Origin: a virus
Taxonomy: Duplodnaviria; Heunggongvirae; Uroviricota; Caudoviricetes
Direction: 5' to 3' (one strand)
Length of the DNA stretch: 64,000 nt
IMG/VR virus record: IMGVR_UViG_3300027733_000047
The translations under genes and the position numbers were made by a program. Shown one piece after another: positions 1-64,000 of this stretch. The first letter of the stretch is position 1, and the number at the start of each line of letters is the position of its first letter. The notes below the pieces were generated by a model. The model did no database searches. It was not told the DNA's origin and was given only the letters and a program-made list of their open reading frames with translations.

Positions 1-641
1 TGAGGCTCTCGATGTTTGTCAAAACCTGTTTCATCTCCTTCCAAATCTTAAATGTATCTGTGGCTTGGTATTCTTTAAAATGAGCAATTAAAACCTTGAT
101 GACTGGAGCTGGCACCTTGAACTTAAATTTTAAAGCGTCGGTTTGATTAAAAAGCTTATTTCTAACAATCGTGTTAAACGCCATGCCTTGTAAAGCTGGT
201 GTCTCAGATATAAATCTTATCCAAGAAAACTTCTTCATAAAGGCCTTCATTATTGGATGCGTATCGATGCTGTCCCAACTAGCAATATTGCCAACATAAG
301 CACGCAACCCAGCATATGTTAATTGAGAGAATTTACCGTGGCCACGCTTGCTAGAATACCAAAACTTACCCCCCTTATAAATGATGCTCTCCATTTTCTT
401 TTTTCGGATATACATCTTGTTCGTAATGCTAATACCAACGGTCTCATGAAACGTACAAATCTCAAAATCACCATTTTCTTGTGTAAACTTAACAACTCGT
501 GTGATGTAATAACTACCTCGATTGTTGAAATACAAAATCCTAGCCTTGTACTTGTCTTTCGCGTAAACTTCAAATAGTTTGTCAACCAACGAAGATTTGG
601 ACTCCTGTATCAAGGTCCACTCTGGTTTATTTTTTTCCATA
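1..641 (-). CDS. hypothetical protein, partial (C-terminus beyond window start)
   Basis: Minus-strand frame translates without stop from ATG (639-641) to window edge (>=213 codons; MEKNKPEWTLIQESKSS...); not in ORF track because no stop in window. Confidence 0.5.
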
Positions 642-693
642 TGTAAATTGATTTATTTTGGCAAATATACCAAAAAAAATCAAATCACCAAAA

Positions 694-1173
694 TTATTTT
701 TTAAGATTTGCATAATATACTATGTAACTCTTTAAACACTTAGATTTAAAATCTATCCACGTATCCATATTTATCTTAATCCCCAGCCGATTACCCAATT
801 TCAATCCCTCATCCCAAGCAGCAAATTCTTCCTCTAGGCTCGCAACAACATAAGAATCCCTACGCATATATCTTTTATCATTGGTTGTTAAATTAACCTC
901 TTCAGCATACGCCGAAGTTGGAAACCGCTTGGTAAACTTCTTCCAATTCTTTCTAATTTCGTGATGACCCAACTCATGTAACATCAAATAGGTTTTTATC
1001 TCTACACCATATTTACCCTCGATATATATTGATTTTGGCTCATTTAAGGTTTGTAGGTTCCATTTTATCATGGATACACCCTTGTGATTAAGACTTATGT
1101 TAGCATAACCCTCATTAACAGCATATTCAGTTAAATGCCCAATTGCCCTCTTGTAACTATATCTACCTGCCAA
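694..1173 (-). CDS. putative HExxH-motif zinc metallopeptidase-like protein
   Basis: 159-aa ORF with MLHELGHHEI motif. Confidence 0.4.
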   Translation of the reverse strand: MAGRYSYKRAIGHLTEYAVNEGYANISLNHKGVSMIKWNLQTLNEPKSIYIEGKYGVEIKTYLMLHELGHHEIRKNWKKFTKRFPTSAYAEEVNLTTNDKRYMRRDSYVVASLEEEFAAWDEGLKLGNRLGIKINMDTWIDFKSKCLKSYIVYYANLKK

Positions 1174-1279
1174 AACCTTTTTTTTATAAATATCCAGTAT
1201 ATCTATATTAACATGTGAAGGTCAAACAAGCTCTGCAATTTACACTTCCAAAAGCAGGTACGGCGACATCGCCAGCTAC

Positions 1280-1882
1280 CTAGATGGAGCCAGGACCGAC
1301 GTAATTAAATCTAAACTCTGGGTTGACCCAAACATTTCCACCACCAGTTATCTTGGCTGTTCTATCTATTATCAGCTGTCTAACAGCTACCGCATCTGGA
1401 CTAAATGCACTGCCATCAGATGGTCTTAAATATTTCTTGGCCTCCTCTTTAGGGAATTCAACAAACTTTCCACCATCCATTACAGCAAATGAATATTGAG
1501 ACCCCGTAGGATATATAGGCAAATACAAACCACTCTTGCCAGTCTCTAACATATCAAAACCCTCTAATCTTTCATATGTGCCACGGCGTTGACCAGGCTC
1601 CGACTCAATACCCTTGCGCTCCTGAGCCCTGCGATACGTATCTAACCATGGAAACATAAACATTGTATGCTTATATAATTTACCATACATAGGATTGGGC
1701 ATCTTGCCCTCTGGGGTAACAAGGTTCTTATTCATGTTGCTATCCATGCTAGCAACATAATACGCTGTACCAGTTGTCATCTTGCCAAATCCCTGAGCCA
1801 AAAACTCAAAAAGGTCTGTATAACTACCTTCGTTTAAAATAGCCTCAGAAATTAAATCATTTAAAATTTTTTGTATTTTCAT
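1280..1882 (-). CDS. hypothetical protein
   Basis: 200-aa ORF; preceded by R2 repeat element (cccagaaaaaatttttt...ggggtacc). Confidence 0.6.
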   Translation of the reverse strand: MKIQKILNDLISEAILNEGSYTDLFEFLAQGFGKMTTGTAYYVASMDSNMNKNLVTPEGKMPNPMYGKLYKHTMFMFPWLDTYRRAQERKGIESEPGQRRGTYERLEGFDMLETGKSGLYLPIYPTGSQYSFAVMDGGKFVEFPKEEAKKYLRPSDGSAFSPDAVAVRQLIIDRTAKITGGGNVWVNPEFRFNYVGPGSI

Positions 1883-1908
1883 AACTTTTTTTTATATAAA
1901 TATACGGA

Positions 1909-1946
1909 AAAATCCCCCAGAAAAAATTTTTTAAAAGGGGGGTACC
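1909..1946. repeat. R2 intergenic repeat (TCCCAGAAAAAAATTTTTTAAAAAGGGGTACCCC family), copy 1
   Basis: cccccagaaaaaattttttaaaaggggggtacc upstream of the 1280..1882 start. Confidence 0.6.
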
Positions 1947-1954
1947 ACACCTTT

Positions 1955-2707
1955 TTATTTAATCTTTATATGTTCAACAACCTTGATATTATCCGTATTA
2001 AATATTATGTATTCATAATCCTGATAGTCAAACCCATCATATCCACACTTTTTAAAAAATAACGACATGTCTTTTTCGTACTCCGCAGTTTTGTAATTAA
2101 ACGCAAATATAAGAAAATCATTAATGCTCTTATCTGTGTTTTTTTTCAAATCATATAATATCTCGGTGTTTTTATCACCACCCTTTTGGTTGCCTAAAAT
2201 CTCTTTGACATTAGAAAGAACATCCTGTATTTCTTTATACTCCGCATTATTTTTAACACGCATTAACACATCTTCCAGCTTATTGACCAAAAATTTTAAA
2301 TCATCTAAATCATTGATATCGTAATCCCTTAGATTTTCGTATTTAGGATTTGTGTTAATTTCATTCCTAATCTCACTAGTATACTTTAATTTTAATTCAA
2401 TACTTCTAATAAAATCAGAACTTATCTTTTCATCCAAAGATAATAACTTTAAATTTGATTTATCAACTATTGTCATATATGCGCCATAATCCGATGCCTT
2501 AAATGGCGTAGAAGCAAAATATATTCCCCACCCATGTATACCCCTAGAACCACCCTTGATATAATCAGTATGAAATTTGTACCTAAAATCATCACCACAA
2601 TGATACATGATATCTTGCTTTGAATACTTTCTAGCAATATCTTGAGTTATATTACTCACCATTTCATTCAAATACCTTCGTAAACTATTTTTTATAATAT
2701 TTTTCAT
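1955..2707 (-). CDS. hypothetical protein
   Basis: 250-aa ORF; R2 repeat element upstream of ATG. Confidence 0.6.
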   Translation of the reverse strand: MKNIIKNSLRRYLNEMVSNITQDIARKYSKQDIMYHCGDDFRYKFHTDYIKGGSRGIHGWGIYFASTPFKASDYGAYMTIVDKSNLKLLSLDEKISSDFIRSIELKLKYTSEIRNEINTNPKYENLRDYDINDLDDLKFLVNKLEDVLMRVKNNAEYKEIQDVLSNVKEILGNQKGGDKNTEILYDLKKNTDKSINDFLIFAFNYKTAEYEKDMSLFFKKCGYDGFDYQDYEYIIFNTDNIKVVEHIKIK

Positions 2708-2730
2708 ACCCTATAAATATCACGAAAAAT

Positions 2731-2822
2731 TTCCCAGAAAAAAATTTTTAAAAAAGGACCCCCTCTTATATTTTAAGTCGAAAATTTCCCAGAAAAAAAT
2801 TTTTTAAAAAGGGGTACCCCTC
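2731..2822. repeat. R2 repeat, two tandem copies
   Basis: ttcccagaaaaaaatttttaaaaaaggaccccctc and ttcccagaaaaaaattttttaaaaaggggtacccctc between 2823..3526 and 1955..2707. Confidence 0.65.
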
Positions 2823-3526
2823 TTATTTTATCTTTTTACCATCAACAAATAATTTATTCAACATATCATCACTTATAAGATTAAGCTTAATATTACTACC
2901 CAAAATCTTTTGTACAGGAAAATTTCTTAATAACACATTGCTTGATAACCAAAAACCACCAGAACCATTAAAAGCATTGGAAATAACCCTTTTTTTATCT
3001 TTATACGTGTTCTTATTTATAACAAGTATATAATTTGACCCCCCATCCTCAAACGTAAAAAATACCAATTCTTTACCCTTGACATGCGAAGATATATCAG
3101 GATAATCATCTAACTCTTCACTTACCGTAATATTAAAACCTAATCCCATCCCGTTAATCCTATTCATCTCTTTTAAAAATGGTTCGTCATGCTCATGCTC
3201 AATACCCTGTTGAGATAAATAAACATGTATCATCTCATGCGCTAACGTATTCTTAAATTGACTATATGTTAAATCGTAAAACCTAGACATCCTTAAACCA
3301 CGTATAATTTCTTTACCCGATTCATCTTTCGCATAATATACTGTACCAATAAGATTTTTATCCATACCCCACCTTATTGGTATTGGCGCTATCTCACCCC
3401 CAAATAACAACCCATTTAATCTATTAAATTCTGACGTTAAATTAATATCATTAAAATCAATAACATCTTTATCATTAATCGTTTCTAATATCATACGCCT
3501 AAATAACTCCTGTATTAACTTTCTCA
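2823..3526 (-). CDS. SprT-like zinc metallopeptidase domain protein
   Basis: Motif LAHEMIHVYL...EHEHDEPF (HExxH...H..EF, SprT/Wss1-like); start moved to MRKLIQ (ATG 3524-3526) because the track N-terminal extension is a translation of the intergenic repeat. Confidence 0.5.
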
Positions 3527-3550
3527 TATAAAGATAAATATCACGAAAAA

Positions 3551-3640
3551 TTCCCAGAAAAAAATTTTTTAAAAAGGGGGTACCCCTATATGACCTTAAA
3601 AAAATTCCCAGAAAATTTTTGCGTGAAGGGTCACCCCCTA
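3551..3640. repeat. R2 repeat, two copies (second degenerate)
   Basis: ttcccagaaaaaaattttttaaaaagggggtacccct and ttcccagaaaatttttgcgtgaagggtcaccccc. Confidence 0.6.
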
Positions 3641-3735
3641 TGTGGGGTGGCATACGGGGGGGTATGTAAGGGGGGTAACGGGGGGAGGGGGTACGGGGGG
3701 AGGGGTACCCCTTATATATGGGGGAGGGGTACGTA
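3628..3735 (+). repeat. G-rich tract with at least 8 G4-G7 runs (G-quadruplex-prone) built from GGGGTAC / GTACCCC units
   Basis: ggggtggcatacgggggggtatgtaaggggggtaacggggggagggggtacggggggaggggtacccc...gggggaggggtac; unique in an AT-rich genome. Confidence 0.6.
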
Positions 3736-3736
3736 T

Positions 3737-3775
3737 ATAAAAAAACCCCCTTTTGATTTTAAGGGGGTTTTTAGA
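3737..3775. terminator. bidirectional intrinsic terminator hairpin
   Basis: aaaaaaacccccttttgattttaagggggttttt: 9-bp GC stem flanked by A/T runs; downstream of 3791..4345. Confidence 0.6.
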
Positions 3776-3790
3776 CGTTTTAAGGATACC

Positions 3791-4345
3791 TTATTCAGTT
3801 ATAAGGTATTCAGTCCCGCAGAACTTAATTAGTGTTATACGGCTAATGTATGGGGTTATCATACGGAAATCATCTTCAACGGCTACAAGTCCACGTCCTG
3901 CTGTTTTTTTAGGTGTAGGGTTAAAATAGATAGGTGCCCACAAGTCCATACTGATAGCCTCAGCCTCAGTAATTTCCTTGCCGTTATGAAAGTAGCCAAG
4001 TAATTCAACTGCCTCAGTTTTCAATATCTTTGCGTCTAACATCATTTCACCCGTTTTAAGTGAACGGATAAGGGTAGTTGATAGCCTTTCTTTGCCCTTC
4101 ATTTCCTCAGCCTTAAATTCAGTTTCACCCGTTAAATTAATCACTTTGTTAGTGTAATTGTGGTTAAGGTAGGCATTTTTTACCCTTACAAGTTTTTGAA
4201 CTTGCTTTGTACCCTTTACAACACGTGAACGGCTATCGTCCACAAAATACGTTAAACTAATTGAAGTTGAACGTGTAAAGTCCTTTACTAATTCAGCGAA
4301 ATTAGCCACACTGATAGGCTGTTGGTTTAATACTGCTGTTTGCAT
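3791..4345 (-). CDS. hypothetical protein
   Basis: 184-aa ORF followed by hairpin terminator 3737-3775. Confidence 0.6.
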   Translation of the reverse strand: MQTAVLNQQPISVANFAELVKDFTRSTSISLTYFVDDSRSRVVKGTKQVQKLVRVKNAYLNHNYTNKVINLTGETEFKAEEMKGKERLSTTLIRSLKTGEMMLDAKILKTEAVELLGYFHNGKEITEAEAISMDLWAPIYFNPTPKKTAGRGLVAVEDDFRMITPYISRITLIKFCGTEYLITE

Positions 4346-4408
4346 TTTTTGTTGGTTTAATTGTGAAAAGATGATGTAATTTAGTAAAATAAATTCAATA
4401 TACCAAAT

Positions 4409-4636
4409 TTATTTTTTATCATTGTAAATTATAAAAATTGTTGATGTAATAAATAAAACTAATGAAGTAACCCAACCCCAACACAAAAACCAACCTACGT
4501 GCCCTTTATCCATTGCGTGCGCGTATTCGTACATACTGCTTTCACTTGTCCCAGGTTCAGCACCCAAAATAAATAACGTACATAAACCTAAAACGATAAG
4601 GGAAATTTCTTGAGCATAGAAAATAAAATTTTTCAT
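4409..4636 (-). CDS. small membrane protein (paralog of 6418..6687)
   Basis: Shares LGAEPGTSESSMYEY(A/E)H core with 6418..6687 ORF; hydrophobic. Confidence 0.55.
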   Translation of the reverse strand: MKNFIFYAQEISLIVLGLCTLFILGAEPGTSESSMYEYAHAMDKGHVGWFLCWGWVTSLVLFITSTIFIIYNDKK

Positions 4637-4740
4637 AATTTGAATAGTTTAATTGTTAAAAGATGATGCAATTTACAAAATAATTTTGATATAGCAAATT
4701 TATTTTTGAATTATTTTGATATTTTTTTTATTGATATATG

Positions 4741-4795
4741 TTGCTAAAATGTTTAGCAATTTGCTAAATTATTTAGTATGCTAATATTTTTAGCA
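4741..4795. promoter_or_regulatory. cluster of three TGCTAA(A)-N-TTAGCA palindromes
   Basis: ttgctaaaatgtttagcaa, ttgctaaattatttagta, atgctaatatttttagcat. Confidence 0.4.
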
Positions 4796-4799
4796 TTAT

Positions 4800-4900
4800 A
4801 GGGTGCGTTGGAGTATACTTCCCGATTTGTAGTCGTCTGTGCCTTTGCATAGCAAAGGTAAGGAAAGCAATTGATATAAACAAATTTATTTTGAATTATT
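4800..4900 (-). ncRNA. mini-unit E: promoter plus conserved about-65-nt segment ending in GGAGTATACTCC palindrome (candidate sRNA)
   Basis: Minus-strand read ...tgctatgcaaaggcacagacgactacaaatcgggaagtatactccaacgcaccc; member of the 8-copy family. Confidence 0.35.
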
Positions 4901-4975
4901 TTTAAATTATTTTAAATAAAAAAAATCAGGATATAGAAATATCCCGATTTATCCTTATACAATATAAACCCTAAT

Positions 4976-5107
4976 TAAAACGATTGTTGCGTCGTGTCAT
5001 TTTGTCCCACGACTGATTGCCGTGACAACCATATCCAGCACGACAAGATGAACCAAAGATAGCGATTGAACCAAGCAATACCAAAGCAAATAATAATTTT
5101 TTCATTT
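4976..5107 (-). CDS. small secreted Cys-rich peptide (44 aa)
   Basis: My translation MKKLLFALVLLGSIAIFGSSCRAGYGCHGNQSWDKMTRRNNRFN; promoter motif 5120-5180 abuts ATG; below ORF-track cutoff. Confidence 0.4.
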
Positions 5108-5223
5108 TTAAAAGTTTAATTGTTAATTGATAATGCAAATATAGGACAATAAATTCAAACTACCAAATTTATTTTTAAAAAGATTTATTTGTTTATTTGA
5201 AATTAATTTTGTATTATTGCTGA

Positions 5224-5406
5224 ATGAAAAAATTATTATTACTTATTGCGATTGCTACCTTATCGGGTTGCTATGAATATCGTAAATTGCCCAATGTTAA
5301 ACGTGTTAATAAGGGTGATGTAAGAAAAGCAATGAAACATAGCACTTCAAATTATGAAATGCCAAGACAAAGCACTTATAACGTTTCTTATCATTATAAC
5401 CATTAA
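5224..5406 (+). CDS. putative small lipoprotein
   Basis: MKKLLLLIAIATLSGC lipobox-like N-terminus; plus strand. Confidence 0.35.
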   Translation: MKKLLLLIAIATLSGCYEYRKLPNVKRVNKGDVRKAMKHSTSNYEMPRQSTYNVSYHYNH

Positions 5407-5417
5407 ACCAAACTAAA

Positions 5418-5606
5418 ATGAAAATCAAAACAAAATTAAGCCCAGAAAATGAAATGCTATCTTTGTATTTATCAATTATTGTTAGCCTTATATTTTTCGC
5501 CTTGTGGGTGTTTACAGACATCAACCCAACAAAGTTATTTTTTAACTACATCGTGTTTTATTGTGTTGTTGTGCTGATTGGTTTCTTTTATCCTTTCAAA
5601 AAATAA
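5418..5606 (+). CDS. small membrane protein
   Basis: 62-aa hydrophobic ORF in tandem with 5224..5406. Confidence 0.35.
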   Translation: MKIKTKLSPENEMLSLYLSIIVSLIFFALWVFTDINPTKLFFNYIVFYCVVVLIGFFYPFKK

Positions 5607-5628
5607 TTTAAAAAAAGATTAAAAAAGA

Positions 5629-5728
5629 TTTGGTAGAATGAATAATTCTACCTATCTTTGATTTATCAAAGCGATAAGACGACGACAAGTCGGTAGGTAT
5701 ACTCCACGCTACGTGCTATTTTTTTTAT
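5629..5728 (+). ncRNA. mini-unit A (candidate sRNA)
   Basis: TTTGG(5629)-N19-TATCTTTG(5653-5660), then ...gacgacgacaagtcggtaggtatactccacgctacgtgctaTTTTTTTT. Confidence 0.4.
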
Positions 5729-5782
5729 CCAATATATAAAAAAATTGTCAGATATTACTCTGACAATCATATTATAGTTTAT

Positions 5783-6190
5783 TTAACTATAATAAATTTC
5801 CTCCAAATCCTTCAAAACAGCTTTGCCCTTATCCGTCCAAGATATACCTTTGAGCCATACAAAATGCTCAAGGTTTTGAGGGTTGCGCCAATCCATTCCT
5901 TCGCCCTCAAATAGCCATTTTAAAGCCGTTTTATAGTCAGATGCGCCCAATTGGATAGTACGTCCAATTAACAAATCAAAAGCCTTCAAATCGGCTTGTA
6001 AACGCAATTCCTCCTCGATGGCATTCTCACGGCAAACCTCGGAAAAACGAGCGAAATCGGCTTGTAACTGCTCGTCAGACATAGCCGAATAATCCAAGCC
6101 ACGAGGGCGAAAGCCGTATGCGTCCTTGTGAAAATCGCTATAAACTTGTAGCATTTCGTTTCTCTCGGCAAGTGATAAGGTAGTAGTCAT
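5783..6190 (-). CDS. hypothetical protein (GC-rich compositional outlier)
   Basis: 135-aa ORF; clearly higher GC than neighbours; promoter variant 6195-6260. Confidence 0.6.
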   Translation of the reverse strand: MTTTLSLAERNEMLQVYSDFHKDAYGFRPRGLDYSAMSDEQLQADFARFSEVCRENAIEEELRLQADLKAFDLLIGRTIQLGASDYKTALKWLFEGEGMDWRNPQNLEHFVWLKGISWTDKGKAVLKDLEEIYYS

Positions 6191-6293
6191 AATTTGAATG
6201 TTTAAATGTTAAAAGATAATGCAATTTAGCAAAATAAATTCAAAGCACCAAATTTATTTTCATATAATTTTTTTTATAATATATTGGTTTATA

Positions 6294-6412
6294 TCGCATA
6301 AAAAAAATATCGTGTAGGTTGGAGTATACTTCCCGATAGTGTATATCGTATTGCAACTTTGCTAAAGCAAAGATAAGGTAGTTTTTTCAAACTACCAAAT
6401 CTTTTGCAAAGT
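6294..6412 (-). ncRNA. mini-unit F (candidate sRNA)
   Basis: Minus strand TTTGG-N19-TTATCTTTG, then ctttagcaaagttgcaatacgatatacactatcgggaagtatactccaacctacacgataTTTTTTTT. Confidence 0.4.
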
Positions 6413-6417
6413 ATTTT

Positions 6418-6687
6418 TTATATTTTTTTGTATATACGGATTGCAGTAGTAACTACAAACGTAACAAATGATAAACCTAATGCCAAAAGCAAATACCAAC
6501 CAAAATTACCTTTATCGCAAAAATGCTCGTATTCATACATAGAACTCTCACTTGTCCCAGGCTCAGCGCCTAATACACATAATAGGCAAAAAGCAAAAAT
6601 ACACATTGAAAAAAATTGTGCGTTTTCAATAAATTCATTAAAAAACTTTTTCATAATAGATTGTTTAAATGTTAAAAGATAGTGCAA
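6418..6687 (-). CDS. small membrane protein (paralog of 4409..4636)
   Basis: LGAEPGTSESSMYEYEH core; promoter variant 6660-6725. Confidence 0.55.
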   Translation of the reverse strand: MHYLLTFKQSIMKKFFNEFIENAQFFSMCIFAFCLLCVLGAEPGTSESSMYEYEHFCDKGNFGWYLLLALGLSFVTFVVTTAIRIYKKI

Positions 6688-6756
6688 TTTACTAAAATAA
6701 ATTCAAACTACCAAATTTATTTTTAAAAAAATAAATAAAAAATAATTGCCAAAATA

Positions 6757-6853
6757 TTTGTTTTATAATTTAAAAACCCTTACCTTTGCTAAAGCAAAGG
6801 CAAAGACGTTTAAACAACGGGAAGTATACTCCACGCTACGTGTTATTTTTTTT
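6757..6853 (+). ncRNA. mini-unit G (candidate sRNA)
   Basis: TTTG-N19-TTACCTTTG, then ctaaagcaaaggcaaagacgtttaaacaacgggaagtatactccacgctacgtgttaTTTTTTTT. Confidence 0.4.
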
Positions 6854-6907
6854 ATATATGAAAAAAAAATTTTGCAAAGGTACAACATTATTTCCATACT
6901 ACCAAAT

Positions 6908-6946
6908 AAAGTTATCCACATAGGCAAAAAATATGTTAATAACTTT
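6908..6946. promoter_or_regulatory. hairpin AAAGTTAT-CCACA...-ATAACTTT containing a perfect DnaA box (TTATCCACA 6912-6920)
   Basis: 8-bp stem; precedes the plus-strand promoter of 7022..7330. Confidence 0.45.
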
Positions 6947-7021
6947 TCTAAAATAAATTTGGTAGGTTAAAAAAATAGTCCTATTTTTACATCAGTTCTT
7001 TCACATTTAAACCAATCTATT

Positions 7022-7330
7022 ATGACACAATTTGAAACGGCTATTGCCCAAGCCGAAATTGGCGAATTGCAAACTCCAAGTGTTAGTTATGGTAAAACTG
7101 CCATAGATTACTTTTGGTATCAAGTTTCAGTACATCACTTTAACCTTAAAATTATGGCAAGTGGTATGAAATGTCGGGGTATTAAATTTACCGATATTAA
7201 AAAATACTACGGCTTGAAAGGTAATTGCGCTAAAAAATGTCTGGCACAATTTGAAAATGTCGTTACTCGTTACCGATTAAAAATGATTAACGACCATCTC
7301 AACACAATGGAAACTGAATACTCGTTTTAA
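7022..7330 (+). CDS. hypothetical protein (lone plus-strand gene with own terminator)
   Basis: 102-aa ORF; TTTGG-N19-TAtttTTa upstream (6957-6990); strong intrinsic terminator 7345-7371. Confidence 0.6.
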   Translation: MTQFETAIAQAEIGELQTPSVSYGKTAIDYFWYQVSVHHFNLKIMASGMKCRGIKFTDIKKYYGLKGNCAKKCLAQFENVVTRYRLKMINDHLNTMETEYSF

Positions 7331-7344
7331 ACTCCAATCCAACA

Positions 7345-7371
7345 AAGCACCCTTCGGGGTGTTTTTTTTTG
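7345..7371 (+). terminator. rho-independent terminator of 7022..7330
   Basis: gcacccttcggggtgttttttttt: CACCC-TTCG-GGGTG followed by T9. Confidence 0.75.
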
Positions 7372-7375
7372 CCCC

Positions 7376-7395
7376 ATGTACACAAAAGTGTGCAT
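7376..7395. promoter_or_regulatory. 20-bp palindrome ATGTACACAAAAGTGTGCAT (operator-like, copy 1 of 9)
   Basis: Family consensus ATGTACACAA|TTGTGTACAT; lies between the terminator and the unit-B promoter. Confidence 0.5.
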
Positions 7396-7426
7396 TTAAA
7401 ATAATTTAAAAATAATTCAAAATAAA

Positions 7427-7527
7427 TTTGGTAGTATCAAATTAATGTACTACATTTGTATTGTCAATGTGAATGACAGACGATTAAAACTCGGGAGGTA
7501 TACTCCAAGCTACGTCATATTTTTTTA
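7427..7527 (+). ncRNA. mini-unit B (candidate sRNA)
   Basis: TTTGG(7427)-N19-TACATTTG(7451-7458), then tattgtcaatgtgaatgacagacgattaaaactcgggaggtatactccaagctacgtcataTTTTTTT. Confidence 0.45.
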
Positions 7528-7769
7528 GCGCTCCAAAAATCTTTTCATTCTTTCATATTCATAATTTTCATAATATAATATTTTTTTAATGAATTTAAAT
7601 AATGCTTTCATAGTATATGGATTTAATTATATATATTCAAATAATATACCAAACCAAAATTATTTTTCATATCCTATTTGTCAGCTCAAAACTGACAATG
7701 CAGATATAAAACATAACTCATTTTAAGCCGATTTAACGGCATATATTTATCAGATAAGGTAATCATAAG

Positions 7770-7802
7770 GGGCATAAAAAAAGGGGCTAAATTAGCCCCT
7801 TA
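7770..7802 (-). terminator. intrinsic terminator of 7821..8687
   Basis: Perfect palindrome aaggggctaaattagcccctt followed (on minus strand) by T7. Confidence 0.65.
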
Positions 7803-7820
7803 TTCATTCGTATAGCAATT

Positions 7821-8687
7821 TTAATTTGCCGTTGCCATATCGTATATGGTATCAAATATTTTGCCGTCTAGTGTTTTTTGCACATCAAACGATTTCGCAA
7901 ATTTGGTATGCAATATCTCGTTGAAGGCATTGTAACCTAACCACATATTAGGCGAAGTATTAAGGTATCTAGATTCAGCCAATATCGTATCTGCAACTAT
8001 TTCAGCATTTAAGGACGGCTCGGGATTTTTGTCCGATTTTTCATACTTAAATATAGCAGTTTCCTTGCATACGTCCTTTACGAATTTTTGCACATCAGAA
8101 ACGATTGCACCACTCAAAAACTCTGCCTTCGGTTTCAACGTGTAATACTCGTTATTCAAAAAATTGCTAACAAGGGTTTCAATTTCGGGCAATACAAACT
8201 CAACGATACTACCTTTATGCTTTACGTTAAAAGACATTTTGGTTTCAGCAACGTGCAAACCATTAGTACAAACTTGGCGAAAATATCCAAAACTGCCCGA
8301 CGTTTTACAACTGCCGTCATACGAATTAACGAAACGTAACATTGGCTTGATAATATCTTTGCCATTAGCCACAACGATATTATATCTATCATCGTTTAAG
8401 ATATAATCAACTGCGAAACTACGATTATCACGATTAATACTACGTGTGTCGTATTGCACATCAGCATTAATCAAATTTTCTTCCACAACGGCAAAAAACT
8501 GCTCGTTGGGTAAATGTCCGTAATTGTCCGAAAATACGCCTACCAACGTGCCGTTGGAATAGATTGCTTTTTCTAATCCCTTACGTGTAGGAGTGCCTAA
8601 AATTTCGGCTAAATTACGCACTTCGCTATCAACGAATACGTTGTCATTCTGCATTGTTTGCCCCTTAAAATTGATACGTGTAGTCAT
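7821..8687 (-). CDS. DUF932-like phage/plasmid protein
   Basis: Motif VNSYDGSCKTSGSFGYFRQVCTNGL resembles DUF932 signature (NSHDGSSA...FR.VCSNG); paralog of 32805..33701. Confidence 0.5.
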   Translation of the reverse strand: MTTRINFKGQTMQNDNVFVDSEVRNLAEILGTPTRKGLEKAIYSNGTLVGVFSDNYGHLPNEQFFAVVEENLINADVQYDTRSINRDNRSFAVDYILNDDRYNIVVANGKDIIKPMLRFVNSYDGSCKTSGSFGYFRQVCTNGLHVAETKMSFNVKHKGSIVEFVLPEIETLVSNFLNNEYYTLKPKAEFLSGAIVSDVQKFVKDVCKETAIFKYEKSDKNPEPSLNAEIVADTILAESRYLNTSPNMWLGYNAFNEILHTKFAKSFDVQKTLDGKIFDTIYDMATAN

Positions 8688-8740
8688 AACTGGGTTGCAT
8701 TTTAGCCACTCGCATTGTGGTTAGGTTGAATTGTGAGATA

Positions 8741-8780
8741 CAAATATCGCATTAGTTTTTCAAACCACCAAATTTATTTT
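8741..8780 (-). promoter_or_regulatory. Bacteroidota sigma-A-type promoter (TTTGG-N19-TAnnTTTG on minus strand)
   Basis: Plus strand reads caaatatcgc...ccaaatttatttt; drives 7821..8687. Confidence 0.55.
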
Positions 8781-8823
8781 GAATTATTTTTAAAATAGTT
8801 ATACACATATTATTTTTTATAAT

Positions 8824-8836
8824 GTGAATAACTTTG
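8824..8836. promoter_or_regulatory. half-site TGTGAATAACTTT (reverse complement of the TTATTCACA DnaA-box variant)
   Basis: Same extended motif AAGTTATNCACA as the other copies. Confidence 0.3.
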
Positions 8837-8842
8837 CACCCT

Positions 8843-8948
8843 AAAAAAAATAGCGTGTAGGTTGGAGTATACTTCCCGCCATTGTTAGTGCCGTATGTCA
8901 TTCAAATTGACAATACAAATATAGGATAATAAATTGAAACTACCAAAT
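8843..8948 (-). ncRNA. mini-unit D (candidate sRNA)
   Basis: Minus strand TTTGG-N19-TATATTTG, then tattgtcaatttgaatgacatacggcactaacaatggcgggaagtatactccaacctacacgctaTTTTTTTT; near-identical 5' segment to unit B. Confidence 0.45.
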
Positions 8949-9004
8949 TTATTTTAAAAAAAAATGCCCTACATTTGTAAGGCATTTAATTCGTGTGCTG
9001 ATTA

Positions 9005-9162
9005 ACACTGATAAGTTATCGGTATTATCTCAAACGCTTCAATAAAACCAGTTTCTGCTTGTAACACTTCAACAAGTGCAAGAGCATCAACTCTGTGTTC
9101 AAATGCTTTGTGCATAATACCCGCACCATTTTCAAATACGAGCCAAATTGTTTTTTCCATAA
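9005..9162 (-). CDS. small hypothetical protein (52 aa)
   Basis: My translation MEKTIWLVFENGAG...; promoter 9170-9230. Confidence 0.35.
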
Positions 9163-9307
9163 TAGATTGTTTTAATTGTGAGATACAAATATAGGATTAA
9201 TAATTCAAACTACCAAATATTTTTTGAAGTATTTTTAAAATATTTTTTTGGTGGTCTGGAATTAATGTTGTATGTTTGCTTTGTTTAAATGAATAGGTTA
9301 AAAGATA

Positions 9308-9345
9308 ATCCCTGATGTGTCTACATCGGGGATACTTTTTATTTT
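9308..9345 (+). terminator. plus-strand hairpin plus T-run
   Basis: atccctgatgt-gtctac-acatcggggat (11-bp stem, one G-U) then tttttatttt. Confidence 0.5.
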
Positions 9346-9354
9346 GTATAAACT

Positions 9355-9381
9355 AAAAAACCCCACACTTTTGGTGTAGGG
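9355..9381 (-). terminator. intrinsic terminator of 9406..9669
   Basis: Minus strand reads CCCTACAC-caaaa-GTGTGGGG then TTTTTT. Confidence 0.6.
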
Positions 9382-9405
9382 AATTTATTCACAATTAAAC
9401 TAACT

Positions 9406-9669
9406 TTAACTTCGTAGATATGCAATATCTTTGTTATACTTTAATGTCTTGGCTTGGCTTGTGGTCAGTCCAACAAACTCTTGTGGTCTAAAACTAATTT
9501 CATCGGGATAGAATTCAAATAAAAATTCTTCAACCCCATTTTCAAGCGTAACATAAACCTTTGGCATATCATCAAAGAAACTCTTTGGCATTGCCGTAAT
9601 TCTTGCTGATACGATTTTTAATTCTTCTGCTAACATAATTTTATTTTTTGATTGTGAATGAATAAGCAA
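9406..9669 (-). CDS. hypothetical protein
   Basis: ORF; promoter motif 9661-9710; terminator 9355-9381. Confidence 0.6.
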   Translation of the reverse strand: MLIHSQSKNKIMLAEELKIVSARITAMPKSFFDDMPKVYVTLENGVEEFLFEFYPDEISFRPQEFVGLTTSQAKTLKYNKDIAYLRS

Positions 9670-9722
9670 ATTTAAGATTAATTTTCCACACTACCAAATA
9701 TTTTGCAAAGTTTTTTCAACCC

Positions 9723-9742
9723 ATGTACACAAAAGTGTATAT
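9723..9742. promoter_or_regulatory. palindrome ATGTACACAAAAGTGTATAT (copy 2)
   Basis: About 20 bp upstream of the -33 of the 9406..9669 promoter. Confidence 0.5.
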
Positions 9743-9826
9743 CGTGGAATTGATTGAGAGTCGCCCCATGCTCTCATGTATTGCCGTTCTTTGTTGCGTG
9801 GACTTTCGGCACATTAAACAATTCCA

Positions 9827-10168
9827 TTATCTTTTATTCAACCATTCATCAAAGGTGCGATAACCTCCGAATGCTCTCCATTGGTTATACATATCATTCC
9901 TATCTTTGCAAACACGCTTTGCCCACTTGTAAACCAACTCGGTTTCTTTGAATGTGGTAAAGTTATCTCGGCAATAGTTTTCAAGAAACCCTACTGCTTG
10001 GCACCAACGAATATATGATTTTTCGGTAATGCGTCTGTTTATCCAATCATCACTTGTTCTGCCACAATCATTGAATTGTTTAATCGTATCAAACCCAGCA
10101 GACATTTTATCAATATCTACTTTGTTATATAAACTCTCAACAACCCTTGCTATGTAATGTGCTGTCAT
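9827..10168 (-). CDS. hypothetical protein
   Basis: 113-aa ORF on dominant strand. Confidence 0.55.
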   Translation of the reverse strand: MTAHYIARVVESLYNKVDIDKMSAGFDTIKQFNDCGRTSDDWINRRITEKSYIRWCQAVGFLENYCRDNFTTFKETELVYKWAKRVCKDRNDMYNQWRAFGGYRTFDEWLNKR

Positions 10169-10317
10169 ATTATTTTATATTATCTATTAACCAAGCGATA
10201 AATTTGCCTAATGAAGTTACAAACCAAATAAACCCCAATGTAACAAAAAAGCCAATCCAAAATTCTTGAGTGTATAACATACTGCAAATATAAGATAATT
10301 TTTTGAATGTACCAAAT

Positions 10318-10539
10318 TTATTTTATGTTTGTTAATGGGTAAGCGTTGATAAACCTTTCAGTAACTAGCTCAAAATTTTCTTTATCTCTAGGGTAGTATT
10401 CATTAGCAACGGATTCTAAAGCTGCTTCTACGTGTAGTTTGGCAAACTCTTTCATTGCTTGTGGAACACTTTGTTCAAAAGTGTGTCCTTCTTGCCTATG
10501 ATAATTTTTTATAAATTCTTCTGCTGTTTGTATTTTCAT
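10318..10539 (-). CDS. hypothetical protein
   Basis: ORF; consensus promoter 10541-10583 abuts ATG. Confidence 0.6.
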   Translation of the reverse strand: MKIQTAEEFIKNYHRQEGHTFEQSVPQAMKEFAKLHVEAALESVANEYYPRDKENFELVTERFINAYPLTNIK

Positions 10540-10540
10540 A

Positions 10541-10583
10541 CTGCAAATATAAGATTAATAATTGAATGTACCAAATTTATTTT
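10541..10583 (-). promoter_or_regulatory. consensus promoter abutting ATG (leaderless-type)
   Basis: ctgcaaatataagattaataattgaatgtaccaaatttatttt; -7 box ends 4 nt before ATG of 10318..10539. Confidence 0.6.
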
Positions 10584-10798
10584 TCAAATTCTTTTAGTGT
10601 TCTTAATGTTCGTTGTAATTCTTCCATATCACAACAAACTGCAACCCTTCTGCTAAATGGCAACCAAAAAAACCTATGATGTTTTACGACTACATAACCA
10701 ATCTCTAACTTACCTTCGTAGTTATATAATTGTTTATAATATGCGTAGTCATATTCGGTAAATGCTGAATTAAGTATTCTTTTTAATAATTTTTTCAT
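10577..10798 (-). CDS. hypothetical protein
   Basis: ORF; consensus promoter 10800-10842 abuts ATG. Confidence 0.6.
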   Translation of the reverse strand: MKKLLKRILNSAFTEYDYAYYKQLYNYEGKLEIGYVVVKHHRFFWLPFSRRVAVCCDMEELQRTLRTLKEFEK

Positions 10799-10799
10799 A

Positions 10800-10842
10800 C
10801 TGCAAATATAAGATTAATAATTGAATGTACCAAATTTATTTT
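10800..10842 (-). promoter_or_regulatory. consensus promoter abutting ATG
   Basis: Identical motif to 10541-10583; drives 10577..10798. Confidence 0.6.
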
Positions 10843-11153
10843 GCACTTTTTACATTATTAAATTCAACAACTCCAATTGCTCGTCTAACCAATGTCAATG
10901 CTTTTTGGTCGTAGCCACCAATATGCCAATCTGTTATTCTATTTACATCACGATTATTTTTGTAGTCATATATTGTAGCCACAACTGATTGTCCGTGAAT
11001 GCCACCTAATATTGTCCAATGTGCCAATGATTTGTCGTAATTGGTTTCAGGTTTGCCCAATGTCATAACCAATTCTTGATAGGTTATATCCAAATAACCT
11101 TGTAAGTGTGTGCCGTTTATTCTTGTGCTAGGGTGATTAATTTTGAATGCCAT
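10836..11153 (-). CDS. hypothetical protein
   Basis: ORF; consensus promoter 11170-11203. Confidence 0.6.
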   Translation of the reverse strand: MAFKINHPSTRINGTHLQGYLDITYQELVMTLGKPETNYDKSLAHWTILGGIHGQSVVATIYDYKNNRDVNRITDWHIGGYDQKALTLVRRAIGVVEFNNVKSAK

Positions 11154-11169
11154 TGCTTAATTGTTTAGG

Positions 11170-11203
11170 ACACAAATATAAGGATAATAATTCAATGTAC
11201 CAA
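11170..11203 (-). promoter_or_regulatory. consensus promoter
   Basis: cacaaatataaggataataattcaatgtaccaaatttattttt; drives 10836..11153. Confidence 0.55.
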
Positions 11204-11383
11204 ATTTATTTTTAAAATCTTTGTATCCTTGCCAAATGTTCTAATGCGTCTTTATAGGTATCTGCCCAAATACGATAGCCATCTAGTACATATAACTTTT
11301 TGCCATCTTCTCTTACTTGGATTGGTTGCGGTAAACTTGATTCGTTTTGCATTGTTTTTAATTTATAGATTATTTAATTTATT

Positions 11384-11507
11384 ACGACTTAAACTTTTTC
11401 GGATACCAAACTCCGCAACTGCCCTTGCTACAATTACCACTAACGTAATACTTTGAACAAGATGAAAATGCAACTGCGATTAGAATTAAGATGAATAACT
11501 TTTTCAT
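11384..11507 (-). CDS. small secreted Cys-rich peptide (41 aa)
   Basis: My translation MKKLFILILIAVAFSSCSKYYVSGNCSKGSCGVWYPKKFKS; promoter 11534-11573 abuts ATG. Confidence 0.4.
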
Positions 11508-11566
11508 AATAGATTGTTTTTAATTGTGAGATACAAATATAGGACTATTTTTTGTATCTACCAAAT

Positions 11567-11800
11567 TTATTTTAAAGAAAAAGAAATTTCTTTTTTTAAT
11601 GGTTTATCTACATCATAATCTAACTTACTTAATACTTCAACTAATTTATCATTAGTTTTGTGTAACTGGTTTCTAATTTCTTCGATAGTGTAAACTTTAT
11701 CTAGGTCGTTTGTTTGGCTTTCGTCTTTTAGTAAGAATATATCTACATCAGCCATAGTAGATGCAATTAATGTTCTAATTGTAAGTAATTCGTTTTGCAT
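11567..11800 (-). CDS. hypothetical protein
   Basis: ORF; promoter 11821-11860 abuts ATG. Confidence 0.6.
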   Translation of the reverse strand: MQNELLTIRTLIASTMADVDIFLLKDESQTNDLDKVYTIEEIRNQLHKTNDKLVEVLSKLDYDVDKPLKKEISFSLK

Positions 11801-11820
11801 AATTGATTTGTTTTAGAATG

Positions 11821-11860
11821 TAAATATAGGACTATTTTTTGTATCTACCAAATTTATTTT
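11821..11860 (-). promoter_or_regulatory. consensus promoter abutting ATG
   Basis: taaatataggactattttttgtatctaccaaatttatttt; drives 11567..11800. Confidence 0.55.
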
Positions 11861-12290
11861 AGATATTTACCAAAATAATTTCCGCTGATTGATACGATAT
11901 TTCGGGACTAACAAAAACTCCTTCCTTTTGGAATTTCCTTAATCTTGTATTTTCTTGTTTGGTAACTAAATTCCATATACCATACTTTGTAAGATAGATT
12001 TCTTTTAATTCATCTACACTATTAGGTGTTGTGTCCAGCAATATTTTACCAACTATTTTTCTTGGGTATTCGTGTTCTTTAACTCGTTTGTTCTTGGGTA
12101 ACTCCAATGCCTTCTCGCTTATCTTTCCGCTGAATGTTAATCTGTTTGTGGGTAGATAATATATTGCAGCACCAACGATTGTGGATAGAAATTCTTTTTG
12201 GTATTCAGTTGATGTGTCGTAACTTTGTTTTAGATTAACTAAAAGATTAAATACCGATTCAAACTTTTGTTCTGTTTTATTCATACGCAA
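11859..12290 (-). CDS. hypothetical protein
   Basis: ORF; promoter 12291-12330. Confidence 0.6.
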   Translation of the reverse strand: MRMNKTEQKFESVFNLLVNLKQSYDTSTEYQKEFLSTIVGAAIYYLPTNRLTFSGKISEKALELPKNKRVKEHEYPRKIVGKILLDTTPNSVDELKEIYLTKYGIWNLVTKQENTRLRKFQKEGVFVSPEISYQSAEIILVNI

Positions 12291-12316
12291 ATATAAGATT
12301 AATTTTTCAAAGTACC

Positions 12317-12350
12317 AAAAAAAAAGGAAAGTTTTTTTAGGACTTTCCCT
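12317..12350 (-). terminator. intrinsic terminator of 12367..12912
   Basis: Minus strand reads GGAAAGT-cctaaaaaa-ACTTTCC then T9. Confidence 0.65.
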
Positions 12351-12366
12351 TTTAGGTGTTTCACAA

Positions 12367-12912
12367 TTAACCTACTATCTTTTCGTTTATACCAAATTCA
12401 TCTAAAATTGATTCAACTCCGTAATATCCAAAACAACTATCTTCAATTTCGCCGTTTTCGTTTATCAATGTATATCCGTACACTTCGCCTCGCATATAAA
12501 GGTCGTATGTTTCTAATTCAGCCAATAGGACTTTTGTTACCTTCTCAATTTCTTTTTTGGTAACTCGCTTAACTCCGTATTCGTTTTTTACTTTATCTTT
12601 GCTAATAAACACAAACCCTATCTGCCCACTATCCCACTTGCAACTGAATGGTGTTGTTGAAATTGTTATGCCCGAATGGTCGTAAAGATATAAGGGTAAT
12701 ATGATTGCTGGTTTTTCATTTTTAATGATTGCCTTCTCCATTTCTGCCCAACCCGAATAATCTTGATGTTTGTAGGTGTGTTTGTCGCCTAACGAATATC
12801 GTCCGTGAAAACATATCATTGTAGATAGGTTATCATCGTGTCTTGGATTGTTAGGGTACTCGTCTTGTGTTACTTCTAATGTTTTGCCATTGTTTAATTT
12901 GTACGTTTCCAT
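12367..12912 (-). CDS. hypothetical protein
   Basis: Start moved to METYKLNNG (ATG 12910-12912) so it does not overlap promoter 12939-12980; terminator 12317-12350 downstream. Confidence 0.6.
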   Translation of the reverse strand: METYKLNNGKTLEVTQDEYPNNPRHDDNLSTMICFHGRYSLGDKHTYKHQDYSGWAEMEKAIIKNEKPAIILPLYLYDHSGITISTTPFSCKWDSGQIGFVFISKDKVKNEYGVKRVTKKEIEKVTKVLLAELETYDLYMRGEVYGYTLINENGEIEDSCFGYYGVESILDEFGINEKIVG

Positions 12913-13057
12913 TTTATTTGTTTTTAATTGTGAGATACAAATATAATACAATAAATTCAAACTACCAAATTTATTTTGAATTATTTTAAAGTTTTTTTAA
13001 AAAAGCTCCCGATATAGAAATATCGGGATTGATTATTGAATGAAAAAAAGAACTATT

Positions 13058-13255
13058 TTACCACTTGCCAACTATGTCCATAACTTGTTGGTACTGCTTT
13101 AAGTATGCGTCTGCCCAAAGGTCAATGAATTTGTTTTTCTGTTCGCCTAAAATACGATAATTGAATTTGTAACCACTGCCGTCTTCAAATTCTATCATTG
13201 CCAATTTGGCTTGGTGTTTTGATTCCAAAACTTCAACTGCTTGTGCTAATGTCAT
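13058..13255 (-). CDS. hypothetical protein
   Basis: ORF; promoter 13262-13320. Confidence 0.55.
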   Translation of the reverse strand: MTLAQAVEVLESKHQAKLAMIEFEDGSGYKFNYRILGEQKNKFIDLWADAYLKQYQQVMDIVGKW

Positions 13256-13319
13256 AATATATGTTTTTTAATTGTGAGATACAAATGTACGATTATTTTT
13301 TGAATGTACCAAATTTATT

Positions 13320-13577
13320 TTAATAATATTTTGCATAACCCGTCCAAAACCAAACTGAAATTCCTGCAAATATAGACGTAGCAACGATTGTAAACACTCT
13401 ATTATTTTTTCTTTGTTTCTTTAACTTCAACGAATATTGTTGTTTGTATATTACACTATCCGTTATTTTTGAACGAACTGACATATAAAGGTCATTACGT
13501 TTTTGGTAATAGGACGTGTCTTGTGCATTTGTGCTGAAACTGAATAAGATTGCGATTGCAAAGAATAATTTTTTCAT
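13320..13577 (-). CDS. small secreted/membrane protein
   Basis: Signal peptide MKKLFFAIAILFSFSTNAQ; promoter 13590-13640. Confidence 0.55.
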   Translation of the reverse strand: MKKLFFAIAILFSFSTNAQDTSYYQKRNDLYMSVRSKITDSVIYKQQYSLKLKKQRKNNRVFTIVATSIFAGISVWFWTGYAKYY

Positions 13578-13788
13578 CTTTATTTGTTTTTAATTGTGAG
13601 ATACAAATATAGGACTATTTTTTGGAAATACCAAATAAAATTGCAACTAAATATGAAAAAGTTATTAGTGTAAGGAATACATTATTCATCACTCCAATTT
13701 CGGATTCCTCGCCTATGTTGTTTAATATAAAACCACCCACCAATAATACTATTATAATTGCGTGAAATAAACGTAAATTTTTCATTTT

Positions 13789-13992
13789 TTATAGTTTAAA
13801 TAAATTAATAGGAATAAGGTTAAATTCTTCGGGTAATTCTCGCATAGCACCCATACCTTTTCTTTCAGCATTGTGTTGCTTTAACCACTCTTTAAATTCA
13901 GTTTTGTTTCTTACCAATGTTTCAAACTTCTTATCATCACCATTACCAAACCTATCATTGTATTCAACAATGTAAAATGTATTCTTTGTCAT
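13789..13992 (-). CDS. hypothetical protein
   Basis: ORF, start overlaps stop of next gene. Confidence 0.5.
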   Translation of the reverse strand: MTKNTFYIVEYNDRFGNGDDKKFETLVRNKTEFKEWLKQHNAERKGMGAMRELPEEFNLIPINLFKL

Positions 13993-14273
13993 AAACTGGC
14001 TATTATTTTTTTACGATATGCAACATATTTTCCCAAACGATTGATAAAACTTTCTGCTGATTTCTTTGTGCTGAAATAGGCAAAGAATTGACAATACTCA
14101 CTATCCTCGCTTGTTGTAGGTCTAAGTACTTTGTTTTCTTTTAATTTATCTACAATGTCGTAATTGCTTTCGCAGTTACCAAATGTTTCCAACCCACGAA
14201 GGTCAGCCGTTACCGTCCATTTTTTGTCCCACTCGTATTTTGTGGGAATGATTTTGTCTATTGTGTAAGCCAT
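13989..14273 (-). CDS. hypothetical protein
   Basis: ORF; promoter 14282-14340. Confidence 0.6.
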   Translation of the reverse strand: MAYTIDKIIPTKYEWDKKWTVTADLRGLETFGNCESNYDIVDKLKENKVLRPTTSEDSEYCQFFAYFSTKKSAESFINRLGKYVAYRKKIIASL

Positions 14274-14325
14274 TGTTAATTAGTTTAGAATGTAAATATA
14301 GTACTATTTTTTCAAACTACCAAAT

Positions 14326-14679
14326 TTATTTTAATTTTTCTGCTAATTCTTTAATTACTTTAAAATCAAATTCTTGACAACCAACGATTACTTTTTTTGT
14401 CTGCTTATCAATAATCGCAGTATAATCACAATTTAACTTAAAATTACTTCGCGTAGTATTTTCAAGCAAATCAATCATTTCTTCAATGCTAACCACATTA
14501 TAACCATCACCACTAACCGAGCCAACGATTTCATTACGATTACTATTGTATTGAAAATGCTCCCAACCATTACTTTTTTCGCCAAAATAATTCTCACATA
14601 CATCAATACCTCTTTGCTTTGCGATAGTAAACAACCAACCAATTAATTTATCATTTTTTACTCTAACTGAATATATCAT
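14326..14679 (-). CDS. hypothetical protein
   Basis: ORF; promoter 14690-14745. Confidence 0.6.
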   Translation of the reverse strand: MIYSVRVKNDKLIGWLFTIAKQRGIDVCENYFGEKSNGWEHFQYNSNRNEIVGSVSGDGYNVVSIEEMIDLLENTTRSNFKLNCDYTAIIDKQTKKVIVGCQEFDFKVIKELAEKLK

Positions 14680-14730
14680 AATTTTTAATTTAGAATGTAA
14701 ATATAGTACTATTTTTTCAATCTACCAAAT

Positions 14731-15117
14731 TTATTTTAGAATTTCTTCAAAATTATTTTTGGTAATGTTTTCGCTTTCTGCTTTCTTGTCAATCATTAAA
14801 TAAACATCACTCAAAAACTTTTCCTTTATCCCTTCGTTCTTTTCGCTTTCAGCAATGTAATAGGTTAGATAATCTAATACTTCTCTTTTGATATTCCATT
14901 TAACCCCTCTACAATCGTAATAGAAACGACTGCCGTCTTCATTCATTCCACGTTTACCTACCAACACACGCTTAACTCTATCTTCACGCTTTTTTTGTTC
15001 GTGGTGTGCCTTAAATTGATTAAGTGTATTTTCACTGCAAAATCCTGCCATTATAGATATCTTTGCAAAATCCATTGCCAATTCATCTGTCCATTTAAAA
15101 CTTGGTTTGTAACCCAT
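14731..15117 (-). CDS. hypothetical protein
   Basis: ORF; promoter 15130-15185. Confidence 0.6.
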   Translation of the reverse strand: MGYKPSFKWTDELAMDFAKISIMAGFCSENTLNQFKAHHEQKKREDRVKRVLVGKRGMNEDGSRFYYDCRGVKWNIKREVLDYLTYYIAESEKNEGIKEKFLSDVYLMIDKKAESENITKNNFEEILK

Positions 15118-15183
15118 TTTGTTTATTTTTTTAGTGTATGCAAATGTAGTAATAATAATTCAAACTACCTAATTTATTTTGAA

Positions 15184-15384
15184 TTATTTTTTTATAATCC
15201 AAACTTTTTTTAGGTATTCATCAACAACTTGTGCTGGTGTTAAAGGATTCGCACCCCAACCATCATCAGCCATACGATGAAATTCAACCCCAAAAGAATT
15301 TTCTCTTGCTTGGTAATTCTTATTAACCCATTCCAATAGATTAACCATTGAATTGTGCATTTCGTTAAAATCAGTGATATTCAT
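15184..15384 (-). CDS. hypothetical protein
   Basis: Start moved to MNITDFNEMHN (ATG 15382-15384) adjacent to promoter 15398-15445. Confidence 0.5.
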   Translation of the reverse strand: MNITDFNEMHNSMVNLLEWVNKNYQARENSFGVEFHRMADDGWGANPLTPAQVVDEYLKKVWIIKK

Positions 15385-15527
15385 CTTAATTAATTTAGAA
15401 TACAAATATAGCAAATTAAATTCAAACCACCAAATATTTTTTAAACTTTTTTTATACTTCGCCAAAAGTATATTAGATTAGATAGTTTTGGCGAGTTATA
15501 AATTATTTTAAAAATAATTGCACAAAT

Positions 15528-15627
15528 ATTTGGTAGTGTCAATTATTATTACGATATTTGTATTGTCAATGTATGACAGACGATTCGCTCGGTAGGTATA
15601 CTCCAACCTACGCCATATTTTTTTTAG
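15528..15627 (+). ncRNA. mini-unit C (candidate sRNA)
   Basis: TTTGG(15528)-N19-gATATTTG, then tattgtcaatgtatgacagacgattcgctcggtaggtatactccaacctacgccataTTTTTTTT. Confidence 0.45.
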
Positions 15628-15703
15628 GGTATATATAAAAAAATCCCCATATAAACATATAGGGATTATAATTGATACTTTATCAACTATGATAGACAAA
15701 TTC

Positions 15704-15916
15704 TTATTCGTGTCCACCAAATATTTGTTCCCATTCTTTTGGTGAAATTCCCGTTAGGATAAATTCCCTTTCTGCTGGTGTTAGGTTTGGAAATATGGTT
15801 TGAATATACTCACCATTTTCTCTGCGATTGAAAAACCTTTCTAATTGCTCTTCGGTAATATCCAATTCCAATGTTGTTTTGATTCCCGAAATTTGACTTG
15901 TGTTTGTTAATAGCAT
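15704..15916 (-). CDS. hypothetical protein
   Basis: ORF; promoter 15935-15990. Confidence 0.55.
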   Translation of the reverse strand: MLLTNTSQISGIKTTLELDITEEQLERFFNRRENGEYIQTIFPNLTPAEREFILTGISPKEWEQIFGGHE

Positions 15917-15990
15917 TGTTTAAAGTTTAATTGTGATTAATAGAATACAAATATCGCAATAATAATTCAAACTACCAAATTTATTTAATA

Positions 15991-16024
15991 AAAGTTATCC
16001 ACATTTTTAGTGTGGATAACCTTT
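15991..16024. promoter_or_regulatory. inverted pair of perfect DnaA boxes (TTATCCACA 15995-16003 / TGTGGATAA 16011-16019) forming a 13-bp-stem hairpin
   Basis: aaagttatccacatttttagtgtggataaccttt; between the 16034..16612 stop and the next promoter. Confidence 0.5.
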
Positions 16025-16033
16025 ACATATTCA

Positions 16034-16612
16034 TTATTTTTCAAATGATAATTCTTCGCCATTTGTTCGCATTTTCATTCCATTCAATTTGAATTTGAAT
16101 TGGCGATACTTTGTTGATTTCATCATTTGGCGAATTTCATCTTTTGCCTTTGTTTTGGCACTTCTTTTATCTTCGCCATAATCAACTGCTTCAACAACAT
16201 TCTTTTTAACTTTGCTACCAAAAACATATAACTCCAATGTATCAGCGTGTAACTTCAACGCTTCGTTAATGTGGATATACGCTTCTTTTTGTCCTTCGCT
16301 TCTTGCTTTGCTTGGATTGATTAAACTCTCCAATAACTCGGTTTTTGCTACAAGAATATCAACCATAGAACTATTCCATTCCATTGTGGTAACATCTAAA
16401 TTAGAAAGGAATTTAATGTCCTTCTGCTTTGCAGTTTGGTAATTAACACCAATGTTGATTAGATAATCGGCTAATTCGCCTTTGTCATTTACATAACCTT
16501 TAACCGAACAAAAGGTTACATTCGTTAATGATTTGTTCAACGCTGATTTGATTGTTTCAGCGATTGTTTCTGCTTGGTTACTTAAACCAATGATTGTTGC
16601 TTCGTTTTGCAT
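16034..16612 (-). CDS. hypothetical protein
   Basis: 192-aa ORF; promoter 16625-16685. Confidence 0.6.
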   Translation of the reverse strand: MQNEATIIGLSNQAETIAETIKSALNKSLTNVTFCSVKGYVNDKGELADYLINIGVNYQTAKQKDIKFLSNLDVTTMEWNSSMVDILVAKTELLESLINPSKARSEGQKEAYIHINEALKLHADTLELYVFGSKVKKNVVEAVDYGEDKRSAKTKAKDEIRQMMKSTKYRQFKFKLNGMKMRTNGEELSFEK

Positions 16613-16854
16613 TGTTTAATTGTTTAATTGTGAATAATAGAATACAAATATCGCAATAATAATTCAATCTACCAAATTTATTTTGGATATTTTTGAATAT
16701 TTTTTTCTATCATATAACTTCTTGCTTTTATGCACACGATTATACGATACACGACCTGCTTCCAATTCCAACTGGCGATTAACTTTGCGTAGTAATTTGT
16801 CGGTAGATAGTTTCATAATAGCAAATATACTATTATATTTTCAATCCACCAAAT

Positions 16855-17118
16855 TTATTTTGATAATCTTTTTAAATCTTCTTCAAACTCTCTCATCATC
16901 TCGTCAAAATCATATACCTTGTTACCAGCATCATCAAGGTAGTAATACACTCCAACCTCAATGGTTTGTTCAGCGATGGGTTCTCTATTGATAGTTGGTA
17001 ATACATCTTGAAGTAGGTTGATAGCCGTTCCCAACTTTACATTGCCGTAACCCGTTCTGTCTTCAAGTGTGTGCAAAAGGTCTAATGCTTTGGATAATAT
17101 GTCTTTATTTGATTTCAT
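16855..17118 (-). CDS. hypothetical protein
   Basis: ORF; promoter 17125-17163 with TGTACAC palindrome just upstream. Confidence 0.6.
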   Translation of the reverse strand: MKSNKDILSKALDLLHTLEDRTGYGNVKLGTAINLLQDVLPTINREPIAEQTIEVGVYYYLDDAGNKVYDFDEMMREFEEDLKRLSK

Positions 17119-17178
17119 ATCGCAAATATAAGATTAAAAATTCAATGTACCAAATTTATTTTCTCGCGCTCGCGTGTG

Positions 17179-17200
17179 TAGTACACAAAAGTGTACATAG
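17179..17200. promoter_or_regulatory. palindrome TAGTACACAAAAGTGTACATA (copy 3)
   Basis: Immediately upstream of promoter 17125-17163; preceded by ctcgcgctcgcg. Confidence 0.5.
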
Positions 17201-17202
17201 GG

Positions 17203-17481
17203 TTACTTAACCGATAATACTTTTTCAATATCATCATCAGTAATATCTTTGCTTGCGCCGAATTTAAGATATTCCCTTCTGCCAAACTTTTGATGCTCAC
17301 GATGTCTAAACTCGTGAATAATAATATCAGCTTGTTTGAAACTACCCATATACTGCCAACCTTCGCCATTATTCATTGCGATGCTGGGGTGTTCAATACC
17401 TTCGTTGATTGGGTGGGTAGCAACCATATCCCACATTCTTTCCCATTCCTGACTGCCTTCTTTTATTAATACCATTTCCAT
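17203..17481 (-). CDS. hypothetical protein
   Basis: 92-aa ORF on dominant strand. Confidence 0.5.
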   Translation of the reverse strand: MEMVLIKEGSQEWERMWDMVATHPINEGIEHPSIAMNNGEGWQYMGSFKQADIIIHEFRHREHQKFGRREYLKFGASKDITDDDIEKVLSVK

Positions 17482-17492
17482 ATTAGATTGTT

Positions 17493-17690
17493 TTATTCAA
17501 AGATATGCTCAACTACGATTGAAGTCAATGATTTTCTTTCCTTTAATTGTTTGCGTAGATAAGTTCTCCACTTAACATAACCCTTTAAGATATGTTCATC
17601 ATCAACATTTTCAATTTGCTTTTGTTGTCTTGCGATTGTAACCAACGCTAACTGCTTGTGGTTTACTTGGATAACATCAAAGATTGGCAT
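17493..17690 (-). CDS. hypothetical protein
   Basis: ORF; promoter 17705-17760. Confidence 0.5.
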   Translation of the reverse strand: MPIFDVIQVNHKQLALVTIARQQKQIENVDDEHILKGYVKWRTYLRKQLKERKSLTSIVVEHIFE

Positions 17691-18060
17691 AGTTAATTTG
17701 TTTTAATTGTGAGATACAAATATAAGATTAATTATTCAAACTACCAAATATTTTTTGAATTATTTTTTAGATTAATTAGTTTAAAAAAAGAAGGCAAGGT
17801 AGAAACCTCGCCTCGTTTTTAATCCGTACCCTATAAAAACTAACTTTTCAGTTAATCAATGCGAATATACTAAACTAAAAAGAAAATGTCAAGTATATGT
17901 AAATTATTTTTTTTGCAGAATAAAACTGCCTCGCCTTCGGTAGCAAACCCACTATTCAGCAGTTGACCGTTTTGGTTATGTATTGCAAACCAACCCTCAC
18001 ATTCGTATATTATAACTTTCATAATGCAAATATAATGCTTTATTTTTAGATTACCAAATT

Positions 18061-18357
18061 TTATTCCCCACCATAATAAACTTTATAGTATCTTTCATCA
18101 CCTATCAATTCACTTGTAAAGTGTTGCATTCTACCTGTATATTCATTTGGCGAACGTCTTACGATTTGAAATTCAAGGTTTTTACCTTCAAATACTAATT
18201 CCAGCTTTTCTCTTACTTCACTTGCAAATTCCTTGTCTATATACAATTCAGTTGTACGCTCACCTTTATCCAAATTGTTTTGAATTTGCTGAATTTGTTT
18301 TTCAAACAATCTATTAATTGTTTCTTCCCTTGCTGATTTGTTTAGTTTAAATTCCAT
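18061..18357 (-). CDS. hypothetical protein
   Basis: 98-aa ORF. Confidence 0.55.
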   Translation of the reverse strand: MEFKLNKSAREETINRLFEKQIQQIQNNLDKGERTTELYIDKEFASEVREKLELVFEGKNLEFQIVRRSPNEYTGRMQHFTSELIGDERYYKVYYGGE

Positions 18358-18560
18358 ACTTTATTTTTTACGTTTAGATAATGTAATAGGGTTTACCGAT
18401 GCTTTTGATGAATAGGTTAATTTGTCTTGAAATAAGAAAATGCTTTTAGCCATTTCATCTGTAAATAACTCAACAACTTGTTTTGGTTTTTCTACCTTTG
18501 TATCTTTCTTTTTCATACTGCAAATATAAGACAATATTTTGTAACTACCAAATTTATTTT

Positions 18561-18594
18561 AAAAAATAGTGGGACTTTCACCCACTTGTTTTTT
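18561..18594. terminator. bidirectional terminator downstream of 18610..19395
   Basis: agtggg-actttca-cccact flanked by T/A runs on both strands. Confidence 0.6.
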
Positions 18595-18609
18595 ATCATT
18601 ATCAACCTA

Positions 18610-19395
18610 CTACTTTATCTTAAATTCAGCACGATATATATCAATCAAATGTGCTAAAAAATCTGTTTCATTTTCGCTAAATTTAGCATTGGCTTTTGTC
18701 AAATGTTTTGCAGATTTGAGAATGGCTTTGCTCATTCTTTTGTAATCTTTTGACATTCTTAATACTTTAAATAAACTCCTTCTCGCAAATGATTTGTTTG
18801 GTATATCATTCTTAACCAATGTAACGGCATCAAGCATTTCGTAACTATCATCAACATCAAAAAACTTTAAATCACCACTTTTAAACGCTTTACCTTCTTG
18901 GTTTTTTGATGCACCACCCATAAAGATATGTAACAAATCAGTTGTTGTCAAACCCTTATCTTTAATTAATTTATCAAATATTTGATATTCTGGAATGTGA
19001 TAAAATGTACGGATATAGTTATTGTTACTCCACGCTTTTGCAGTATTGTTTAATGATGTAACATATCTCAATACATTCATCAGCGTATCTTCGGTTAAAT
19101 CAACGATAAGGATATTTAAAGGTAAATCTAAACGTGATGCGGCTATGATACTATGTTGCCCATCAGCAATATATTCTTCATTAACCTTACCAAATACCAT
19201 AGTACGAATGATAATTACCTTTGTACCCGCAGTACCATACTTTGAGAAACTCTCCATCAATACCTTAACTTGTGCTTCATCAACACCACGATTGTGATTG
19301 TTAGGTAATTTTGAATACTTTAAATACTCCTTTGGTTTCATCTCTTGGTAGATTTTTAATAATCTCGCAATTAATGTTGACTCTGTTTTTTTCAT
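18610..19395 (-). CDS. ParB/Srx-fold (DGQHR-like) nuclease-domain protein
   Basis: N-terminal LPNNHNRGVDEAQVKVLMESFSKYG...IADGQHSIIAA resembles ParB N-domain / DGQHR motif; promoter 19420-19470; terminator 18561-18594. Confidence 0.45.
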   Translation of the reverse strand: MKKTESTLIARLLKIYQEMKPKEYLKYSKLPNNHNRGVDEAQVKVLMESFSKYGTAGTKVIIIRTMVFGKVNEEYIADGQHSIIAASRLDLPLNILIVDLTEDTLMNVLRYVTSLNNTAKAWSNNNYIRTFYHIPEYQIFDKLIKDKGLTTTDLLHIFMGGASKNQEGKAFKSGDLKFFDVDDSYEMLDAVTLVKNDIPNKSFARRSLFKVLRMSKDYKRMSKAILKSAKHLTKANAKFSENETDFLAHLIDIYRAEFKIK

Positions 19396-19563
19396 TTTGA
19401 AAATGTTTTTAGTGTGATTAATAATGATAGAGCAAATATAATCTTATTTTTTCTAACCACCAAATATTTAATCAATTATTTTTAAAATATTTTTTAGATT
19501 AATTAAAATAAAAAAGGCAAGGTATTACCCTCACCTAATTTAATCTAGAAACCAAACAAACTA

Positions 19564-19941
19564 TTAACTTTCGTAAACTTCCGTAATCTCCTCAATATAT
19601 TCATCAACTGCTTCTTCAACATCAGCCATTACGTTATCAACGATGTCGCTTGTGTTGATACCAATGCTCTCAATTTCAATTTCATTTCCGTTACGAATTT
19701 CAAACTCGCAACTTGAAATATCAACGATGTCATTGTTGCTCATTCCGTCAATAGCATTTTCAACGGCATTTTTTATTTTCTCCAACATTTTTTCTTTGTT
19801 GATAAACCCTTCAAGTTTTTCTTGCTCGGGAACATCAATCCTGTTTACAAGTTGAAGTACGTCTTCTCTACTCCAAATGCTTGGAAACGATGTGTTGATT
19901 GTGTTGATTGCTTCTTCCTTTGTCATTTTTGGATAATTCAT
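19564..19941 (-). CDS. hypothetical acidic protein
   Basis: ORF; promoter 19955-20015. Confidence 0.6.
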   Translation of the reverse strand: MNYPKMTKEEAINTINTSFPSIWSREDVLQLVNRIDVPEQEKLEGFINKEKMLEKIKNAVENAIDGMSNNDIVDISSCEFEIRNGNEIEIESIGINTSDIVDNVMADVEEAVDEYIEEITEVYES

Positions 19942-20006
19942 TTTAATTTAATTTTGATTGTGAGATACAAATATAAGACAATAAATTGAAACCACCAAAT
20001 TTATTT

Positions 20007-20378
20007 TTAAGATTTAAAATATAATTCTCCACTAGCAAACTTTTCTTTATCTAGCTGACTTTGTACAAACTCAACTGCTCTCTTATCAGTTTCATCATAT
20101 ACATACGCTCCATTGCTAGATGTAGGCACAACACTACCATTGCTTAATGATTGGATATAATATCCGTTTATATCATCTAATGGAAGGGATTGTAATGCGT
20201 CAATAAACACATCAGTTAAAATAGGATAAGATATAACCCCACCCGTAAAACTAGATGTGATACCTAACTTCATATTACCACGCTCAATTTCAATGGCTTC
20301 AGTTTCTCTGCCAATGTTTCTTAACCCTTTGATTAAAGGTGCTTTGTACGAACCCGAAGGTGCTTTTGGATAATTCAT
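20007..20378 (-). CDS. hypothetical protein
   Basis: Start moved to MNYPKAP (ATG 20376-20378) adjacent to promoter 20396-20455. Confidence 0.55.
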   Translation of the reverse strand: MNYPKAPSGSYKAPLIKGLRNIGRETEAIEIERGNMKLGITSSFTGGVISYPILTDVFIDALQSLPLDDINGYYIQSLSNGSVVPTSSNGAYVYDETDKRAVEFVQSQLDKEKFASGELYFKS

Positions 20379-20452
20379 TTTGTTTAGATTTAGATTGTGA
20401 AATAAATAATAGAGTGCAAATGTAATCTTATATTTGCACTCTACCAAATTTT

Positions 20453-20701
20453 TTAGTTATTATTATTAAATAAGTTACCCACAACGCTATCCACATTTTC
20501 CATATCTTGAACAACTTTCATTGCTTTCTTTACATCACCTTGTGTAACGTGTCTTAACATTATTAATTGTGAATAAAAGATAATTGCTTTCATTCTGTCA
20601 TCATCTTGACATTCCTTCCATTCAGCGATTGCTTCTTCAAGGTCTTTAACTAATTTTGCTTCGGTTGAAGCAGTTGCCATCATTACTAGCATTGATTTCA
20701 T
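20453..20701 (-). CDS. hypothetical protein
   Basis: ORF; promoter 20725-20775. Confidence 0.55.
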   Translation of the reverse strand: MKSMLVMMATASTEAKLVKDLEEAIAEWKECQDDDRMKAIIFYSQLIMLRHVTQGDVKKAMKVVQDMENVDSVVGNLFNNNN

Positions 20702-20788
20702 AATAATTTGTTTTAGATTGTTAATTGATAGTGCAAATATCGTATTAATAATTCAATCTACCAAATTTATTTTGAAGTATTTTTGGAT

Positions 20789-20815
20789 AAGTTATCCACA
20801 CTATGTTTATAACTT
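20789..20815. promoter_or_regulatory. hairpin AAGTTAT-CCACA..-ATAACTT with a perfect DnaA box (20792-20800)
   Basis: ggataagttatccacactatgtttataactt. Confidence 0.45.
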
Positions 20816-21220
20816 AATTTGTTCAGTATGTGAATTTGTATCAGTTTGCATACCAATAACATTTGACAGTAACTGGTAATTAGTGAAACCCTCTTTGTTA
20901 GGTAAATCCAATTTAATGTTATGCTTCTCAATTATATGCTCAATCATTGTATTCATCATATCATAATCTAAAATGAATTCAGCCAATACCTTTGAAGAAA
21001 ATCTACCCGCTTCCCTGACTAATTGTTTAACGCCAGTGAAGGCTGTATATGAATAACCATTGTTATACTTTGTCAATGGCTGTATTGAAAGATAGTAACC
21101 CCTTCTCTCAACACTACCCGTAAAGTAATTCATTCCACCTTTGTTGTAATATATTTCAACGTCCACGTGTGTAAAACTGCTTTCTAATGTCGGAAACGAT
21201 AATAATAATCTTTTGTGCAT
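20807..21220 (-). CDS. hypothetical protein
   Basis: ORF; promoter 21228-21270. Confidence 0.6.
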   Translation of the reverse strand: MHKRLLLSFPTLESSFTHVDVEIYYNKGGMNYFTGSVERRGYYLSIQPLTKYNNGYSYTAFTGVKQLVREAGRFSSKVLAEFILDYDMMNTMIEHIIEKHNIKLDLPNKEGFTNYQLLSNVIGMQTDTNSHTEQIKL

Positions 21221-21334
21221 AATCTTTTTTTTGCAAATATAGTTTTAAATTTTGTTTCTACCAAACTTTTTTATGTAAAATTTTTAATGGTTTATCGGAT
21301 AATTTCCGATGCTGGTCTTATAATTTTACAATCC

Positions 21335-21354
21335 ATGTACACAATTGTGTATAT
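21335..21354. promoter_or_regulatory. palindrome ATGTACACAATTGTGTATAT (copy 4)
   Basis: Upstream of the 20807..21220 promoter. Confidence 0.5.
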
Positions 21355-21403
21355 GAGTTGGGCTAGGAATCACCCTAGCCCTTCTCTATTCACAATCTAA
21401 ACC

Positions 21404-21859
21404 CTATTCATCAACCTTCTCAATTTCTTCTAATTGCTCTAAAAACTCTTTCGGTGTACCCTCAAATAAAACCTTACCCCTACTAGTTACACACTTTAAA
21501 GTTAATTCCATTGTATCATTATCACCAATTACATAGTAATCGTATTCTTCCCAACAATCCTTTGTACCTGCTGTGTGTAAATAAATGTTACCTGCACCCT
21601 CTTTGAAATTTGCAACCACTTGCGCTGTCAAACAACCCATACCATTAAATAAAAGTTGTGTTTCAGCAAATGAAATACCATTAACCAATTTGCCTTTTAC
21701 CAAAAACTCGGCTAATTGTATTCCGTGTCCACTAGGATAGCCGTCATATTGTCTATACATTACAACAATTTCGGTGTCCTTTACTTTTGGTTTTCTACGT
21801 TTGTCTTTTGGCTGTTCTTTGTACCTTTCAATAAAATGTGTTAAACTGCGTGTTCCCAT
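21404..21859 (-). CDS. hypothetical protein
   Basis: 151-aa ORF; promoter 21875-21935. Confidence 0.6.
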   Translation of the reverse strand: MGTRSLTHFIERYKEQPKDKRRKPKVKDTEIVVMYRQYDGYPSGHGIQLAEFLVKGKLVNGISFAETQLLFNGMGCLTAQVVANFKEGAGNIYLHTAGTKDCWEEYDYYVIGDNDTMELTLKCVTSRGKVLFEGTPKEFLEQLEEIEKVDE

Positions 21860-21925
21860 TTTTAATTTGTTTTAGATTGTGATTTAATAATGCAAATATA
21901 AGATTAAAAAACGAAACTACCAAAT

Positions 21926-22168
21926 TTATTTTGAATTTTTTAATACTTCATCTATCGCAATACGAAGGTCGTTAAGGTCTGCTCTTGTCATAAGTGGTAT
22001 CATTATTCTATTGAACAACATATCTTTTCTTATTGCTCGGCTATCTCTATCGGGGTAAAGGTTATTATCTTCAATAGATATGTAACCAACATTACCAGTC
22101 AATCCAACGGAAACAATATGTCCGTTTGAATAGGTTTGTCTTTGTGCTAATTTTGTTTGCTTAGTCAT
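21926..22168 (-). CDS. hypothetical protein
   Basis: ORF; promoter 22170-22215. Confidence 0.55.
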   Translation of the reverse strand: MTKQTKLAQRQTYSNGHIVSVGLTGNVGYISIEDNNLYPDRDSRAIRKDMLFNRIMIPLMTRADLNDLRIAIDEVLKNSK

Positions 22169-22205
22169 AATGCAAATATAAGATTAAAAAACGAAACTAC
22201 CAAAT

Positions 22206-22451
22206 TTATTTTCGGTTTTTTTCAACATAAAATGTTCCACTACGATATATGCTATCACCATTCTCATTCACATAACGGATTGTTGCGTTACCTGGTAGGT
22301 ATTCAAATTCATTGGTATAATCTTCATAACTATACTTCGCGTAGTTATATTGGATTGTATATTTGTAATTAGTTTGTTGTTTTTCTCTAACAAACATATA
22401 CATTAATATAAACAATGCTACTACCGATAAAATTCCAATTACTAATCTCAT
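22206..22451 (-). CDS. small membrane protein
   Basis: N-terminal TM segment; dominant strand. Confidence 0.5.
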   Translation of the reverse strand: MRLVIGILSVVALFILMYMFVREKQQTNYKYTIQYNYAKYSYEDYTNEFEYLPGNATIRYVNENGDSIYRSGTFYVEKNRK

Positions 22452-22466
22452 TTTAATTTATTTAGA

Positions 22467-22664
22467 TTATGAATTAAATTGTTCAAGTTCAAAAAATTCT
22501 TCCCACTCGTCCTCTGGTAAAAACCCTACAAGATTTTTGGTAGGGCAAAATGAAAGCAAAGCATCTATTGCAGTTGTATCTCCATTGTCAATATCTTTTT
22601 TGATATTATAGATTACCCTATCAATAAGTTGTTGTCTTTTTTCTTCTGCTTGTTCGTTTGTCAT
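22467..22664 (-). CDS. hypothetical protein
   Basis: 65-aa ORF. Confidence 0.45.
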   Translation of the reverse strand: MTNEQAEEKRQQLIDRVIYNIKKDIDNGDTTAIDALLSFCPTKNLVGFLPEDEWEEFFELEQFNS

Positions 22665-22878
22665 AACTTATCTATTATATTTGAATTTTCTATAAAATAA
22701 TGACATCAGTTCTTCATCAGTATAAAACTTTCTTTGCTTACCATTGGTGTATGGTCTTTCATTGGTTGAATACCACGTTCCGTCTTTGTATTGGTGAAAG
22801 TGATTTTCTTTCAACCATTGTAATAATTCTATCATACTGCAAATATAAGATTAAAAAACCAAACTACCAAATTTATTT

Positions 22879-23565
22879 TTAACTTTCTGCAACCAACAAA
22901 TCAGTATATTCTTTTTCAGTCAAATGTCTAACTGCAACCTTATCTTTCTTTTTTATTGGTTTAATTAGAATACAATCACCCTGTCTTATGATTTTCTCAA
23001 TGTTACCTTCTTCAACATCAGTTTGAATAGTCCAAGCTACACATTGAATAGCATTAACTTTCTTAATATCAAAATTCCACCTATCTTCCCACGCAGTAAA
23101 GTTTGTATTATATACACTTCTAACATCAACCCAAATCAAATACTCTCTATCTGTGCTTGTATCTTTACACTTCACAAAATAACAATCTTCCATTTTTTCC
23201 CACGAATTTTTTAACCCTTCGCTAAAATACTTGCCATCAACTTTGTATAGTTCGTAGGTATCTTTGAATTTCTTTGTTACCAACTCACCATTTTCAGCAA
23301 CCCAAGTGGTTTGCTTGTTAATTGCTTTCTTGTTAATCAGTTTAGGATTGACTTCACTCACCAATCTTTCAATACCCAAACAAATTATTCCAACCCTTCT
23401 TTGTTCCAAGTTTTCAAATTGTGCAATATCTTTGAAGGACAACGGCTGAATATCGTTCCATATATCCGATAGTTCCTCAAAAGGACATTCATCACCATTT
23501 TTTAATTTAAGCAATCTGCAACCTTCATTGTAAGGAAATTGTATGTTTTCTATTACTATTTTCAT
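22879..23565 (-). CDS. hypothetical protein
   Basis: 228-aa ORF; promoter 23582-23630. Confidence 0.6.
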   Translation of the reverse strand: MKIVIENIQFPYNEGCRLLKLKNGDECPFEELSDIWNDIQPLSFKDIAQFENLEQRRVGIICLGIERLVSEVNPKLINKKAINKQTTWVAENGELVTKKFKDTYELYKVDGKYFSEGLKNSWEKMEDCYFVKCKDTSTDREYLIWVDVRSVYNTNFTAWEDRWNFDIKKVNAIQCVAWTIQTDVEEGNIEKIIRQGDCILIKPIKKKDKVAVRHLTEKEYTDLLVAES

Positions 23566-23623
23566 TGTATGTTTTTTTTGTTATGCAAATATAAGATTAA
23601 TTTTGTTACCAACCAAATTTATT

Positions 23624-24280
23624 TTAGTCATCACTTTGAGTATAAACAACAAATGTTCTGCTAACTACTAATTTGAGTTTACCTTCATCAATGGTCAATT
23701 CATCAGCATCACGATTTGTTGTATATGAATACCAATCCAACTGCTCACCTTCTGCATTTTCAAAATCGTATTCACACGCAGTATTATCAATCAGTTCAGT
23801 TAATTCAACCATAATTTCATCATCTCTATCAGTCATAATGAAATCTCGGCTAAAATTAAATGTTGCCCTATCACTTTCACCACCATTGATATTGCTAACA
23901 TTTTTAGCAATAAATGTAGCTTGTTCATCAGTCAAATCAATATAAATAGTTTCAGTATATTGTTCGTTATATTCTGCTTCTGCCGATTTTGAATAGGTAA
24001 AACTATGTTCAGCTTCATCTTTGCTTTCGTTATCCAATTCAATATGCACAACACCCCTTTCGCCTTGATAATGTCCGTCAGACGCTTCATAAAAATTTAC
24101 ATTCTTATACACTTGGTCGTCAAAGTAAGTTTCCAAATCACTATTCTCAATGATTTTGTCTTTCTTGTCATAAAAATTGATAGTGGTATCATTCATACTA
24201 TCACCACCACAATCAAATTCAAATTCAGCACGACTAATGCTTAATTCTTTCCATTTGTTTACTGCTTCTTGTAAGTTCAT
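23624..24280 (-). CDS. hypothetical acidic protein
   Basis: 218-aa ORF; promoter 24298-24345. Confidence 0.6.
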   Translation of the reverse strand: MNLQEAVNKWKELSISRAEFEFDCGGDSMNDTTINFYDKKDKIIENSDLETYFDDQVYKNVNFYEASDGHYQGERGVVHIELDNESKDEAEHSFTYSKSAEAEYNEQYTETIYIDLTDEQATFIAKNVSNINGGESDRATFNFSRDFIMTDRDDEIMVELTELIDNTACEYDFENAEGEQLDWYSYTTNRDADELTIDEGKLKLVVSRTFVVYTQSDD

Positions 24281-24333
24281 AATTTATTGTTTTTAGATTG
24301 CAAATATAAGGTTAAAAATCCACACTACCAAAT

Positions 24334-24729
24334 TTATTGTCGTATTTTTTCTAAAAAATCTTCACATATTTTTGTAGCTTCGGGATTGTCTATATCTTTA
24401 ACACCATTACTAAACCAACTTTGTAATTCAATATGTTTTAGATAATCTTGTGGAGTAGGCACAAACTTCATACGGAAATCTTCTGCTATATGTAACATAG
24501 CAATATCAACACTATCAACACTTTTGCCTTCACTATTGATTATGTTATATCCAAATACCTTTGGAATGATTGTATATGCAAACCAAGTATTATGTGTCAG
24601 CATACGACTGCTATTGTTATTCATAGTAGCTTTTGGACTATCTATAAGTTCGTGTATAGCCAAATAATCTTCTACTTTGCCACCCCAACGCTTAACGCTG
24701 GACTTTGAATGAATTAAAGGGTTTGCCAT
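24334..24729 (-). CDS. hypothetical protein
   Basis: ORF; promoter 24745-24790. Confidence 0.6.
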   Translation of the reverse strand: MANPLIHSKSSVKRWGGKVEDYLAIHELIDSPKATMNNNSSRMLTHNTWFAYTIIPKVFGYNIINSEGKSVDSVDIAMLHIAEDFRMKFVPTPQDYLKHIELQSWFSNGVKDIDNPEATKICEDFLEKIRQ

Positions 24730-24759
24730 TGTTTTTAAGTTTAGAATACAAATATAGGA

Positions 24760-25164
24760 CTATTTTTCCAAACCACCAAATTTATTTTTGATTATTTCTA
24801 TTAATTTATTTAGACAAATAAGTTCTGCTTTTTCGTATGAATCTACATCTTCATAATACCACATATGTGCAGGATTACCCATTGTTTTACCTGAAACAAT
24901 ATAACTATATTGTGGTTTGTCCCAATCACCAAACATATTAATAACGTGGTATAATCTATGCTTTTCTCTAAACCATTTAAATGCTTGTTGGTATAGTGGT
25001 GCAGAAAAGTAATCTATTGAATCATTATTATCTTCTTTTAAGTTTCTTAAAGACAATATAAATTGTTGACTTCCCAAGTTATTATAATAACCAAAACAAG
25101 GTTCATCAAAACCAAGTTTTTTAAGTTCTACTGCTTGTTTGTAAGGAATAAATTCTTTGTTCAT
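24760..25164 (-). CDS. hypothetical protein, FIPY...LGFDEPC family (paralog of 38351..38692)
   Basis: Shared N-terminal EFIPY(K/E)QA..LK.LGFDEPC and ..AP...QAF(K/R)WFREK. Confidence 0.6.
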   Translation of the reverse strand: MNKEFIPYKQAVELKKLGFDEPCFGYYNNLGSQQFILSLRNLKEDNNDSIDYFSAPLYQQAFKWFREKHRLYHVINMFGDWDKPQYSYIVSGKTMGNPAHMWYYEDVDSYEKAELICLNKLIEIIKNKFGGLEK

Positions 25165-25284
25165 AATTAATCTATTTTAGTTTTTTTAAATGAGAGGGAA
25201 GTGGAGCTACCACTCCCCAATGTTTCTACTTTTGAATATGCTGGTTAAGTTAACATCACAGCAGAAAGTTCATTTTCGTCTGCT

Positions 25285-25385
25285 TCTCATTTTTTATAAT
25301 GTTCAGATTGTTTTAAACAAGGTTCATCAAACCCAAGTTCTTTAAGTTCTAATTCTTGTTGGTAAGGGATAAATTCTTTTTGCAT
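25285..25385 (-). pseudogene. truncated 5' duplicate of the FIPY...LGFDEPC family gene
   Basis: Region 25318-25385 is roughly 80% identical to 25082-25164; encodes MQKEFIPYQQELELKELGFDEPCLKQSEHYKK then stop; retains own promoter 25395-25440. Confidence 0.5.
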
Positions 25386-25435
25386 TATATTAATTTTAGA
25401 TTGTGAATAGCAAATGTAAGATTATATTTTCAAAC

Positions 25436-25473
25436 TACCAAAAAAAAAGGTAAGAATTTTCTTACCTTTTTTA
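25436..25473. terminator. bidirectional terminator downstream of 25491..25757
   Basis: aaaaaaaaaggtaaga-atttt-cttacctttttt. Confidence 0.65.
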
Positions 25474-25490
25474 ATAGTTTGTTTAATCTA

Positions 25491-25757
25491 TTAATCCCAC
25501 ACTTGACTAATAGTTCGCTTGAATGGATTGTATTCCACTTGCTTACCCATTACCCAATTACCTTTGCTAACTTGTAACGCTTTGTGTTCGTTAGAAAAAT
25601 CGCCATTAGGTTTTTCGTGTTTTAATACACTATCTTTGATAACCTTAATGTTTGGAAATTCCAATACATCAGTTTCCATTGAGAAACCACCATAAAGTGT
25701 GTGCTGATTAATACCTTCACCCTTCAATAGAGTGTGCTTTGTTAATTTTGTCTGCAT
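25491..25757 (-). CDS. hypothetical protein
   Basis: ORF; promoter 25775-25820; terminator 25436-25473. Confidence 0.6.
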   Translation of the reverse strand: MQTKLTKHTLLKGEGINQHTLYGGFSMETDVLEFPNIKVIKDSVLKHEKPNGDFSNEHKALQVSKGNWVMGKQVEYNPFKRTISQVWD

Positions 25758-25794
25758 AATTAAATTGTTTTTAGATTGTAAATATAGGACTATT

Positions 25795-26028
25795 TTATGA
25801 AACCACCAAATTATTTGTAAAAAATTTATACATTTTTGGTGTATAAATTACTTTACTTTCGCCATTGATAACTTGTACTACCTTTAAATATGTTGGTTTA
25901 CCAAATTCATCAAACCTCTGGTGCATATCAACAATACGTGTTATCATATCTTCGGCATTACGTGTTTGAGTTACATAAGTAACAGTTATACCACATTGTG
26001 AGTGGACTTCGTATTTTGTTTTTGTCAT
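25795..26028 (-). CDS. hypothetical protein
   Basis: 77-aa ORF. Confidence 0.5.
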   Translation of the reverse strand: MTKTKYEVHSQCGITVTYVTQTRNAEDMITRIVDMHQRFDEFGKPTYLKVVQVINGESKVIYTPKMYKFFTNNLVVS

Positions 26029-26049
26029 ACTGCAAAGATATGTTTATTT

Positions 26050-26391
26050 TTACAAACCATAAAATAATTTATCCATAGCATCTTTTTGACTAATCAAATC
26101 TTCAACCAACTTAATTGGTAACTCACAAACCTCGCCCAACATGTTGTCCGTCCATTCATCTAAACATATCCCTCTACAAACCTCTACAATGGCAGATTTT
26201 TTGGTTACCTTTATTACCTGATAGTAAGCATATCCATCAGCCACATTGCGCCTGAAATTGCGCCACAGCAACAATCCTTTATCTCGCTGTTCAATATCAA
26301 TACCTTTTAACACATCGTAGTTGTGTTCCGAATTAACTATTGCTCTTTGCCAATCAGTCATATCTGTTGGAAAATGTTGTTTGTACTTCAT
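26050..26391 (-). CDS. hypothetical protein
   Basis: Start moved to internal MKYKQHFPT (ATG 26389-26391); palindrome 26415-26432 upstream. Confidence 0.5.
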   Translation of the reverse strand: MKYKQHFPTDMTDWQRAIVNSEHNYDVLKGIDIEQRDKGLLLWRNFRRNVADGYAYYQVIKVTKKSAIVEVCRGICLDEWTDNMLGEVCELPIKLVEDLISQKDAMDKLFYGL

Positions 26392-26414
26392 ATTATAGTT
26401 TTTAAAATTTAAAA

Positions 26415-26432
26415 GACACAATTGTGTACATA
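26415..26432. promoter_or_regulatory. degenerate palindrome GACACAATTGTGTACATA (copy 5)
   Basis: Right half intact; upstream of the 26050..26391 start. Confidence 0.4.
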
Positions 26433-26434
26433 GG

Positions 26435-26680
26435 TTATAGGTGAGTTTGTAACCCACAATTTAAACATTCAATGTAGGGTTTACCACCCTCTCTAACAGC
26501 AACACTATCACCAGGCAACAACCACCATTCATTGTTGCTACATTCAGGACACTTCGCTTCCTCGCTTCCCATTCTTTCTTCCATTGTTAATTGTTCGCCC
26601 TTTAAATACGGGTAAACTTCATCTAATACGTTACCTTCGATTTCAATTAACTCTGCTCGGTAAAATTTTGGCTTTCTCAT
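26435..26680 (-). CDS. zinc-ribbon protein
   Basis: CPEC...CLNC Cys pairs. Confidence 0.5.
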   Translation of the reverse strand: MRKPKFYRAELIEIEGNVLDEVYPYLKGEQLTMEERMGSEEAKCPECSNNEWWLLPGDSVAVREGGKPYIECLNCGLQTHL

Positions 26681-26701
26681 AATGCAAATATAAGTTTATT
26701 T

Positions 26702-26905
26702 TTATTCAGTAACCTCAAAAACATCTATATCTCTATAATCTATTACCTTTAATCCTTCTGCTTCGGGTAAAAAGTTCTCAACTCCAGTTTTGTCTTCCTC
26801 ATAAAAACAAAGGACGCTTTTGCTTACAACATTGTCCTCGTCATACAAATCAGTATCGTATTCAACCAAAACATTCATACGAATCTCAATAATCTTTTTT
26901 GCCAT
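26702..26905 (-). CDS. hypothetical protein
   Basis: ORF; promoter 26920-26965. Confidence 0.5.
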   Translation of the reverse strand: MAKKIIEIRMNVLVEYDTDLYDEDNVVSKSVLCFYEEDKTGVENFLPEAEGLKVIDYRDIDVFEVTE

Positions 26906-26935
26906 AGTAATTAAGTTTAGATAGCAAATATAGTA

Positions 26936-27355
26936 TTAAAAATCGAATCTACCAAATTTATTTTTATCTTTTAATGAACCTTCAACGACAGCATACATTC
27001 CATAATCAACGGTAATGATTTCACCAATACGTTTGTTATCAACGTCCCAATTATTCCACACCCAATGTGGCTGTTTTCTTGGATTGTAACTTAACTTATC
27101 TTTAACCCAAACCTTCTCAAATTTTTCAAATCTAATTTCAATGCTATCACATATCACCCACGCACATACGTCTTTATTCTCGCCATTGAATATCTTCTCG
27201 GCTGTCTTACGATTGTTCTTTAACTGACAGCCCTTCATAATCAGTTGAACATCACATGGACTATGATATTCAACTCCAGTTTTACTCCATATCTTCCACT
27301 TCATGTAGTTTTTACCTTTGCCTAAATTGAAACGAACTTTGATTTTGTTTTGCAT
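26936..27355 (-). CDS. hypothetical protein
   Basis: ORF; promoter 27370-27420. Confidence 0.6.
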   Translation of the reverse strand: MQNKIKVRFNLGKGKNYMKWKIWSKTGVEYHSPCDVQLIMKGCQLKNNRKTAEKIFNGENKDVCAWVICDSIEIRFEKFEKVWVKDKLSYNPRKQPHWVWNNWDVDNKRIGEIITVDYGMYAVVEGSLKDKNKFGRFDF

Positions 27356-27413
27356 GATTGATTGGTTTAGAAGACAAATATAATCCTATTTATTCAAACT
27401 ACCAAATTTATTT

Positions 27414-27932
27414 TTAAAATCTTTTGTGATATTGGTTTTGTTCCATAATATAAATAATATCTCTTAATGCTCCTTTAAGGTCATCACCATTACGATAGAT
27501 AGGTATAACAAAATTAACAAATCCGTGTCTTGAACTACCTTCACGCAAAAAGTTTTCATCACAAGTTGTTCCGTTAACTTTATACTTCTCATACAACTCA
27601 CCTAACCCCTTAAATTGTTTAGATTCGTAATAACCCAAATTGCTTGACCTAAACTTAATACCTTCCTTATTTACACCGAATGAGAATGAGCCATACCAAC
27701 TACTACCTACACTTCTTTTCATACGAATAATTACACTATCTTGGTCATCAAGAACTTCGTAATTGGTTTGGAATACTCTATCCAAATCATAAATCAGTTG
27801 AAGGGCAAATCCTTTGTTTGCTTTTATTTCATCAATGGCTTTTAGTTTTTCGCTGTCCATTGCATCAAAAAATAGATTGTTGTAATTGTAATTCATTGCT
27901 TTTAGTTTTAGATTATTTAAAGTAGAATGCAA
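27414..27932 (-). CDS. hypothetical protein
   Basis: 172-aa ORF; promoter 27935-27975. Confidence 0.6.
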   Translation of the reverse strand: MHSTLNNLKLKAMNYNYNNLFFDAMDSEKLKAIDEIKANKGFALQLIYDLDRVFQTNYEVLDDQDSVIIRMKRSVGSSWYGSFSFGVNKEGIKFRSSNLGYYESKQFKGLGELYEKYKVNGTTCDENFLREGSSRHGFVNFVIPIYRNGDDLKGALRDIIYIMEQNQYHKRF

Positions 27933-27968
27933 ATATAAAACTATATTTGCAAACTACCAAATTTATTT

Positions 27969-28280
27969 TTAGATACAACCCAAATGTCCACTTGGCTTAC
28001 ACATCATTTTTAATGTTTCATTTGTAAACCCGTCATTGGCTTGTTTCTGTTTAAACCCCTCCAATAACTCTCTTGCAATCTTTTGTGATTGTTCGTTTCT
28101 GCCGTCTGTTCTATACTCAACACTGGCACAATGTTCTAACCATTGTAAGCATAACTTTGTAAATGACTGCTGTAATGTCCTGTGCTCACATGACATTGCT
28201 TCGCAGAATTCTTTACCTTTGTCGTTGAAGGTGTTAACGTAATCGCTAACTTCCTGTACTAATTCTTTTGTTTGTTTCAT
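27969..28280 (-). CDS. hypothetical protein
   Basis: ORF; promoter 28295-28345. Confidence 0.55.
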   Translation of the reverse strand: MKQTKELVQEVSDYVNTFNDKGKEFCEAMSCEHRTLQQSFTKLCLQWLEHCASVEYRTDGRNEQSQKIARELLEGFKQKQANDGFTNETLKMMCKPSGHLGCI

Positions 28281-28337
28281 GTTTTAAAGTTTAGATTGCA
28301 AATATAATCCTATTTTTAATACCATACAAATTTATTT

Positions 28338-28793
28338 TTAAATTGTTGTAATCATTACGTATTGACTATCTTTGGTTAATTCATTTAAAACCAATAATTC
28401 ATCTATGAATGGTTGATAACTACCCCAAGTGATTAACCCTTGTAGTTTTATTTCTTCATCTACTTCACCCAATATGGCTTCAAAGACATCACTGGAATAC
28501 ATTGATTCCTCTAACATATCATCAATATCTGTAAAACTTTCTCTACCCTTTAATTCATTTAATAACTTATCACTTAACTGATGATTAGGTATTTGTATTA
28601 TCTTTAACTCGTTAAGGTGATAATCTCTACCAAAAGGTACGATGCTACCGCCAAACATCTTGGCTTTCTTTGTGGCTTCACGTCTTGTATATAACATCGG
28701 GTCTATCGTTTCATAGCCACCCAAATAATCACCAGCAATTTGGTCAGGCCTTGCTGTGTGTCCTTCGTTTAATCTTACTCGATATAATTGCAT
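28338..28793 (-). CDS. hypothetical protein
   Basis: ORF; promoter 28810-28850 with palindrome 28865-28886 upstream. Confidence 0.6.
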   Translation of the reverse strand: MQLYRVRLNEGHTARPDQIAGDYLGGYETIDPMLYTRREATKKAKMFGGSIVPFGRDYHLNELKIIQIPNHQLSDKLLNELKGRESFTDIDDMLEESMYSSDVFEAILGEVDEEIKLQGLITWGSYQPFIDELLVLNELTKDSQYVMITTI

Positions 28794-28809
28794 AATTGAA
28801 ATGTTTTTA

Positions 28810-28850
28810 CAAATATAGGGTTATTTTTGTTGCCAACCAAATTTATTTTT
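28810..28850 (-). promoter_or_regulatory. consensus promoter
   Basis: acaaatatagggttatttttgttgccaaccaaatttatttt; drives 28338..28793. Confidence 0.55.
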
Positions 28851-28864
28851 TACCCCTCGCGCAC

Positions 28865-28886
28865 ATGGGTACACAAATGTGTACAT
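28865..28886. promoter_or_regulatory. palindrome ATGGGTACACAAATGTGTACAT (copy 6)
   Basis: About 20 bp upstream of the -33 of promoter 28810-28850; preceded by cctcgcgcac. Confidence 0.5.
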
Positions 28887-28964
28887 AAAACACAGATGCC
28901 GTTATCTCTAACGGCACCCATGAATCATCAATCTAAAACTAAAAACAAAAAACAAAAAGCAATA

Positions 28965-29531
28965 TTATTCATCTTCATCATCATAATCATCATCTTCCTC
29001 ATCATCAGGATAAAAGAATCCTTGGTCACCACAACTTTCGGGATAAGGTAAACTCTCCCACCATTGCTTCCAGTCACTATTTGTATTTGGTAACCTCTCA
29101 ACCAACTTGGGCATCTTTAATCCCTGTTTCGCCCATCCCTCAAACTCACCGCTATCACCAAAACTCTCCCAACCATGCTCGGCAACCAATTCATTCGCAC
29201 ATAATCCACCTTCACTCTCAATCGGTGATTGATAATTATCAAAATCCTCACGATGACAATACTTCTTATCACCCTTCTTGATACCTCGAACCCAAATCTT
29301 ATCAAAGAATAACATTCTAGTTTCTTCATCAGTATCACCCTTATACCCATTCATCTCCGCTGATAGTACATGAATATCTTTACCACCAAACACTCCATAA
29401 CCCTCGTAGTTATTCTCGGTGAATATTTGTCCGTCTTCCGTAACCATATGTACTGGAAATGTACTTCTAGTACTATAATGATTTGCAATACTCTTGTTTG
29501 TATCGCTTGTTAGCCAACTAAAAAATCCCAT
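28965..29531 (-). CDS. hypothetical protein with poly-acidic C-terminus
   Basis: 188-aa ORF ending DDEEDDDYDDEDE. Confidence 0.6.
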   Translation of the reverse strand: MGFFSWLTSDTNKSIANHYSTRSTFPVHMVTEDGQIFTENNYEGYGVFGGKDIHVLSAEMNGYKGDTDEETRMLFFDKIWVRGIKKGDKKYCHREDFDNYQSPIESEGGLCANELVAEHGWESFGDSGEFEGWAKQGLKMPKLVERLPNTNSDWKQWWESLPYPESCGDQGFFYPDDEEDDDYDDEDE

Positions 29532-29695
29532 AATATTATGTTTTAGTGTTTGTGAAAATAATCGTAAATGTCAACAACGCAGTTAAATATTAGCATAGCC
29601 ATAATGATAGTACCTAAACCCAATAAGCACCATACCACAAATACTTCGCTGTCGTGTCTTTGTCTTTCTCTATTGTTCATAACGCAAATGTAAGA

Positions 29696-30253
29696 TTAAA
29701 AAATGAATTTACCAAAACTATCTTTTCTTAAACATAATTGAGATAGATTTGTATTTAATATTGTTTCACCTTGGCTATCCAATTCTTTAATTTTTTTTGT
29801 CACATACTCTCTACCATCAACCCTATTTAAGATTTGTTCAAGCGTATATCCCTTCCAACTCAACATCTTATATCCGTTTTCGTTGAAATTTTTGCTATAA
29901 CATATACCCTTAAGCATATCTTTAGCCAACTTCTTTTTATGTTTCTCAATCTTTTTCTTATTGGATATAGCATATACCACTTCATTAATCCAATGTTCAA
30001 GATTACTTTTAATCTCAATAGTTCTTTCACCATAGGTTACAAACTTTGAAGGTAAGGTCTTGCAATACTCCTCTGCTTGTGCAATAATAGGTCGTAACTC
30101 AATAGAATACGCATTATAAAAGGTACAACCACCTCTGCCGTCATTATTAGCATAGGCAACCTTCTTACCATTAACATACAAATCTGCTTTGAACATCAGC
30201 GTTTCTTCGCTGAACGCTTCATTAATCTTTACGTTTTTTAATTCTAATTTCAT
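29696..30253 (-). CDS. hypothetical protein
   Basis: 185-aa ORF; promoter 30270-30315. Confidence 0.6.
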   Translation of the reverse strand: MKLELKNVKINEAFSEETLMFKADLYVNGKKVAYANNDGRGGCTFYNAYSIELRPIIAQAEEYCKTLPSKFVTYGERTIEIKSNLEHWINEVVYAISNKKKIEKHKKKLAKDMLKGICYSKNFNENGYKMLSWKGYTLEQILNRVDGREYVTKKIKELDSQGETILNTNLSQLCLRKDSFGKFIF

Positions 30254-30312
30254 ATTATTTAAGTTTTAGAATACAAATATAAGAAAAAATTTGTTACAAA
30301 CCAAATTTATTT

Positions 30313-30660
30313 TTAATTATCCCAATCATTATAATCACCGTCCTCCAGCGCCTCTAATATCCCTATTAAGATATCCAAAGGTAAATCATCGTAGTTATGT
30401 TCCGATTGGAACTCCAACCAGTAATCATTATCTCCAGTATCAATATGTACCTTACCCGATTCACCGTCAACCCTCTTAACACAATGATTCGTTTGGTCGT
30501 CAACTACGATATAGATTAACGGTGTATGTAATTCAATCACCCTAACATCATTACTCAAAAACATACTCTTGATGTCATTCATGATATCAATCCTTAAATC
30601 TAATATCGCCCTTTTGTATTCTGTACTTTTCATATATAACTTTTTAATAATAATAAGCAA
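30313..30660 (-). CDS. hypothetical protein
   Basis: 115-aa ORF. Confidence 0.5.
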   Translation of the reverse strand: MLIIIKKLYMKSTEYKRAILDLRIDIMNDIKSMFLSNDVRVIELHTPLIYIVVDDQTNHCVKRVDGESGKVHIDTGDNDYWLEFQSEHNYDDLPLDILIGILEALEDGDYNDWDN

Positions 30661-31000
30661 TTGCTACCGTATAAAGATGTAAATCAACTTCATCAACTGA
30701 AACCTCATAATGTTCATAATAGTTAACATTACCAAATACCTTCTTCGCCAGTTTCTCAACAGCATCAGTAATCTTTTTTAGATTATCTAATTTACGATTC
30801 TTTAACATATACTCTGCTACCAACCTATCGGCTTCATTAAGATAACCCTTCTTTAAGGTATCTTTACGAAAGAAATCCACATTCTCAACAAAATCCAAAT
30901 CGTGTGAGAATATTTGAAGCAAACCTTCTTTGATATGACCATCACACATCGTATGCAATTGAAAATGAATTAACCCAAGTGAATTGTTGTAATTGCCCAT
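30644..31000 (-). CDS. hypothetical protein
   Basis: ORF; promoter 31010-31055. Confidence 0.55.
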   Translation of the reverse strand: MGNYNNSLGLIHFQLHTMCDGHIKEGLLQIFSHDLDFVENVDFFRKDTLKKGYLNEADRLVAEYMLKNRKLDNLKKITDAVEKLAKKVFGNVNYYEHYEVSVDEVDLHLYTVAIAYYY

Positions 31001-31025
31001 GATTTATTTTTTTACAAATATAAGA

Positions 31026-31388
31026 TTAAATTTCCGTTTCAACAAATTTATTTTCATAAACTTGTCGTAGCCCGCCGTAACCAATTGGAATCCCGCCGTT
31101 GCCCCACTGAACATCACCCTCGTTGTAATCATCCATGTTACCCTTAACCAATGAAATAAACATATCGTATGCCTCCTTCATTACCTGACTGTCATTACCG
31201 TACATAACATAAAATCCAAATAGATTTTGTTTTGGCTGTCCAACAAATACAATCTTATAACTATCACCGTACTTATGCACGCTTGCTCTGTTCTTGAACC
31301 CTGAATAACTTATTGGTTTGTTTGTACTCAAATTAATCAACCCTAACAATTTTAAATTGTCAACCAACTGCTCATTACTTAACTTCAT
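31026..31388 (-). CDS. hypothetical protein
   Basis: 120-aa ORF. Confidence 0.55.
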   Translation of the reverse strand: MKLSNEQLVDNLKLLGLINLSTNKPISYSGFKNRASVHKYGDSYKIVFVGQPKQNLFGFYVMYGNDSQVMKEAYDMFISLVKGNMDDYNEGDVQWGNGGIPIGYGGLRQVYENKFVETEI

Positions 31389-31417
31389 ATATCTAATTTT
31401 AGTTTACAAATATAGGA

Positions 31418-32239
31418 CTATTGATTCAAATTGTCCGCATTTAATTTTAACTTCATCATTTGTTTAATAGCACCTGCCCTCTCAAATTGCTCATCTTTGA
31501 TAGCCAACTCTAATAACTTCTCCAAAACTGGAAGGGCGTACTCCTCAATTAAATTACCTTCCTCATGGGCAATCTCTACCAACCAAGTATTGAAATCATC
31601 TAACTCGCTGTCATCCTCAACATCATCAATCAATCTTTCCTCAATCCAATATGACATATCACCCAATATCTCCATTGCTAATTTAATCGAATCTTTGCTG
31701 TAATCGGGTTGATAGATATCTACTATCTCACCACCCTGTAAGGTATAGGTCCCAACATTGCTACCAAAATCTTCATCAGCATATCTTACTTCAATAGTAA
31801 TATCCTCAAACATCTCACTCAATTTAACCAACGCCCTGATAGGTGTACTCCACGCTGTTTCAAATATAACAAACCCCTCATCACCCTCGCCTCTATGACT
31901 ATAACAATCCCACTTCGTACCCCAACTATGTATGTGCCAATCATACCAATTATCAGCACCATACTTACGCTTTAAGTTATTTTGCTCATCTTTGGTAATA
32001 GGTCTATAATCTTTCTCCCACTCGTTTAACTCACCTTTGGCTACCTTATCTTTCCACTCCTGTAACTCTGCTTCGGTTACAATCTTTGCTGGACTACTCG
32101 TTCCTATCAACTCATCAGGCATAGGATAAAATGATTGAAAACTAAATGGGCTTTTATCACCCTTACATTTCTCTCTTAACTCTTTAATTCTTTCTGTACT
32201 ACCTAAAAAGGTTACTTCGTTTGTTACGTGGTTTGGCAT
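31418..32239 (-). CDS. hypothetical acidic protein
   Basis: 273-aa ORF; promoter 32265-32310. Confidence 0.6.
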   Translation of the reverse strand: MPNHVTNEVTFLGSTERIKELREKCKGDKSPFSFQSFYPMPDELIGTSSPAKIVTEAELQEWKDKVAKGELNEWEKDYRPITKDEQNNLKRKYGADNWYDWHIHSWGTKWDCYSHRGEGDEGFVIFETAWSTPIRALVKLSEMFEDITIEVRYADEDFGSNVGTYTLQGGEIVDIYQPDYSKDSIKLAMEILGDMSYWIEERLIDDVEDDSELDDFNTWLVEIAHEEGNLIEEYALPVLEKLLELAIKDEQFERAGAIKQMMKLKLNADNLNQ

Positions 32240-32300
32240 TGTTTTATGTTTTAAATTTATGAATACGCAAATATAATACTAATTTTGGTAACTACCAAAT

Positions 32301-32564
32301 TTATTTTTCTGTCTTATCATATCTTATATAAGATATCCAATACTGCTCCAAATCTATCATTTGATTATTACACAAATCCATGAAATCACTTAGGGTAATA
32401 ATATCAATATCATTAGGTATCGCTGTTTCTAATTGATGTATGTCATACAGGTTATTCTCAACCTTCTCAGCAAACCCTCTCCTGTCATACTCATCAATCG
32501 GTATCAATAATATTCTCGTTTCAATATTCATAGCCTTAATGTTTAGATAGCAAATATAAGACAA
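32301..32564 (-). CDS. hypothetical protein
   Basis: ORF; promoter 32550-32595. Confidence 0.55.
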   Translation of the reverse strand: MSYICYLNIKAMNIETRILLIPIDEYDRRGFAEKVENNLYDIHQLETAIPNDIDIITLSDFMDLCNNQMIDLEQYWISYIRYDKTEK

Positions 32565-32605
32565 CTTTTGTTATCAACCAAATTTATTTTAATAAAAAAA
32601 AGATT

Positions 32606-32690
32606 TTTTTATTCCAAAATATAATCCTATATTTGCATAGCAATCATGCAAGACGACTACAAATCGGGAGGTATACTCCAACCTACCCCT
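32606..32690 (+). ncRNA. mini-unit H (candidate sRNA, no T-run)
   Basis: TATATTTG, then catagcaatcatgcaagacgactacaaatcgggaggtatactccaacctacc; shares gacgactacaaatcggga(a/g)gtatactccaac with unit E. Confidence 0.3.
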
Positions 32691-32691
32691 A

Positions 32692-32730
32692 TTTGCTAAA
32701 TTCTTTAGTACTTGCTAAAATCTTTAGTAT
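32692..32730. promoter_or_regulatory. two tandem TTGCTAAA-N3-TTTAGTA palindromes
   Basis: tttgctaaattctttagta / cttgctaaaatctttagtat directly after mini-unit H. Confidence 0.4.
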
Positions 32731-32745
32731 TGGATAAAACAAAAA

Positions 32746-32773
32746 AAGTTATTCACATTGCTGTGAATAACTC
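32746..32773. promoter_or_regulatory. inverted pair TTATTCACA / TGTGAATAA (DnaA-box variant) hairpin
   Basis: aagttattcacattgctgtgaataactc, 12-bp stem. Confidence 0.45.
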
Positions 32774-32804
32774 TTTCGGATTTTAAAGCGGGTTTTTCTA
32801 TATG

Positions 32805-33701
32805 TTAAGCAAGGCTCAACTCGTTTAAAGCAAATTCAAAACTTGCTTGGTTTTTCTTATACGATGTACCAACCAACATGTTTTCCCAATCACCATTTAC
32901 ACGCTTGGGTGCTTTTCTCTCATGTGTTGTCCATGATGTAACACCACTGTGTAACCCCCACATGTTCATTCCCTTCTGCTCCATTTCCTTATTGATGTGT
33001 GTGTATAAATCATCCATGATGTTAATCGACTTTTGTGTTAACTTGTCGAATTCAGCAATGCTGGTAATTACTCTATCATAACCCAATACACTCTTAACCA
33101 TTTTATCGGCTAATCCTTTTGATACTTCTGTAGATACAAATCTACGATATCTCTCAACTTGGCGAAGGCTCTCACCTAATGCTGTTTCAATCAGGGAAGG
33201 AATCGATTTGATTTTCTCATTCAATGTCGCTGTATGTCTAAACTTCGCGTTACCTTCTCTATAGAAACGGAAAAACTGATTCATACAACTCATAGTCAAA
33301 TCACCAATACCAACACTTAACCCTGTACTACCATCATTGCTGTCTATGATTGTAACATAACGTTTGATGATGTCATCACCTACTTTGCTGTCACCTTCGA
33401 TAGCCAACTGCATAAACACCCTACGACCACCATTGATACTTCCAGCCTTGGATACAGTTAACTCACTACCAAACTTCTCCATACCGCGTAATACCATCTC
33501 AACCACATCTGCATTCTGCGATACAGTATAACCTTCTTTTACTGTATTGATACACTCATTCGTTGAACTGTTAAATAAACCGTAATACGGTGTTATCATT
33601 TGCTCACCTTGGTTATTGTGCGCAATCAAGGGCGCTTTCTCAATAGTGAAATCTAAACCATGTACAGATAAAATGTCTTGTACTTTCTCATTGTAATTCA
33701 T
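32805..33701 (-). CDS. DUF932-like phage/plasmid protein
   Basis: 298 aa; IIDSNDGSTGLSVGIGDLTMSCMNQF resembles DUF932 core; paralog of 7821..8687; promoter 33730-33770. Confidence 0.45.
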   Translation of the reverse strand: MNYNEKVQDILSVHGLDFTIEKAPLIAHNNQGEQMITPYYGLFNSSTNECINTVKEGYTVSQNADVVEMVLRGMEKFGSELTVSKAGSINGGRRVFMQLAIEGDSKVGDDIIKRYVTIIDSNDGSTGLSVGIGDLTMSCMNQFFRFYREGNAKFRHTATLNEKIKSIPSLIETALGESLRQVERYRRFVSTEVSKGLADKMVKSVLGYDRVITSIAEFDKLTQKSINIMDDLYTHINKEMEQKGMNMWGLHSGVTSWTTHERKAPKRVNGDWENMLVGTSYKKNQASFEFALNELSLA

Positions 33702-33787
33702 AACTTTAATTTTTTTAAGTGATTAATAGAATGCAAATATACTATTAAATTTAATGCCAACCAAATATAATCTTATTTATTTTAAAA

Positions 33788-33973
33788 TTATTTTTCAGTA
33801 TAGATAAACTTAACCTTGCTACCTTGTTTGGTATTTGGCTCCAATTTATCTATATTTGTCCAGCCCCACTTCCATTCAACCTTGGTGGCACCAACCCAAC
33901 CAATGGTACGAAGGAATCTACCGTATTGGTTTACTACATATAATCTGTCACCTACTTTGATATCTTTTACCAT
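33788..33973 (-). CDS. hypothetical protein
   Basis: 61-aa ORF overlapping stop of next gene. Confidence 0.45.
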   Translation of the reverse strand: MVKDIKVGDRLYVVNQYGRFLRTIGWVGATKVEWKWGWTNIDKLEPNTKQGSKVKFIYTEK

Positions 33974-34188
33974 TCTACTTTAAATTTATCTAATGTGTCT
34001 AAATATACAATCTCATAATTCAAGCAAATATACTCTCTATTATCCATTTCACTATCCAACCATACTTTGATTATACCTACAGGCCTATCATCAACATACA
34101 GGGTAACCTCGGGCTCACCTTCATCTTGATATGATAATTGTTTGTAATCTTTGAACCTGACTTCCGTTTCTTCCTTGATACGTTTCAT
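33967..34188 (-). CDS. hypothetical protein
   Basis: ORF; promoter variant 34192-34235; palindrome 34238-34260 upstream. Confidence 0.5.
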   Translation of the reverse strand: MKRIKEETEVRFKDYKQLSYQDEGEPEVTLYVDDRPVGIIKVWLDSEMDNREYICLNYEIVYLDTLDKFKVEW

Positions 34189-34237
34189 ACAGCAAATGTA
34201 ATTTTAATTATTCAAATAAACAAATCTATTTTTATAA

Positions 34238-34260
34238 GGGGTACACAATTGTGTACACCC
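34238..34260. promoter_or_regulatory. palindrome GGTACACAATTGTGTACACC (copy 7)
   Basis: Abuts the promoter of 33967..34188. Confidence 0.5.
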
Positions 34261-34262
34261 AC

Positions 34263-34988
34263 CTATATAGCAATGGCAAACCCTGTGGTAAATGCTACCT
34301 TATTATCAGCACCTTTGCCTGTTTGGTTTTTATACTTCAAACCAACTATAACACCCTGTTCGTCCAGAAAACGTAAATCAGTTTCATCACCGTTAACTAC
34401 TCTATAACCGTTATACGTTTCAGGTAACTTATTAAATACCATGGCTACATTATAACCTTTCTTTAATACCGCCATGGCATGTTTGTCGTTATCTTCACTC
34501 CTGCTAAAGGTTAAATGATAATTGCTAGGCATGGACCCGTCAAACCTTTTAGGATTCTTGGTATAATCATAAAATTGTATATCAGGATATAATTCGAAAA
34601 TATTCTTACCTTCACGTATCTTTAATTTTTCCCAACGTATATCACTAGTACCGTTTAACCTGAATACTGGTATTGCTTTACCTTCATGTTTTTTGATAGC
34701 TTTGCTCACCTCTAAATCTAATTGAGCTAAAAACTCTTTGCGATTGGCTAAATACCATTCAGTTTTATTACGACGACCTTCCTGAACTGTATCGTACATC
34801 CCACCAAACCCTGACTTAAATAAACAGGCCGATGAACACCCTGAACTAGCATGTGGACATAAATTAACACCCTGACTATTATCAGTATAAGGTGACATGT
34901 ACATAATATAGGTTATATAACCTAATTTAGCACCTTTGATTGTTTTGTGGTTGTTTGTGGTTAACAACGTACTTTTGTAGTAAGACAT
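34263..34988 (-). CDS. hypothetical Cys-cluster protein
   Basis: 241 aa; CPHASSGCSSAC cluster; promoter 35000-35055. Confidence 0.6.
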   Translation of the reverse strand: MSYYKSTLLTTNNHKTIKGAKLGYITYIMYMSPYTDNSQGVNLCPHASSGCSSACLFKSGFGGMYDTVQEGRRNKTEWYLANRKEFLAQLDLEVSKAIKKHEGKAIPVFRLNGTSDIRWEKLKIREGKNIFELYPDIQFYDYTKNPKRFDGSMPSNYHLTFSRSEDNDKHAMAVLKKGYNVAMVFNKLPETYNGYRVVNGDETDLRFLDEQGVIVGLKYKNQTGKGADNKVAFTTGFAIAI

Positions 34989-35061
34989 AAGCTTTAATGT
35001 TTTAGATTAAGAAAGTACAAATGTATGGCTATTTTTGATACGTTCCAAATTTATTTTGCCT

Positions 35062-35090
35062 GGCACATAACAAAGTTATCCACATCATGT
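35062..35090. promoter_or_regulatory. hairpin AAAGTTAT-CCACAtcatgtgc-ATAACTTT with a perfect DnaA box (35066-35074)
   Basis: At the edge of the ORF-free region, abutting the promoter of 34263..34988. Confidence 0.45.
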
Positions 35091-35547
35091 GCATAACTTT
35101 ATTTGGATAGGTAAATTATCCTATCATAAATTTGTAACCTCACTAACCTCGAAGTTATGATTCTGTTAATGTACCTAACCACAAAACAACCTAAATCCTT
35201 AAACAGTATCCCCGCTGCTATATCGCTGGACATGTTAATCCTCTGGACCCCTGAGCGGCGTCACCTGCAATATGAAAGGTTCATCGGCCCTGCTCCAGAA
35301 CCGCGAGTCGGTTAATCTAATATTAATTTTGGATTACTAGTTGACCTGAACCCCTTTTTTTCGTATACTTGTAAATAATATGTCTACATCGATAACTAGA
35401 ACCACAGTTGGACCTAAGTCAGGATTTGTTGACCCCCTAAAGAAAACATTCCCTCCTCTCATCTCCCGCTGCACACACAGCCTCCTGCATCAGGATGGCC
35501 ATTCTCAGATTTCCCCGTTAGACCCGCGCGGCGCCTAGCCCGAACCC

Positions 35548-35567
35548 ATGTACACTTTTGTGTATAT
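35548..35567. promoter_or_regulatory. palindrome ATGTACACTTTTGTGTATAT (copy 8)
   Basis: Inside the 1-kb ORF-free region. Confidence 0.5.
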
Positions 35568-35603
35568 AACTTAAAGATGATACGTTTAAGGATGCTCACA
35601 AAA

Positions 35604-35620
35604 TGCTAAATTCTTTAGCA
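35604..35620. promoter_or_regulatory. TGCTAAA-ttc-TTTAGCA palindrome
   Basis: Same family as 4741-4795 and 32692-32730; inside the ORF-free region. Confidence 0.4.
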
Positions 35621-35919
35621 CGGCTTCTCCCACGAAAAAAAAATTTCAGCCGAAAAAAGGGGGAGAGTTTACGGAGAGGGTAACCCTAAATGGCTTATCA
35701 CCCCAAAAGAAAAGTGGGTGCTAGGCATGAAAATGGGGTGCAAAAGTGTTCACCCCCATTTTAGGGGTGCAAATTCAACACATTTTAACACTTTTTACCA
35801 CTCCCTGACATTTTTTCAAAAAAAATACTGTAGAATGTTAAGGTGTCCAACATTAGTTTTATGGTACATATAAATAATAATATTTTTAGCAAATCGGAAA
35901 TTCTAGGTCCCGAAAAATC

Positions 35920-35939
35920 ATGTACACTTTTGTGTACAT
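35920..35939. promoter_or_regulatory. palindrome ATGTACACTTTTGTGTACAT (copy 9)
   Basis: Inside the ORF-free region, 30 bp from the HNH gene stop. Confidence 0.5.
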
Positions 35940-35969
35940 AATTTGTCCGATGGCCTTCGGCACATAATA

Positions 35970-36614
35970 TTAAAGATTCATTTTATCCCAGAATATGTCG
36001 TTATATGTTACGCCATTAATTATATCTGAGATTGCTCTATACTTTCTACCATAGATTTTTGCAATATCAGTCATGGTTAATCCGTCTTTATGTTTTTGTT
36101 TAATTTCTAATATTGTTTCTCTAGAAAAGAAAGTATGTCCACCTCTATTTTTAAAAGCTCCAGATTCCACAGCGTGTTTAATATTATCTTTATTATTTAT
36201 CCATTCTAAGTTATTAACTGTAGCGTTTCTTTTATCTAGGTCTATATGATTTACTTCGTTTTTATTTTCCATTCTGGGTATGAATGTTTTTGCTACTAGT
36301 CTATGTATGTATTGTTGTTTGGTTTCTAGTGTTTCATCTTTAGATAAAGCACATTTAGGGTAACCTTTATCAGATATATGAATAGATGTATAGTCGTGAT
36401 ACTTTAAGTCAAATATTCTACCCCAAGATGAGATTAGGTATCTATTTTGTTGTACATTATCATCATTTATTGTTTCCCAGATTTCTTCATCTAAATTATC
36501 TGGGATTACATTAAGTGGGTTTGTTACTCTAGCGTATTCTATATTGTTTTGTTGCAGATATTCATCTGTGAATGGTTCTAGGAGTTTTCTAAGTATTTGG
36601 GTTTCTTTGTTCAT
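35970..36614 (-). CDS. HNH homing endonuclease (NUMOD4-like + HNH)
   Basis: YLISSWGRIFDLKYHD (NUMOD4-like) and HIDLDKRNATVNNLEWINNKDN (HNH) motifs. Confidence 0.75.
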   Translation of the reverse strand: MNKETQILRKLLEPFTDEYLQQNNIEYARVTNPLNVIPDNLDEEIWETINDDNVQQNRYLISSWGRIFDLKYHDYTSIHISDKGYPKCALSKDETLETKQQYIHRLVAKTFIPRMENKNEVNHIDLDKRNATVNNLEWINNKDNIKHAVESGAFKNRGGHTFFSRETILEIKQKHKDGLTMTDIAKIYGRKYRAISDIINGVTYNDIFWDKMNL

Positions 36615-36858
36615 TTACTAATCTATTTTGTATATCCATGAGTGTTAAATTGGCTTCTTGGATTATATCCATTTGTTTTTGTACTATTGGGAGTAGTTTG
36701 CAGACTTCTTCTTTATCTTCATAATTTATTTGTTTGGCTAGGTTTCTCATAGCCAATATGGATAAATTTTTAACGTTGAAGGTATCGCTATAAATTTCTT
36801 TTAATAGTTGTTGTGTTGCGTTTTCGGATAATAGGTTTGTTTTTGCTTTTCTAGGCAT
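36589..36858 (-). CDS. hypothetical protein
   Basis: ORF in tightly packed cluster with shifted G+T-rich composition. Confidence 0.5.
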   Translation of the reverse strand: MPRKAKTNLLSENATQQLLKEIYSDTFNVKNLSILAMRNLAKQINYEDKEEVCKLLPIVQKQMDIIQEANLTLMDIQNRLVNEQRNPNT

Positions 36859-36888
36859 ATATTTTAATTTTTTGGGTTATGTTATATA

Positions 36889-37071
36889 TCAAGGGTACTG
36901 ATTCATGATATCATCTACCTGAGATTCTGTAATATTATACAGGTCTTCTCCTAGTAGTTCTATTATTTTGCTTAGCTGTGATACGGTAACCATTCGTTCT
37001 ACTAGGTTATCCGTGGGGTTATCTAGTGATGTAGGGTTGTCTTTTTTTACTCTGATTAATTCTAAGTCCAT
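36889..37071 (-). CDS. hypothetical protein
   Basis: 60-aa ORF in the same cluster. Confidence 0.4.
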   Translation of the reverse strand: MDLELIRVKKDNPTSLDNPTDNLVERMVTVSQLSKIIELLGEDLYNITESQVDDIMNQYP

Positions 37072-37082
37072 GTTAATTTATT

Positions 37083-37334
37083 TTATATGGGGATGTTATT
37101 GTTATCTTCGTCTTTTATTTTTATGAGGGTTCTATCTAGTTTTACTAGCTGGGATTTAGCGTACCAATTTAGGGAATCTTTTTTTTCCCATAGGAGGTTT
37201 TCTTTTTCTTGTTGTATCAAGGTATCGAGTTCTTCCTGTGAGTTAGCGATAACATCTTGAGTTATGATGGTATCAAGGTTATCTTCTTGGTCTTCGTATT
37301 CTGCTGATGTCAGGAAGTGTAGTGTGTATATCAT
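37083..37334 (-). CDS. hypothetical protein
   Basis: 83-aa ORF. Confidence 0.45.
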   Translation of the reverse strand: MIYTLHFLTSAEYEDQEDNLDTIITQDVIANSQEELDTLIQQEKENLLWEKKDSLNWYAKSQLVKLDRTLIKIKDEDNNNIPI

Positions 37335-37345
37335 ATGTTTTAGGT

Positions 37346-37534
37346 TTATATTCTGTCTAGGATAGTTCTTTCGAATATTATTAAGTAGCCGCCTCTAATT
37401 TGTCCTGTTGAGCCAGCTACGTTTTGTGCTGATACGGATGTAATCATCCAACCTTGTTCTAGTATTTCTTCTACCCTTCGTTGTATTAGGTTAGGTGGTT
37501 CATCTGATACCACCAATACTTTTTGTTCTTTCAT
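37346..37534 (-). CDS. hypothetical protein
   Basis: 62-aa ORF. Confidence 0.4.
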   Translation of the reverse strand: MKEQKVLVVSDEPPNLIQRRVEEILEQGWMITSVSAQNVAGSTGQIRGGYLIIFERTILDRI

Positions 37535-37701
37535 GTTATTCTTTTATATATTCAACTTCGTTCCAATCTCCAAAACTACCTATCCATCCGAAATTGTATT
37601 TTAATAATCTTTTTGCTTTTAGTATGTTTTCGGCCATAACGTATTTATAGCCAGCATCTACTCCAGTCTTGCGTCTTACAAATATTTTAAACAGTTTCAT
37701 A

Positions 37702-38139
37702 TTAATTTTTTATTTCTATCAAGAGTCCTTTATCGAACATTGGTTTGAATTTCTCTTGGATTGTTTCATCGTATTGGGTGATGGTTAGGTCCATACCTTT
37801 TATGATGGCCACGACATCCTCCAATGTGGTTATTTTGGGGAAGTCAATCTTAAAGGTTTTAGGGTATGCTGGCACCGCTTTTGGTCTCCTGTCATCGATA
37901 AGTCCACTACTATTTTCATAATAGATTTCATTTCCATTATTATCATATTCGTTTTTCCGCCAAAATCCATTACTATCTTCCCAATAGATTTTATTACCTT
38001 TATCGTCATACTCTCTTTTACACCACCATCCATCACTCCTTTCAAAATAGATTTCTTTTCCATCGTCATCTTTGATGGTGAATGGAAACTTTGTTACCCC
38101 TAGTTGTTGAGCTATTGTTTTAGATAATGTTCCTTTCAT
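37702..38139 (-). CDS. tandem-repeat protein (MORN/YWE-like repeats)
   Basis: Repeated D..G.EIY.E.S.G(W/F)W.K.EYD..GN.IY(W/Y)E.S.G units. Confidence 0.5.
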   Translation of the reverse strand: MKGTLSKTIAQQLGVTKFPFTIKDDDGKEIYFERSDGWWCKREYDDKGNKIYWEDSNGFWRKNEYDNNGNEIYYENSSGLIDDRRPKAVPAYPKTFKIDFPKITTLEDVVAIIKGMDLTITQYDETIQEKFKPMFDKGLLIEIKN

Positions 38140-38320
38140 TTTTTTCTTTTTTTGTTACGCTATTATGTAGGTGGATTACGTTTTCGATAATCTCTTTAAT
38201 CCATTCATTGGTATCATCTGGTAGACCATGTCTACTGTAGCCTGTTTTGGTTTCTTCTACGTTGTCTTCGAATGTTAGGTCTACTTCTGATGTTTTGATT
38301 GTTATTTTCATAATGTGCAA
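38120..38320 (-). CDS. hypothetical protein
   Basis: 66-aa ORF overlapping the downstream start. Confidence 0.4.
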   Translation of the reverse strand: MHIMKITIKTSEVDLTFEDNVEETKTGYSRHGLPDDTNEWIKEIIENVIHLHNSVTKKEKNERNII

Positions 38321-38350
38321 ATATACTATATAAAATTTAAAGTGACAAAT

Positions 38351-38692
38351 TTATTTTTTTATTATTTGGATTAGTTTTTTAAGACATTCGAGTTCTGCTT
38401 CTTCGTAGGTATCAAATGACTCATTGGTTTGTGTTACACCTTCTTTATAAGTTTCATAACCAAATCCTTCATCAAACTTAAATACAAAAGAATACAGTTC
38501 ATACTTCTCTCTAAACCATCTAAAGGCTTGTGAGAATGTTGGGGCGGATATAGCGCAATGTGGCATTTCTTTTATCATCAGATGTCCACCACCATCTCTA
38601 TAACCCATACAAGGTTCATCAAACCCCAGTTGTTTAAGTGCTTGGGCTTGTTCGTAAGGGATAAACTCTTCTGCTGTTGGTATATTACTCAT
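38351..38692 (-). CDS. hypothetical protein, FIPY...LGFDEPC family (paralog of 24760..25164)
   Basis: EEFIPYEQAQALKQLGFDEPCMGY ... ISAPTFSQAFRWFREKYELY. Confidence 0.6.
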   Translation of the reverse strand: MSNIPTAEEFIPYEQAQALKQLGFDEPCMGYRDGGGHLMIKEMPHCAISAPTFSQAFRWFREKYELYSFVFKFDEGFGYETYKEGVTQTNESFDTYEEAELECLKKLIQIIKK

Positions 38693-38882
38693 AGCTTTCT
38701 TTGTTTATGGTTCTATCGGTGCCAAATGTTTTGTTGGTCCAGCTTTTCATTTCTTGCATTGACTCATCGCCTTCTTCAAATTCGTAGATGTCCATTTCAT
38801 CTGCGAGGCCGCATACTTCATAAAAGTTATCTAATAGCTTTTGAAGCGTTTCTTTTTTGATTAGTACAAATCCTTTTTCCAT
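38685..38882 (-). CDS. hypothetical protein
   Basis: 65-aa ORF overlapping the neighbouring start. Confidence 0.45.
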   Translation of the reverse strand: MEKGFVLIKKETLQKLLDNFYEVCGLADEMDIYEFEEGDESMQEMKSWTNKTFGTDRTINKESYE

Positions 38883-38893
38883 AATTTTATATT

Positions 38894-39100
38894 TTAATAA
38901 TTATTAAGTTTTAATAGTTCGTCTTTCTCATATGATATTTCAAATTCTCTATAATTGGCACAATCATCTATTGAATTTAATTGATAAAGATAATAATCAT
39001 GTGTATATATTGTGATTGAAATTATAATTTTAGGGTTCTGTTCTTTATCGGTTTTGATATAAACATTGTCACCTATATTATATTTTGTTTTTATATTCAT
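38894..39100 (-). CDS. hypothetical protein
   Basis: 68-aa ORF. Confidence 0.45.
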   Translation of the reverse strand: MNIKTKYNIGDNVYIKTDKEQNPKIIISITIYTHDYYLYQLNSIDDCANYREFEISYEKDELLKLNNY

Positions 39101-39254
39101 GGCTTTCTATTGTTTTATTTGATTAACTACGCTTACTATACTCTTCATCCAAGCACCCATAATATCTCTTCTTCCGAACAATACATTCCATATTGACATA
39201 TCTGCATCCCAGATTTCTTTTGGTACTTCTACTTTAATAACTTGTCTATCTTCT

Positions 39255-39629
39255 TTATTCATAACTTTCTATTTTTGTTATTTTTGTTGTTGTGATTAGT
39301 TTGGTTGGTATGTTATTTCTATCCCAAGATTCAACTGTCATAGGTGATACAAATACAGAATCATAATTAGCCAATTTTCTTCTCTCTTCCAAACTCAATT
39401 CTCGTTCCTCAATATTTAATCCCCACCTTTCACTGAACTCTGTATCGGTTTTACATTTGTTGATGAACTCTTCTTGTGAGTAATGAACATAATTAGGATA
39501 TCCGCTATTAAATTCAAGTCCATCTGATTTGAAATGTTTACCCCTCTCACTAAAAGTAATTGAATCTATTAAAGTGGTGTAATACTTCTCATACGCTTCA
39601 TCCAATAATTCTTGTTGTTCGTTATTCAT
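39255..39629 (-). CDS. hypothetical protein with ThyA-insert-like EEFINKCKTDTEFSERWG motif (paralog of 39760..40149)
   Basis: Shares MNNEQ(Q/K)ELLDE.YE.Y N-terminus and SxEEFINKCKT.TEFSERWGL.IEERELS with tandem neighbour; motif resembles ThyA residues EEFINKIKTDDEFAKKWGDLG (54303..55433). Confidence 0.55.
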   Translation of the reverse strand: MNNEQQELLDEAYEKYYTTLIDSITFSERGKHFKSDGLEFNSGYPNYVHYSQEEFINKCKTDTEFSERWGLNIEERELSLEERRKLANYDSVFVSPMTVESWDRNNIPTKLITTTKITKIESYE

Positions 39630-39759
39630 AACTTTCTATTTTTTTGGATATATTCCGTTTTCAATTTCATTAAGAATCCTACTTTGATATTCTTCGGAGC
39701 ATTTTTTAAGTTCAAATAATACCCATAATCCAAACAAAGGTTCAATATCTTTTGGTAAT

Positions 39760-40149
39760 TTACTCATAACTTTCTATTGTTTTATCGTTATATGTTATTG
39801 TGATTGCTCTGGTTGGTATATTAAAATCATCTAAAAAGCGATGTGATGGTAATGCCATTCTATCCCACGGAAATTGTTTATCTTTTGGATAATAATCAAA
39901 ACGGATACGCCACCTTTCTTCTTCACTCAACTCCCTTTCCTCAATCTGCAATCCCCACCTTTCACTAAACTCTGTATTGGTTTTACATTTATTGATGAAT
40001 TCTTCTTTTGATAATATTAATCTATGTATAACATCTTCACTTAATGGATATTGGTTTAATTTTAAATTTTCTCCATTGTATTTTTTTGTAAAAATTGAAC
40101 AATAGTTCTCATACACCTCATCCAATAATTCTTTTTGTTCGTTATTCAT
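39760..40149 (-). CDS. hypothetical protein with ThyA-insert-like motif (paralog of 39255..39629)
   Basis: As above. Confidence 0.55.
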   Translation of the reverse strand: MNNEQKELLDEVYENYCSIFTKKYNGENLKLNQYPLSEDVIHRLILSKEEFINKCKTNTEFSERWGLQIEERELSEEERWRIRFDYYPKDKQFPWDRMALPSHRFLDDFNIPTRAITITYNDKTIESYE

Positions 40150-40152
40150 ATT

Positions 40153-40389
40153 TTATTCTTTTACGTAATCCATCATTTCTCTCAGCTTGGCAATCATTGC
40201 TTCTAGTGTTTCAGCATTTAGGTATAAGCGTGCGTCGTAGGTAGAAGATTGAGATTCTTTTATTTCTAGTACCACACCATCAAATGTTTCTGTTGGTTGG
40301 ATTCTGATATTTTGTTCAAATTCGGTATGTAATTCTGTGGTAATCCAAATTTTTTTCTTTGTCATATTATTTTTTAAAAAAGGTATCAA
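40153..40389 (-). CDS. hypothetical protein
   Basis: 78-aa ORF. Confidence 0.5.
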   Translation of the reverse strand: MIPFLKNNMTKKKIWITTELHTEFEQNIRIQPTETFDGVVLEIKESQSSTYDARLYLNAETLEAMIAKLREMMDYVKE

Positions 40390-40396
40390 CGATTTA

Positions 40397-40433
40397 ACAT
40401 AGACATGGTGTCTATGTTCATGTCTATGTTCAT
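40397..40433. repeat. palindrome AACATAGACA-tgg-TGTCTATGTT overlapping direct repeat GTCTATGTTCAT x2, next to the tRNA-like element
   Basis: Read directly from the sequence. Confidence 0.55.
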
Positions 40434-40442
40434 CATTTAGTT

Positions 40443-40525
40443 GTCAGGCAAGGACTTGAACCTTGAACGCCGTTTTTAACTCGGCCTCTCTTTATAGATA
40501 GCGTCTACCCTTCCGCCACCTGACT
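40443..40525 (-). tRNA. tRNA-like element (possible type-II tRNA, or a tRNA 3' portion serving as an att core)
   Basis: Minus-strand read GTCAGGT...GGCGTTCAAGGTTCAAGTCCTTGCCTGACA: canonical T-arm (CAAGG-TTCAAGT-CCTTG), 7-bp acceptor with one G-U, D-loop with GG, candidate long variable arm; I could not fold a convincing anticodon arm by hand. Confidence 0.4.
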
Positions 40526-40530
40526 ATTTG

Positions 40531-40719
40531 TTATTGAATATAAAGTACTTCATTTAGATTTAAAGCCATACATGGATTACCATCTTGGTCATAAAATGCT
40601 TGAAGAAGTTTACTAAAGTTTACATAACCGTAATTTTCATTGTAGATGTTCTCCATAATTCTTTTACCCAATTCTTTACTTACTTCTAAAGTCATTCCGT
40701 TTTTAAAATAAATTGTCAT
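40531..40719 (-). CDS. hypothetical protein
   Basis: 62-aa ORF. Confidence 0.45.
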   Translation of the reverse strand: MTIYFKNGMTLEVSKELGKRIMENIYNENYGYVNFSKLLQAFYDQDGNPCMALNLNEVLYIQ

Positions 40720-40725
40720 ATCTTT

Positions 40726-40932
40726 TTATTCTTGGGTATAGATTTCGTTATAGAATAATGTGCAAGCAAAGGTGGAAAACGAGATTACAAAACCTAATAC
40801 CAAGTAGTTGAATATGATGTTAAGAGTACCTCCATTCGGTGAATGCCATATAACCCCTATTGACCATGTAATAAGGATTAGACACGCTAAGAGTATCATT
40901 GAGCCCAGCGCAATCTTTTCAAGTTTTTTCAT
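40726..40932 (-). CDS. small membrane protein
   Basis: Two hydrophobic segments. Confidence 0.5.
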   Translation of the reverse strand: MKKLEKIALGSMILLACLILITWSIGVIWHSPNGGTLNIIFNYLVLGFVISFSTFACTLFYNEIYTQE

Positions 40933-40936
40933 AAGT

Positions 40937-41263
40937 TTATTTTGTTTTTCTCCATTTGATAAATTCCCAAATTGACATTCTTTTTAGTTCACGGATGTTA
41001 GGGCGACTATTTCTTAAGTGATTACATTCATTATTTAACTCTTCGTTAATAGCTGATAGTCTATCGTTTCGGCCCAATAGTTCTTTCACCGCCATATCCG
41101 TTGTGATATACTTTACTGATGGTAGAGGGGAGTAATTGTTTAACCATGAAGTGTAAGTGTGGGGTTGGGGTACCACATAGGTGTTACCTTTTTCCATCTT
41201 CTCTTTAAATTCTCTTAACTCGTTATAATCCGATAGAGTTAATACTACTGTGTTTGTTTCCAT
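40937..41263 (-). CDS. hypothetical protein
   Basis: Start moved to METNTVVL (ATG 41261-41263) so it does not overlap promoter 41283-41335. Confidence 0.55.
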   Translation of the reverse strand: METNTVVLTLSDYNELREFKEKMEKGNTYVVPQPHTYTSWLNNYSPLPSVKYITTDMAVKELLGRNDRLSAINEELNNECNHLRNSRPNIRELKRMSIWEFIKWRKTK

Positions 41264-41344
41264 ATTATTTTGTTTTATTATTGGAATACAAATATACAAC
41301 ACTTGATTTAATATTCCAAATTTATTTTAAAGATTTATTGTGTA

Positions 41345-41638
41345 TTATATTTCGTATTTTGTTTCTGGATAAAATTCTATGCAATATACTTTGATGGCAT
41401 CAACATATGTTGTTTCAATACCATGTGTTGTTGTTTTACATATATAGCCCCAGTATCCCATATAATCATCTGGGTATTTGGTTTCATAGATAACGAACCC
41501 TGTGCATATTGTGTCTGTTTTATCTACGGCGTAGTATTCGTCAACGCCTCGTTTAAGGTCATCGAAGTTATCGGCTGACATGATGGGTCTGTTGCCATCG
41601 GCGTCCATTGCTATGTATGTTACTTTTAATCTGGTCAT
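41345..41638 (-). CDS. hypothetical protein
   Basis: 97-aa ORF. Confidence 0.55.
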   Translation of the reverse strand: MTRLKVTYIAMDADGNRPIMSADNFDDLKRGVDEYYAVDKTDTICTGFVIYETKYPDDYMGYWGYICKTTTHGIETTYVDAIKVYCIEFYPETKYEI

Positions 41639-41648
41639 TTGTTTAAGT

Positions 41649-42590
41649 TTAAATGAAATACTTTATATTCAATAATCTGTCAATTACATCTTGGCCAGTG
41701 TGTCCATCAAATGGATATTTTGCTTTTTCAACTTCGGGTATCTTAAACAAATCCCAATCTGATGCTGGGTAGTGATTGCTTATCTGTCCTGTGGGAAGAA
41801 CGGCCATTACAATAAACCAACCGCCACCAAAACATAATTCACCATCGTGGTGTTTCCAAGATTTATGTACATCATACTTTAATTTAAAATCTACAAGTAT
41901 GCTACCCCACTGATTAAACAGTGCTACATTATAAGCTTTCCTAAACTCATAGAGTTCTTTGAATGTATGGTAGCCGTCGGATGTGTCTTCGTTAATCTCT
42001 GTTTCAGTTTGGGAAGATTCAACAAGTTTTTCAAGTTCAGAAATATATCTTAACACACTAATAGGTGTGGTAATATAATCTTCTTCACAATTATTCTTCC
42101 AATAGTTTATATCTTTTTCTTGTTGGGGAAGTTTGGAATTTAACATTTGAGCTTCTATTGGAATGTTTATTTTGTGTTGCCATTTTTTATCTAAAGGGTA
42201 GTTCCAATTTTCATCAACCTCCACTTCCTTACAACTTGGATTCTTCACAAACCATTCTAAAAACTCATCATCAATGGCTTGTACACCATCTAATGATTGG
42301 TCTGTTGTTAGGATTATTTTTTTAGTAATTGGTTGGATTCCATAATAATATTTAAGAAAATAAACTTCATTGGTATTAGTGTTTAATACCCAACAATTTT
42401 CAATTTCTTCATCGCTAGTAATATAGAGGTGTTGATAATTACTACTTGGTAGTATTTTTTCTAAATTAGAATAAGTATCACCATCTAATAGTAATTTATT
42501 ATTCACTTTATTTAAGAATAACCTACTTGGTTTATCCGTTGGTAGTAAGTATATGTTTCTCATATTGCTTTTATCTTGGTCCTGTCTCAT
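41649..42590 (-). CDS. hypothetical protein
   Basis: 313-aa ORF. Confidence 0.65.
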   Translation of the reverse strand: MRQDQDKSNMRNIYLLPTDKPSRLFLNKVNNKLLLDGDTYSNLEKILPSSNYQHLYITSDEEIENCWVLNTNTNEVYFLKYYYGIQPITKKIILTTDQSLDGVQAIDDEFLEWFVKNPSCKEVEVDENWNYPLDKKWQHKINIPIEAQMLNSKLPQQEKDINYWKNNCEEDYITTPISVLRYISELEKLVESSQTETEINEDTSDGYHTFKELYEFRKAYNVALFNQWGSILVDFKLKYDVHKSWKHHDGELCFGGGWFIVMAVLPTGQISNHYPASDWDLFKIPEVEKAKYPFDGHTGQDVIDRLLNIKYFI

Positions 42591-42804
42591 AGGTAATTGT
42601 GGTTGTATTTTCTGATTCTTTTATTAGCTTCTGTATCTCTGCTACAGTCTCTCTTACATGTCGTCTATCACCTGCCACTGTGTATACTTTTGCATGTATT
42701 AATAGCTCAGCTGAACATGGTCGTACTTCCTGTAGTGTTGTTATCATCATTGGATTGATTAAGACTTTGAGTCCTTCGTTATCTGTTAGTGTTATGAATT
42801 TCAT
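42571..42804 (-). CDS. hypothetical protein
   Basis: 77-aa ORF overlapping start. Confidence 0.45.
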   Translation of the reverse strand: MKFITLTDNEGLKVLINPMMITTLQEVRPCSAELLIHAKVYTVAGDRRHVRETVAEIQKLIKESENTTTITYETGPR

Positions 42805-42815
42805 ATTATATGTTT

Positions 42816-43076
42816 TTATTTTGATTTTTTGTTAAACATCAAAGGTGCATCTGTAAGATAAACGAACCCATCTTTTGTTGTCTTAAAGGTTTCTTTGTAA
42901 TATTGTTCTGCCATATAATTTATATTATCATCAAATCTTAATGATTGACCTTCCTTATAAGCTGCTAGTATCTCTTGGTGATGCATCGCTTGAGCTTGTT
43001 GGATTTCTTCATCTGTTACAACTTGTGCAAATCCTTGTTTATTAAGTTGGTTAATTAACCATTCAATTGATGTCAT
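42816..43076 (-). CDS. hypothetical protein
   Basis: ORF; promoter 43090-43135. Confidence 0.55.
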   Translation of the reverse strand: MTSIEWLINQLNKQGFAQVVTDEEIQQAQAMHHQEILAAYKEGQSLRFDDNINYMAEQYYKETFKTTKDGFVYLTDAPLMFNKKSK

Positions 43077-43104
43077 ATATCTTTTGATTTAGAATACAAA
43101 TATA

Positions 43105-43341
43105 CTAGTTAGTTTTGAATCTACCAAATTTATTTTTGGATTTAAAGGATGGTGTTGTTGCGTAGTATTGGAATGTCATGAATCCAGTTGTGGTGGAGTC
43201 TTGTATCTTATATTTGAATGCGTTTCCTAATATATGTGTTAGGGTGCAGTATTTGCCTTTGAATATGAATGAGTCACCTACACCCATAATATTCCAAGTA
43301 GCTATTTTTGGGTTATCCATTGAGTTGGGTTCTTTTTGCAT
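43105..43341 (-). CDS. hypothetical protein
   Basis: 78-aa ORF. Confidence 0.45.
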   Translation of the reverse strand: MQKEPNSMDNPKIATWNIMGVGDSFIFKGKYCTLTHILGNAFKYKIQDSTTTGFMTFQYYATTPSFKSKNKFGRFKTN

Positions 43342-43343
43342 AT

Positions 43344-43778
43344 CTATTTTTTTCTCTTGGGTTTTTTGTATGTGTTTTTGATATAGTTGATAGCTCTTAG
43401 TGGGACATAAACATCTAGTTTAGATTCTAGGTCCATGAATAATTCGTCCCAAGTTATTTTTTCTGATTCTTTGTGTTCGTATGCGCCGTCTGGTCCTATT
43501 TGAAAGTCGTCTGATACGTATGGTGCTTGGGGTTTATCTACATCGGTTAATACCGCAACTTTATATGCTTGTTTCAATCCCGTTTCCAAAAAGTCTTCTA
43601 TTTCAAACTCAACTTTTTTGCCATCCACCAATGGAATGATAGGTTGTTTTGTTGTTGGGTCAAATGTTTCTTGATGTAATGGTACCCATTCGCCGCAATA
43701 CATAATATCATACGCCTTTTCTGAATCAAAATATCTTACAACCCAACCTTGTTCTTTTTTTTGTAGTGTTCCTTTCAT
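43344..43778 (-). CDS. hypothetical protein
   Basis: 144-aa ORF. Confidence 0.6.
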   Translation of the reverse strand: MKGTLQKKEQGWVVRYFDSEKAYDIMYCGEWVPLHQETFDPTTKQPIIPLVDGKKVEFEIEDFLETGLKQAYKVAVLTDVDKPQAPYVSDDFQIGPDGAYEHKESEKITWDELFMDLESKLDVYVPLRAINYIKNTYKKPKRKK

Positions 43779-43905
43779 GTTATTTACAATTTTCTATATA
43801 ATATACTATTATCATTCCAACTAGTAGAAATATTCCTAGAGCGGTTAAAAATAAACATCCTTCTTTTCTCTTTTTTTCGTTTAATGGTAGGTCTCTCATA
43901 ATTTT

Positions 43906-44289
43906 TTATTTTTTAGGTGTAAAGTTATTTGCTTCGATTATGTATTCTTCTGATATGAATGTGTTTAGTCCTGTATAAAATCTATCACCCATTTTGAAGG
44001 CTCGATGCTTTTCTGTTTTTCTTTTTATTTTGGTTATAACTTCGTATTGGTTATCTGGGTCAAACCTAGCGTGGAATACTTGTGTATCTTCTTCTGTTTC
44101 AAGACTTTTTTTGTACCAATCGTTTAGGTTCATCCAAACGAATAGATGTGCTCTTTCACCTTCTGTCATTTGTGCCCAGTATTTTCTTGTAAGGTCTTGC
44201 CAGAACATTGCTCTTGAGATGGGTCTTGGTGGTATGCAGGCTTCAGCTAGAAAGCTTAGCTCAAAGAAATCAATATTGAATGTGCTCAT
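43906..44289 (-). CDS. hypothetical protein
   Basis: 127-aa ORF. Confidence 0.55.
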   Translation of the reverse strand: MSTFNIDFFELSFLAEACIPPRPISRAMFWQDLTRKYWAQMTEGERAHLFVWMNLNDWYKKSLETEEDTQVFHARFDPDNQYEVITKIKRKTEKHRAFKMGDRFYTGLNTFISEEYIIEANNFTPKK

Positions 44290-44343
44290 TTGGTTTATTT
44301 TTTATTATATTTTGGTACCCAGAGTACTAAAATATGATTATTT

Positions 44344-44580
44344 TTAAACTGCGTCAGTTCTTTCGAATACCACGCCTTTAACTACTTGGTATTCATCTTC
44401 TGATACCAATGTTTTATATTGGTGTGGCCCGTAGTACCAATAGTCGTGGTAGTTAAGAGCCACTTCATGAACTTCAGTTGATATGTTTGCATCACATAGA
44501 CCACCTTCGTATCCTTGGGTGAATACGTGTAAGTCTTGTGGTAGTTGTTGTAGTTGTTCGATTAGTTCTTTTACTGTCAT
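44344..44580 (-). CDS. hypothetical protein
   Basis: 78-aa ORF overlapping start. Confidence 0.5.
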   Translation of the reverse strand: MTVKELIEQLQQLPQDLHVFTQGYEGGLCDANISTEVHEVALNYHDYWYYGPHQYKTLVSEDEYQVVKGVVFERTDAV

Positions 44581-44942
44581 AATGATTCGATTTCAATTTT
44601 AACTTGTGTCCAGAATTCGTAGCCTCTATCGGCACCCATGTGGCCTAGAACTTCATCAGCAACTTTATTCGCGAATAATTTAGCTGTGGGTGAATAAACA
44701 TATGAATAATCTGATAATTTGGTTGTATGTTGTCCCATAAAGAATGCTAATAATTCTTCAGCTTTATCTTTTGGTGTTGGCGCATTTTTTGGTAGTTCAG
44801 AAACAAACATATCACCTTCAAAAGTTGTACTGCATTCGGTGCAGAATACTTCTTTAATAGGTCTATGTTGTTTTGTGTAATCGTAAGTGCATTGTAATTT
44901 TTCATTTTCACCACACTTCGGGCACGTATAGATAAGTTCCAT
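44577..44942 (-). CDS. zinc-ribbon protein
   Basis: CPKC...CTEC. Confidence 0.55.
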   Translation of the reverse strand: MELIYTCPKCGENEKLQCTYDYTKQHRPIKEVFCTECSTTFEGDMFVSELPKNAPTPKDKAEELLAFFMGQHTTKLSDYSYVYSPTAKLFANKVADEVLGHMGADRGYEFWTQVKIEIESL

Positions 44943-45055
44943 ATTTTATTTTTTATTGTCCATTTTTTTTATTTGTTTTAATACATCGATGATACCCCAG
45001 ATGCAAATTCCAAATAATAATACAAATATACCAATTATTATCATAAAAATCAAAT

Positions 45056-45247
45056 TTAATGTTTAAATGTATAGGGTGAATATTTTCCTTTATCATCTAT
45101 TTCGGTTATACCTATGTAGTATTCTTTTTCACCACAGTGTTTGCATGTGCGAATAAGTTTATCTTCATAGAATGTTTTACCCCTTTCAGATAGTTTCCAT
45201 CCATTCCAATTGTGAAGCCCTAGATTGCAGAATATTTCTCTTAACAT
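45056..45247 (-). CDS. hypothetical protein
   Basis: 63-aa ORF with CKHC pair. Confidence 0.45.
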   Translation of the reverse strand: MLREIFCNLGLHNWNGWKLSERGKTFYEDKLIRTCKHCGEKEYYIGITEIDDKGKYSPYTFKH

Positions 45248-45495
45248 TATTCAATATTTCTTAGTAATGAATCAATTTTGTATAGTGTTTTTTCATCGAG
45301 TTCTTCAAATAGTATTTCGTATCTCTGAAGTTGATATTCTTTGATATTAGATTCCATTCGTAGTGAATCGATTGTGCGTTTTTTTAATTCGTTATCTTGC
45401 ATTAACTTTGTATTTTCTGATTTGGCAAACCATAGTGTTAATAGGTTTGTTGTTAAAGCAGTTATTGCAATTGTAAATAAAATTTTCAAGTTCAT
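45247..45495 (-). CDS. small membrane protein
   Basis: N-terminal TM helix. Confidence 0.5.
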   Translation of the reverse strand: MNLKILFTIAITALTTNLLTLWFAKSENTKLMQDNELKKRTIDSLRMESNIKEYQLQRYEILFEELDEKTLYKIDSLLRNIE

Positions 45496-45630
45496 ATTTT
45501 TATTAGTATTCTAAAAAGTCATCACCCTTATAATCTGGGTGTTTATCTTTCATGTTATGGATACCTCTAACCCATAATATTGAAAGGATTGTTGAGATTG
45601 TTAGTGATATGATTATTGCTGTCATGTTAT

Positions 45631-45873
45631 TTAGTGTGTTCCGTTAGTTAATGATATACCATGTCTAAGTCCGTGGATTAAATCTGTTATTTGTCCTTCG
45701 GTCATATTTTTTATGATAAGACCTACAGAGTGCCCGATTTCGTTTCCAAGGTCGGAGATATCGCCGTAGTATTTGGTTTTTTTTGTTTTGTCCAATAAAT
45801 CTGTACCTAGTGTATGCATACATCCAACTAGGGTGTATGGTAATTCGTTTTCGCAAAAATCTTTGTTATCCAT
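45631..45873 (-). CDS. hypothetical protein
   Basis: 80-aa ORF. Confidence 0.45.
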   Translation of the reverse strand: MDNKDFCENELPYTLVGCMHTLGTDLLDKTKKTKYYGDISDLGNEIGHSVGLIIKNMTEGQITDLIHGLRHGISLTNGTH

Positions 45874-46591
45874 TGTTAAATAGTTTAAAGTTTTTAATGA
45901 ATTCTTTGGTGTAGGGTTTTAACTTTTCATCATCTAGTTTACTATAAAGCCCAGTTGACATGAATGCTTGTATTTCATCATCGATAATTTTTTTGTTGTT
46001 GAGATAACCGATACCTACAAGTGCCTTGTTTAGTCTGTTGTAGTCTGATTTTTTAATCTTAGAGATTAGCGCATCACAATTTCTTTTGTACTCTGGATTG
46101 GTGTAATATAAGGCATGTGCCATTTCATGGTTCATCGTTCTAGACTTAAAATTATCTGTACCGATTAGATACCAATTATGTTTGGTGCCGTTGTTTAAGC
46201 TATATGATTTGGTTTCACATTCTGAAACAATATGTTGCATTATTTCGTCATATTCGGTCATGTACTTATCACCAAATTTTTCGATAGCCTTTTCCAATGA
46301 GTATGATGGTATGTTATAACCAGCCCAATCTTCTGGGTAGGTGAATGTCTCTTTCTTGTAATGGTCTCTGTAGCGCTTCATGAGGCCTTCTAGGGTAAAG
46401 AATCTGTTTCTTATACCTTTGATAGGTGACTCGTAGAACTCTTGGTATCTAGAGAATAGCATTGCCCTGTCGTAAGCATCTTCAACAGCAACACAGTATA
46501 TGTGTGGTGCTACTTCTTTAAGTTCTCCTTTTACTAAATAGTGTTTTATTTTCATATTAATATAAGTCTTCGCTGAATAATCTGTTTTCAA
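45866..46591 (-). CDS. putative HExxH-motif metallopeptidase-like protein
   Basis: 241 aa with TMNHEMAHALYY motif. Confidence 0.45.
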   Translation of the reverse strand: MKTDYSAKTYINMKIKHYLVKGELKEVAPHIYCVAVEDAYDRAMLFSRYQEFYESPIKGIRNRFFTLEGLMKRYRDHYKKETFTYPEDWAGYNIPSYSLEKAIEKFGDKYMTEYDEIMQHIVSECETKSYSLNNGTKHNWYLIGTDNFKSRTMNHEMAHALYYTNPEYKRNCDALISKIKKSDYNRLNKALVGIGYLNNKKIIDDEIQAFMSTGLYSKLDDEKLKPYTKEFIKNFKLFNNG

Positions 46592-46880
46592 AATCTATCG
46601 TATGTCCATTGGCTATATGGATTTGGGCACCTTCTTCTCTATCTACAAACCGATTTTTGCTTGTTAGGAATCCTTGTACATGTTCACCAGAACAGTCTTC
46701 ACCAATTTCACAAGTTCGTAAACCTGTTAATGAACTCATAGTCCACATACACTGACCATGACGATGTCCTAAGACTACTAAACCCTTATCGCAATTCTTT
46801 GGAAGTACTTCGGGTATCTCTTTCTTAAGAGGTATTTCTTTATACCATATAGCAGCACATAATATGTATTCTTGTTCCAT
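46557..46880 (-). CDS. hypothetical protein
   Basis: 107-aa ORF. Confidence 0.5.
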   Translation of the reverse strand: MEQEYILCAAIWYKEIPLKKEIPEVLPKNCDKGLVVLGHRHGQCMWTMSSLTGLRTCEIGEDCSGEHVQGFLTSKNRFVDREEGAQIHIANGHTIDFENRLFSEDLY

Positions 46881-46924
46881 GTGATAAATTTTTAAAAAAA
46901 ATAGTCTTTTGAACCACCAAAGGA

Positions 46925-47060
46925 TTCTACCGATACTTACACATGAAGCGTAAGCGCTATAGCCTCGGAACGGCTAGGAAAACAGAAGATGGGCGAGTGG
47001 ACATCTGTTTTTATGATTGGCATTACTGTTACGCACCTCAGGTATTTCTACCGTTCCCAA
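46925..47060. other. GC-rich non-coding segment with long-range complementarity (ggaacggctag ... ctaccgttcc)
   Basis: Between 47075..47293 and 46557..46880; composition unlike the flanking AT-rich spacers. Confidence 0.3.
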
Positions 47061-47074
47061 TCAACCTAATAGTT

Positions 47075-47293
47075 TTAACTTTCCAAATTTAATTTAAAGA
47101 CCAAACCGTTTTTTATTATTTTATCCTCGTAAATAAGCGAATCAACGATATCTCGTTTAACGTTGTATAAAGGATTATGTTCGCCGTCCATAACTCTACA
47201 TAACTTTGGCCCATGTCCCTTGATATAACCATCTTTATTAAATAAATCGGTTAAGACAAGTTTTTTCAATTTAATTGTTTCGTCTAGTGTCAT
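47075..47293 (-). CDS. hypothetical protein
   Basis: 72-aa ORF. Confidence 0.45.
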   Translation of the reverse strand: MTLDETIKLKKLVLTDLFNKDGYIKGHGPKLCRVMDGEHNPLYNVKRDIVDSLIYEDKIIKNGLVFKLNLES

Positions 47294-47296
47294 CGT

Positions 47297-48256
47297 TTAT
47301 CTTGGGTTGTATATCATTGAAGTGCCTGAACCAAGTACTGTTGATGGTACGCGTGGTACATCACCATTAGCATTTACCCAACGGATGTATTCAACATAAG
47401 TAGGGCTAAGTTCACGTGTTTTAAGTCTAATAGCCTCGGCCTCACCTGCTGCAGAGATAACTGCTTTGGCTGAGTCACCTTTTGCTGTTGCAATTTTAGT
47501 TTCAGCATCAGCAACAGCTGTAAGTTTATCAAGTTCAGCTTGTTGTGCTTTTTGAATTGCTTCTGTTTTTGCTTTGATAACATCAGCCAATTCTTTTGGT
47601 GGTACGACGCCTGGGTTGATTTGTGATACCGTAAAGTACAAGCTTAATTCTTTATTTAACTCTCTTGTAACATCTTCTTGATACTTTTGTTTGTGATTAA
47701 AGATGCTATCAATCGTGTAGCTATTGCTTGCGTTGGCTAGAGCAATGTTAGTGGCTGTTGACAACCAATTATCTTCTAATGAAGTGAAACTACCACCCTT
47801 TAATAGATTGACATACAAGTCAACCGCTTTTTCTGGTTTCAACGAATAGTTAAAACTAGGGTTAACTTGAATAGGGAAACCACCTCTTGTTGTTACACTG
47901 AACGCTTGATACGATACGTGGTTTTGACGAATTGAATACTCAACTACATCGCTAATCCAAGAGTTGTAGAATACCCAACCTTTAACTGGGATAGCAACAG
48001 GAATACCTTTGCTATTACCGATGCGGTCAATCTTAAGACCAACATTACCAGCATCAATTCTTTGGATGGTAACTGGGTTCATTAGTGATAGTGATAGGGA
48101 TATGAGAATTACCCCTACGAGTTTAGCAACCATCAATGGTTTTAAACTTCGGTCACCGTACCTATCAGGTTCGTTAAAATAATTTTTCGGGTTAAAGATA
48201 CCGAACGTTACGCCTAGTAACGCAATTGCAAGAATAAATGTTAATGTTCCAATCAT
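47297..48256 (-). CDS. SPFH/band-7 (HflK/C-like) membrane protein
   Basis: N-terminal TM; core resembling SPFH fold; C-terminal coiled coil with AEAEAIRLK typical of HflK/C. Confidence 0.55.
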   Translation of the reverse strand: MIGTLTFILAIALLGVTFGIFNPKNYFNEPDRYGDRSLKPLMVAKLVGVILISLSLSLMNPVTIQRIDAGNVGLKIDRIGNSKGIPVAIPVKGWVFYNSWISDVVEYSIRQNHVSYQAFSVTTRGGFPIQVNPSFNYSLKPEKAVDLYVNLLKGGSFTSLEDNWLSTATNIALANASNSYTIDSIFNHKQKYQEDVTRELNKELSLYFTVSQINPGVVPPKELADVIKAKTEAIQKAQQAELDKLTAVADAETKIATAKGDSAKAVISAAGEAEAIRLKTRELSPTYVEYIRWVNANGDVPRVPSTVLGSGTSMIYNPR

Positions 48257-48498
48257 TGTTTTGTGTGTTTTTTAAAGTAAAAAAATAAATGTTTAGTGTG
48301 TAAAATAATGCTTATCAAAATTAATGATAGCAATAGTCCTTCGAATAGGGTGATAAAGATGCTTTGTTGTTGTGACATCAAGCTACCCAACATATCAATG
48401 AATATTGCTGATAGCGCGAGGTGAACAAAGGCCCCTAAAATTTTAAATAATAATTCCATGTGTTTAAGTGTATTAGAATACAAATATACTAAACGCAT
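48253..48498 (-). CDS. small membrane protein
   Basis: Hydrophobic; start overlaps SPFH stop. Confidence 0.5.
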   Translation of the reverse strand: MRLVYLYSNTLKHMELLFKILGAFVHLALSAIFIDMLGSLMSQQQSIFITLFEGLLLSLILISIILHTKHLFFYFKKHTKQ

Positions 48499-48530
48499 TT
48501 TGATTATCCAAATAAAATTTGATTTATTTT

Positions 48531-49901
48531 TTAATTAAATTGGATAGGGCTAGGTGGTGATGGTAATGGATGAACAATTACGGGTTGTTGTATTGTTGCA
48601 CTGCAGAGTGTTCCAACGGTTGTTGCTGTTAGACTAACATTAAATGTTCCAGCACTTGAATAGATGTGAGTTGGGTTTGTAAGTATTGATGTTGTGTTGT
48701 CACCAAAACCCCATTGATATGTTATTGAGTGGTTTGGTATTTGGGGTGTTGTATTCGTGAATACAGTAGTACCACCCAAACAAACTGGTGGTACATTAAA
48801 ACTTGGGTCTGGTGTTGGCTCTATAGTAACTATTATCGTTGTATCTCTTCCGCATCCTAAGTTAGATGATATGTATAAATTTACAGAATAGGTACCAGCT
48901 TGAAATGTATGGATTGGATTTTGTAATGTAGATATTGTACCATCATCAAATGTCCATAAGTAATTAATTGGTGAGTAGCTAGCAGAGCTGGTATTTGTAA
49001 ATTGTACTACCCCAGCACAGTTTGGTGTATATGTGAAGTTTGGAAACCCAGGGGCCATATCTAAAATATAGTACAGCGTTAATTGACACCCTAGAAAGGT
49101 TGTAACTTGACATGTGATTGTATCGTATAATTGTGGGTTGATTGTTGTGCTTTGTGTTGTATCTCCATTCTCCCAAAGATAACTAGCAAAACCACCTAAG
49201 CCATCTATCGTTAATGTTGTATCATTTTCACAATATGTTACGTGGTTAGTTGATTGACCACATTGAACAGCATCTATATAAGCGTAGCCGTAGTGTCCTC
49301 TAAGTCTGCAGTCACCTGTTTCAAATTCAAGTGTCACTGATTGTCCAACATAAGCACTTAAGTCAACTGCCACTTCAGTCCAATCTCTCCAAGCAACCGA
49401 AACAGTATCTGGCGGGTTTGGCCCACAATATTGAAACCCAGCCAAATTTGATGCTGCTGTTACGGTATAGTCAGTACAAGGTATAACGGTGCCGTTTGCT
49501 AATCTAACTCTAGATTGAAATCTAGGTTGGTCTGCTACCAAGTGGTTTGGGTCTTGGAATACCACAGCATATGCGTATCTAATGATTGTTGTTGCTGGTG
49601 TTACTGTAAATTGATAATAAAGTGCTTCTGCTTGAGCACCTACTCTATTATTTCCGAGTCTAGCTGAGTATGTACCTTGGTAAACTGTTCTTAATCCGCC
49701 ACATGTGTTTGGGTCAGTACCTTGTGTCATTATTGTTTGTCTGTTTGCTCCAAAACCATTTGTTGGTAATACGATTGGGCAGCATGTGCCTAGTCTGGCT
49801 GACCAACCAGTAAAGTTACCAAGTTCAAAATCAGTATTACCACATTGCGAATATGTTGCAACGGAAATGAATAATGATATAATAAATAAAACGTTTTTCA
49901 T
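48531..49901 (-). CDS. secreted protein with C-terminal PKD repeats
   Basis: Signal peptide MKNVLFIISLFISVATYSQ; two PKD-like units (YLWTFDDGT...NPIHTFQAGTYSVNL; YQWGFGDNT...NPTHIYSSAGTFNVSL); GC-richer than the phage background. Confidence 0.65.
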   Translation of the reverse strand: MKNVLFIISLFISVATYSQCGNTDFELGNFTGWSARLGTCCPIVLPTNGFGANRQTIMTQGTDPNTCGGLRTVYQGTYSARLGNNRVGAQAEALYYQFTVTPATTIIRYAYAVVFQDPNHLVADQPRFQSRVRLANGTVIPCTDYTVTAASNLAGFQYCGPNPPDTVSVAWRDWTEVAVDLSAYVGQSVTLEFETGDCRLRGHYGYAYIDAVQCGQSTNHVTYCENDTTLTIDGLGGFASYLWENGDTTQSTTINPQLYDTITCQVTTFLGCQLTLYYILDMAPGFPNFTYTPNCAGVVQFTNTSSASYSPINYLWTFDDGTISTLQNPIHTFQAGTYSVNLYISSNLGCGRDTTIIVTIEPTPDPSFNVPPVCLGGTTVFTNTTPQIPNHSITYQWGFGDNTTSILTNPTHIYSSAGTFNVSLTATTVGTLCSATIQQPVIVHPLPSPPSPIQFN

Positions 49902-49907
49902 AATTTA

Positions 49908-50105
49908 TTAATAACGAGGAGATGAAAGTCTTAGGGGGTCAATTGTTCTTGTTTCCCTTCTATCTAACCTACGTATTTGTCTTTCGTACTTTCTAGTATT
50001 AGTTTCAAATTTATGTCTTGGGTTTGCCGCAGCATATGGTGACATATATGTAGTACAGCCATTTGAAATGGCAATAATAAAAATTAAAATAAATATTTTT
50101 TTCAT
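49908..50105 (-). CDS. small lipoprotein
   Basis: MKKIFILIFIIAISNGC lipobox. Confidence 0.5.
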   Translation of the reverse strand: MKKIFILIFIIAISNGCTTYMSPYAAANPRHKFETNTRKYERQIRRLDRRETRTIDPLRLSSPRY

Positions 50106-50662
50106 CGTATTAAAATTAAATTTCCTTTTTTAAAACCTGTTTTACCGTCAATTCCTTTCCACCAACATTGAAAAACAAAATTAAAGATTCCTTGTTGTGC
50201 ACCTTTATATATTCCATTCCATTTATCACCCAATTTATTTGTTTGATAAACCATCTCCCCGTATCTATTATATACCTGCCAACGAATTTCGGTTATTTTA
50301 AACGGAATTGGTGACCAAGCGTCATTAAGCCCATCTCCATTAGGTGTAAATGCGTTAGGAAAAAATATTGCCGATTCTGGACATTTTACAACCTTTACCC
50401 GATATATTCTAGTTGGGTTGCCGCATTCATCTTTATAATAGACTCTTATTAGATAATATCCTGTATCTCTCCAAGTTATTCTAACATTTGAATTTGTTGA
50501 TATTGTATCGCTATTAAGTGTCCATAACCAACCACCACTACTTGTTGATGCATTTGCCCAATAGTTAAAAGTATTCCTAACGTTTGGACATAGTTCAATC
50601 TCTTGCTGAGCTTTTACCGACAGGCTCACCGTAATTAATAATATAGATATGATATATCTCAT
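50102..50662 (-). CDS. secreted protein with T9SS type-B C-terminal sorting domain (CHU_C / gliding-motility-associated CTD)
   Basis: Signal peptide; C-terminus FFPNAFTPNGDGLNDAW...VYNRYGEMVYQT...WNGIYKG...GIFNFVF...GNLILIR matches the TIGR04131-type signature (FTPNGDGINDxF ... IFNRWG..VF ... WdGtykG ... GvYvY ... GtvtLiR). Confidence 0.75.
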   Translation of the reverse strand: MRYIISILLITVSLSVKAQQEIELCPNVRNTFNYWANASTSSGGWLWTLNSDTISTNSNVRITWRDTGYYLIRVYYKDECGNPTRIYRVKVVKCPESAIFFPNAFTPNGDGLNDAWSPIPFKITEIRWQVYNRYGEMVYQTNKLGDKWNGIYKGAQQGIFNFVFQCWWKGIDGKTGFKKGNLILIR

Positions 50663-51207
50663 TAATCATGTTGTATTGGGCTTATTGTTGGTAATGGATT
50701 TACAACCACAGGATTGGTAACGCTAAACGTACAACCACCTAGGCTATATGTATATGTTACGTTTGATGTACCTACACCTGCTGTTGTTGGGCAGAATTGG
50801 TTACCAGTTACACCATTTCCAGACCAGATACCGCCATCAGGTGAGCCAACTAAGGTCACACAAGGTGCGTTAACACAGAACGGTCCAGATTGAAATGTTG
50901 GTGTTATGTTTAGCACAAACACATTTAAAAGGACTGGTGGGCCTACGCAACCAAATTCATTGGTTGGGAAAACGGTCACAGCATTTGTTATTAGGCCAGC
51001 GTTTGCTGTACCCCAATCAACGGTGATTATGTGTGTTCCTTGGCCTGAGGTAATGATACCTGGGCTGGCTACGGTCCAAGTATATGTATTATTTGGTACG
51101 TTTACAACCTGATATGTAGAGCTATTTGAACGATAACAAACAGTATCTGTTTGTGCTTTAACCAAAAAAGGTGTAAAAAATAGGAGGATAAAGAGTAACT
51201 TTTTCAT
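50662..51207 (-). CDS. secreted Ig-like/Cys-rich protein
   Basis: Signal peptide MKKLLFILLFFTPFLVKAQ; ends PLPTISPIQHD, similar to the PKD protein C-terminus PLPSPPSPIQFN. Confidence 0.55.
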   Translation of the reverse strand: MKKLLFILLFFTPFLVKAQTDTVCYRSNSSTYQVVNVPNNTYTWTVASPGIITSGQGTHIITVDWGTANAGLITNAVTVFPTNEFGCVGPPVLLNVFVLNITPTFQSGPFCVNAPCVTLVGSPDGGIWSGNGVTGNQFCPTTAGVGTSNVTYTYSLGGCTFSVTNPVVVNPLPTISPIQHD

Positions 51208-51257
51208 TGGGATTAGGGTTTACTATAAATATTTTATTAAGCAACAAAAGTACCGAA

Positions 51258-51983
51258 TTATATTGTAATTATTTTTAAATTATCATCCCCATCTAAAATT
51301 ATAGCTGTCCTATTTTCAACCCAGTCCCCAGAGTTAAGATAATGGTCATTGTTGATGACCAAATCTGAGGGTTGGTGTATATGTCCGCATATTACACCAT
51401 TGCAATCTTTTTTGTGTGCCATCTTTATTGCGGCATTCTCAAAGTCATTTATATAATTGGTAGCTTGTTTAACACTTGCTTTAATTTTTTGGGAAATTGA
51501 CTGATATGGAAGTTTTCTCCATGCTCTGTATCGATTATACCATCTGTTTAACCATAGGGCCATATCGTATCCAACTGAACCAATCTTTGCTAACCATTTA
51601 TATTTGCTAATAAAAACATCTATTACATCACCGTGGAATATATAATATTTTTTATCTTTAACATTCAGGATATAGTCCTCAACAATCATTATGTTTCCAA
51701 AACTAGAACCAATGAATTCAGCTATGAATTCGTCGTGATTACCTCTAATCCAAACTACTTTTATCTTGTTTGATAGCTTTAATATCTTGGATATAACCAT
51801 CGTATGTTTCTTTTTCCATTTTGAGCCTCTATTTAACGCCCAACCATCAATGATATCACCATTTAGAATTAATAATTCAGTTGGATTATTGTCCAGAAAT
51901 TCAATAAAGTCTTTGGCTTTAGAGTCTTTGGTCCCAAGATGTAAATCAGATACGATTATAGCTTTGGATTTCATATTCCACAA
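51258..51983 (-). CDS. LpxH-family metallophosphoesterase (UDP-2,3-diacylglucosamine hydrolase-like)
   Basis: SDLHLG...NGDIIDGW...RGNHDEF...FHGDVID...GHIHQP...NSGDW: calcineurin-like motifs in LpxH order. Confidence 0.6.
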   Translation of the reverse strand: MWNMKSKAIIVSDLHLGTKDSKAKDFIEFLDNNPTELLILNGDIIDGWALNRGSKWKKKHTMVISKILKLSNKIKVVWIRGNHDEFIAEFIGSSFGNIMIVEDYILNVKDKKYYIFHGDVIDVFISKYKWLAKIGSVGYDMALWLNRWYNRYRAWRKLPYQSISQKIKASVKQATNYINDFENAAIKMAHKKDCNGVICGHIHQPSDLVINNDHYLNSGDWVENRTAIILDGDDNLKIITI

Positions 51984-52059
51984 AATAGTTTTGTTAGAAT
52001 TATTAAAACGGCTGCTGTTGTTACAACAATAAACTCAAATTTGATATCAACTTTCTTTT

Positions 52060-52758
52060 TCATCGCCAATAATTAAAATCTTTTTTAAAAAACTCGTCGT
52101 TATTTCTATTCCACCAGCACATAACCATTAGTTTAATCATATACCATAAACCTTTTTCCTCAAATCTTCTAGAAGGAGTATGAACAAATAGATTCGAAAT
52201 CTTAAACCTTTTAGTGTTAATTTTTGAGCTAATGTGGTAGTCTTCTGCAATTTTATCCTCATTATTAAATCCTCCAATTTTATTAAATGCATCGGTTTTA
52301 AACATCATAAACCCACCCAATGCGAATGGGGTTGTTTTAGAACTAAACCATTGTATAGTATTAAATATTTTGTAAACCCAATCAAATTTACCGTCAAATG
52401 TTTTAAATTTACAAGTCAGCAAATCATAGTCATTTTCAACCATTTCTTTTAAACATTTAACAATTAATTCATTATCGTATATGTGTATGTCAGCATCAAG
52501 AAATAAAACATAGGGTGTTTTTACCAGTTTGGCACCGTTGTTTCTAGCCACGGATGGTAGGCCACCATCAATTATTGTTACTTGCGAACTATATTTTTTT
52601 TGATATTTTTTTAGTAGTATGGTGCTGATTTCATCGTTTGATGAATCCGCAATAATTACTTTAAACTTTTCAGTTTGTTGTACAATAAAAATGAGGGTGT
52701 CTATTACTAAACGACCCTCATTTTTACTAGGTATTACTATGGTTATATCTTTATTCAT
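52060..52758 (-). CDS. family-2 glycosyltransferase
   Basis: ITIVIPSKNE N-terminus and LFLDADIHI (DxD) motif. Confidence 0.6.
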   Translation of the reverse strand: MNKDITIVIPSKNEGRLVIDTLIFIVQQTEKFKVIIADSSNDEISTILLKKYQKKYSSQVTIIDGGLPSVARNNGAKLVKTPYVLFLDADIHIYDNELIVKCLKEMVENDYDLLTCKFKTFDGKFDWVYKIFNTIQWFSSKTTPFALGGFMMFKTDAFNKIGGFNNEDKIAEDYHISSKINTKRFKISNLFVHTPSRRFEEKGLWYMIKLMVMCWWNRNNDEFFKKDFNYWR

Positions 52759-52800
52759 ACATATAAATATTGATATTTTTATATAAATTTTTAAAAAATG

Positions 52801-53154
52801 TTAATAACAAACTGTACCAATAAGATTATAGTTAGTTGTTATTTCATCCCCAATATTAATATCGATTGACGCAACAGTAGTTAAAGTATCTGGTTCAATT
52901 GTGTTTGGGTTATCGCTATGATTCATAAATCTATCATTATCTAATGAACATTTCCAAACATCATCTAAAAAATAACAATAGTGTTTAATATATTCTTTTT
53001 GTAGTTGTGGTAACTGTTCGTATTCTTGTTCAGTAAATTTTTTTGTGAAAATTGATTCTTTAAATATTACAGTTCCTTTAGGGATAAATTCATCGGCAAA
53101 TAGTCCGATACCATTAATCGCGCTTTCTTTTAACTTTGTTTTTACTCTTAACAT
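52801..53154 (-). CDS. SET-domain protein (putative protein lysine methyltransferase)
   Basis: 117 aa with GIGLFADEFIPKGTVI (GxG), RFMNHSDNPN (NHSCxPN-like) and GDEITTNY (ELxFDY-like) in SET order. Confidence 0.6.
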   Translation of the reverse strand: MLRVKTKLKESAINGIGLFADEFIPKGTVIFKESIFTKKFTEQEYEQLPQLQKEYIKHYCYFLDDVWKCSLDNDRFMNHSDNPNTIEPDTLTTVASIDINIGDEITTNYNLIGTVCY

Positions 53155-53513
53155 AATTTTTTAATATTGTGTGGTTTTGGTCTACCTTCATCATCTAATA
53201 ATACAAATACTATTTTATCTATCTTGATTATTGTTTCTTTGGTTGTCTTGCATCTAACGTCACACGCTAGAGTAATAGAAGTAGTACCTATGCTGACTAG
53301 TTCGGTACCAAACTCTACTATGTCTCCTTGCTTAGCCGTCTTAACAAAATTGACTTCACTCATTGCTTTGGTTACGATGTTAGGTGAACCTAGCTGACAT
53401 ATAGCAAAGATAGCAGCCTCTTCATCAATCCATTCTAATACCCTTCCCCCGAAGAGTGTACCTCTTGAGTTTAGGTCACCTGGTTTTACTAGTTTTCTTG
53501 TTCTGTATTTCAT
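53148..53513 (-). CDS. hotdog-fold acyl-CoA thioesterase
   Basis: LNSRGTLFGGRVLEWIDEEAAIFA resembles the 4HBT/YbgC acyl-CoA hydrolase core. Confidence 0.55.
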   Translation of the reverse strand: MKYRTRKLVKPGDLNSRGTLFGGRVLEWIDEEAAIFAICQLGSPNIVTKAMSEVNFVKTAKQGDIVEFGTELVSIGTTSITLACDVRCKTTKETIIKIDKIVFVLLDDEGRPKPHNIKKLC

Positions 53514-53540
53514 ATTTTATTTTGTTTTAACTACTTTAAA

Positions 53541-53759
53541 TTAAGATTTTTCAAGTAATGAATTATCCAATTCTATACCTAAACCAAATAGTGATTTTTC
53601 GATTACTTCACGTATTGTCAATGTTGTATCTTCTTTCATAATATTTAAACAAACTAACATAAGTTCATTTGTTCTATCAATTTGATTAATGAATTTAATC
53701 ACATAATCAATAAATTTTAAATCGTCAAAATTTTTCATAATTTTCCAAGATGTTTCCAT
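53541..53759 (-). CDS. hypothetical protein
   Basis: 72-aa ORF. Confidence 0.45.
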   Translation of the reverse strand: METSWKIMKNFDDLKFIDYVIKFINQIDRTNELMLVCLNIMKEDTTLTIREVIEKSLFGLGIELDNSLLEKS

Positions 53760-53762
53760 TTT

Positions 53763-54113
53763 TTATTTTATTTTAACTACTTTAAATAATCCTTTCTCTA
53801 TTGTGTAACCGTTATTAATAAAATGTTTTAGGCTATCGACATTGCAGTGGGCATAAACTATTTTATCTGTATCTTTAATTTTTGAATCTCTGTAGTTCCA
53901 CAATAGTTTATATATCCCTTTGCTCCTGTGTTCTTCTTTAACATAGGCATGACATAAGTAGATTACAGATTCGTGTTCAACATAAGATACAACACCAACC
54001 AATTCATTTTTAATTAGGCATCCGTAGTAAGTAGCGTGTTTATCTAATAGGTCAGGTTTGAGTTCTTTAAACTCATCCTCAACATCATTATATGTAATCT
54101 TTTTAATTTCCAT
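53763..54113 (-). CDS. GNAT-family N-acetyltransferase
   Basis: VGVVSY...HAYVKEEHRSKGIYKLL resembles GNAT motif A. Confidence 0.45.
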   Translation of the reverse strand: MEIKKITYNDVEDEFKELKPDLLDKHATYYGCLIKNELVGVVSYVEHESVIYLCHAYVKEEHRSKGIYKLLWNYRDSKIKDTDKIVYAHCNVDSLKHFINNGYTIEKGLFKVVKIK

Positions 54114-54302
54114 TGGTTAATTACTTTACTCTTTTTTTAATTTCCAATAATTCTGCGGCAGTTTCGTAATCTTCTTCGTTAACAGATAATTTTTCGGCAT
54201 CCTCACAAATTTCTTTTAACATATCAACAATAAAATATCTAATCTCTTCTTTACTTTTACCTTTGAGGTTTTCTAATATTTTTTCTTTTTCTGTCATATA
54301 AT

Positions 54303-55433
54303 TTAATTAGAAAGTGGCATTTTTATCGCTGGATGACTTTGATATCCTTCAATAATAAAATCACCGATTTCATAATGTGCGATATCATCAACTTTACTAT
54401 CTAATATTTTTAACTTTGGTAATGGATATGGTTCTCTTGTTAATTGTTCTACAACACCTTCCTTTTGATTCAGGTAAATATGACAATCTCCCATATTTGC
54501 AATTAATTCATCAGGAACCATATTAACTTCTTTGGCTATGATTTCTAAAAGTAGAGCATAACTTGCGATGTTGAATGGTGTGCCTAACGGAACATCTTGA
54601 CTTCTAGTATTATACATTAAAGAGATTGCTCGGGTTGGTAGGTTATTATCAAGTAATTTATTCGTCCAAGCATTCACATCTCCAACTGATTTGAACTCGG
54701 GTACTACAATCTCACCTTTTTCTCTCTTTTGATTAAAAATTGAAACTCTCTCTTCAATACTTAACTCTCTCGTATAAAATTGAAAATCAGTATGACAGGG
54801 TGGAAGCGTCATTTTTTGTAACTCACCTACATTCCAAGCATTAACTTTATTGCGTCTAGAATCTGGGTCTATTTTAAGCAAATTGATTGAATTTGCGATT
54901 TGGTCTATGGTCTGTTTTTCCATATATCTCAACCCATTGCCATTAGGTATTTCCAAATCATGATTAACCCAACTTCTCCACTGTCTACCATAAATTGGTC
55001 CTAAATCTCCCCACTTCTTAGCAAACTCGTCATCGGTTTTGATTTTGTTGATGAACTCTTCTTGTGATAGAATTTTTATCTCTGAAAGATATTCTTGATA
55101 TCTCTCCTCAGTCGAAAATGATTTTTGTAATTTATTAGCGTGTTCCCACCCTTTCAAATACGCTTTATAAGCATCGCCATCCCATATATGACATCCATTA
55201 TCAACAAGGTATTTGATATTGGTATCACCACGTAAGAACCATAGTAGTTCTGTCACCATAGTTTTCCAAGCCATCTTCTTTGTTGTTAGTAATGGAAATC
55301 CTTCGCTCATTTTGTGGCGGATTTGTCTACCGAATACGCTTATGGTTCCTGTACCAGTGCGGTCTTTCTTTTCAACTCCATTATGGATTATATCCTGAAG
55401 TAGTCTTTGATATTGTTTGTCGATGTTATTCAT
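54303..55433 (-). CDS. thyA: thymidylate synthase (ThyA, long form with L. casei-type insertion)
   Basis: DRTGTGTISVFG, WGDLGPIYGRQWRSW, DPDSRR, LPPCH (catalytic Cys), PFNIASYALL; 376 aa, with the insert before WGDLG. Confidence 0.85.
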   Translation of the reverse strand: MNNIDKQYQRLLQDIIHNGVEKKDRTGTGTISVFGRQIRHKMSEGFPLLTTKKMAWKTMVTELLWFLRGDTNIKYLVDNGCHIWDGDAYKAYLKGWEHANKLQKSFSTEERYQEYLSEIKILSQEEFINKIKTDDEFAKKWGDLGPIYGRQWRSWVNHDLEIPNGNGLRYMEKQTIDQIANSINLLKIDPDSRRNKVNAWNVGELQKMTLPPCHTDFQFYTRELSIEERVSIFNQKREKGEIVVPEFKSVGDVNAWTNKLLDNNLPTRAISLMYNTRSQDVPLGTPFNIASYALLLEIIAKEVNMVPDELIANMGDCHIYLNQKEGVVEQLTREPYPLPKLKILDSKVDDIAHYEIGDFIIEGYQSHPAIKMPLSN

Positions 55434-55439
55434 AATCTT

Positions 55440-55718
55440 CTATTGTTTTTTAAATTCATATCTAACACTATAAATAGTATCTTCAATCCAATCATCTTGA
55501 CTATTTCCATTTGCTATTTTGCCTATCCAAGATTTAATCTCATATAGATAAACAACATCGGGATTAACTCTTTCTAGTTCTTTAAACCACAAACTCATAC
55601 CACCATCTGCTTCTCTATACATTGATTCCTTAACACACCATTTTTCACCTAAATATTGTACATTGTCTAGTGTTGTGTATTCGTCTTGAAGTGGTTTTTT
55701 TACTATTTTAAGTTCCAT
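55440..55718 (-). CDS. hypothetical protein
   Basis: 92-aa ORF. Confidence 0.5.
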   Translation of the reverse strand: MELKIVKKPLQDEYTTLDNVQYLGEKWCVKESMYREADGGMSLWFKELERVNPDVVYLYEIKSWIGKIANGNSQDDWIEDTIYSVRYEFKKQ

Positions 55719-55724
55719 AATCTT

Positions 55725-55946
55725 TTATTGTATTTCTTCGAAAGGTAAATCTTCGAGAATCCAAGTTATTAATTCTCTATCGATTATTTCTTTCCATATA
55801 CCGTCTTCAAGTATAAAAAAGTCACTACCTTTGCTATGTTCGCTAAATCTTATCTCCTGTTGTACACCATTTTTATCTTCTATGGTGCACTCTTTAGTTT
55901 CCATATAGTAAACTACTTCAGGTTCAGTTTTTAATTTGTATTGCAT
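55725..55946 (-). CDS. hypothetical protein
   Basis: 73-aa ORF. Confidence 0.5.
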   Translation of the reverse strand: MQYKLKTEPEVVYYMETKECTIEDKNGVQQEIRFSEHSKGSDFFILEDGIWKEIIDRELITWILEDLPFEEIQ

Positions 55947-55953
55947 ATCTTTA

Positions 55954-56340
55954 TTATTGAGTTGTTTCGTATTCGTACATTACCATATCTTCTGGGTATA
56001 GTATAGCGTATAACATGTGTGTGCTTATTTCTGGTTTAAACTTCTTCATCAAGAACATACACTTGTTGCCATCCTTATCGATACATTTCCAAGTATAGCA
56101 TACGTGGGTGTCGTAAGTTGTCTTATCAGGTGTATCGTATGTCCTGAATTTATAGGAACCTATTTTAATATCCCACTCATTAATAATGATGAACATATCA
56201 GTTGGTTGGTTGGAAGATATTATATTCCATTTATCGCCGTCCCATGTGCTTTTGGTAATATTTGTAACCCTGTTAAAGTCTTGAGAATAACTAAAGAGTG
56301 TTGTGAGTAGACTTACTACTATGAGTGATAATTTTTTCAT
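55954..56340 (-). CDS. secreted hypothetical protein
   Basis: Start moved to internal MKKLSLIVVSLLTTLFSYSQ signal peptide (ATG 56338-56340), which resolves the overlap with 56345..56584. Confidence 0.5.
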   Translation of the reverse strand: MKKLSLIVVSLLTTLFSYSQDFNRVTNITKSTWDGDKWNIISSNQPTDMFIIINEWDIKIGSYKFRTYDTPDKTTYDTHVCYTWKCIDKDGNKCMFLMKKFKPEISTHMLYAILYPEDMVMYEYETTQ

Positions 56341-56344
56341 TTTT

Positions 56345-56584
56345 TTAATGTGATTCAATATGTTTATAAAAAAGGTTTGTAATTTCGTCGCATTCTTCTT
56401 GGGTTTCATTATACTCCATATCAGAAAACATAACACCATGTACAAACCAACCATCATCTATATCCCATTCACTATAGATTATAAATTCTTTTCCATCAGA
56501 TGTATGGCCGATAAATTTCTGAACCATTGATAATGTTTCTGGTTCTTTTAGATTGATATTCATGTTTAAAATTTTATAAAACAA
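56345..56584 (-). CDS. hypothetical protein
   Basis: 79-aa ORF. Confidence 0.45.
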   Translation of the reverse strand: MFYKILNMNINLKEPETLSMVQKFIGHTSDGKEFIIYSEWDIDDGWFVHGVMFSDMEYNETQEECDEITNLFYKHIESH

Positions 56585-56644
56585 ATATACGTATACAACT
56601 ATAAAAATGCAAGAGTTATTAATAATTTGTGGACAATGTTGAGG

Positions 56645-56989
56645 TTAAAGATATATTTGTACCAAAACAATACATAACGCTAAGAATATAGATACACTTA
56701 CTTTAAGTGTTATTGGTTCTCCGAATAGATACCTACTCATCAAGGCAAATACTATCATACCTAAGCTGAATCCAATAAATCTGCTAGGCCATATTTTTCC
56801 ATCAAATGCTATAACAAAGTATTCGACAGATTTTATGTACAACCAAGATAGGGGAATCGCTGCGGCTAACAATAATACAGGATACTTTTGATACCAACCA
56901 TATTTTATGTTACCCTGCAATTGAAGAAACGTACCGATTTGCGCAATAAGACCATAAATAATACCTAAACTTAAACTATTCCAATTCAT
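56645..56989 (-). CDS. membrane protein
   Basis: Multiple TM helices. Confidence 0.55.
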   Translation of the reverse strand: MNWNSLSLGIIYGLIAQIGTFLQLQGNIKYGWYQKYPVLLLAAAIPLSWLYIKSVEYFVIAFDGKIWPSRFIGFSLGMIVFALMSRYLFGEPITLKVSVSIFLALCIVLVQIYL

Positions 56990-57161
56990 TATTCTTCATC
57001 TTTAATTGTTTTTTTTTCAAGTCCTTCTAAAATTGTAACTGGTACGAATGTAATCCAAAATTCCCAAGTTGAAGGACCATAACCGAAATAACCCAAACAA
57101 CCACCAAGCCATACTGACCAAAGAATTCCATAAATTGTACTTTTTTTCATATGTTTATTTT

Positions 57162-57587
57162 TTATCCGATTTCATCTCGGTTTATTTGTGAATAATTAAA
57201 TGCTCTTTGTCTGTACATTGCTTCGTCCAATATATCTAGCGCGGCAGGTAATGCTGCTCTATCATCTAAGAAGTGGTTGCAATAAGGTTTACTACCTTTT
57301 TGGCCGTAGGGTAACTCGATTGGTGTTTGGTTGATTGAATCAACCTTGATACCAATTTTATCGCAATACTCCATTATATGTTGGTGTCTATCTTCGTTGC
57401 ACGCTGTGTGTATAACGGTGTAGCAGCCAACCCCTTGACACTCCTTTAGAAGCTTGATTGTTCTATCGATATCTTCTTGGTTATCTAGAGTATGGTAAGG
57501 TGAAATGGTGCTGTCAAAATCCACACCTATGATTATCTTACCATGAGATTGCCATTCTTGTACTAGGCGGTCTATATATTTTTTCAT
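57162..57587 (-). CDS. HAD-superfamily phosphatase-like protein (possible nucleotidase)
   Basis: GVDFDSTIS (DxDxT motif I). Confidence 0.4.
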   Translation of the reverse strand: MKKYIDRLVQEWQSHGKIIIGVDFDSTISPYHTLDNQEDIDRTIKLLKECQGVGCYTVIHTACNEDRHQHIMEYCDKIGIKVDSINQTPIELPYGQKGSKPYCNHFLDDRAALPAALDILDEAMYRQRAFNYSQINRDEIG

Positions 57588-57595
57588 GTTTATAA

Positions 57596-57805
57596 TTATT
57601 TTTTATCTTTTATAAATTCATTGTAAAGTAATTCCCAATCGTCAGATAAATAATCTTTTTCTCCGAGCCATTTAAAGACATCTTTGATTGTAAATCCATT
57701 AACGGATTTGGTCATTGTTTCTCTGTATGTTGGTGATACGTTTTTAAATTCATGACCACATTGACAAGGGGTTGACCAGCATTCTGAACAATCTGATAAT
57801 GCCAT
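57596..57805 (-). CDS. small Cys-rich zinc-finger-like protein
   Basis: CSECWSTPCQCGH. Confidence 0.45.
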   Translation of the reverse strand: MALSDCSECWSTPCQCGHEFKNVSPTYRETMTKSVNGFTIKDVFKWLGEKDYLSDDWELLYNEFIKDKK

Positions 57806-57806
57806 A

Positions 57807-58286
57807 TTAAAGTGTTTTTAATTCTTGTTTAACAAGTGTTAGTGCTTGACCTAATAGGTTTAAGCCAAACCAATATGATGGATTATCAATACCTTCGGCA
57901 TCTTCTGCCAACCCTATACCCCAGATGTTATCTAGTGGTGATGCTTCAACAAAGATTCTATCTTCGGTTTCTAACATTTGTTCTTTAAGGTCTTGGTTCT
58001 GACTAAACTTAGCCAAGTTGCCTTCGTAAACGATGGCCAAGCAATTCTTATCCCAAATAGCTTTGTCAAAGTTTCTAATCATTCTGCCGAATCTTTTTTG
58101 TTCTCTTGGGTTTTTTTCTTCCATGATTTGTTCAGCGATTTCCATGTCATTGAATAACAAGGCTTTCTGATACATCATGTATTGTTCGCATGAATTGTAT
58201 TCAATCCCATCGATTGTCATGTCGGCTTTATGCCATTGGGAATATATCCCATTCCAGAAGAATACGTATTTGTCTGTTATTTTCAT
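57807..58286 (-). CDS. NADAR-domain protein (YbiA-like)
   Basis: FFWNGIYSQW...IDGIEYNSCEQYMMYQKALLF...GNLAKFSQN...VEASPLDNIWGIG matches the NADAR/DUF1768 pattern. Confidence 0.7.
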   Translation of the reverse strand: MKITDKYVFFWNGIYSQWHKADMTIDGIEYNSCEQYMMYQKALLFNDMEIAEQIMEEKNPREQKRFGRMIRNFDKAIWDKNCLAIVYEGNLAKFSQNQDLKEQMLETEDRIFVEASPLDNIWGIGLAEDAEGIDNPSYWFGLNLLGQALTLVKQELKTL

Positions 58287-58290
58287 TTTA

Positions 58291-58632
58291 TTAATTTTTA
58301 TATTCTACATATGTTATTTTAATTCCTAAGTCTTTTGCGTAAGCTATTTCTTCGGCTACGCCCTTAGATTTGTCCCAACCTTCCATCATGTAAACAATCA
58401 TTTCATCACATCTATTTAAGAATGTCAGACAAAAGTTTTCCCAAAAAGGCCAATCGGTTGGCATGTCAGGTTGAAAGTTTACTGCGGTATGTCCGTATAG
58501 TATTGGGCTAAAAGCTACAACGCCATTGTTGATAAGTTCAGCTGTATACTTGGAAACCTTTTGATAGTTTTCTTCTCTAACATTGTCATCAGGATGACTA
58601 TATGGAGATGAAACAAAGATTAGTTTTCTCAC
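58291..58632 (-). CDS. DUF4406 / nucleoside 2-deoxyribosyltransferase-like protein
   Basis: IFVSSPYS... ...CDEMIVYMMEGWDKSKGVAEEIAYAKDLG pattern. Confidence 0.5.
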   Translation of the reverse strand: MRKLIFVSSPYSHPDDNVREENYQKVSKYTAELINNGVVAFSPILYGHTAVNFQPDMPTDWPFWENFCLTFLNRCDEMIVYMMEGWDKSKGVAEEIAYAKDLGIKITYVEYKN

Positions 58633-59408
58633 TTCAAACGATTTTTAATTTCAGTTAATGTTGTTTGGTTTTCAAAGTTACCATCTAGGTAAAGTGTTTT
58701 CAATTGACCTTTGGTTTCTGTTTCCCAAGTTACTTTATCGAATAGTTTTAATTCACCATCGTCATCATTTTTACCAACGTACAAAAGTCCTGTAGCTGAT
58801 TTCTTCATACCATCATCTGTAATTGGGTCTTTAAAGATTTCACGACCTTCAAAATTAACCTCAACATATGTTGCTTTCATTGCAAACCCGAATGTATCGC
58901 GAGTGTTGAATTGGTAAGTGAATGAACCAACACCCAACACGATATTTGTGCTTGCAAATCCTTTTGCTTCTAATCTAGAACAGATTTCTTCTGCTCTGTC
59001 GATTGTGATGCTGTCACCATAGATTGCACCGATGTGTGAATCTAGGACCTTGTAACCTTGTTCGTTAATGGTTCCACCGAATACATCCCAAAGCAATTCA
59101 ATAACTCCTTTGTAAGATGGGTCTTCGTCATCAACTAAACTTACCATTTTAGAACGGGTATTATATCCGCAAACAATATCAACAGGGTCGCCTGAATCAG
59201 GACGTATTACCAATTTACCATCACGAGCTAGGATTTCTTCTTTGAGAATAGGTAAATACTCTGTACACATTCTCCAGAGGTCAAATGTATCACTTACCAT
59301 ACTAAGTATTCCTGTAGGATATTTTGCTAATAACCCTCTAATACCGTTTAATTCATCAGTAACTGTTTTTGTTACAGTTCTTTTTCTAGTTTCAATAACT
59401 TTTTTCAT
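58629..59408 (-). CDS. nicotinamide phosphoribosyltransferase-family protein, C-terminal half (split gene)
   Basis: KLVIRPDSGDPVDIV, IVLGVGSFTYQ, EIFKDPITD align with the NAMPT C-terminal half (LIIRPDSGNPLD, IAFGSGGGLLQ, NVFKDPVAD). Confidence 0.75.
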   Translation of the reverse strand: MKKVIETRKRTVTKTVTDELNGIRGLLAKYPTGILSMVSDTFDLWRMCTEYLPILKEEILARDGKLVIRPDSGDPVDIVCGYNTRSKMVSLVDDEDPSYKGVIELLWDVFGGTINEQGYKVLDSHIGAIYGDSITIDRAEEICSRLEAKGFASTNIVLGVGSFTYQFNTRDTFGFAMKATYVEVNFEGREIFKDPITDDGMKKSATGLLYVGKNDDDGELKLFDKVTWETETKGQLKTLYLDGNFENQTTLTEIKNRLK

Positions 59409-60476
59409 TATTTAAGTTTTAATTATACTTTTATTTATTCCTTTCTAAAAAATCCATCACTTCAATTTCTTTTGGAACATCTATATTTTTGAACTGTTCT
59501 TTGAACTTTTCAATTAGATGGTCAGCAATTTCCATTGATTCTACCGTAAATTTTATTCTTGTAATATCATCTGGATAATTCTCAAAATTTTCATCTTCGT
59601 ATTTTAAATAATATACTTTCATTGTTTAGGTTGTTTAAGTTTAGAATACAAATATACGAACAATATTTGAAATAACAAAATTAATTTTAAAGGTTTGTAT
59701 TAATTTAATACATTTTTTAGTTTTTTTATGTCTTTTGTGTAGGTAGTAGATATTTATTAGTATGAACCACGAACAAATATACAATAAAATCATTAATAAC
59801 GCAAAATCTCAAATAAGGTCTAAAAAAGATTCTTATTTTGAAAGACATCACATTATCCCTAAAACCGCTGGTGGTGATAATTCAAAAGAAAATATCGTTC
59901 TACTAACAGCTAAAGAACACTTTGTTTGCCACCGTCTATTATGTTTCATATACCCTGAATCAAAATCCCTACGTTTTGCTTTTTGGGCGATGTGTAACCA
60001 ATTAAAAGGCGATGTTAAACGAGATTATAAAGTAACATCAAGAACATACGAAGATGCAAAACTAAAATTCAAAGAAGTTAATTCATCTTTACATAAAGGT
60101 AAAAAACTTTCAGACGAACATCTGTTAAAAATTACCAAAAGAATGTTATCTGATGATAATCCAATGAAAGGTAGAAAAGGTTCTGATAATCCATTATATA
60201 AAAAAGAACGAAGTGAATACACCAAATCTAAAATTTCAAATACCAAACTCTTAAACCCAACAAAAAATTGTAATTTTAAAGGCTTATATGTTACACCTTT
60301 AGGTAAGTTTTATACTTCGGCAGAAGCATCTAAAATACATAAATTAGATAGGTCTGTCATAATTGAAAGATGTAAAGTAAAGTCCGATAAAGTTATTACA
60401 AAAAAAGGTGTATTCTTTTCTAAAGATTTAACAATTAATGATATTGGTAAAACATATAAAGAGGTTGGATGGGATT
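59409..60476. mobile_element. homing-endonuclease-bearing insertion splitting the NAMPT-family gene
   Basis: About 1.07 kb separates the N- and C-terminal NAMPT halves; it contains the HNH ORF and one small ORF. Confidence 0.55.
59431..59622 (-). CDS. hypothetical protein inside the insertion that splits the NAMPT gene
   Basis: 63-aa ORF with promoter variant 59640-59690. Confidence 0.45.
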   Translation of the reverse strand: MKVYYLKYEDENFENYPDDITRIKFTVESMEIADHLIEKFKEQFKNIDVPKEIEVMDFLERNK

Positions 60477-60499
60477 TTATATCTCAACCTCAGAAATAA
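59762..60499 (+). CDS. HNH homing endonuclease
   Basis: FERHHIIPKTAGGDNSKENIVLLTAKEHFVCH HNH motif; plus strand between the two NAMPT halves. Confidence 0.7.
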   Translation: MNHEQIYNKIINNAKSQIRSKKDSYFERHHIIPKTAGGDNSKENIVLLTAKEHFVCHRLLCFIYPESKSLRFAFWAMCNQLKGDVKRDYKVTSRTYEDAKLKFKEVNSSLHKGKKLSDEHLLKITKRMLSDDNPMKGRKGSDNPLYKKERSEYTKSKISNTKLLNPTKNCNFKGLYVTPLGKFYTSAEASKIHKLDRSVIIERCKVKSDKVITKKGVFFSKDLTINDIGKTYKEVGWDFISQPQK

Positions 60500-61307
60500 T
60501 GTTTCCATTATCATCATAAGTTATCTCTACTTTATATTCTTCTTCAACTTCAACCTTTTTAAACTCGGTTATAGAGCACATTACCGAGTGTTCGGTTGCG
60601 TTTACGCTACCACCAACGAATCCTGTTTCACCATAATACTTTCTAGCACCGCCGATAGCTGGCAATGAATCGGTACCTGAGAATGATGTCAAGTGACCTA
60701 ACCCTGAGCTTATTGTTGCATCGATTGAATCCAATCCTCTCATTGAGAAATCATGTCCTTGCCAGTCGATAAACCATGCTCTTTCAGCATCAGTTTTTTC
60801 TTGCCACTTGGTTAATACCTTACGATATTGGTGAGCGATGGTAGCAGATGTTGTTGGTTTCCACAAAAGGTTTGAAATGATTGTTTCAAGGTAATTTGTT
60901 ATCCAATAGAAATCAGGATGTGTGTTGTGGATTGTAAGAATAGGAATTCTCATTGGTACTAGTGTTCCTTCTTCTAGTATCTTTACATGGATAGGTAAGT
61001 AACCCAAGTCATGTAGTTTTTCAAAGTGTGTAACATCGTAATCGGTACCTAAGTACATTGATAGTTCGCGTTTAATTTCACCACAAACTTCAGATTTCAT
61101 TCTATTAAAGAAATCATCTCTGAATGCTTCGTTGATTTGTTTCATTACCATTTGTTGACCAAATGATACAACTTTATCACAACCCTTTGGAGCGTATTTG
61201 TTGCTACGTGGTGTAAAGTTTGAATAAACTAATGTTGTACCTTGTGGATACATTTGATGGTGTGCTGTTTTATAACCATCGGTAAGTAAAAGTGGATTGA
61301 TTTTCAT
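60477..61307 (-). CDS. nicotinamide phosphoribosyltransferase-family protein, N-terminal half (split gene)
   Basis: INPLLLTDGYKTAHHQMYPQGT ... FSGTDSLPAIGGARKYYG ... ATEHSVM align with the NAMPT N-terminal half (NILLATDSYKVTHYKQYP ... FKGTDTVAGLALIKKYYG ... AAEHSTI); the C-terminal roughly 30 aa do not align. Confidence 0.75.
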   Translation of the reverse strand: MKINPLLLTDGYKTAHHQMYPQGTTLVYSNFTPRSNKYAPKGCDKVVSFGQQMVMKQINEAFRDDFFNRMKSEVCGEIKRELSMYLGTDYDVTHFEKLHDLGYLPIHVKILEEGTLVPMRIPILTIHNTHPDFYWITNYLETIISNLLWKPTTSATIAHQYRKVLTKWQEKTDAERAWFIDWQGHDFSMRGLDSIDATISSGLGHLTSFSGTDSLPAIGGARKYYGETGFVGGSVNATEHSVMCSITEFKKVEVEEEYKVEITYDDNGNIISEVEI

Positions 61308-61317
61308 AATTTTATTT

Positions 61318-62085
61318 TTAAAAATGTGTATAAATTGTTAAGTTAGATAATTCGTATTTATCGTATTTGCTATTGGTGCAATAGATTTTTTCGTATAGGT
61401 TTTCTAATTCTTTATTAGGGTTAGGCACAGTAATGTGACTTACTGCAAGATAAAGCTTACCAACATTTTTTGTTTTAAGTAGCTTGGCCAAGCCTACAAA
61501 TGTTCCACCGAACACACATAAGTCATCTAGGACTAGGATGTCAGCACCTTCAAAATCTTCTTTGTCGATGGTTTGTGTCAATTTGTGTGTTACCAAATCT
61601 CTAGACTTGCTAGCAGCATATACGCCACCTTCGTGATGTAATGTATCAGCAAGTTTGTTAATCCATTTGAATGACCCAGCGTCTGTTGATAAGAAGATGG
61701 GTGTTGATTTGATATCTTCCAATACAGAACCGATAAAGATAGAGTTATCTATAACCCTGCTGTTATTTAAACCCATTAGGGTTGAATCGCTATGTGGGTG
61801 ATATACATAAACCCTTGCAAAGTTGCATGAGTTGATAAAATCACATACCAATTTTAATTCAAACGATTGGTTGGTTTCAAATCTGCGGTCATGTTGTTGT
61901 TGAAACATGCAAGGGATTTTAAGAACAACATTTTGAATCTGATTAAAATCACATATGTCTTTAAGTGACTTGATAAAGAATAAATCTTCGTAGGTGTTGA
62001 TTCTTTCTGTGATTACTGGTTCTCTGAAATCGGTAATCTCTGCGTAAACGGTACCGTCTGGGTATTTGATTCGATTGTAAAGCAT
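61318..62085 (-). CDS. ribose-phosphate pyrophosphokinase-family protein (Prs / ADPR-PP-synthetase-like)
   Basis: KIPCMFQQQHDRR (compare YARQDRR), STDAGSFKWINKLA, ILVLDDLCVFGGT (compare DDIIDTAGT) in Prs order. Confidence 0.7.
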   Translation of the reverse strand: MLYNRIKYPDGTVYAEITDFREPVITERINTYEDLFFIKSLKDICDFNQIQNVVLKIPCMFQQQHDRRFETNQSFELKLVCDFINSCNFARVYVYHPHSDSTLMGLNNSRVIDNSIFIGSVLEDIKSTPIFLSTDAGSFKWINKLADTLHHEGGVYAASKSRDLVTHKLTQTIDKEDFEGADILVLDDLCVFGGTFVGLAKLLKTKNVGKLYLAVSHITVPNPNKELENLYEKIYCTNSKYDKYELSNLTIYTHF

Positions 62086-62107
62086 TTGTTTTATTTTTTA
62101 ATTGTTA

Positions 62108-62896
62108 TTATTTATATTGCCATATATATCCAATGGCTGTTTTTGCTCTTCCATTAAGACAATTTGATATGTTGGTCCCAGTTTTTAAATTAAGTTCTTT
62201 AATAATATCTTGAATACTATTCCATTCTTTAATTAAATTCATATTTTTATCATACTGAATTACTTTTTTAAATTTTAAATTAATGTATGGTTTAACACTT
62301 TTTAATTTTTTTGTTAAAAATAATTTTTTATTTTTCTTCAGATAGGCACCATTGTAAATTGAATTCCGTAGAGTACTTAATTTTATGTTGTAGTAATCAG
62401 AAGCAACTTTAATCGATTCCCATTCTTTAATGAAAAAACCCGTTTCATCGTATTCGTAACATTTTTGACATATTTGTTTTTTCCACATTGAAGAGTCTCG
62501 TTTCACACCTAATTTACTATCTGAAATTTTTTTTCTTGTTTCATATGAAAATTTTCGCAAAGTTTTATTATACTCACCAATTTTTCTTTTAGCCTCGGAT
62601 GTATGTTTTCGACCTTCACAATTTCCAGCAACTGGGCATACATTATATTGTGATGGTGTATTATCAATCCACCACTGCTCTCTCTCTATCAATTTATCCT
62701 TATTTTCAATATGTTCTAAAATAATAAATTCAAAATTTTCTTTACCGTATTTATTCCAAGCGTTTTGTAAAATAATTGAATGGTGTTCATTTTTTTTAAG
62801 TTTAGATAAATGAGAATTTTTTCTTTTATTAAATTTAATTGTTGACCCGACGTATCGTTTCATATTGATTTTATTAAGTATACAATATATTACCAT
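62108..62896 (-). CDS. GIY-YIG homing endonuclease
   Basis: VIYCILNKINMKRYVGST...R..SH and NAWNKYGKENFEFIILE (I-TevI-like). Confidence 0.7.
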   Translation of the reverse strand: MVIYCILNKINMKRYVGSTIKFNKRKNSHLSKLKKNEHHSIILQNAWNKYGKENFEFIILEHIENKDKLIEREQWWIDNTPSQYNVCPVAGNCEGRKHTSEAKRKIGEYNKTLRKFSYETRKKISDSKLGVKRDSSMWKKQICQKCYEYDETGFFIKEWESIKVASDYYNIKLSTLRNSIYNGAYLKKNKKLFLTKKLKSVKPYINLKFKKVIQYDKNMNLIKEWNSIQDIIKELNLKTGTNISNCLNGRAKTAIGYIWQYK

Positions 62897-62985
62897 GACA
62901 TTTTAGTTTATGTAATATAAATATACTAATTATCTAAAAAAAGTCTAATTTATTGATACCTGTGTCTTGTGTATATCATAATTTG

Positions 62986-63180
62986 TTATTTAAAAAAATC
63001 ATTATCTTCAAAAAATTCTTTTATTCTTGGTAGGTATATTATGAATAACACACCTAATAGTACTATTGATAGTATCATAATTAACACAAATAGTGGGTGC
63101 CAAAACACCAGATAAAAAGCAATAAACAATGCTAGTATTTTTGCTATATTTTTTAATATTCTTTCTTGATTAGGTCTCAT
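62986..63180 (-). CDS. small membrane protein
   Basis: Two TM helices. Confidence 0.45.
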   Translation of the reverse strand: MRPNQERILKNIAKILALFIAFYLVFWHPLFVLIMILSIVLLGVLFIIYLPRIKEFFEDNDFFK

Positions 63181-63186
63181 AATATT

Positions 63187-63465
63187 TTAATTTTTTGATT
63201 TCCAAAACTGATACCACTTACGTACCTTAGGTGGATTACATTTGCTAAAAGGATTATGACCAAATGATACTTTATTTAAGTATTTTGACGTTAACATATT
63301 AATCATAATCTCATGGTACTCAATTGGGATATCTTTAAAATCGGCAGATACATCAACTTTTAAATCGATGGTACCATTTTCGGTTTGAAGCGTGAAATAT
63401 TCATTCATTCTAACCACTGTGGATGATGTTACATAAATAACATCAGCGTTTAAATTAATTTCCAT
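63187..63465 (-). CDS. hypothetical protein
   Basis: 92-aa ORF. Confidence 0.5.
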   Translation of the reverse strand: MEINLNADVIYVTSSTVVRMNEYFTLQTENGTIDLKVDVSADFKDIPIEYHEIMINMLTSKYLNKVSFGHNPFSKCNPPKVRKWYQFWKSKN

Positions 63466-63541
63466 ATTGCAAATATATGCTTTTTTGATGTAAAAAACAA
63501 TTTTTTTGGTAAAAACTTTATATTTATAGTAAACTATTTTT

Positions 63542-63913
63542 ATGAAAGAACAATTAGTAACAATGATGCTTCAAATACAAAACCAAATTAAAATTTTACA
63601 TTGGCAAACATTTTCTGAAGCAAGACACGTAGCATATGGTAATTATTATGACAGCCTTGGTGGAAACATTGATGAATTTGTTGAGGTTATGATGGGTAAA
63701 TATGGTAGATTTCAGTTACCAGAAGAAGGTACTAAATTAGAAATATTCAACCTTAAAACCTTGGAAATCAATTCATTCCTAGATACCGTAACTGATTTTT
63801 TAATTAACATGACTGACCAATTAGACGCTAGAAAAGATACCGATTTATTAAATATCAGAGACGAAATGTTAAGTGATACAAATAAATTAAGATATCTATT
63901 AACTCAAAAGTAA
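63542..63913 (+). CDS. hypothetical protein
   Basis: 123-aa plus-strand ORF after the strand switch near 63.5 kb. Confidence 0.5.
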   Translation: MKEQLVTMMLQIQNQIKILHWQTFSEARHVAYGNYYDSLGGNIDEFVEVMMGKYGRFQLPEEGTKLEIFNLKTLEINSFLDTVTDFLINMTDQLDARKDTDLLNIRDEMLSDTNKLRYLLTQK

Positions 63914-64000
63914 TTGATACTGTTCCCTGTATTTTAATACAGCTAAATCCTTAGCCTTTGCTTCAATCTCAATATCGAAGTCCAGACCAAAAGTCTGGAT

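Follow-up and report, generated by a model that had tools for sequence, protein, structure and literature searches.

A conserved four-gene phage cassette that combines a small type-B T9SS sorting-domain protein with C-terminally tagged proteins bearing signal peptides

Why would a phage carry a run of genes that look as if they belong to the envelope of its host? We addressed this question in a 64,000-nt stretch of viral DNA (the window). [quoted passage not shown] The window does belong to a phage genome: PHROG and Pfam searches returned phage-type matches (GP88, DUF932, T4_Y16D, a split NAMPT and homing endonucleases), and relatives are present in IMG/VR. Its host is almost certainly a member of the Bacteroidota with a T9SS, because all cellular homologues found were from that group and the window holds 39 Bacteroidota-type promoter elements.

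Extent and neighbours of the cassette

The conserved phage unit is a four-gene cassette at 48531–51207, smaller than the span first proposed. It encodes a PKD_6/Ig protein (client 1), a protein with a T9SS C-terminal domain (CTD; the carrier), a 65-aa lipoprotein-like product and a CBM-like plus PKD protein (client 2) (Table 1). The cassette is retained, in several gene orders, on contigs of uncultivated viruses that reach 322 kb, and its trio of genes co-occurs in two gene orders and as a PKD_6::CTD fusion (47 IMG/VR loci). Its dN/dS values are 0.07–0.15 against the closest relative, and purifying selection has kept the cassette in many lineages of jumbo phages. The −7-like box ahead of it is a weak candidate for a promoter element, as the motif is common (262 copies in the window) and no −33 TTTG lies at the proper spacing.

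Table 1. Features of the cassette and its surroundings in the window
Feature	Position	Strand	Remarks
SPFH/Band_7 protein	47297–48256	−	outside cassette; Band_7 64 bits; phrog_200 E 1.7e-46
81-aa membrane ORF	48253–48498	−	outside cassette; overlaps SPFH gene
Client 2, 456 aa	48531–49901	−	signal peptide (..YS|QC), CBM/MAM-like jelly-roll, small Ig-like domain, two PKD domains, tag
Client 2 C-terminal tag	48534–48569	−	PLPSPPSPIQFN-COOH; translation
Client 2 CBM-like (lectin-like) N-terminal domain	49257–49844	−	residues 20–215
65-aa basic lipoprotein-like ORF (..ISNG|C)	49908–50105	−	lipobox-like site read from sequence
Carrier, 186 aa	50102–50662	−	signal peptide, small PKD-like beta-sandwich, type-B T9SS CTD
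Carrier type-B CTD	50105–50377	−	residues 96–186; translation; FTPNGDGLND, YNRYGE, KWNG, FNFVF, KGNLILIR
Client 1, 181 aa	50662–51207	−	signal peptide (..LVKA|Q), PKD_6, second Ig-like domain, tag
Client 1 C-terminal tag	50665–50700	−	NPLPTISPIQHD-COOH; translation
Bacteroidota −7-like box	51245–51252	−	TACTTTTG; lone; 38 nt upstream of cassette's first start codon
LpxH-like metallophosphoesterase	51258–51983	−	outside cassette, after GT2
GT2 glycosyltransferase	52060–52758	−	outside cassette; 58 bits

Profile scores bore out the SPFH/band-7 and GT2 calls made for the flanking genes. The LpxH call stood only in part: the nearest solved structures were all LpxH (E ~1e-7), but scores of 68 and 46.6 bits fell short of the cut-offs of two LpxH equivalog models (134 and 190, respectively). 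We then took the viral loci other than those on contigs of the window itself and counted these genes in the 10 kb on either side of the cassette. An SPFH gene was near the cassette in one other locus only (L010, 2 kb away), and the order GT2 then phosphoesterase was repeated once (L024; 45% identity, at a distance of 2.5 kb and on the other strand). The GT2 and LpxH-like genes are a separate small pair, and the SPFH, LpxH-like, GT2, SET and thioesterase genes are mere neighbours of the cassette; these counts speak against a single module over 47297–53513.

The proposal of recent capture had rested on GC content. Total GC was indeed raised in the PKD gene (0.387, z +1.4) and the PKD_6 gene (0.408, z +2.0), but not in the CTD gene (0.333, z 0.07), and GC3 of the three genes (0.232, 0.280 and 0.225) was at or below the window mean of 0.284 (sd 0.063). 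The excess in the PKD and PKD_6 genes sits in codon position 2 and is therefore an effect of amino-acid composition. Best identity to any cellular genome was 44%, identity between phages ranged from 41 to 100%, and dS was saturated with dN/dS at about 0.1, all of which argues against recent capture. Lysogenic conversion fared no better, with no integrase among the five window ORFs of at least 298 aa and relatives that are jumbo-sized contigs. A recent host-derived module that remodels lipid A and glycans and exports T9SS cargo in lysogenic conversion is thus very improbable. All of its named domains are present, the L010 and L024 arrangements place some of them near a cassette, and the PHROG for GtrB-like O-antigen conversion matched GT2 weakly (E 1.4e-8); however, the named genes lie away from the cassette in other viral loci. 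The ideas of recent capture and of one module are largely refuted.

The carrier and its partner proteins

The carrier was correctly read as a signal-peptide protein with a type-B CTD. Its CTD exceeded both curated cut-offs in CHU_C/TIGR04131 profile searches, and a structure search with the predicted model returned a fold like that of CTDs solved within the SprA translocon. The motif columns were invariant or near-invariant in a 44-sequence alignment, and KGNLILIR stops at the final residue of the protein. Five CTD motifs of this kind are each needed for secretion (PMC12618676). The reading of a genuine type-B T9SS signal in the phage is supported. Carriers range from 111 to 195 aa, and in some phages the 111-aa carrier is the CTD alone, with no passenger at all.

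The 186-aa protein is the only cassette product with a complete type-B CTD, and all four have cleavable Bacteroidota-style N-termini of Sec or lipoprotein type. These features argue against the PKD and Ig-like proteins being Hoc-like decorations of the capsid or tail whose signal peptides are incidental, as does the setting of the cassette: its neighbours are small genes of early or auxiliary type, and the 64-kb window contains no structural genes. We regard that explanation as scarcely credible.

Client 1, first described as Ig-like, has a PKD_6 domain (42.8 bits, Pfam) and belongs to a family of 480 members of 180–190 aa. Its residues 23–175 align to residues 406–555 of a 732-aa megaphage protein (LR745206.1, locus L135, 2324–4522) at 51% identity (E 6e-31), and the carrier half is 30% identical to the same protein. 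The two genes are collinear with residues 406–555 and 559–712 of this one ORF, and in one subclade the PKD_6 domain is covalently joined, as passenger, to the same CTD. Judged by these alignments, the PKD_6 and CTD genes are a fission pair derived from one conventional cargo protein, with client 1 as its N-terminal half. The client 1 stop codon overlaps the carrier start codon by 1 nt. A CTD gene directly follows a PKD_6-type gene in all 12 informative viral cases and in 35 of 45 metagenomic cases, 31 of them with a 1-nt ATGA overlap. Of six exception loci inspected, five have the carrier about 0.1–1 kb downstream; at the sixth, L171, no carrier was seen near the PKD_6-type gene.

The 65-aa ORF, whose start overlaps the carrier stop by 4 nt, had no family match in profile searches (Pfam and PHROG among them). 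It is kept at the equivalent position in L005 (95%) and in L006 and L008 (52%), with a dN/dS of 0.07, and was not detected in phages with gene order B.

Client 2 is the most conserved cassette gene (dN/dS 0.09; 1102 homologues), and its family is found widely in metagenomes from lakes and the sea. The PKD-repeat call was confirmed by two PKD domains (PKD_4, 81.8 bits, Pfam), and the AF2 model had a pLDDT of 90. Approximately 62 of 65 checked cellular homologue ORFs (540–2260 aa) end in a type-B CTD. A PorP/SprF gene lies 12 nt downstream of the closest one, which comes from a Flavobacterium MAG (L083). Client 2 is thus a CTD-less derivative of Bacteroidota type-B surface cargo. Among CTD-less genes of its type (PKD456), 21 of 30 lie no more than 3 kb from a small CTD gene, relative to 0 of 5 for those that retain their own CTD. 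For several members of an SVFTN-tailed subgroup (L041, L046), no small CTD gene was found even where the sequence continues downstream for as much as 10 kb.

The best structural match of the N-terminal domain of client 2 was a CBM that binds porphyran and is part of a T9SS protein. This match, together with cellular homologues that are large type-B surface proteins accompanied by PorP/SprF and the wide occurrence of the family in lakes and seas, would fit an extra polysaccharide-binding adhesin that keeps the infected cell attached to the surfaces of algae or particles, which are dense in hosts, an ecological gain and not a defensive one. However, CBM-like folds are generic, with MAM and GH16-type structures matching at similar Z, and the proposal depends on the same co-export step as our preferred reading below. 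We consider it decidedly unlikely.

The shared tag and a possible export route

Both clients end in the same kind of C-terminal tag, with the consensus I-x-[H/F/Y]-[N/D]-COOH on CTD-less proteins. The resemblance between the two tails had been remarked on before, and it is real and far stronger than was then apparent. In the client 1 family, P-5 is found in 118/120, I-4 in 120/120, H-2 in 115/120 and N/D-1 in 120/120 sequences; in the client 2 family, I-4 is found in 104/105, H-2 in 82/105 (F, Y or S in most of the others) and N/D-1 in 102/105. The tag is thus near-invariant over 225 homologues of both families. Tag-type ends occur on 2 of 183 window ORFs, namely the two clients, and on 1 of 1312 ORFs of bacterial loci. 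In the AF2 model of client 2, the tag is extended and of low confidence (last block pLDDT 69). Three multi-member families and single proteins of 484 and 384 aa carry the tag, and tagged genes of several unrelated families lie in clusters with a single small CTD gene; for the tagged 384-aa ORF of L022, no small CTD gene was found within 2.5 kb. Tails of different families were more similar within one genome than between genomes, a small effect that is inflated by clade structure.

We propose, with a probability of roughly 45%, that the cassette is a split cargo set that uses the host T9SS, with clients docking to the carrier by their tags and the cell surface remodelled as a result. After Sec export, the host T9SS would recognise the carrier, which would cross the outer membrane via SprA and be retained at the surface by a PorP/SprF-type shuttle of the host. 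Neither the window nor the 47 viral loci contained a PorP/SprF gene, which means that the phage CTD has to rely on a shuttle from the host; PorP-like proteins keep type-B CTD proteins bound at the surface (PMC9143113). The tagged clients would attach to the carrier non-covalently, most simply to its CTD, because the carrier of some phages is the CTD alone. Folded client–carrier complexes might then be exported together, and the infected cell would show a phage-encoded array of glycan-binding and Ig-like domains. The T9SS does transport folded proteins (PMC9251779); we found no precedent in the searched literature for T9SS co-export of a non-covalent partner. Alternatively, the tag could be read by a host component instead of the carrier. 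The loci at which no small CTD gene was found nearby (L041, L046, L171 and L022) also weigh against our reading.

Such an array might mask glycan or adhesin receptors or occupy the shuttles for the receptor adhesins of the host, and so would limit superinfection and the loss of progeny onto infected cells. Receptors of flavobacterial phages are thought to be T9SS-secreted adhesins (PMC9804748), and superinfection exclusion or receptor masking by the cassette is possible. We infer both the docking by the tag and the biological effect. If correct, the cassette suggests a new route by which a phage can display proteins of its own at the surface of the cell that it has infected.

The carrier might instead be a decoy that saturates the PorP/SprF shuttles or the translocon of the host and halts the delivery of type-B adhesins. 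In that case nothing would be co-exported, and the CTD-less proteins would remain periplasmic, with a dominant-negative or glycan-binding accessory role. The outcome would be superinfection exclusion and gliding arrest. The need for a host shuttle and the 111-aa variants without passenger would suit a blocker, shuttle–CTD pairs are specific and limiting (PMC12618676), and mutants defective in the T9SS or in gliding show broad phage resistance (PMC9804748). However, a blocker leaves unexplained why several unrelated CTD-less secreted proteins share a near-invariant tag, why CTD-less genes are translationally coupled to the CTD gene and why one subclade has a covalent PKD_6 passenger on the same CTD. 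Client 2 being the most conserved cassette gene would also be odd for an accessory. We therefore consider a blocker unlikely and favour a split cargo set.

Comparison with known systems

Cellular type-B cargo and shuttle pairs include SprB/SprF and Fjoh_3952/Fjoh_3951 of Flavobacterium johnsoniae and PG1035/PorP of Porphyromonas gingivalis (PMC9143113, PMC12618676). Like cellular cargo, the phage set has a signal peptide, a C-terminal CHU_C/TIGR04131 domain with conserved motifs, and CBM-like, Ig and PKD beta-sandwich passengers; the cellular pairing of cargo with a following PorP/SprF gene is present at the closest cellular homologue. Unlike cellular cargo, which runs to hundreds to thousands of residues, the phage carrier is tiny, passenger and CTD are separate polypeptides that each have their own signal peptide, the CTD-less parts bear a tag that is nearly absent from the cellular loci examined, and the phage brings no shuttle gene.

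Unsplit versions also exist in phages: the 732-aa LR745206.1 protein and the CTD-bearing PKD456-type proteins of 880–1347 aa in IMG/VR (L011–L014, L029–L030, L033–L035). They share homologous domains in equal order (52% identity to client 2) and are single polypeptides with a covalent CTD, no C-terminal tag and no adjacent small CTD gene. In concept, the cassette resembles hitchhiker (piggyback) export by the Tat pathway, in which a folded protein without a signal is carried along by a partner that has one, and Llp of phage T5, a small exclusion lipoprotein of the envelope that alters receptor availability. Neither is related to the cassette in sequence, and the secretion machinery is not the same; we found no report of hitchhiking via T9SS in the searched literature.

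Another parallel among phages is the 'Cryophage'. Its proteins with a T9SS sorting domain presumably hijack the machinery of the host, and roles in superinfection or competition were likewise raised for them (Bellas et al. 2020, Nat Commun 11:4403; PMC7468147). Those CTDs are type A, covalently attached to enzymes (endoglucanase, GH39, PA14) and located in hypervariable islands of one phage (PMC7468147), whereas ours is type B, with cargo and signal split and the cassette conserved across many jumbo-phage lineages. Small phage type-B CTD proteins are not new as such, since several are already deposited under the automatic name 'Gliding motility-associated C-terminal domain': UniProt A0A6J5NJX2 (187 aa) and A0A6J5L8Z9 (199 aa) from uncultured Caudovirales, A0A7S9STS8 from Virus NIOZ-UU157, and the 108-aa marine-phage protein A0A8D9CF28. 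They are of the size class and fold of our carrier (Foldseek E 5e-15 to 9e-6). Our literature search turned up no description of these proteins, of their tagged partner genes or of the split arrangement. The new points are the fission pair, the cellular homologues with a covalent CTD, and the common tag on genes that cluster with one CTD gene.

Gene content of the window

Judged by its gene content, the window is phage DNA. PHROG and Pfam searches gave phage-type matches (phrog_21518 at E 1e-101, GP88, DUF932, T4_Y16D and WDGH), and the region of interest sits in a run of about 127 small ORFs, almost all on the minus strand. The window encodes GIY-YIG and HNH homing endonucleases, and its thymidylate synthase is closest to those of Flavobacterium phage immuto (52%) and of 635-642-kb megaphages. 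A tRNA scan of the window found no tRNA genes. The nicotinamide phosphoribosyltransferase gene is split, with 60477-61307 matching positions 12-272 of the phrog_448 profile and 58629-59408 matching positions 262-494; an HNH/NUMOD endonuclease ORF lies between the halves on the opposite strand (59762-60499).

[quoted passage not shown]

Domain-bearing genes of the region and their profile support
Feature	Position	Strand	Support
SPFH/Band_7	47297-48256	-	PF01145, 64 bits (gathering 23.6); phrog_200, E 1.7e-46
Two PKD domains (456-aa protein)	48531-49901	-	profile match
PKD-like domain, then type-B CTD (186-aa protein)	50102-50662	-	PF13585 CHU_C, 52.6 bits (cut-off 27); TIGR04131, 48.6 bits (cut-off 35)
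PKD_6 (181-aa protein)	50662-51207	-	profile match
Calcineurin-like phosphoesterase	51258-51983	-	profile match
GT2	52060-52758	-	PF00535, 58.1 bits (gathering 23.3)
SET	52801-53154		117 aa, 55.6 bits
Hotdog (4HBT) thioesterase	53148-53513		

The unit that persists is smaller than the region in the table. Diverged relatives on a 285-kb contig (L005) and a 107-kb contig (L006) keep the PKD_6 protein, the CTD protein, a lipoprotein of 65-72 aa and the 456-aa protein while the neighbours change, and we refer to these four genes as the cassette. A scan of IMG/VR returned 47 viral loci, the longest contig measuring 322 kb, and lake-metagenome contigs encode an identical 186-aa protein flanked by the same genes. 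Related loci were viewed over ±3 to ±10 kb around each gene. The earlier note had treated 47297-53513 as one module. This does not hold among the viral loci, where an SPFH gene lies near the cassette once (L010) and the GT2 and phosphoesterase genes once (L024, on the opposite strand). Among 50,697 GenBank phage records, we found no near-identical DNA to 47297-53513 and no tblastn match to the 456-aa protein; a search of the same records with the CTD protein matched only two metagenomic megaphages. The paper on 'Moraphage' (PMC12619734) does not mention the cassette genes.

Several neighbours have associations of their own. The SPFH gene and an upstream 81-aa hydrophobic ORF (together 47297-48498) overlap by 4 nt in a layout resembling SPFH/NfeD-type membrane pairs. 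The SET gene, whose product is a minimal SET-domain protein, overlaps the stop of the upstream thioesterase gene, and in another viral locus, L022, a SET ORF with 43% identity is located some 4 kb upstream of the cassette. The GT2 gene and, after it, the LpxH-like phosphoesterase gene form their own conserved pair, found at 51258-52758 in the window and at 5650-7384 in L024 (45% identity, with a 107-aa membrane ORF between them). LpxH models and structures align with the phosphoesterase over its full length (structures, E ~1e-7). Its scores fall far short of the LpxH equivalog cut-offs (NF003743, 68.1 bits vs 134; TIGR01854, 46.6 vs 190), and we file it as an LpxH-like metallophosphoesterase. 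The GT2 protein had no equivalog-level match, its best being TIGR04283 at 66.5 bits vs 182. In fusion-type phages (L006 12245-15252, also L009 and L010), the cassette is followed by genes for a 332-aa secreted protein, a 448-aa PD40+OmpA protein whose domains are arranged as in PorE, and a YkuD L,D-transpeptidase. These genes resemble another envelope or peptidoglycan set encoded by the phage.

An intergenic element of about 36 nt, TAAATTTGGTAG...(20 nt)...TATATTTG, is present in 39 copies on the minus strand, at 662-45058 and 59649-59683. Bacteroidota sigma-A promoters share its geometry (-33 TTTG, ~20 nt, -7 TAnnTTTG), and TAnnTTTG occurs 262 times in the window against 112 ± 10 expected. 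Since no copy lies between 45.1 and 59.6 kb, the cassette falls in a stretch without this promoter type. Scans of 46.8-54.2 kb for sigma-70 promoters (29 vs 35.6 in shuffled sequence) and intrinsic terminators (3 vs 3.7) were not above chance and yield no operon boundaries.

Age and origin of the cassette

The PKD and CTD genes had been described as GC-richer than their surroundings, which was taken to suggest recent capture from the host. Total GC is indeed raised in the PKD gene (0.387) and the PKD_6 gene (0.408); it is not raised in the CTD gene (0.333). The excess lies at codon position 2 (0.41-0.49) and is thus due to Gly/Pro/Thr/Cys-rich protein composition. GC3 is not elevated (0.232, 0.280 and 0.225 vs a window mean of 0.284, sd 0.063). 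In a scan of one genome per species across bacteria and archaea, the 456-aa protein had more than 588 cellular relatives, all in Bacteroidota and none above 44% identity; its phage relatives span 41-100%. In comparison with the nearest diverged relative, dS has reached saturation, and dN/dS ranges from 0.07 to 0.15 in those genes that allowed its calculation. Recent capture is not supported, and the cassette genes are old, selected residents of the phage lineage. A lysogenic-conversion role, also suggested earlier, fares no better: there is no integrase among the five window ORFs of at least 298 aa (64 kb of genome), GC3 is not foreign and the cassette is conserved across lineages. We rejected decayed pseudogene fragments because dN/dS is about 0.1, the signal peptides are intact and there are hundreds of full-length homologues. 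The 65-aa lipoprotein gene (49908-50105) differs from its cassette neighbours, with 94% protein identity and dS of 0.36 relative to L005 10558-10755 while the flanking cassette genes have dS >1.4. This suggests either recent exchange of this small gene or extra constraint on its DNA.

The 181-aa protein and the 186-aa protein, here called the carrier, are the two halves of one conventional cargo protein. In the megaphage LR745206.1, a single 732-aa signal-peptide protein spans both halves: residues 406-555 align with the 181-aa PKD_6 protein (51%, E 6e-31) and residues 559-712 with the carrier, including its CTD (30%, E 8e-19). The downstream half has gained its own signal peptide. For the same reason, we rejected the idea that the PKD_6 and CTD genes are fused by readthrough or frameshifting. 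The 456-aa protein also has relatives with an attached CTD. A type-B CTD ends about 62/65 of its full-length cellular homologues (540-2260 aa), and unsplit versions of 880-1347 aa with 52% identity occur on other phage contigs. The closest cellular homologue, from a Flavobacterium MAG, has a CHU_C domain (81 bits), and a PorP/SprF gene (286 bits) begins 12 nt behind it, a textbook cargo-shuttle pair.

The 456-aa protein matches PDB entries by sequence in its PKD domains only. In the predicted model, residues 20-215 form a beta-jelly-roll matching characterised carbohydrate-binding modules (CBMs), and MAM and GH16-type folds score similarly. These residues gave no sequence-level family match, and we describe them as a CBM-like domain and putative glycan binder.

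The carrier and the tagged proteins

The carrier begins with an N-terminal Sec signal peptide, MRYIISILLITVSLSVKA|QQ, judged by inspection, with a predicted helix at residues 2-15; the signal peptides and lipobox of the cassette products were all assigned by eye. Its CTD is at the extreme C-terminus, with ...KGNLILIR ending at residue 186. The predicted structure (pLDDT 87) is a small beta-sandwich plus the CTD, and the CTD beta-sandwich matches those of substrates whose structures were solved within the F. johnsoniae translocon. Across 44 aligned sequences, little or no variation is seen in FTPNGDGLND, NRYGE, KW(N/D)G, a hydrophobic strand and G..(L/V)IR. Five CTD motifs are each needed for secretion of type-B substrates (PMC12618676), and on our own reading the conserved carrier motifs would correspond to motifs A-E of that study. 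In UniProt, automatic annotation has given the name 'gliding motility-associated C-terminal domain' to proteins of 187-199 aa from uncultured Caudovirales and to one of 108 aa from a marine phage. The smallest carriers in our set are 111 aa and consist of a signal peptide and CTD only (L015 and L016, on 185-294-kb contigs, and L028). On the 294-kb phage contig, L015 9427-14097 encodes in a row the CTD-only carrier, a client of 383 aa that bears the tag, a secreted non-specific nuclease and a secreted S8 subtilase of 760 aa.

A PorP/SprF-like shuttle gene beside a type-B cargo gene is frequent, not universal, and orphan substrates exist. At E <= 1, an HMM built from four Pfam-verified sequences found no PorP/SprF genes in the window or the 47 viral loci. 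The phage CTD would therefore need a shuttle supplied by the host, and the carrier would be an 'orphan' type-B substrate relying on it. The exclusively Bacteroidota cellular homologues and the Bacteroidota-type promoters of the window point indirectly to a host with a T9SS. Two other phage loci encode signal-peptide proteins of 261 aa (L018 13180-13965) and 265 aa (L026 13672-14469) with 54% mutual identity and outer-membrane-barrel-like ends (...LQILF and ...LAVIF). The second lies directly upstream of a gene for a 602-aa CHU_C protein. Neither has a Pfam match, PorP/SprF similarity or a homologue in the window.

Both CTD-less proteins of the window close with a Pro-rich stretch followed by PIQHD or PIQFN. 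This ending is strongly conserved in the 456-aa and 181-aa families, respectively, with Ile at -4 in 104/105 and 120/120 sequences, His at -2 in 82/105 (the rest mostly F, Y or S) and 115/120 (the rest F or Y), and Asn or Asp at -1 in 102/105 and 120/120. The resulting tag, I-x-[HFY]-[ND] at the C-terminus, ends 2/183 window ORFs and 1/1312 ORFs from bacterial loci. It ends 31/1372 ORFs in viral loci, all but one of them secreted proteins of the cassette neighbourhood. Three multi-member families carry it: the PKD_6 type (including proteins of 794-927 aa), the 456 type and a family of 106-215 aa (n=30), as do single proteins of 484 and 384 aa. Members of the 106-215-aa family begin ...SQCNG.QSFTLTPP, end ...G(A/S/P)I(S/N)HN, and on many lake and marine contigs their genes directly precede those of the PKD_6 type (L188 1874-2455, L208 2340-2921 and about 28 more); the window has none. 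Some genomes (L155, L158) have three tagged genes and one carrier. In a MAFFT alignment, the tag of the 456-aa family lies opposite the first CTD residues of unsplit homologues. The tag of the 181-aa protein corresponds to the inter-domain linker of the megaphage 732-aa protein. The AF2 model shows the tag as extended and of lower confidence. Tails of different families agree at 3.57 of 6 positions within genomes vs 3.24 between genomes (0/5000 permutations), a slight difference that is inflated by shared locus ancestry.

Tagged genes and carrier genes are linked. The order seen in the window recurs, a second order has the 456-type gene first, then PKD_6, then CTD, and in a fusion form a single polypeptide contains both the PKD_6 domain and the CTD. 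The PKD_6 gene runs directly into the CTD gene in every one of the 12 viral loci that are informative (gaps of -8 to +2 nt) and in 35/45 metagenomic loci; in 31 of the latter, the two genes overlap by 1 nt (ATGA) as in the window. Among six exception loci listed, the carrier is found about 0.1-1 kb downstream in five, behind another tagged gene in three; at the sixth, L171, no carrier was seen near the PKD_6-type gene. A small CTD gene lies within 3 kb of 21/30 distinct CTD-less 456-type proteins, with several of the remainder on truncated contigs, and of 0/5 456-type proteins that retain their own CTD; the chance of this split is about 0.006 (hypergeometric estimate). Part of the SVFTN-tailed subgroup showed no carrier nearby, and in L022 there was none within 2.5 kb of the 384-aa ORF that bears the tag.

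A proposed display route and known systems

Type-B CTD proteins require PorP/SprF-type shuttles and stay bound to them at the cell surface (PMC9143113, PMC12618676), and the T9SS moves folded proteins (PMC9251779). We propose that the 186-aa protein is an orphan type-B substrate serving as a carrier, a step that is well supported. Tagged CTD-less proteins would then dock on the carrier and be displayed together with it; we infer this step from the shared tag, the linkage of the genes, their origin by fission, the naturally occurring fusion and the existence of CTD-only carriers. By analogy, the surface of the infected cell may be changed as a result. The main rival explanation is a decoy, in which the carrier blocks host shuttles; this accounts for the carrier but leaves the tag unexplained. 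The most far-reaching interpretation is that this is the first example of hitchhiker secretion via the T9SS, in which a minimal, reusable type-B CTD carrier is joined by unrelated folded proteins docking through the tag as a portable sorting signal, and that it evolved in large Bacteroidota phages by cargo-gene fission. This remains tentative, and we give it a probability of roughly 0.3.

Substrate recognition and final destination are a still open part of type-B T9SS biology. A signal split from its passenger, down to a 111-aa CTD-only protein, is a compact natural test of the CTD alone. If the reading is right, proteins would be sent to the surface by only four C-terminal residues, which would amount to a sorting principle not seen before and could serve as a display tool in Bacteroidota. 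Abundant uncultivated freshwater and marine jumbo phages would also be investing in rebuilding the infected-cell surface through the T9SS. Flavobacterial phage receptors are thought to be T9SS-secreted adhesins, and T9SS and gliding mutants are broadly resistant (PMC9804748); the same system that makes the presumed receptors would be the one used for the rebuilding.

We found no paper on type-B CTDs in phages, split cargo or hitchhiking through the T9SS. A single paper describes T9SS cargo encoded by a phage, 'Cryophage', and terms it a unique occurrence (PMC7468147). Its CTDs are type A and sit on enzymes, whereas the CTD in the window is type B.

Follow-up and report, generated by a model that had tools for sequence, protein, structure and literature searches.

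SET-domain enzymes are mainly familiar as histone methyltransferases of eukaryotes and as pathogen effectors that are injected into eukaryotic cells. We know of no phage SET protein, and of no member of the small bacterial SET subfamily, for which a substrate has been established. The chlorovirus protein vSET is encoded by PBCV-1 (A612L), and its PDB entry 1n3j is titled as a histone H3 Lys27 methyltransferase. The stand-alone SET enzyme BurB, of 172 amino acids, S-methylates free methionine. Among cellular prokaryotic enzymes, Go1-SET of Methanosarcina mazei methylates MC1-alpha and cpnSET of Chlamydia pneumoniae methylates Hc1 (PMC3980110). Searches of the published literature turned up no study of how a phage SET protein functions, the sole phage mention found being the annotation 'SET domain protein (ORF62)' in Stenotrophomonas phage Ps15 (PMC9025141).

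The 64-kb stretch of DNA analysed here, the whole of which is referred to as the window, encodes a SET-domain protein of an apparent phage. The gene and the principal motifs of its product are as follows.

52801..53154, minus strand: SET-domain protein gene, an open reading frame with an ATG start and a TAA stop (stop codon 52801-52803), 117 amino acids
53095..53112, minus strand: GIGLFA, residues 15-20, SET motif I (GxG), predicted to form part of the S-adenosylmethionine pocket
52978..52980, minus strand: Tyr59, in the SET-I region, predicted to be a further conserved aromatic residue of the active site
52903..52932, minus strand: RFMNHSDNPN, residues 75-84, the (R)FxNHS motif of the SET pseudoknot
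52828..52851, minus strand: GDEITTNY, residues 102-109, an ELxF/YDY-type motif, with Y109 as the predicted active-site Tyr and T107 at the predicted Phe/Tyr-switch position

An earlier note on this DNA had reported the 117-amino-acid open reading frame with three motifs in the order expected of a SET domain, and all three are present as quoted. GIGLFA was aligned to HGRGLF of MLL1 and GGYGVF of vSET, and RFMNHSDNPN to RFINHSCEPN of MLL1 and FNHSKDPN of vSET. Y59 was aligned to vSET Y50 and to the Tyr of MLL1 GIGCYMF, while Y109 was aligned to vSET Y105 and to the last Tyr of MLL1 EELTYDY. The protein has a pI of 4.8 and lacks both a pre-SET and a post-SET domain. Asp81 stands where NHSC enzymes have a zinc-binding Cys, and the zinc-cluster signature (the NHSC Cys together with a CxCx4C post-SET segment) is absent, since the motif reads NHSD and just eight residues (NLIGTVCY) follow Y109. 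By its sequence, the protein resembles the SUV39, SET1/MLL, SET2 and EZH classes in the core only.

The earlier note had proposed a Pfam search and a structure prediction as checks on the SET assignment, and both bore it out. The Pfam SET profile (PF00856) gave a strong, full-length match, with an E-value of 8.1e-15 and 55.6 bits (gathering cutoff 22.4) over profile positions 1-105 of 105 and residues 15-110 of the protein. An alignment of 36 homologous sequences (A1) was the basis of a profile search and of an AlphaFold2 model. Against the PDB, the A1 profile matched the MLL1 SET domain (E 1.4e-14), followed by MLL2-4, EZH1/2, NSD2 and SET8; the single sequence found Legionella LegAS4 and NSD2 weakly (E about 0.01-0.1). 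The model had a mean pLDDT of 92.4 and a pTM of 0.80 and was uncertain solely in the last ~8 residues. It recovered the SET fold and no unrelated fold: the Foldseek matches in the PDB were SET/PR-domain structures only, the top ones being Schizosaccharomyces pombe Set7, MLL1 and chlorovirus vSET (3kma, E 3e-6, target-normalised TM 0.72). From these global fold matches, the C-terminal segment would be threaded through the NHS loop as a pseudoknot. When A1 was compared by hhalign with a vSET query identical in sequence to PDB 1n3j, a match of 96.8% probability (E 3e-10, 23% identity) was obtained across vSET residues 6-107. No PHROGs family matched the SET protein, the sole NCBIfam match was LegAS4, below threshold, and the PADLOC defence and anti-defence families gave no meaningful match.

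Conservation was followed in three sets of sequences. Among the 36 homologues, G15-I16-G17-L18-F19, R75, F76, N78, H79, E104 and Y109 are invariant and Y59 is nearly so; M1 and D72 are among the further invariants that are specific to the family of small SET proteins. D72, N78, H79 and E104 are present in all 71 viral copies from IMG/VR, with Y109 in 70 of the 71, and the same four residues are present in 79 of 79 copies from species-representative genomes. Y59 was retained in 56/71 viral and 71/79 genomic copies. The dN/dS of the SET gene was 0.21, 0.13 and 0.17 against relatives that are 74%, 65% and 62% identical, respectively, and about 0.13-0.28 overall, and 23 contigs, drawn from several samples, encode an identical SET protein. 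The gene is thus under purifying selection, with its active-site residues intact.

It is very improbable, in our assessment, that the gene is dispensable cargo or encodes a pseudoenzyme, with a SET fold that either serves for binding or is in the course of being lost, and with no methyltransferase activity. The invariance of the SAM-binding and catalytic residues across viral and cellular copies, the low dN/dS and the example of vSET, an active enzyme of 119 amino acids that also lacks a post-SET domain (1n3j), all argue against it. What can be said for it is that the catalytic Tyr is followed by so short a tail, with no post-SET domain; that inactive SET proteins exist in eukaryotes, namely MLL5 (PMC5094779) and SET-24 (PMC12886896); and that the homologous region of Synechococcus phage SynMITS9220M01 is partly annotated (a 64-amino-acid CDS) and may be degraded.

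Position 107 is occupied by Thr in this protein, by Cys in the family consensus and by Ile in vSET, and it was aligned to the first Tyr of MLL1 EELTYDY, the Phe/Tyr-switch residue that we take to be Y3942. By analogy with DIM-5 (F281), G9a (F1152) and the MLL1 Y3942F variant, a residue other than Tyr at the switch points to a capacity for multiple methylation. Because T107 is a small, non-Tyr residue at this position, the protein is predicted to be able to add more than one methyl group.

The distribution of the family was examined next. A word-index search returned 157 homologues, all with PF00856, mostly of 114-145 amino acids with a few of up to 175, and several of them already carry the name 'SET domain-containing protein' in JGI or NCBI annotation. 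In this sense the SET annotation itself is correct but ordinary, as close relatives have already been labelled automatically. Members of the family are acidic (median pI about 4.8). A pattern scan for relatives, carried out on one genome per species, found them in at least 525 species genomes; among the matches listed, identity reached 50% at best. Those matches included Patescibacteria/Saccharibacteria, Alphaproteobacteria, Myxococcota, Bdellovibrionota, Cytophagales and a few DPANN archaea. In the cultured isolates Adhaeribacter terrigena and Rhodomicrobium udaipurense, the SET gene is surrounded by ordinary genes of the chromosome, such as those for RecF, DciA, TonB and a D-Ala-D-Ala carboxypeptidase. 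Viral relatives were found at 71 IMG/VR loci (28-47% identity), many of them on contigs of 190-348 kb, and in BFVD several UniProt entries are named 'SET domain containing protein [uncultured Caudovirales phage]'. Only two of 50,697 GenBank phage records contained a SET relative by tblastn, and the queries made with the protein and with the family consensus agreed on this. The two are a 636-kb uncultured huge phage and SynMITS9220M01, in which the region is under-annotated. The earlier note had called such a gene unusual in a phage. This holds for isolates, where it is rare (2/50,697, and no PHROG), but the gene recurs in uncultured phages and is abundant in bacteria.

SET proteins were clustered by single linkage at a threshold of at least 55% identity. 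The protein from the window fell into a cluster of 31 proteins that is metagenomic only, with no GTDB species genome and no fetched IMG/VR locus as a member, and the six cluster members examined (P0001, P0010, P0012, P0015, P0021 and P0022) were all in phage-like neighbourhoods. Across the family, the nearest neighbour of a viral copy was viral in 42 cases and cellular in 29, and this split indicates that small SET genes have probably been exchanged repeatedly between bacterial chromosomes and phages. A recent acquisition from the host phylum was considered and rejected: among the matches listed, the Bacteroidota copies (Adhaeribacter and Cytophagales, 45-47%) were no closer than those of Patescibacteria or Proteobacteria.

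The nature of the DNA that carries the gene was then considered. The window has about 133 non-overlapping open reading frames, 122 of which are on the minus strand, and its GC content is 27-37%. A bulk Pfam scan of 98 of these frames matched just 13 families. The products include homing endonucleases of the GIY-YIG and HNH types, the phage families mycobacteriophage GP88, L5 gp82 and T4_Y16D, and also ParB-like, NAMPT, PRPP-synthetase-like, NADAR and thymidylate synthase (ThyA) proteins. Comparison of the frames with PHROGs gave a best E-value of 1e-101, and relatives of the genes that flank SET, 41-63% identical, lie on a 190-kb IMG/VR viral contig (L017). No match was obtained when positions 45-60 kb were compared by megablast with the 50,697 GenBank phage records. 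No capsid, tail, portal or terminase gene was found within the window, nor any tRNA, rRNA, housekeeping gene or Rfam element. The window is strongly indicated to be a phage early or accessory region, an assignment that stops short of proof because it contains no capsid, tail or terminase gene.

The chance that the window is instead an island of a bacterial chromosome or some other mobile element, with SET merely one more bacterial copy, is slender in the extreme. Such an origin would account for the missing structural genes in 64 kb and would sit well with a SET family that is common in bacterial genomes. It does not agree with some 120 small genes packed closely together on one strand, nearly all without a Pfam match; with several homing endonucleases, one of which splits the NAMPT gene; with the phage-restricted T4_Y16D, GP88 and L5 gp82 families and the PHROGs matches; with the relatives of the flanking genes on the L017 viral contig; or with the lack of tRNA, rRNA and housekeeping genes. 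The description of the gene in the earlier note as phage-encoded is supported by the gene architecture, the phage families, the homing endonucleases and the IMG/VR relatives.

Several features of the window point to the host. The sequence TTTG-N17-21-TAnnTTTG, which we take to be the promoter consensus of Bacteroidota (Bacteroides and Flavobacterium promoters), has 73 matches in the window against 5.1 ± 2.4 expected, and most of these are copies of a single conserved 32-nt element located in intergenic gaps between 4.8 and 35 kb. A DUF932 protein is 53.7% identical to proteins of Flavobacterium psychrophilum phages. PKD domains are present in two proteins, one of which also carries a CHU_C sorting domain of type IX secretion (T9SS). 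The CHU_C T9SS sorting domain is a Bacteroidota feature. The carrier is probably a large T4-like phage of a Bacteroidota host, and the host is probably Flavobacteriia-like.

The genes nearest to SET and the signals considered for its expression are as follows.

51258-51983: metallophosphoesterase, LpxH-like; best NCBIfam match LpxH, 68 bits against a cutoff of 134
52060-52758: GT2 (E 1.4e-15)
53148-53513: 4HBT thioesterase, YciA-like, upstream of the SET gene (E 1e-14)
53763-54113: GNAT (E 3e-7)
53148..53154, minus strand: 7-nt overlap ATGTTAA between the SET start and the thioesterase stop, read from the open reading frame coordinates and the sequence
59649..59679, minus strand: candidate promoter, TTTG-N19-TAnnTTTG, the nearest upstream coding-strand match, 26 nt upstream of a 63-amino-acid open reading frame

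The metallophosphoesterase is best described as LpxH-like and not as an LpxH equivalog, because its 68 bits fall below the cutoff. The start/stop overlap of 7 nt is typical of cotranslated phage genes. For SET and the thioesterase, it would imply cotranscription, and the two are probably also translationally coupled. On the minus strand there is no match to the Bacteroidota-type promoter between 48,512 and 59,649, the next one being at 48,481-48,512. Because the coding strand has no promoter match between that site and 59,649-59,679, SET may be transcribed by the host RNA polymerase from 59649..59679 as part of a unit of approximately 11 kb. The unit would contain the NAD+-salvage genes, NADAR, ThyA, GNAT, the thioesterase, SET, GT2, the phosphoesterase and the PKD/CHU_C proteins, and sharing it would fit an early role in takeover or counter-defence. 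Scans for sigma-70-type promoters and for terminators near the SET gene performed no better than on shuffled sequence.

The enzymes that lie near SET and act on small molecules are the acyl-CoA thioesterase, the GNAT, the GT2 and the LpxH-like phosphoesterase, with a PLP aminotransferase in a close relative. The earlier note had placed SET in a block of host-like enzymes. The thioesterase, GNAT, GT2 and LpxH-like genes are real, but they do not form a conserved functional module. In the locus with the SET protein 74% identical to this one (L158), a PLP aminotransferase replaces the thioesterase; in L159 and L160, SET is flanked by ThyX and a T4 Y00F-family gene; and in L161, L162 and L166, it lies near DHFR and a sigma factor. 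An operon of all four enzymes with SET as a conserved module was rejected, the whole set being missing from L159-L162 and L166. GT2 and the metallophosphoesterase occur beside SET once more, in another order (on the contig with P0022), which is a weak association, and metallophosphoesterase homologues lie within 5 kb of SET at five IMG/VR loci.

The idea that the protein methylates a small molecule, such as an amino acid or another metabolite, in the manner of BurB and perhaps together with the neighbouring small-molecule enzymes, is rather improbable. By structure and sequence, BurB (Burkholderia thailandensis; PDB 9l4t) is not closer to the phage protein than the protein lysine methyltransferases are. 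The window holds no genes of a sulfonium or DMSP pathway, and an unassigned PLP aminotransferase adjoins SET in L158 only.

All open reading frames within 4 kb of SET were clustered for 71 viral and 80 genomic loci, and no neighbour family was common to more than 11 of the 151 loci. SET was found frequently among the thymidylate, folate and ribonucleotide-reductase genes of T4-like phages, surroundings that constitute a plastic early or accessory region of these phages. ThyX, the alpha and beta subunits of RNR, DNA ligase, histidine kinase and SpeD were considered as clues to the substrate and rejected, as they reflect synteny within lineages and not functional partnership.

These neighbourhoods also bear on the view that the protein is an active enzyme whose target belongs to the phage itself, for instance a virion, internal or replication protein, methylated for maturation or protection and not for host takeover. 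SET shares one long array of codirectional genes with those for phage nucleotide metabolism, and in several lineages it adjoins ThyA, ThyX, DHFR or RNR. In the chlorovirus literature, vSET is associated with the virus itself, and this too was counted in favour of a phage target. On the other side, no phage gene co-occurs with SET across lineages, and the family is abundant in bacterial chromosomes, in ordinary surroundings away from any phage genes, as in the Adhaeribacter and Rhodomicrobium isolates. Because of this abundance, the ancestral target would have been cellular. A phage target is unlikely on this evidence, if not negligibly so.

Taken as a whole, the data make it reasonably probable that the gene encodes a catalytically competent, stand-alone SET methyltransferase dependent on SAM, carried by a large T4-like phage of Bacteroidota and drawn from a mobile family of small SET proteins. 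The most likely function would be that of an active protein-lysine methyltransferase with a bacterial or phage target. In stating this, we infer the methyl transfer, the lysine acceptor, the methylation state, the oligomerisation, the timing of expression and the target.

By homology, the GxG turn (G15-G17) and the pseudoknot loop with N78-H79 would together make up the pocket that binds SAM. The substrate lysine would enter from the opposite face through a narrow channel lined by Y59 and Y109, and the methyl group would be transferred by an SN2 reaction. Because the protein has no post-SET domain and only eight residues after Y109, modelled as a low-confidence tail, self-association, the arrangement of dimeric vSET, or else the substrate itself would probably complete the lysine channel. 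Since a bacterial host has no histones, the target would not be a histone and would therefore be a bacterial or phage protein. The favoured target would be a host protein that is both basic and abundant, for example a nucleoid-associated protein or a transcription or translation factor, which would be modified during infection in the service of takeover or counter-defence. The acidity of the enzyme (pI 4.8) is compatible with a basic target, but does not count as evidence of it. Scans of about 120 open reading frames with Pfam found no HU or other nucleoid-associated protein encoded in the window, and HU or ribosomal proteins as substrates would be pure conjecture. The fuller proposal, in which SET would be expressed with the NAD+-salvage/NADAR unit and would methylate a nucleoid, RNA polymerase, translation or immunity protein as a means of takeover or counter-defence, is put forward tentatively, as a possibility with the balance of probability against it.

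The finding of a phage SET gene under purifying selection argues for a genuinely prokaryotic target of the family, because a conserved phage copy that has only a bacterial host cannot be aimed at histones. At 117 amino acids, the phage copy is also a compact gain-of-function handle with which to find the target of the small-SET family. Should a host protein prove to be the target, lysine methylation would be added to ADP-ribosylation, phosphorylation and acetylation in the list of covalent modifications used by phages in takeover. If the takeover proposal were true, the protein would become the first protein lysine methyltransferase of a phage for which a host target is defined, and it would offer a tractable route into the function of a very large family of small bacterial SET proteins.

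Compared with known systems, the true family of the phage protein is the small stand-alone prokaryotic SET proteins of 115-140 amino acids, to which it aligns over its full length with 38-50% identity, shared invariants and similar acidity. The gene is best read as a phage-borne copy from this widespread family, resembling vSET in size and architecture with only a remote kinship to it. The likeness in size to the chlorella-virus enzyme, already remarked upon in the earlier note, is close: 117 against 119 amino acids, each a bare SET core. Like the phage protein, vSET (PBCV-1 A612L; PDB 1n3j and 3kma) is virus-encoded, lacks pre-SET and post-SET domains and has no zinc-binding Cys in its NHS motif. 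The corresponding motifs (vSET/phage protein) are Y50/Y59, NHSKDPN/NHSDNPN and GEEITISY/GDEITTNY. However, an identity of 23% represents remote homology and not orthology, and the small bacterial SET proteins are much closer. Moreover, vSET has a eukaryotic algal host and histone H3 (H3K27) as its substrate, whereas the host of the phage is a bacterium without histones.

The Legionella effectors of the LegAS4/RomA type (PDB 5czy, 8sr6/8swi) are secreted, multidomain proteins of at least 450 amino acids with ankyrin repeats, which methylate eukaryotic H3, whereas the phage SET protein is a bare domain without a secretion signal. By function, Go1-SET and cpnSET are the best precedent for a nonhistone prokaryotic target, but both are cellular and the protein described here is phage-borne. 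To our knowledge, Bacteroidota have neither MC1 nor Hc1. Early in infection, the T4 ADP-ribosyltransferases Alt, ModA and ModB attach covalent modifications to proteins of host transcription and translation. They offer an analogy for the proposed role only, as their fold and chemistry are unrelated to those of the phage SET protein (ADP-ribosylation as against methylation).

The gene company of the small stand-alone SET-domain gene (SET) was compared between the window and related loci. Here SET is adjoined by a gene pair encoding a GT2 and an LpxH-like metallophosphoesterase (51258-52758), and the same pair was found in L158, a locus carrying a SET 74% identical to that of the window. The pair was found again, ordered GT2-phosphoesterase-SET, on the 3,961 bp contig (sample 3300059473) that encodes the relative P0022, where SET is 61% identical. 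Metallophosphoesterase homologues (34-38% identical) were located at most 5 kb from SET in five otherwise unrelated IMG/VR loci; the loci named for the GT2/metallophosphoesterase association with SET are L009, L055, L060, and L061. Taken together, the association of the GT2/LpxH-like phosphoesterase pair with SET is a weak one.

A different set of neighbors was seen in several independent phage lineages, in which the small SET gene lies beside genes for ThyA or ThyX, dihydrofolate reductase (DHFR), or ribonucleotide reductase. In loci L159/L160, ThyX lies at 5155-5856 and SET at 6001-6375; DHFR lies beside SET in L161/L162/L166. ThyX neighbors SET in 11 IMG/VR loci, and the ribonucleotide reductase alpha and beta genes do so in seven to nine. 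This company probably reflects nothing more than the plasticity of the region that holds nucleotide-metabolism genes in T4-like phages, yet its recurrence is notable. In Synechococcus phage SynMITS9220M01 (MT408532.1, 51730-52083), a SET-like frame with purM directly downstream aligned to 93-96% of the query at 30-32% identity. The sole annotation of this region is a 64-aa hypothetical protein (51895-52089), and the frame is either a mis-annotated or a decaying copy.

The thymidylate synthase of the window, ThyA (54303-55433; 376 aa), was aligned to a profile. Thymidylate synthase is normally a compact enzyme. Residues 1-375 matched positions 29-307 of the 335 in phrog_160, so that the protein exceeds the covered part of the profile by ~ 96 residues, and the version in the close relative L158 reaches 396 aa. 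These lengths indicate that ThyA contains one or more large insertions.

A pattern count over the whole window gave 73 matches to TTTG-N17-21-TAnnTTTG, the consensus for promoters of Bacteroidota type, where 5.1 would be expected. Some 55 of the matches are copies of a single conserved 32-nt element (TTTGGTAGTTTGAATTTATTAATCTTATATTTG-like), which is arrayed on the minus strand at 4,800-35,100 (for example at 9186-9217, 17717-17748, and 24301-24332). The element occupies nearly all intergenic gaps in the first 35 kb and is almost missing from 36-64 kb. This dense array of host-type promoters presumably represents early promoters.

Three adjacent genes (48531-51207) encode PKD-repeat proteins with signal-like sequences at their N-termini, and one of the three (50102-50662) has a CHU_C domain for type IX secretion sorting at its end. 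The phage-encoded proteins are apparently destined for export through the host T9SS. They are conserved on L017, a 190-kb IMG/VR viral contig, at 41-63% identity.

The best link found from the window to cultured phages is a DUF932-type protein (7821-8687), which shares 53.7% identity with proteins from the Flavobacterium psychrophilum phages 6H, 1H, 2A, and 23T; both it and its paralogue (32805-33701) matched phrog_1221. Orphan content across the window (1-64000) is extreme. A bulk Pfam scan of 98 additional ORFs matched 13 families in all, and the 64-kb window contained no tRNA genes and no Rfam match.

A cluster of NAD-related genes, including a nicotinamide phosphoribosyltransferase (NAMPT) gene in two pieces, was identified at 57807-62085:

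61318-62085, PRPP-synthetase-like (Prs-like) protein
58629-61307, split NAMPT region, comprising the next four entries
60477-61307, minus strand, NAMPT N-half
59762-60499, plus strand, HNH endonuclease gene between the halves
59431-59622, 63-aa ORF within the split region
58629-59408, minus strand, NAMPT C-half
58291-58632, DUF1937/nucleoside 2-deoxyribosyltransferase-like protein
57807-58286, NADAR

The NAMPT halves cover positions 12-272 and 262-494 of the 500 in phrog_448. They flank an HNH gene of opposite orientation. Since Rfam found no group I intron, the NAMPT gene looks to have been divided by a free-standing homing endonuclease. Homologues of the Prs-like protein were present in 1,022 phage records. 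The cluster as a whole resembles the phage counter-defence genes that reconstitute NAD+ and reverse ADP-ribosylation.

Follow-up and report, generated by a model that had tools for sequence, protein, structure and literature searches.

The locus described here is read from its sequence as a phage-borne NARP1 operon (probable host: Bacteroidota) in which a mobile cassette would have made Namat a functional two-piece enzyme; the probability of this reading was put at roughly two in three (about 0.68). NARP1 is a two-enzyme route by which NAD+ is restored after its destruction by bacterial immunity. Adps would pyrophosphorylate ADP-ribose to ADPR-PP, Namat would join ADPR-PP with nicotinamide to give NAD+, and the rebuilt NAD+ would counter NAD+-depleting defences. 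Insertion of the cassette past the catalytic histidine would cause Namat to be translated as two polypeptides. Non-covalent reassembly of the N and C fragments into Namat would then be needed because active-site residues sit on both. No other feature of the locus is as unusual as this predicted production of a NAMPT-family enzyme as two polypeptides via a homing-endonuclease cassette.

The window is the whole 64 kb stretch of DNA that was analysed. The open reading frames and minus-strand orientation given in an earlier note were all confirmed against the ORF list (Table 1). Its gene identities (a Prs-like protein, two NAMPT halves, DUF4406, NADAR, Cys-rich and HAD proteins) also hold, the HAD protein without a Pfam match. 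That note had placed the NAMPT halves correctly; their origin as separate polypeptides made by a cassette was not addressed in it. Two independent assemblies from other samples matched the window at 100% and 99.98% identity over 6.8 and 4.8 kb, so the split arrangement is not an assembly artefact. Unmentioned in that note, an HNH + NUMOD3 endonuclease on the opposite strand and a 63-aa ORF (orf63) lie between the halves. A GIY-YIG endonuclease, likewise unmentioned, lies directly upstream of the Adps-like gene; the closest relatives, L082 and L081, are without it there, and their alignment to the window begins at 62102/62096.

Table 1. Features of the locus (window coordinates).
Feature	Position	Strand	Basis or remark
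GIY-YIG/NUMOD homing endonuclease, free-standing	62108..62896	-	Pfam GIY-YIG (E 5e-13), I-HmuI_NUMOD-like, NUMOD1; PHROG homing-endonuclease families
Adps-like protein, 255 aa	61318..62085	-	phrog_619 (E 9.5e-44); QQQHDRR, DDLCVFGGT
Namat N ORF, 276 aa, NAMPT_N/NAPRTase N part	60477..61307	-	Pfam
Namat N core, residues 1-248	60564..61307	-	phmmer to 9w5x
Acidic N tail FKKVEVEEEYKVEITYDDNGNIISEVEI and stop codon	60477..60563	-	Missing in intact homologues
HNH + NUMOD3 homing endonuclease	59762..60499	+	Pfam HNH; phrog_655 (E 8.5e-43)
Promoter motif TTTG-N19-TATATTTG, Bacteroidota-type	59649..59679	-	Motif scan
orf63, 63 aa	59431..59622	-	Cassette-borne ORF
Namat C ORF, 259 aa, NAPRTase C part with RPDSGDP	58629..59408	-	Pfam
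Start codon and basic C head MKKVIETRKRTVTKTVT	59358..59408	-	Missing in intact homologues
Namat C core, residues 18-259	58629..59357	-	phmmer to 9w5x
DUF1937/DUF7768/DUF4406 protein	58291..58632	-	Pfam DUF1937 (E 4.8e-17); phrog_355; PDB 1t1j (E 2e-8)
NADAR protein, Glu-type	57807..58286	-	Pfam NADAR (E 7e-51)
Cys-rich 69-aa protein (CxxC...CxCxH)	57596..57805	-	ORF only
Small HAD-type phosphatase, 141 aa, BT0820-like	57162..57587	-	phrog_1238 (E 2.4e-17)

The earlier note had proposed a NARP1-type pair, and the Namat-like halves, the SCH motif and the Adps family phrog_619 bear this out: judged by sequence, the adjoining Adps-like and Namat genes are of NARP1 type, not a housekeeping Prs with a Nampt. 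DyoEdafos Adps, which has been verified biochemically (Osterman et al., bioRxiv 10.1101/2024.02.11.579819), belongs to the same family (phrog_619, E 4.9e-72), with an identity of only 24% to the window's protein. Placement with housekeeping Prs was checked; the Prs-like protein scored 59.8 bits against the NCBIfam Prs models, below every cut-off (113), and 25.6 bits against Pfam Pribosyltran, slightly below GA. It is a candidate ADPR-pyrophosphate synthetase whose sequence is compatible with use of either ADPR or ribose-5-phosphate. Neighbours up to 6 kb from Namat were surveyed in 80 related loci, and Adps was among them in 72.

Namat 9w5x/9w5w was the nearest solved structure for both fragments. 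By phmmer the N fragment matched 9w5x residues 9-253 (E 4e-75) and the C fragment residues 264-487 (E 1.3e-71). The halves were also inspected for catalytic death, a possibility raised previously, and the catalytic-core residues are conserved in each. With Namat numbering after PMC12774641, D10, Y12, F187, S188 and R190 of the N fragment correspond to Namat D13, Y15, F189, S190 and R192, and D213, A237 and H240 to D215, A242 and H245. In the C fragment, R69, D71, G131 and D132 correspond to R306, D308, G360 and D361, and GSFTYQFNTRD (161-171), the adenine-clamp SCH motif, to G390-D400. This motif fits the published Namat SCH signature, GSX-phi-X-phi-X-phi-TRD, in which positions 3 and 7 are aromatic (PMC12774641). 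The SCL residue matching Namat R40 is Lys in the N fragment, which counts against the NARP1 reading.

An unlikely alternative is PRPP salvage, in which a true Prs would make PRPP, a Nampt would make NMN, with NAD+ completed by host enzymes or by an NMNAT encoded beyond the window (NARP2-like). The concatenated-fragment model matched Namat in Foldseek with a target-normalised TM of 0.92 and 45% identity, and the true Nampt HdNadV was nearly as similar (42%). However, the two adenine-stacking aromatics specific to Namat are present in the C fragment, whereas HdNadV reads GAQTYQRNTRD, with AQ and R in their place. Given PRPP, Namat can still form NMN in vitro (PMC12774641), and the 64 kb are part of a probably much larger genome. 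Set against this are the sub-threshold Prs scores, the grouping of the Prs-like protein with verified Adps, and a published survey in which 97% of Adps-clade genes adjoined Namat and no phage carried both pathways. The claim that NMNAT is missing next to the pair can be extended, as no NMNAT motif was found anywhere in the 64 kb window, nor was a Nudix motif.

Within the NARP1 reading, the split of Namat can be traced to a cassette of about 1.2 kb (~59358-60563) inserted a few codons past the catalytic histidine. The N core ends just past the catalytic His motif ATEHSVM and matches intact homologues collinearly to residue 245; in intact genes this residue is followed four codons on, in the same frame, by C residue 18. 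The cassette comprises the antisense HNH homing endonuclease, orf63 and the Bacteroidota-type promoter motif. It gives the N fragment a stop codon and an acidic 28-aa tail, and the C fragment an ATG and a basic 17-aa head, both extensions being missing from intact homologues. The endonuclease gene shares the 23 nt at its 3' end with the coding sequence of the N-fragment tail. The promoter motif, which precedes orf63 and the C fragment on their strand, is one of 73 such matches counted in the window, where 5.1 would be expected, and a near-identical element lies directly upstream of Adps in L081. No match to orf63 was found in Pfam, PHROG or NCBIfam. It is 97-99% identical in nucleotides to an ORF inside the enlarged insert of L082 and is not present in L001 or L007; these three loci have the same split as the window, with HNH homologues at the same site.

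Mean net charge was -9.0 for the N tail (22 type A tails extracted by a charge script) and +5.8 for the C head, which is conserved in 41 distinct clusters. AF2 applied to the concatenated fragments gave a Namat fold (pLDDT 85, pTM 0.84). The N tail was modelled as a beta-hairpin and the C head as a strand pairing with it, forming a three-stranded sheet (pLDDT 73-85); this cross-junction pairing may be an artefact because the chains were artificially joined. The oppositely charged tails probably help the fragments to assemble.

A contiguous Namat gene was present in about 74 of the 80 IMG/VR relatives. Among the best 120 protein clusters, the window's tail type occurred in 23 distinct split clusters and a second, unrelated tail type occupied the same site in 19. 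N-tail and C-head types co-occurred on all contigs examined (9/9). pN/pS was 0.2-0.5 for the tails versus 0.1-0.36 for the core, with pS saturated (0.4-0.9) in most pairs; by this measure the tails evolve under purifying selection as the enzyme core does. The content of the gap varied. In the L083-85 lineage, for which 24 contigs were read (indexed in 64 collection blocks), split and tails are kept with 7 nt between the halves and no endonuclease. The gap holds a LAGLIDADG gene in L086 and 12 extra ORFs over 4.2 kb in L082; in L087 it holds a different ORF (324 aa), whose match to segE GIY-YIG is weak and below threshold. The window and L082 were 95-100% identical in nucleotides across the HNH gene, both tails and the adjoining ~100-200 nt; identity fell to 85-90% farther out in the flanks and then to 61-83%, Adps included. 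The nearest N-core neighbour often differed in split type, as with P0003 (96% core identity, other tail type). Together with its tails, the cassette behaves like a homing unit able to invade intact Namat genes without destroying them. These sequence comparisons indicate that the split is real and old.

It is improbable that the insertion instead inactivated Namat and left the halves as a decaying pseudogene in an operon that no longer rebuilds NAD+. Each half is an ORF of full length in which no catalytic residue is lost, the split persists across synonymously saturated alleles under purifying selection on core and tails, it recurs in dozens of distinct clusters on many contigs, and one lineage keeps the two-gene form after endonuclease loss. 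A gene interrupted by a selfish element would nevertheless be taken as inactive by default, and decay of such operons does occur, as L001 shows with a frameshift in its C half and a likewise interrupted Adps.

Very improbable, in turn, is that a contiguous Namat is restored by a group I/II intron, by the tails acting as a split intein, or by ribosomal bypass of the gap. Homing endonucleases are often encoded in introns and inteins, and the N tail starts near a Cys, but this Cys is native to intact genes, the tails are without a terminal HN/+1 nucleophile, and at 45 aa together they were judged too short for an intein. No Rfam intron match was obtained at the gathering threshold or at E<=10. 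The N ORF enters a conserved, selected tail with a stop, the C ORF has a conserved start, the gap can be as short as 7 nt or as long as 4.2 kb (12 ORFs), and the endonuclease is encoded on the opposite strand.

For the two-piece NARP1 operon, the role of the downstream genes was considered separately. A combined island against NAD/ADP-ribose-based immunity had been suggested; linkage to Namat was patchy (NADAR in 9/80 related loci at ~80% identity, this HAD type in 8/80, any HAD type in 20/80, DUF1937 in 4/80), and the idea is modestly, and still weakly, supported. Commoner companions were a Nuc_deoxyri_tr2 protein of N-glycosidase fold (48/80) and a macrodomain ADPR-1''-phosphatase-like protein (29/80), neither of which was found in the window. 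The DUF1937 protein has a nucleoside 2-deoxyribosyltransferase-like fold, and its start shares 4 nt with the Namat-C stop. It also directly follows Namat-C in L082, the closest relative of the window, where a macrodomain phosphatase-like gene lies between DUF1937 and NADAR.

The NADAR protein scored 154.8 bits against TIGR02464 (cut-off 73.7), which places it in the Glu-type/YbiA-like branch; assignment to the T4 AdfN or DarG1 type was rejected on this basis. Its CEQY and VEAS Glu positions are conserved, and its closest solved chain was 8bau (E 6.6e-15; deposition title 'NADAR domain-containing protein'), which we take to be the Phytophthora NADAR. The identity given in the earlier note therefore holds, and the anti-DarT role it had attached is plausible at most, the branch not being that of T4 AdfN or DarG1. 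For the HAD protein, D23/D25/T27, T61, K100 and D108/D109 (DxDxT, T, K, DD) were invariant or nearly so in 58 homologues, and the match to NF046079 was weak. Its AF2 model (pLDDT 94.1) had the BT_0820 HAD-type protein 2obb as best PDB match in Foldseek (prob 1.00), followed by further HAD proteins and the phosphatase domain of T4 Pnk. The Cys-rich protein had no match in Pfam, PHROGs or NCBIfam and no homologue across the 80 loci.

We infer, weakly, that DUF1937, NADAR and HAD are probably auxiliary enzymes for ADP-ribose or nucleotide derivatives. It is quite conceivable, if short of probable, that these genes and the Cys-rich one are unrelated nucleotide-metabolism/RNA-repair morons and not a NAD/ADP-ribose counter-defence module. 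Besides the patchy linkage, the YbiA-like NADAR branch is housekeeping according to one study (PMC11825919), and HAD/Pnk-like genes beside NARP1 in other phages accompany RNA ligase. Glu-type NADARs, on the other hand, hydrolyse ADP-ribosyl-guanine in vitro (PMC11125620), DUF1937 overlaps Namat-C, the same gene order recurs in L082, HAD adjoins NADAR again in the distant L087, and N-glycosidase-fold and macrodomain genes are frequent in relatives.

NARP1 (Adps + Namat) has been described in phages Bas63, SpbetaL1, Fado and DyoEdafos (Osterman et al., bioRxiv 10.1101/2024.02.11.579819; Namat structure PMC12774641). The window shares with these the adjacent Prs-family and NAMPT-family genes, the Namat catalytic core, the adenine-clamp SCH motif and, with verified members, the same PHROG families and no NMNAT nearby. 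It differs in a Namat of two ORFs parted by a homing-endonuclease cassette, a short Adps (255 aa, 24% identical to that of DyoEdafos) and a host that is probably Bacteroidota; among cultured phages, the nearest Namat reaches only ~54-60% identity. Supplementing NARP1 with enzymes that feed it ADPR is an already published idea, represented by NARP1-AP with the macrodomain ADPR-1''-phosphatase Adpp (bioRxiv 10.64898/2026.01.28.702374) and by RyDEP (bioRxiv 10.64898/2026.05.28.727677). The concept of extra operon enzymes turning defence products into ADPR would be common to the window, which has no macrodomain or RyR-domain gene and carries DUF1937, a Glu-type NADAR and a BT0820-like HAD as putative helpers. 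Like the anti-DarT AdfN of T4 and BASEL phages (PMC11825919), its NADAR is a stand-alone phage domain with conserved catalytic residues; unlike AdfN it belongs to neither the His-type T4 clade nor the DarG1-like clade. Fractured genes with split inteins and an intervening endonuclease (PMC2677866) are likewise two-piece genes in metagenomic phage-like DNA with a homing endonuclease between the pieces, whereas the window has no intein blocks and its 28- and 17-aa tails have no splicing residues.

The two-piece Namat appears most analogous to the NrdA of Aeromonas phage Aeh1, split into nrdA-a/nrdA-b by the HNH endonuclease mobE ('genes in pieces'), for which non-covalent reassembly of fragments with tails was shown experimentally (PMC3045599). 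In both, a free-standing HNH endonuclease splits an enzyme gene beside active-site codons, each fragment has a unique insertion-derived tail of opposite charge, and the fragments are, in the window as read from sequence, independently translated into a composite active site. The window differs in the enzyme, in its antisense endonuclease and in the reversed charge polarity, the N fragment being acidic. Unlike the arrangement in Aeh1, a single phage, the split Namat allele is widespread and diverse: endonucleases of several families, or no endonuclease, have occupied its gap, and a second, unrelated pair of tails is found at this site.

The ORFs that the earlier note had listed for the block, with their coordinates, were all recovered on the minus strand, and family identities were assigned by Pfam. 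Features of the window are collected in the table. The same arrangement was present in independent assemblies from two other samples (100% and 99.98% identity) and the split of the Namat gene is therefore no assembly artefact. Neither orf63 nor the Cys-rich protein had any match in Pfam, PHROGs or NCBIfam. Three ORFs of the block do not figure in the earlier note: the HNH+NUMOD3 endonuclease, orf63 and the GIY-YIG/NUMOD endonuclease. An HNH_3 endonuclease gene elsewhere brings the window to at least three homing-endonuclease-like genes.

Coordinates of features in the window
Feature	Position	Strand	Remarks
Conserved promoter copies	600-35000	-	Examples: 5136-5167, 8916-8947, 17717-17748
ORF with weak HPF1 match	29696-30253	-	HPF1, histone PARylation factor 1
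HNH_3 endonuclease gene	35970-36614	-
PKD-domain proteins (three)	48531-51207	-	Phage early/middle region
Thymidylate synthase	54303-55433	-	376 aa
HAD-type phosphatase (predicted)	57162-57587	-	141 aa; without Pfam match
Cys-rich protein	57596-57805	-	69 aa; ORF
NADAR protein	57807-58286	-	Pfam, E 7e-51
DUF1937/DUF7768/DUF4406 protein	58291-58632	-	Pfam
Namat C fragment	58629-59408	-	259 aa; remainder of NAPRTase domain, RPDSGDP (Pfam)
Insertion in Namat	59358-60563
orf63	59431-59622	-	63-aa ORF within cassette
Promoter motif in insertion	59649-59679
HNH+NUMOD3 homing endonuclease	59762-60499	+	Between NAMPT halves; Pfam, phrog_655
Namat N fragment	60477-61307	-	276 aa; NAMPT_N and beginning of NAPRTase domain (Pfam)
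Imperfect palindrome	60574-60593		GAGCAC-N8-GTGTTC
Adps-like Prs-family protein	61318-62085	-	255 aa; QQQHDRR, DDLCVFGGT
GIY-YIG/NUMOD homing endonuclease	62108-62896	-	Immediately upstream of Prs-like gene

In NARP1, a widespread phage counter-defence discovered only recently, Adps makes ADPR-PP from ADP-ribose and Namat combines it with nicotinamide to give NAD+; NARP2 consists of Nampt and NMNAT. The N and C fragments of the window's Namat aligned to residues 9-253 (E 4e-75) and 264-487 (E 1.3e-71) of PDB entries 9w5x/9w5w, labelled Namat in the fold search. The clamp helix signature of Namat, GSX-phi-X-phi-X-phi-TRD with aromatics at positions 3 and 7 (PMC12774641), was satisfied by the selectivity-clamp helix of the window, GSFTYQFNTRD. 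The equivalent motif is GSFTYQYNTRD in SpbetaL1 Namat, whereas the true Nampt HdNadV differs with GAQTYQRNTRD. The catalytic core (F189, R192, D215, His, R306 and D308 in Namat numbering) was identical throughout and is divided between the fragments, with D10, Y12, F187, S188, R190, D213, A237 and H240 kept in the N half and R69, D71, G131, D132 and G161-D171 in the C half. Catalytically dead halves, a possibility raised in the earlier note, are thus not indicated by sequence, every catalytic-core residue being conserved in the alignment to the Namat structure.

The Prs-like protein scored 59.8 bits against a 113-bit cut-off and fell under every NCBIfam Prs cut-off. It matched phrog_619 (E 9.5e-44), as did the Adps of mycobacteriophage DyoEdafos (E 4.9e-72), which served for in vitro reconstitution of NARP1 (bioRxiv 10.64898/2026.05.28.727677). 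Because pairwise identity between the two is 24%, membership of the Adps clade is likely, short of proof. Searching the PDB by sequence returned no Adps; archaeal and bacterial Prs alone were matched, at E values of at least 1.7e-9. Adps and the start of the Namat N fragment are 10 nt apart, adjacent and in one operon. An IMG/VR scan yielded 80 related loci with a Namat N part 75-86% identical to that of the window, and Adps lay no more than 6 kb from Namat in 72 of them. No NMNAT motif ((H/T)xGH or ISSTxxR) and no Nudix-box was found in any frame of the 64-kb window, nor was an NMNAT present among 30 window ORFs scanned with Pfam; the claim that no NMNAT lies alongside the pair holds across the window. 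The proposed NARP1-type reading is supported by the Namat clamp and core, phrog_619, the Adps linkage and the absence of an NMNAT motif from the window, and we conclude that Adps and Namat form a NARP1-type pair with predicted chemistry.

Further PHROGs families were noted during this comparison. Adps proteins matched positions ~16-221 and Namat C parts positions ~374-534 of phrog_12872 (547 positions), which resembles an Adps-Namat fusion family. Two others, phrog_16547 (315 positions) and phrog_15800 (322 positions), resemble half-length Namat families, which hints at split Namat forms among deposited phage genomes.

Namat was contiguous in about 74 of the 80 loci (~481-511 aa). In these intact relatives, the positions of N residue 245 and C residue 18 of the window are four codons apart in one frame, and the break lies inside a conserved domain. 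The intact junction reads ...SVNATEHSVMCAG(G/T)K(E/D)DE(I/V)GTFRRLLETYPTGILS..., whereas the window N ORF reads ...ATEHSVMCSITE, then FKKVEVEEEYKVEITYDDNGNIISEVEI-stop, and the C ORF opens with MKKVIETRKRTVTKTVT before family sequence resumes at DELNGIRGLLAKYPTGILS. Comparison of these junctions places an insertion of ~1.2 kb a few codons past the catalytic histidine. The inserted cassette comprises the HNH gene, orf63 and a promoter motif, and contributes the last 28 aa of the N fragment (N tail) and the first 17 aa of the C fragment (C head). A near-identical promoter motif stands ahead of Adps in one relative. With such a motif in the insertion, expression of the C fragment and of the genes downstream need not rely on read-through across the antisense endonuclease.

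Elements that would restore a single product by splicing were considered. For a group I or II intron, no Rfam match reached the gathering threshold in the whole window, and noise alone was returned at E<=10 for 59200-60700. For a split intein, the 28 and 17 aa are too short and carry no intein motifs, and the Cys close to the junction already occurs in intact genes. A variant with a 7-nt gap also exists, which together with these results leaves no RNA or protein splicing element. The imperfect palindrome lies exactly over the E-H-S-V-M-C-S codons beside the insertion point and was flagged as terminator-like on the plus strand, ~75 nt past the stop of the HNH gene; it could be a piece of the endonuclease target or the terminator of the HNH gene.

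Each Namat half was searched against 5.8 billion proteins and tail types were counted in the top 120 clusters. Among these, the N tail of the window (type A) was present in 23 distinct clusters, a second (type B, ...GDIVSKLENGEMKELVNEYYSRK) in 19 and a third in one. Type B occupies the same position, is unrelated to type A and is probably helical. The C heads follow the patterns MK.[VI]IE.R.R.V.K.VT[DN]EL.GI (type A) and MYNLENPD.KGIAEYQVFKRLL (type B), and N-tail and C-head types agreed on all nine contigs showing both halves. Mean charges of type A are complementary (N tails -9.0, C heads +5.8). In most pairs of seven type A alleles synonymous sites were near saturation (pS 0.4-0.9), yet pN/pS of the tails (0.2-0.5) stayed near that of the enzyme core (0.1-0.36). 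The split form is thus common, old and under selection.

The content of the gap varied between loci. The HNH gene fills it in the window and in related loci L001, L007 and L082, the last being the closest relative of the window. In L082 the gap extends to 4.2 kb (8809-13007) and holds 12 further small sense-strand ORFs, among them orf63 (97% nucleotide identity to that of the window), and seems to be a landing pad for cargo genes. A LAGLIDADG gene occupies the gap in L086, and that in L087 contains a different 324-aa ORF, whose GIY-YIG (segE) match is weak and falls under the threshold. In the lineage of loci L083-85 the gap is 7 nt with no endonuclease, as read on 24 contigs and indexed in 64 collection blocks. 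Because the gene stays split, intact and constrained after loss of the endonuclease, the best explanation of the two-piece Namat is a functional enzyme of two subunits. L001 (251 kb; 2517-4128 and 7490-8258) additionally has an interrupted Adps (residues 1-155 and 158-266 with ~845 nt between them containing LAGLIDADG remnants) and a frameshifted Namat C half, which reflects either decay of the operon or poor assembly.

Identity between the window and L082 was 95-100% over the HNH gene, both tails, orf63 and ~100-200 nt of Namat flank, against 85-90% elsewhere in Namat and 61-83% in Adps, a gradient that is the expected product of homing with co-conversion. The protein cluster nearest to the window in its N core (P0003, 96%) yet carries a type B tail, and its antisense ORF is a different one of 264 aa with a NUMOD3 motif. 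The nearest N-core neighbours of type A were intact or type B more often than type A. Split type does not track N-core phylogeny, and from this discordance the cassettes, tails included, move among Namat alleles.

The 141-aa protein called a HAD phosphatase in the earlier note has DxDxT, T, K and DD positions that are invariant or nearly so, in agreement with HAD superfamily criteria. Its AF2 model (pLDDT 94.1) has a Rossmannoid fold with BT_0820 (2obb) as best fold match; further HAD proteins and the phosphatase domain of T4 Pnk ranked next. Motif columns, model and fold match together bear out that call. The NADAR protein keeps the catalytic Glu positions when aligned to the closest PDB entry, 8bau, which we take to be a Phytophthora NADAR. 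It scored over the cut-off of TIGR02464 (YbiA/riboflavin N-glycosidase model) and is Glu-type. Glu-type NADARs strip ADP-ribose from guanine in vitro (PMC11125620), and according to one study the YbiA-like branch is largely housekeeping and seldom found in phages (PMC11825919). The window protein shares with the anti-DarT NADAR AdfN the NADAR domain with its catalytic residues, but its TIGR02464 score and Glu type would place it outside the AdfN clades neutralising DarT1 (T4-type His variant, Bas32/Bas60 types). The DUF1937 protein is assigned to a nucleoside-deoxyribosyltransferase-like fold family, and its start overlaps the stop of the Namat C fragment.

Within the 80 related loci, Namat was linked to Nuc_deoxyri_tr2 in 48, a macrodomain ADPR-1''-phosphatase-like protein in 29, HAD types in 20, NADAR in nine and DUF1937 in four. 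In L082 a 175-aa macrodomain protein (14132-14659) lies between DUF1937 and NADAR and resembles ADP-ribose 1''-phosphate phosphatase (PDB 6lfu, E 8e-5); a homologue of this gene was looked for in the window and was absent. The window thereby differs from NARP1-AP, which needs a macrodomain ADPR-1''-phosphatase (Adpp) in the operon. The idea of accessory enzymes supplying NARP1 with ADPR is established, with Adpp (bioRxiv 10.64898/2026.01.28.702374) and RyDEP (bioRxiv 10.64898/2026.05.28.727677) as examples. The proposed combined island against NAD/ADP-ribose-based immunity is plausible but weak: the DUF1937, NADAR and HAD genes are present, but their linkage to Namat is patchy in the 80 relatives. 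The earlier note suggested that this gene combination may be undescribed; it is without description in the searchable literature, and the set may act with NARP1. A kinase plus HAD/NT5C (Pnk-like) gene was also observed between or directly after the NARP1 genes in locus L083 (6094-6999) and in DyoEdafos (6595-7596); phosphatase/kinase genes may be recurrent NARP1 neighbours, seen in unrelated phages.

When the block was compared with 50,697 phage records by megablast, no cultured phage was alike at the DNA level, and tblastn homologues in cultured phages reached 24-60% identity only. Promoters were counted with the Bacteroidota consensus in place of sigma-70. The window contained 73 matches to TTTG-N17-21-TAnnTTTG versus 5.1 expected, almost all on the minus strand; sigma-70 promoters and terminators were not enriched in a scan of the window, the outcome to be expected with a Bacteroidota-type host. 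About 60 of the promoter copies are highly conserved (extended consensus TTTGGTAGTTTGAAnnnnTAATCTTATATTTG), stand ahead of small minus-strand genes and look like a phage early-promoter family. The three PKD-domain proteins are possibly secreted or surface-displayed phage proteins, and one carries a CHU_C type IX secretion sorting domain as well. These PKD/CHU_C proteins and the excess of promoter matches point to a Bacteroidota host. Contigs carrying relatives reach ~250 kb, from which the phage would be large. The Pfam model matched by the thymidylate synthase spans 266 positions, which implies ~110 aa of insertions, and homologues of comparable length were present in four related loci. The HPF1 match (E 4.6e-4, 20.4 bits, under the gathering score) may be chance, though it is ADP-ribosylation-related.

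No description of a split Namat/NAMPT, of NARP1 with NADAR or of a DUF1937/DUF4406 function was found in the searchable literature. The notable feature of the window is a two-piece Namat that appears to be made and kept by homing-endonuclease cassettes with their own assembly tails, its function being predicted. The split Namat brings together NARP1 and endonuclease-fractured genes, both already known, and its natural variation is unusually rich. A wider reading is tentatively offered, with a joint probability of roughly 0.3. It holds that Namat of a large clade of uncultured (probably Bacteroidota) phages is a hotspot for split-and-rescue cassettes from at least two unrelated families, entering at the same codon position by the catalytic histidine, each bringing a promoter, its own start and stop codon and a matched pair of assembly peptides. 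Invasion would then leave the phenotype unchanged, and the enzyme in two pieces could outlive the endonuclease. DUF1937, the Glu-type NADAR and the BT0820-like HAD protein would in addition be a new ADPR-feeding extension of NARP1 replacing the absent macrodomain phosphatase.

A two-piece Namat in nature would mean that the enzyme tolerates fission directly after its catalytic histidine and that natural peptide pairs for reassembly are available, potentially of use in split-enzyme engineering. The system offers intact, occupied and 'fossil' (split, endonuclease-free) alleles, several families of endonuclease and, at a single site, two tail solutions. How a homing endonuclease enters an essential or beneficial gene without destroying it can be tested in it directly. 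Split operons will be overlooked or labelled broken by annotation pipelines and anti-defence finders that look for a Namat of ~490 aa.

AF2 modelling of the concatenated fragments gave the Namat fold (pLDDT 85.1, pTM 0.84, target-normalised TM 0.92 to 9w5x). The N tail formed a beta-hairpin to which the C head added a third strand (pLDDT 73-85), a sheet that is suggestive only, because the chains were artificially joined. From this model and by analogy with the nrdA gene of Aeromonas phage Aeh1, the N and C fragments would reassemble non-covalently and the tails would aid reassembly. In Aeh1 the HNH endonuclease gene mobE splits nrdA beside active-site codons, the NrdA fragments are separately translated, and activity requires the oppositely charged tails that the insertion supplied (PMC3045599). 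For mobile-element biology, a two-piece Namat would make of this lone case a populated natural system. Aeh1 NrdA is the closest precedent for the split Namat of the window: in both, two ORFs are collinear with a single-gene homologue, a free-standing homing endonuclease lies in the gap, and both fragments carry conserved, oppositely charged insertion-derived tails.
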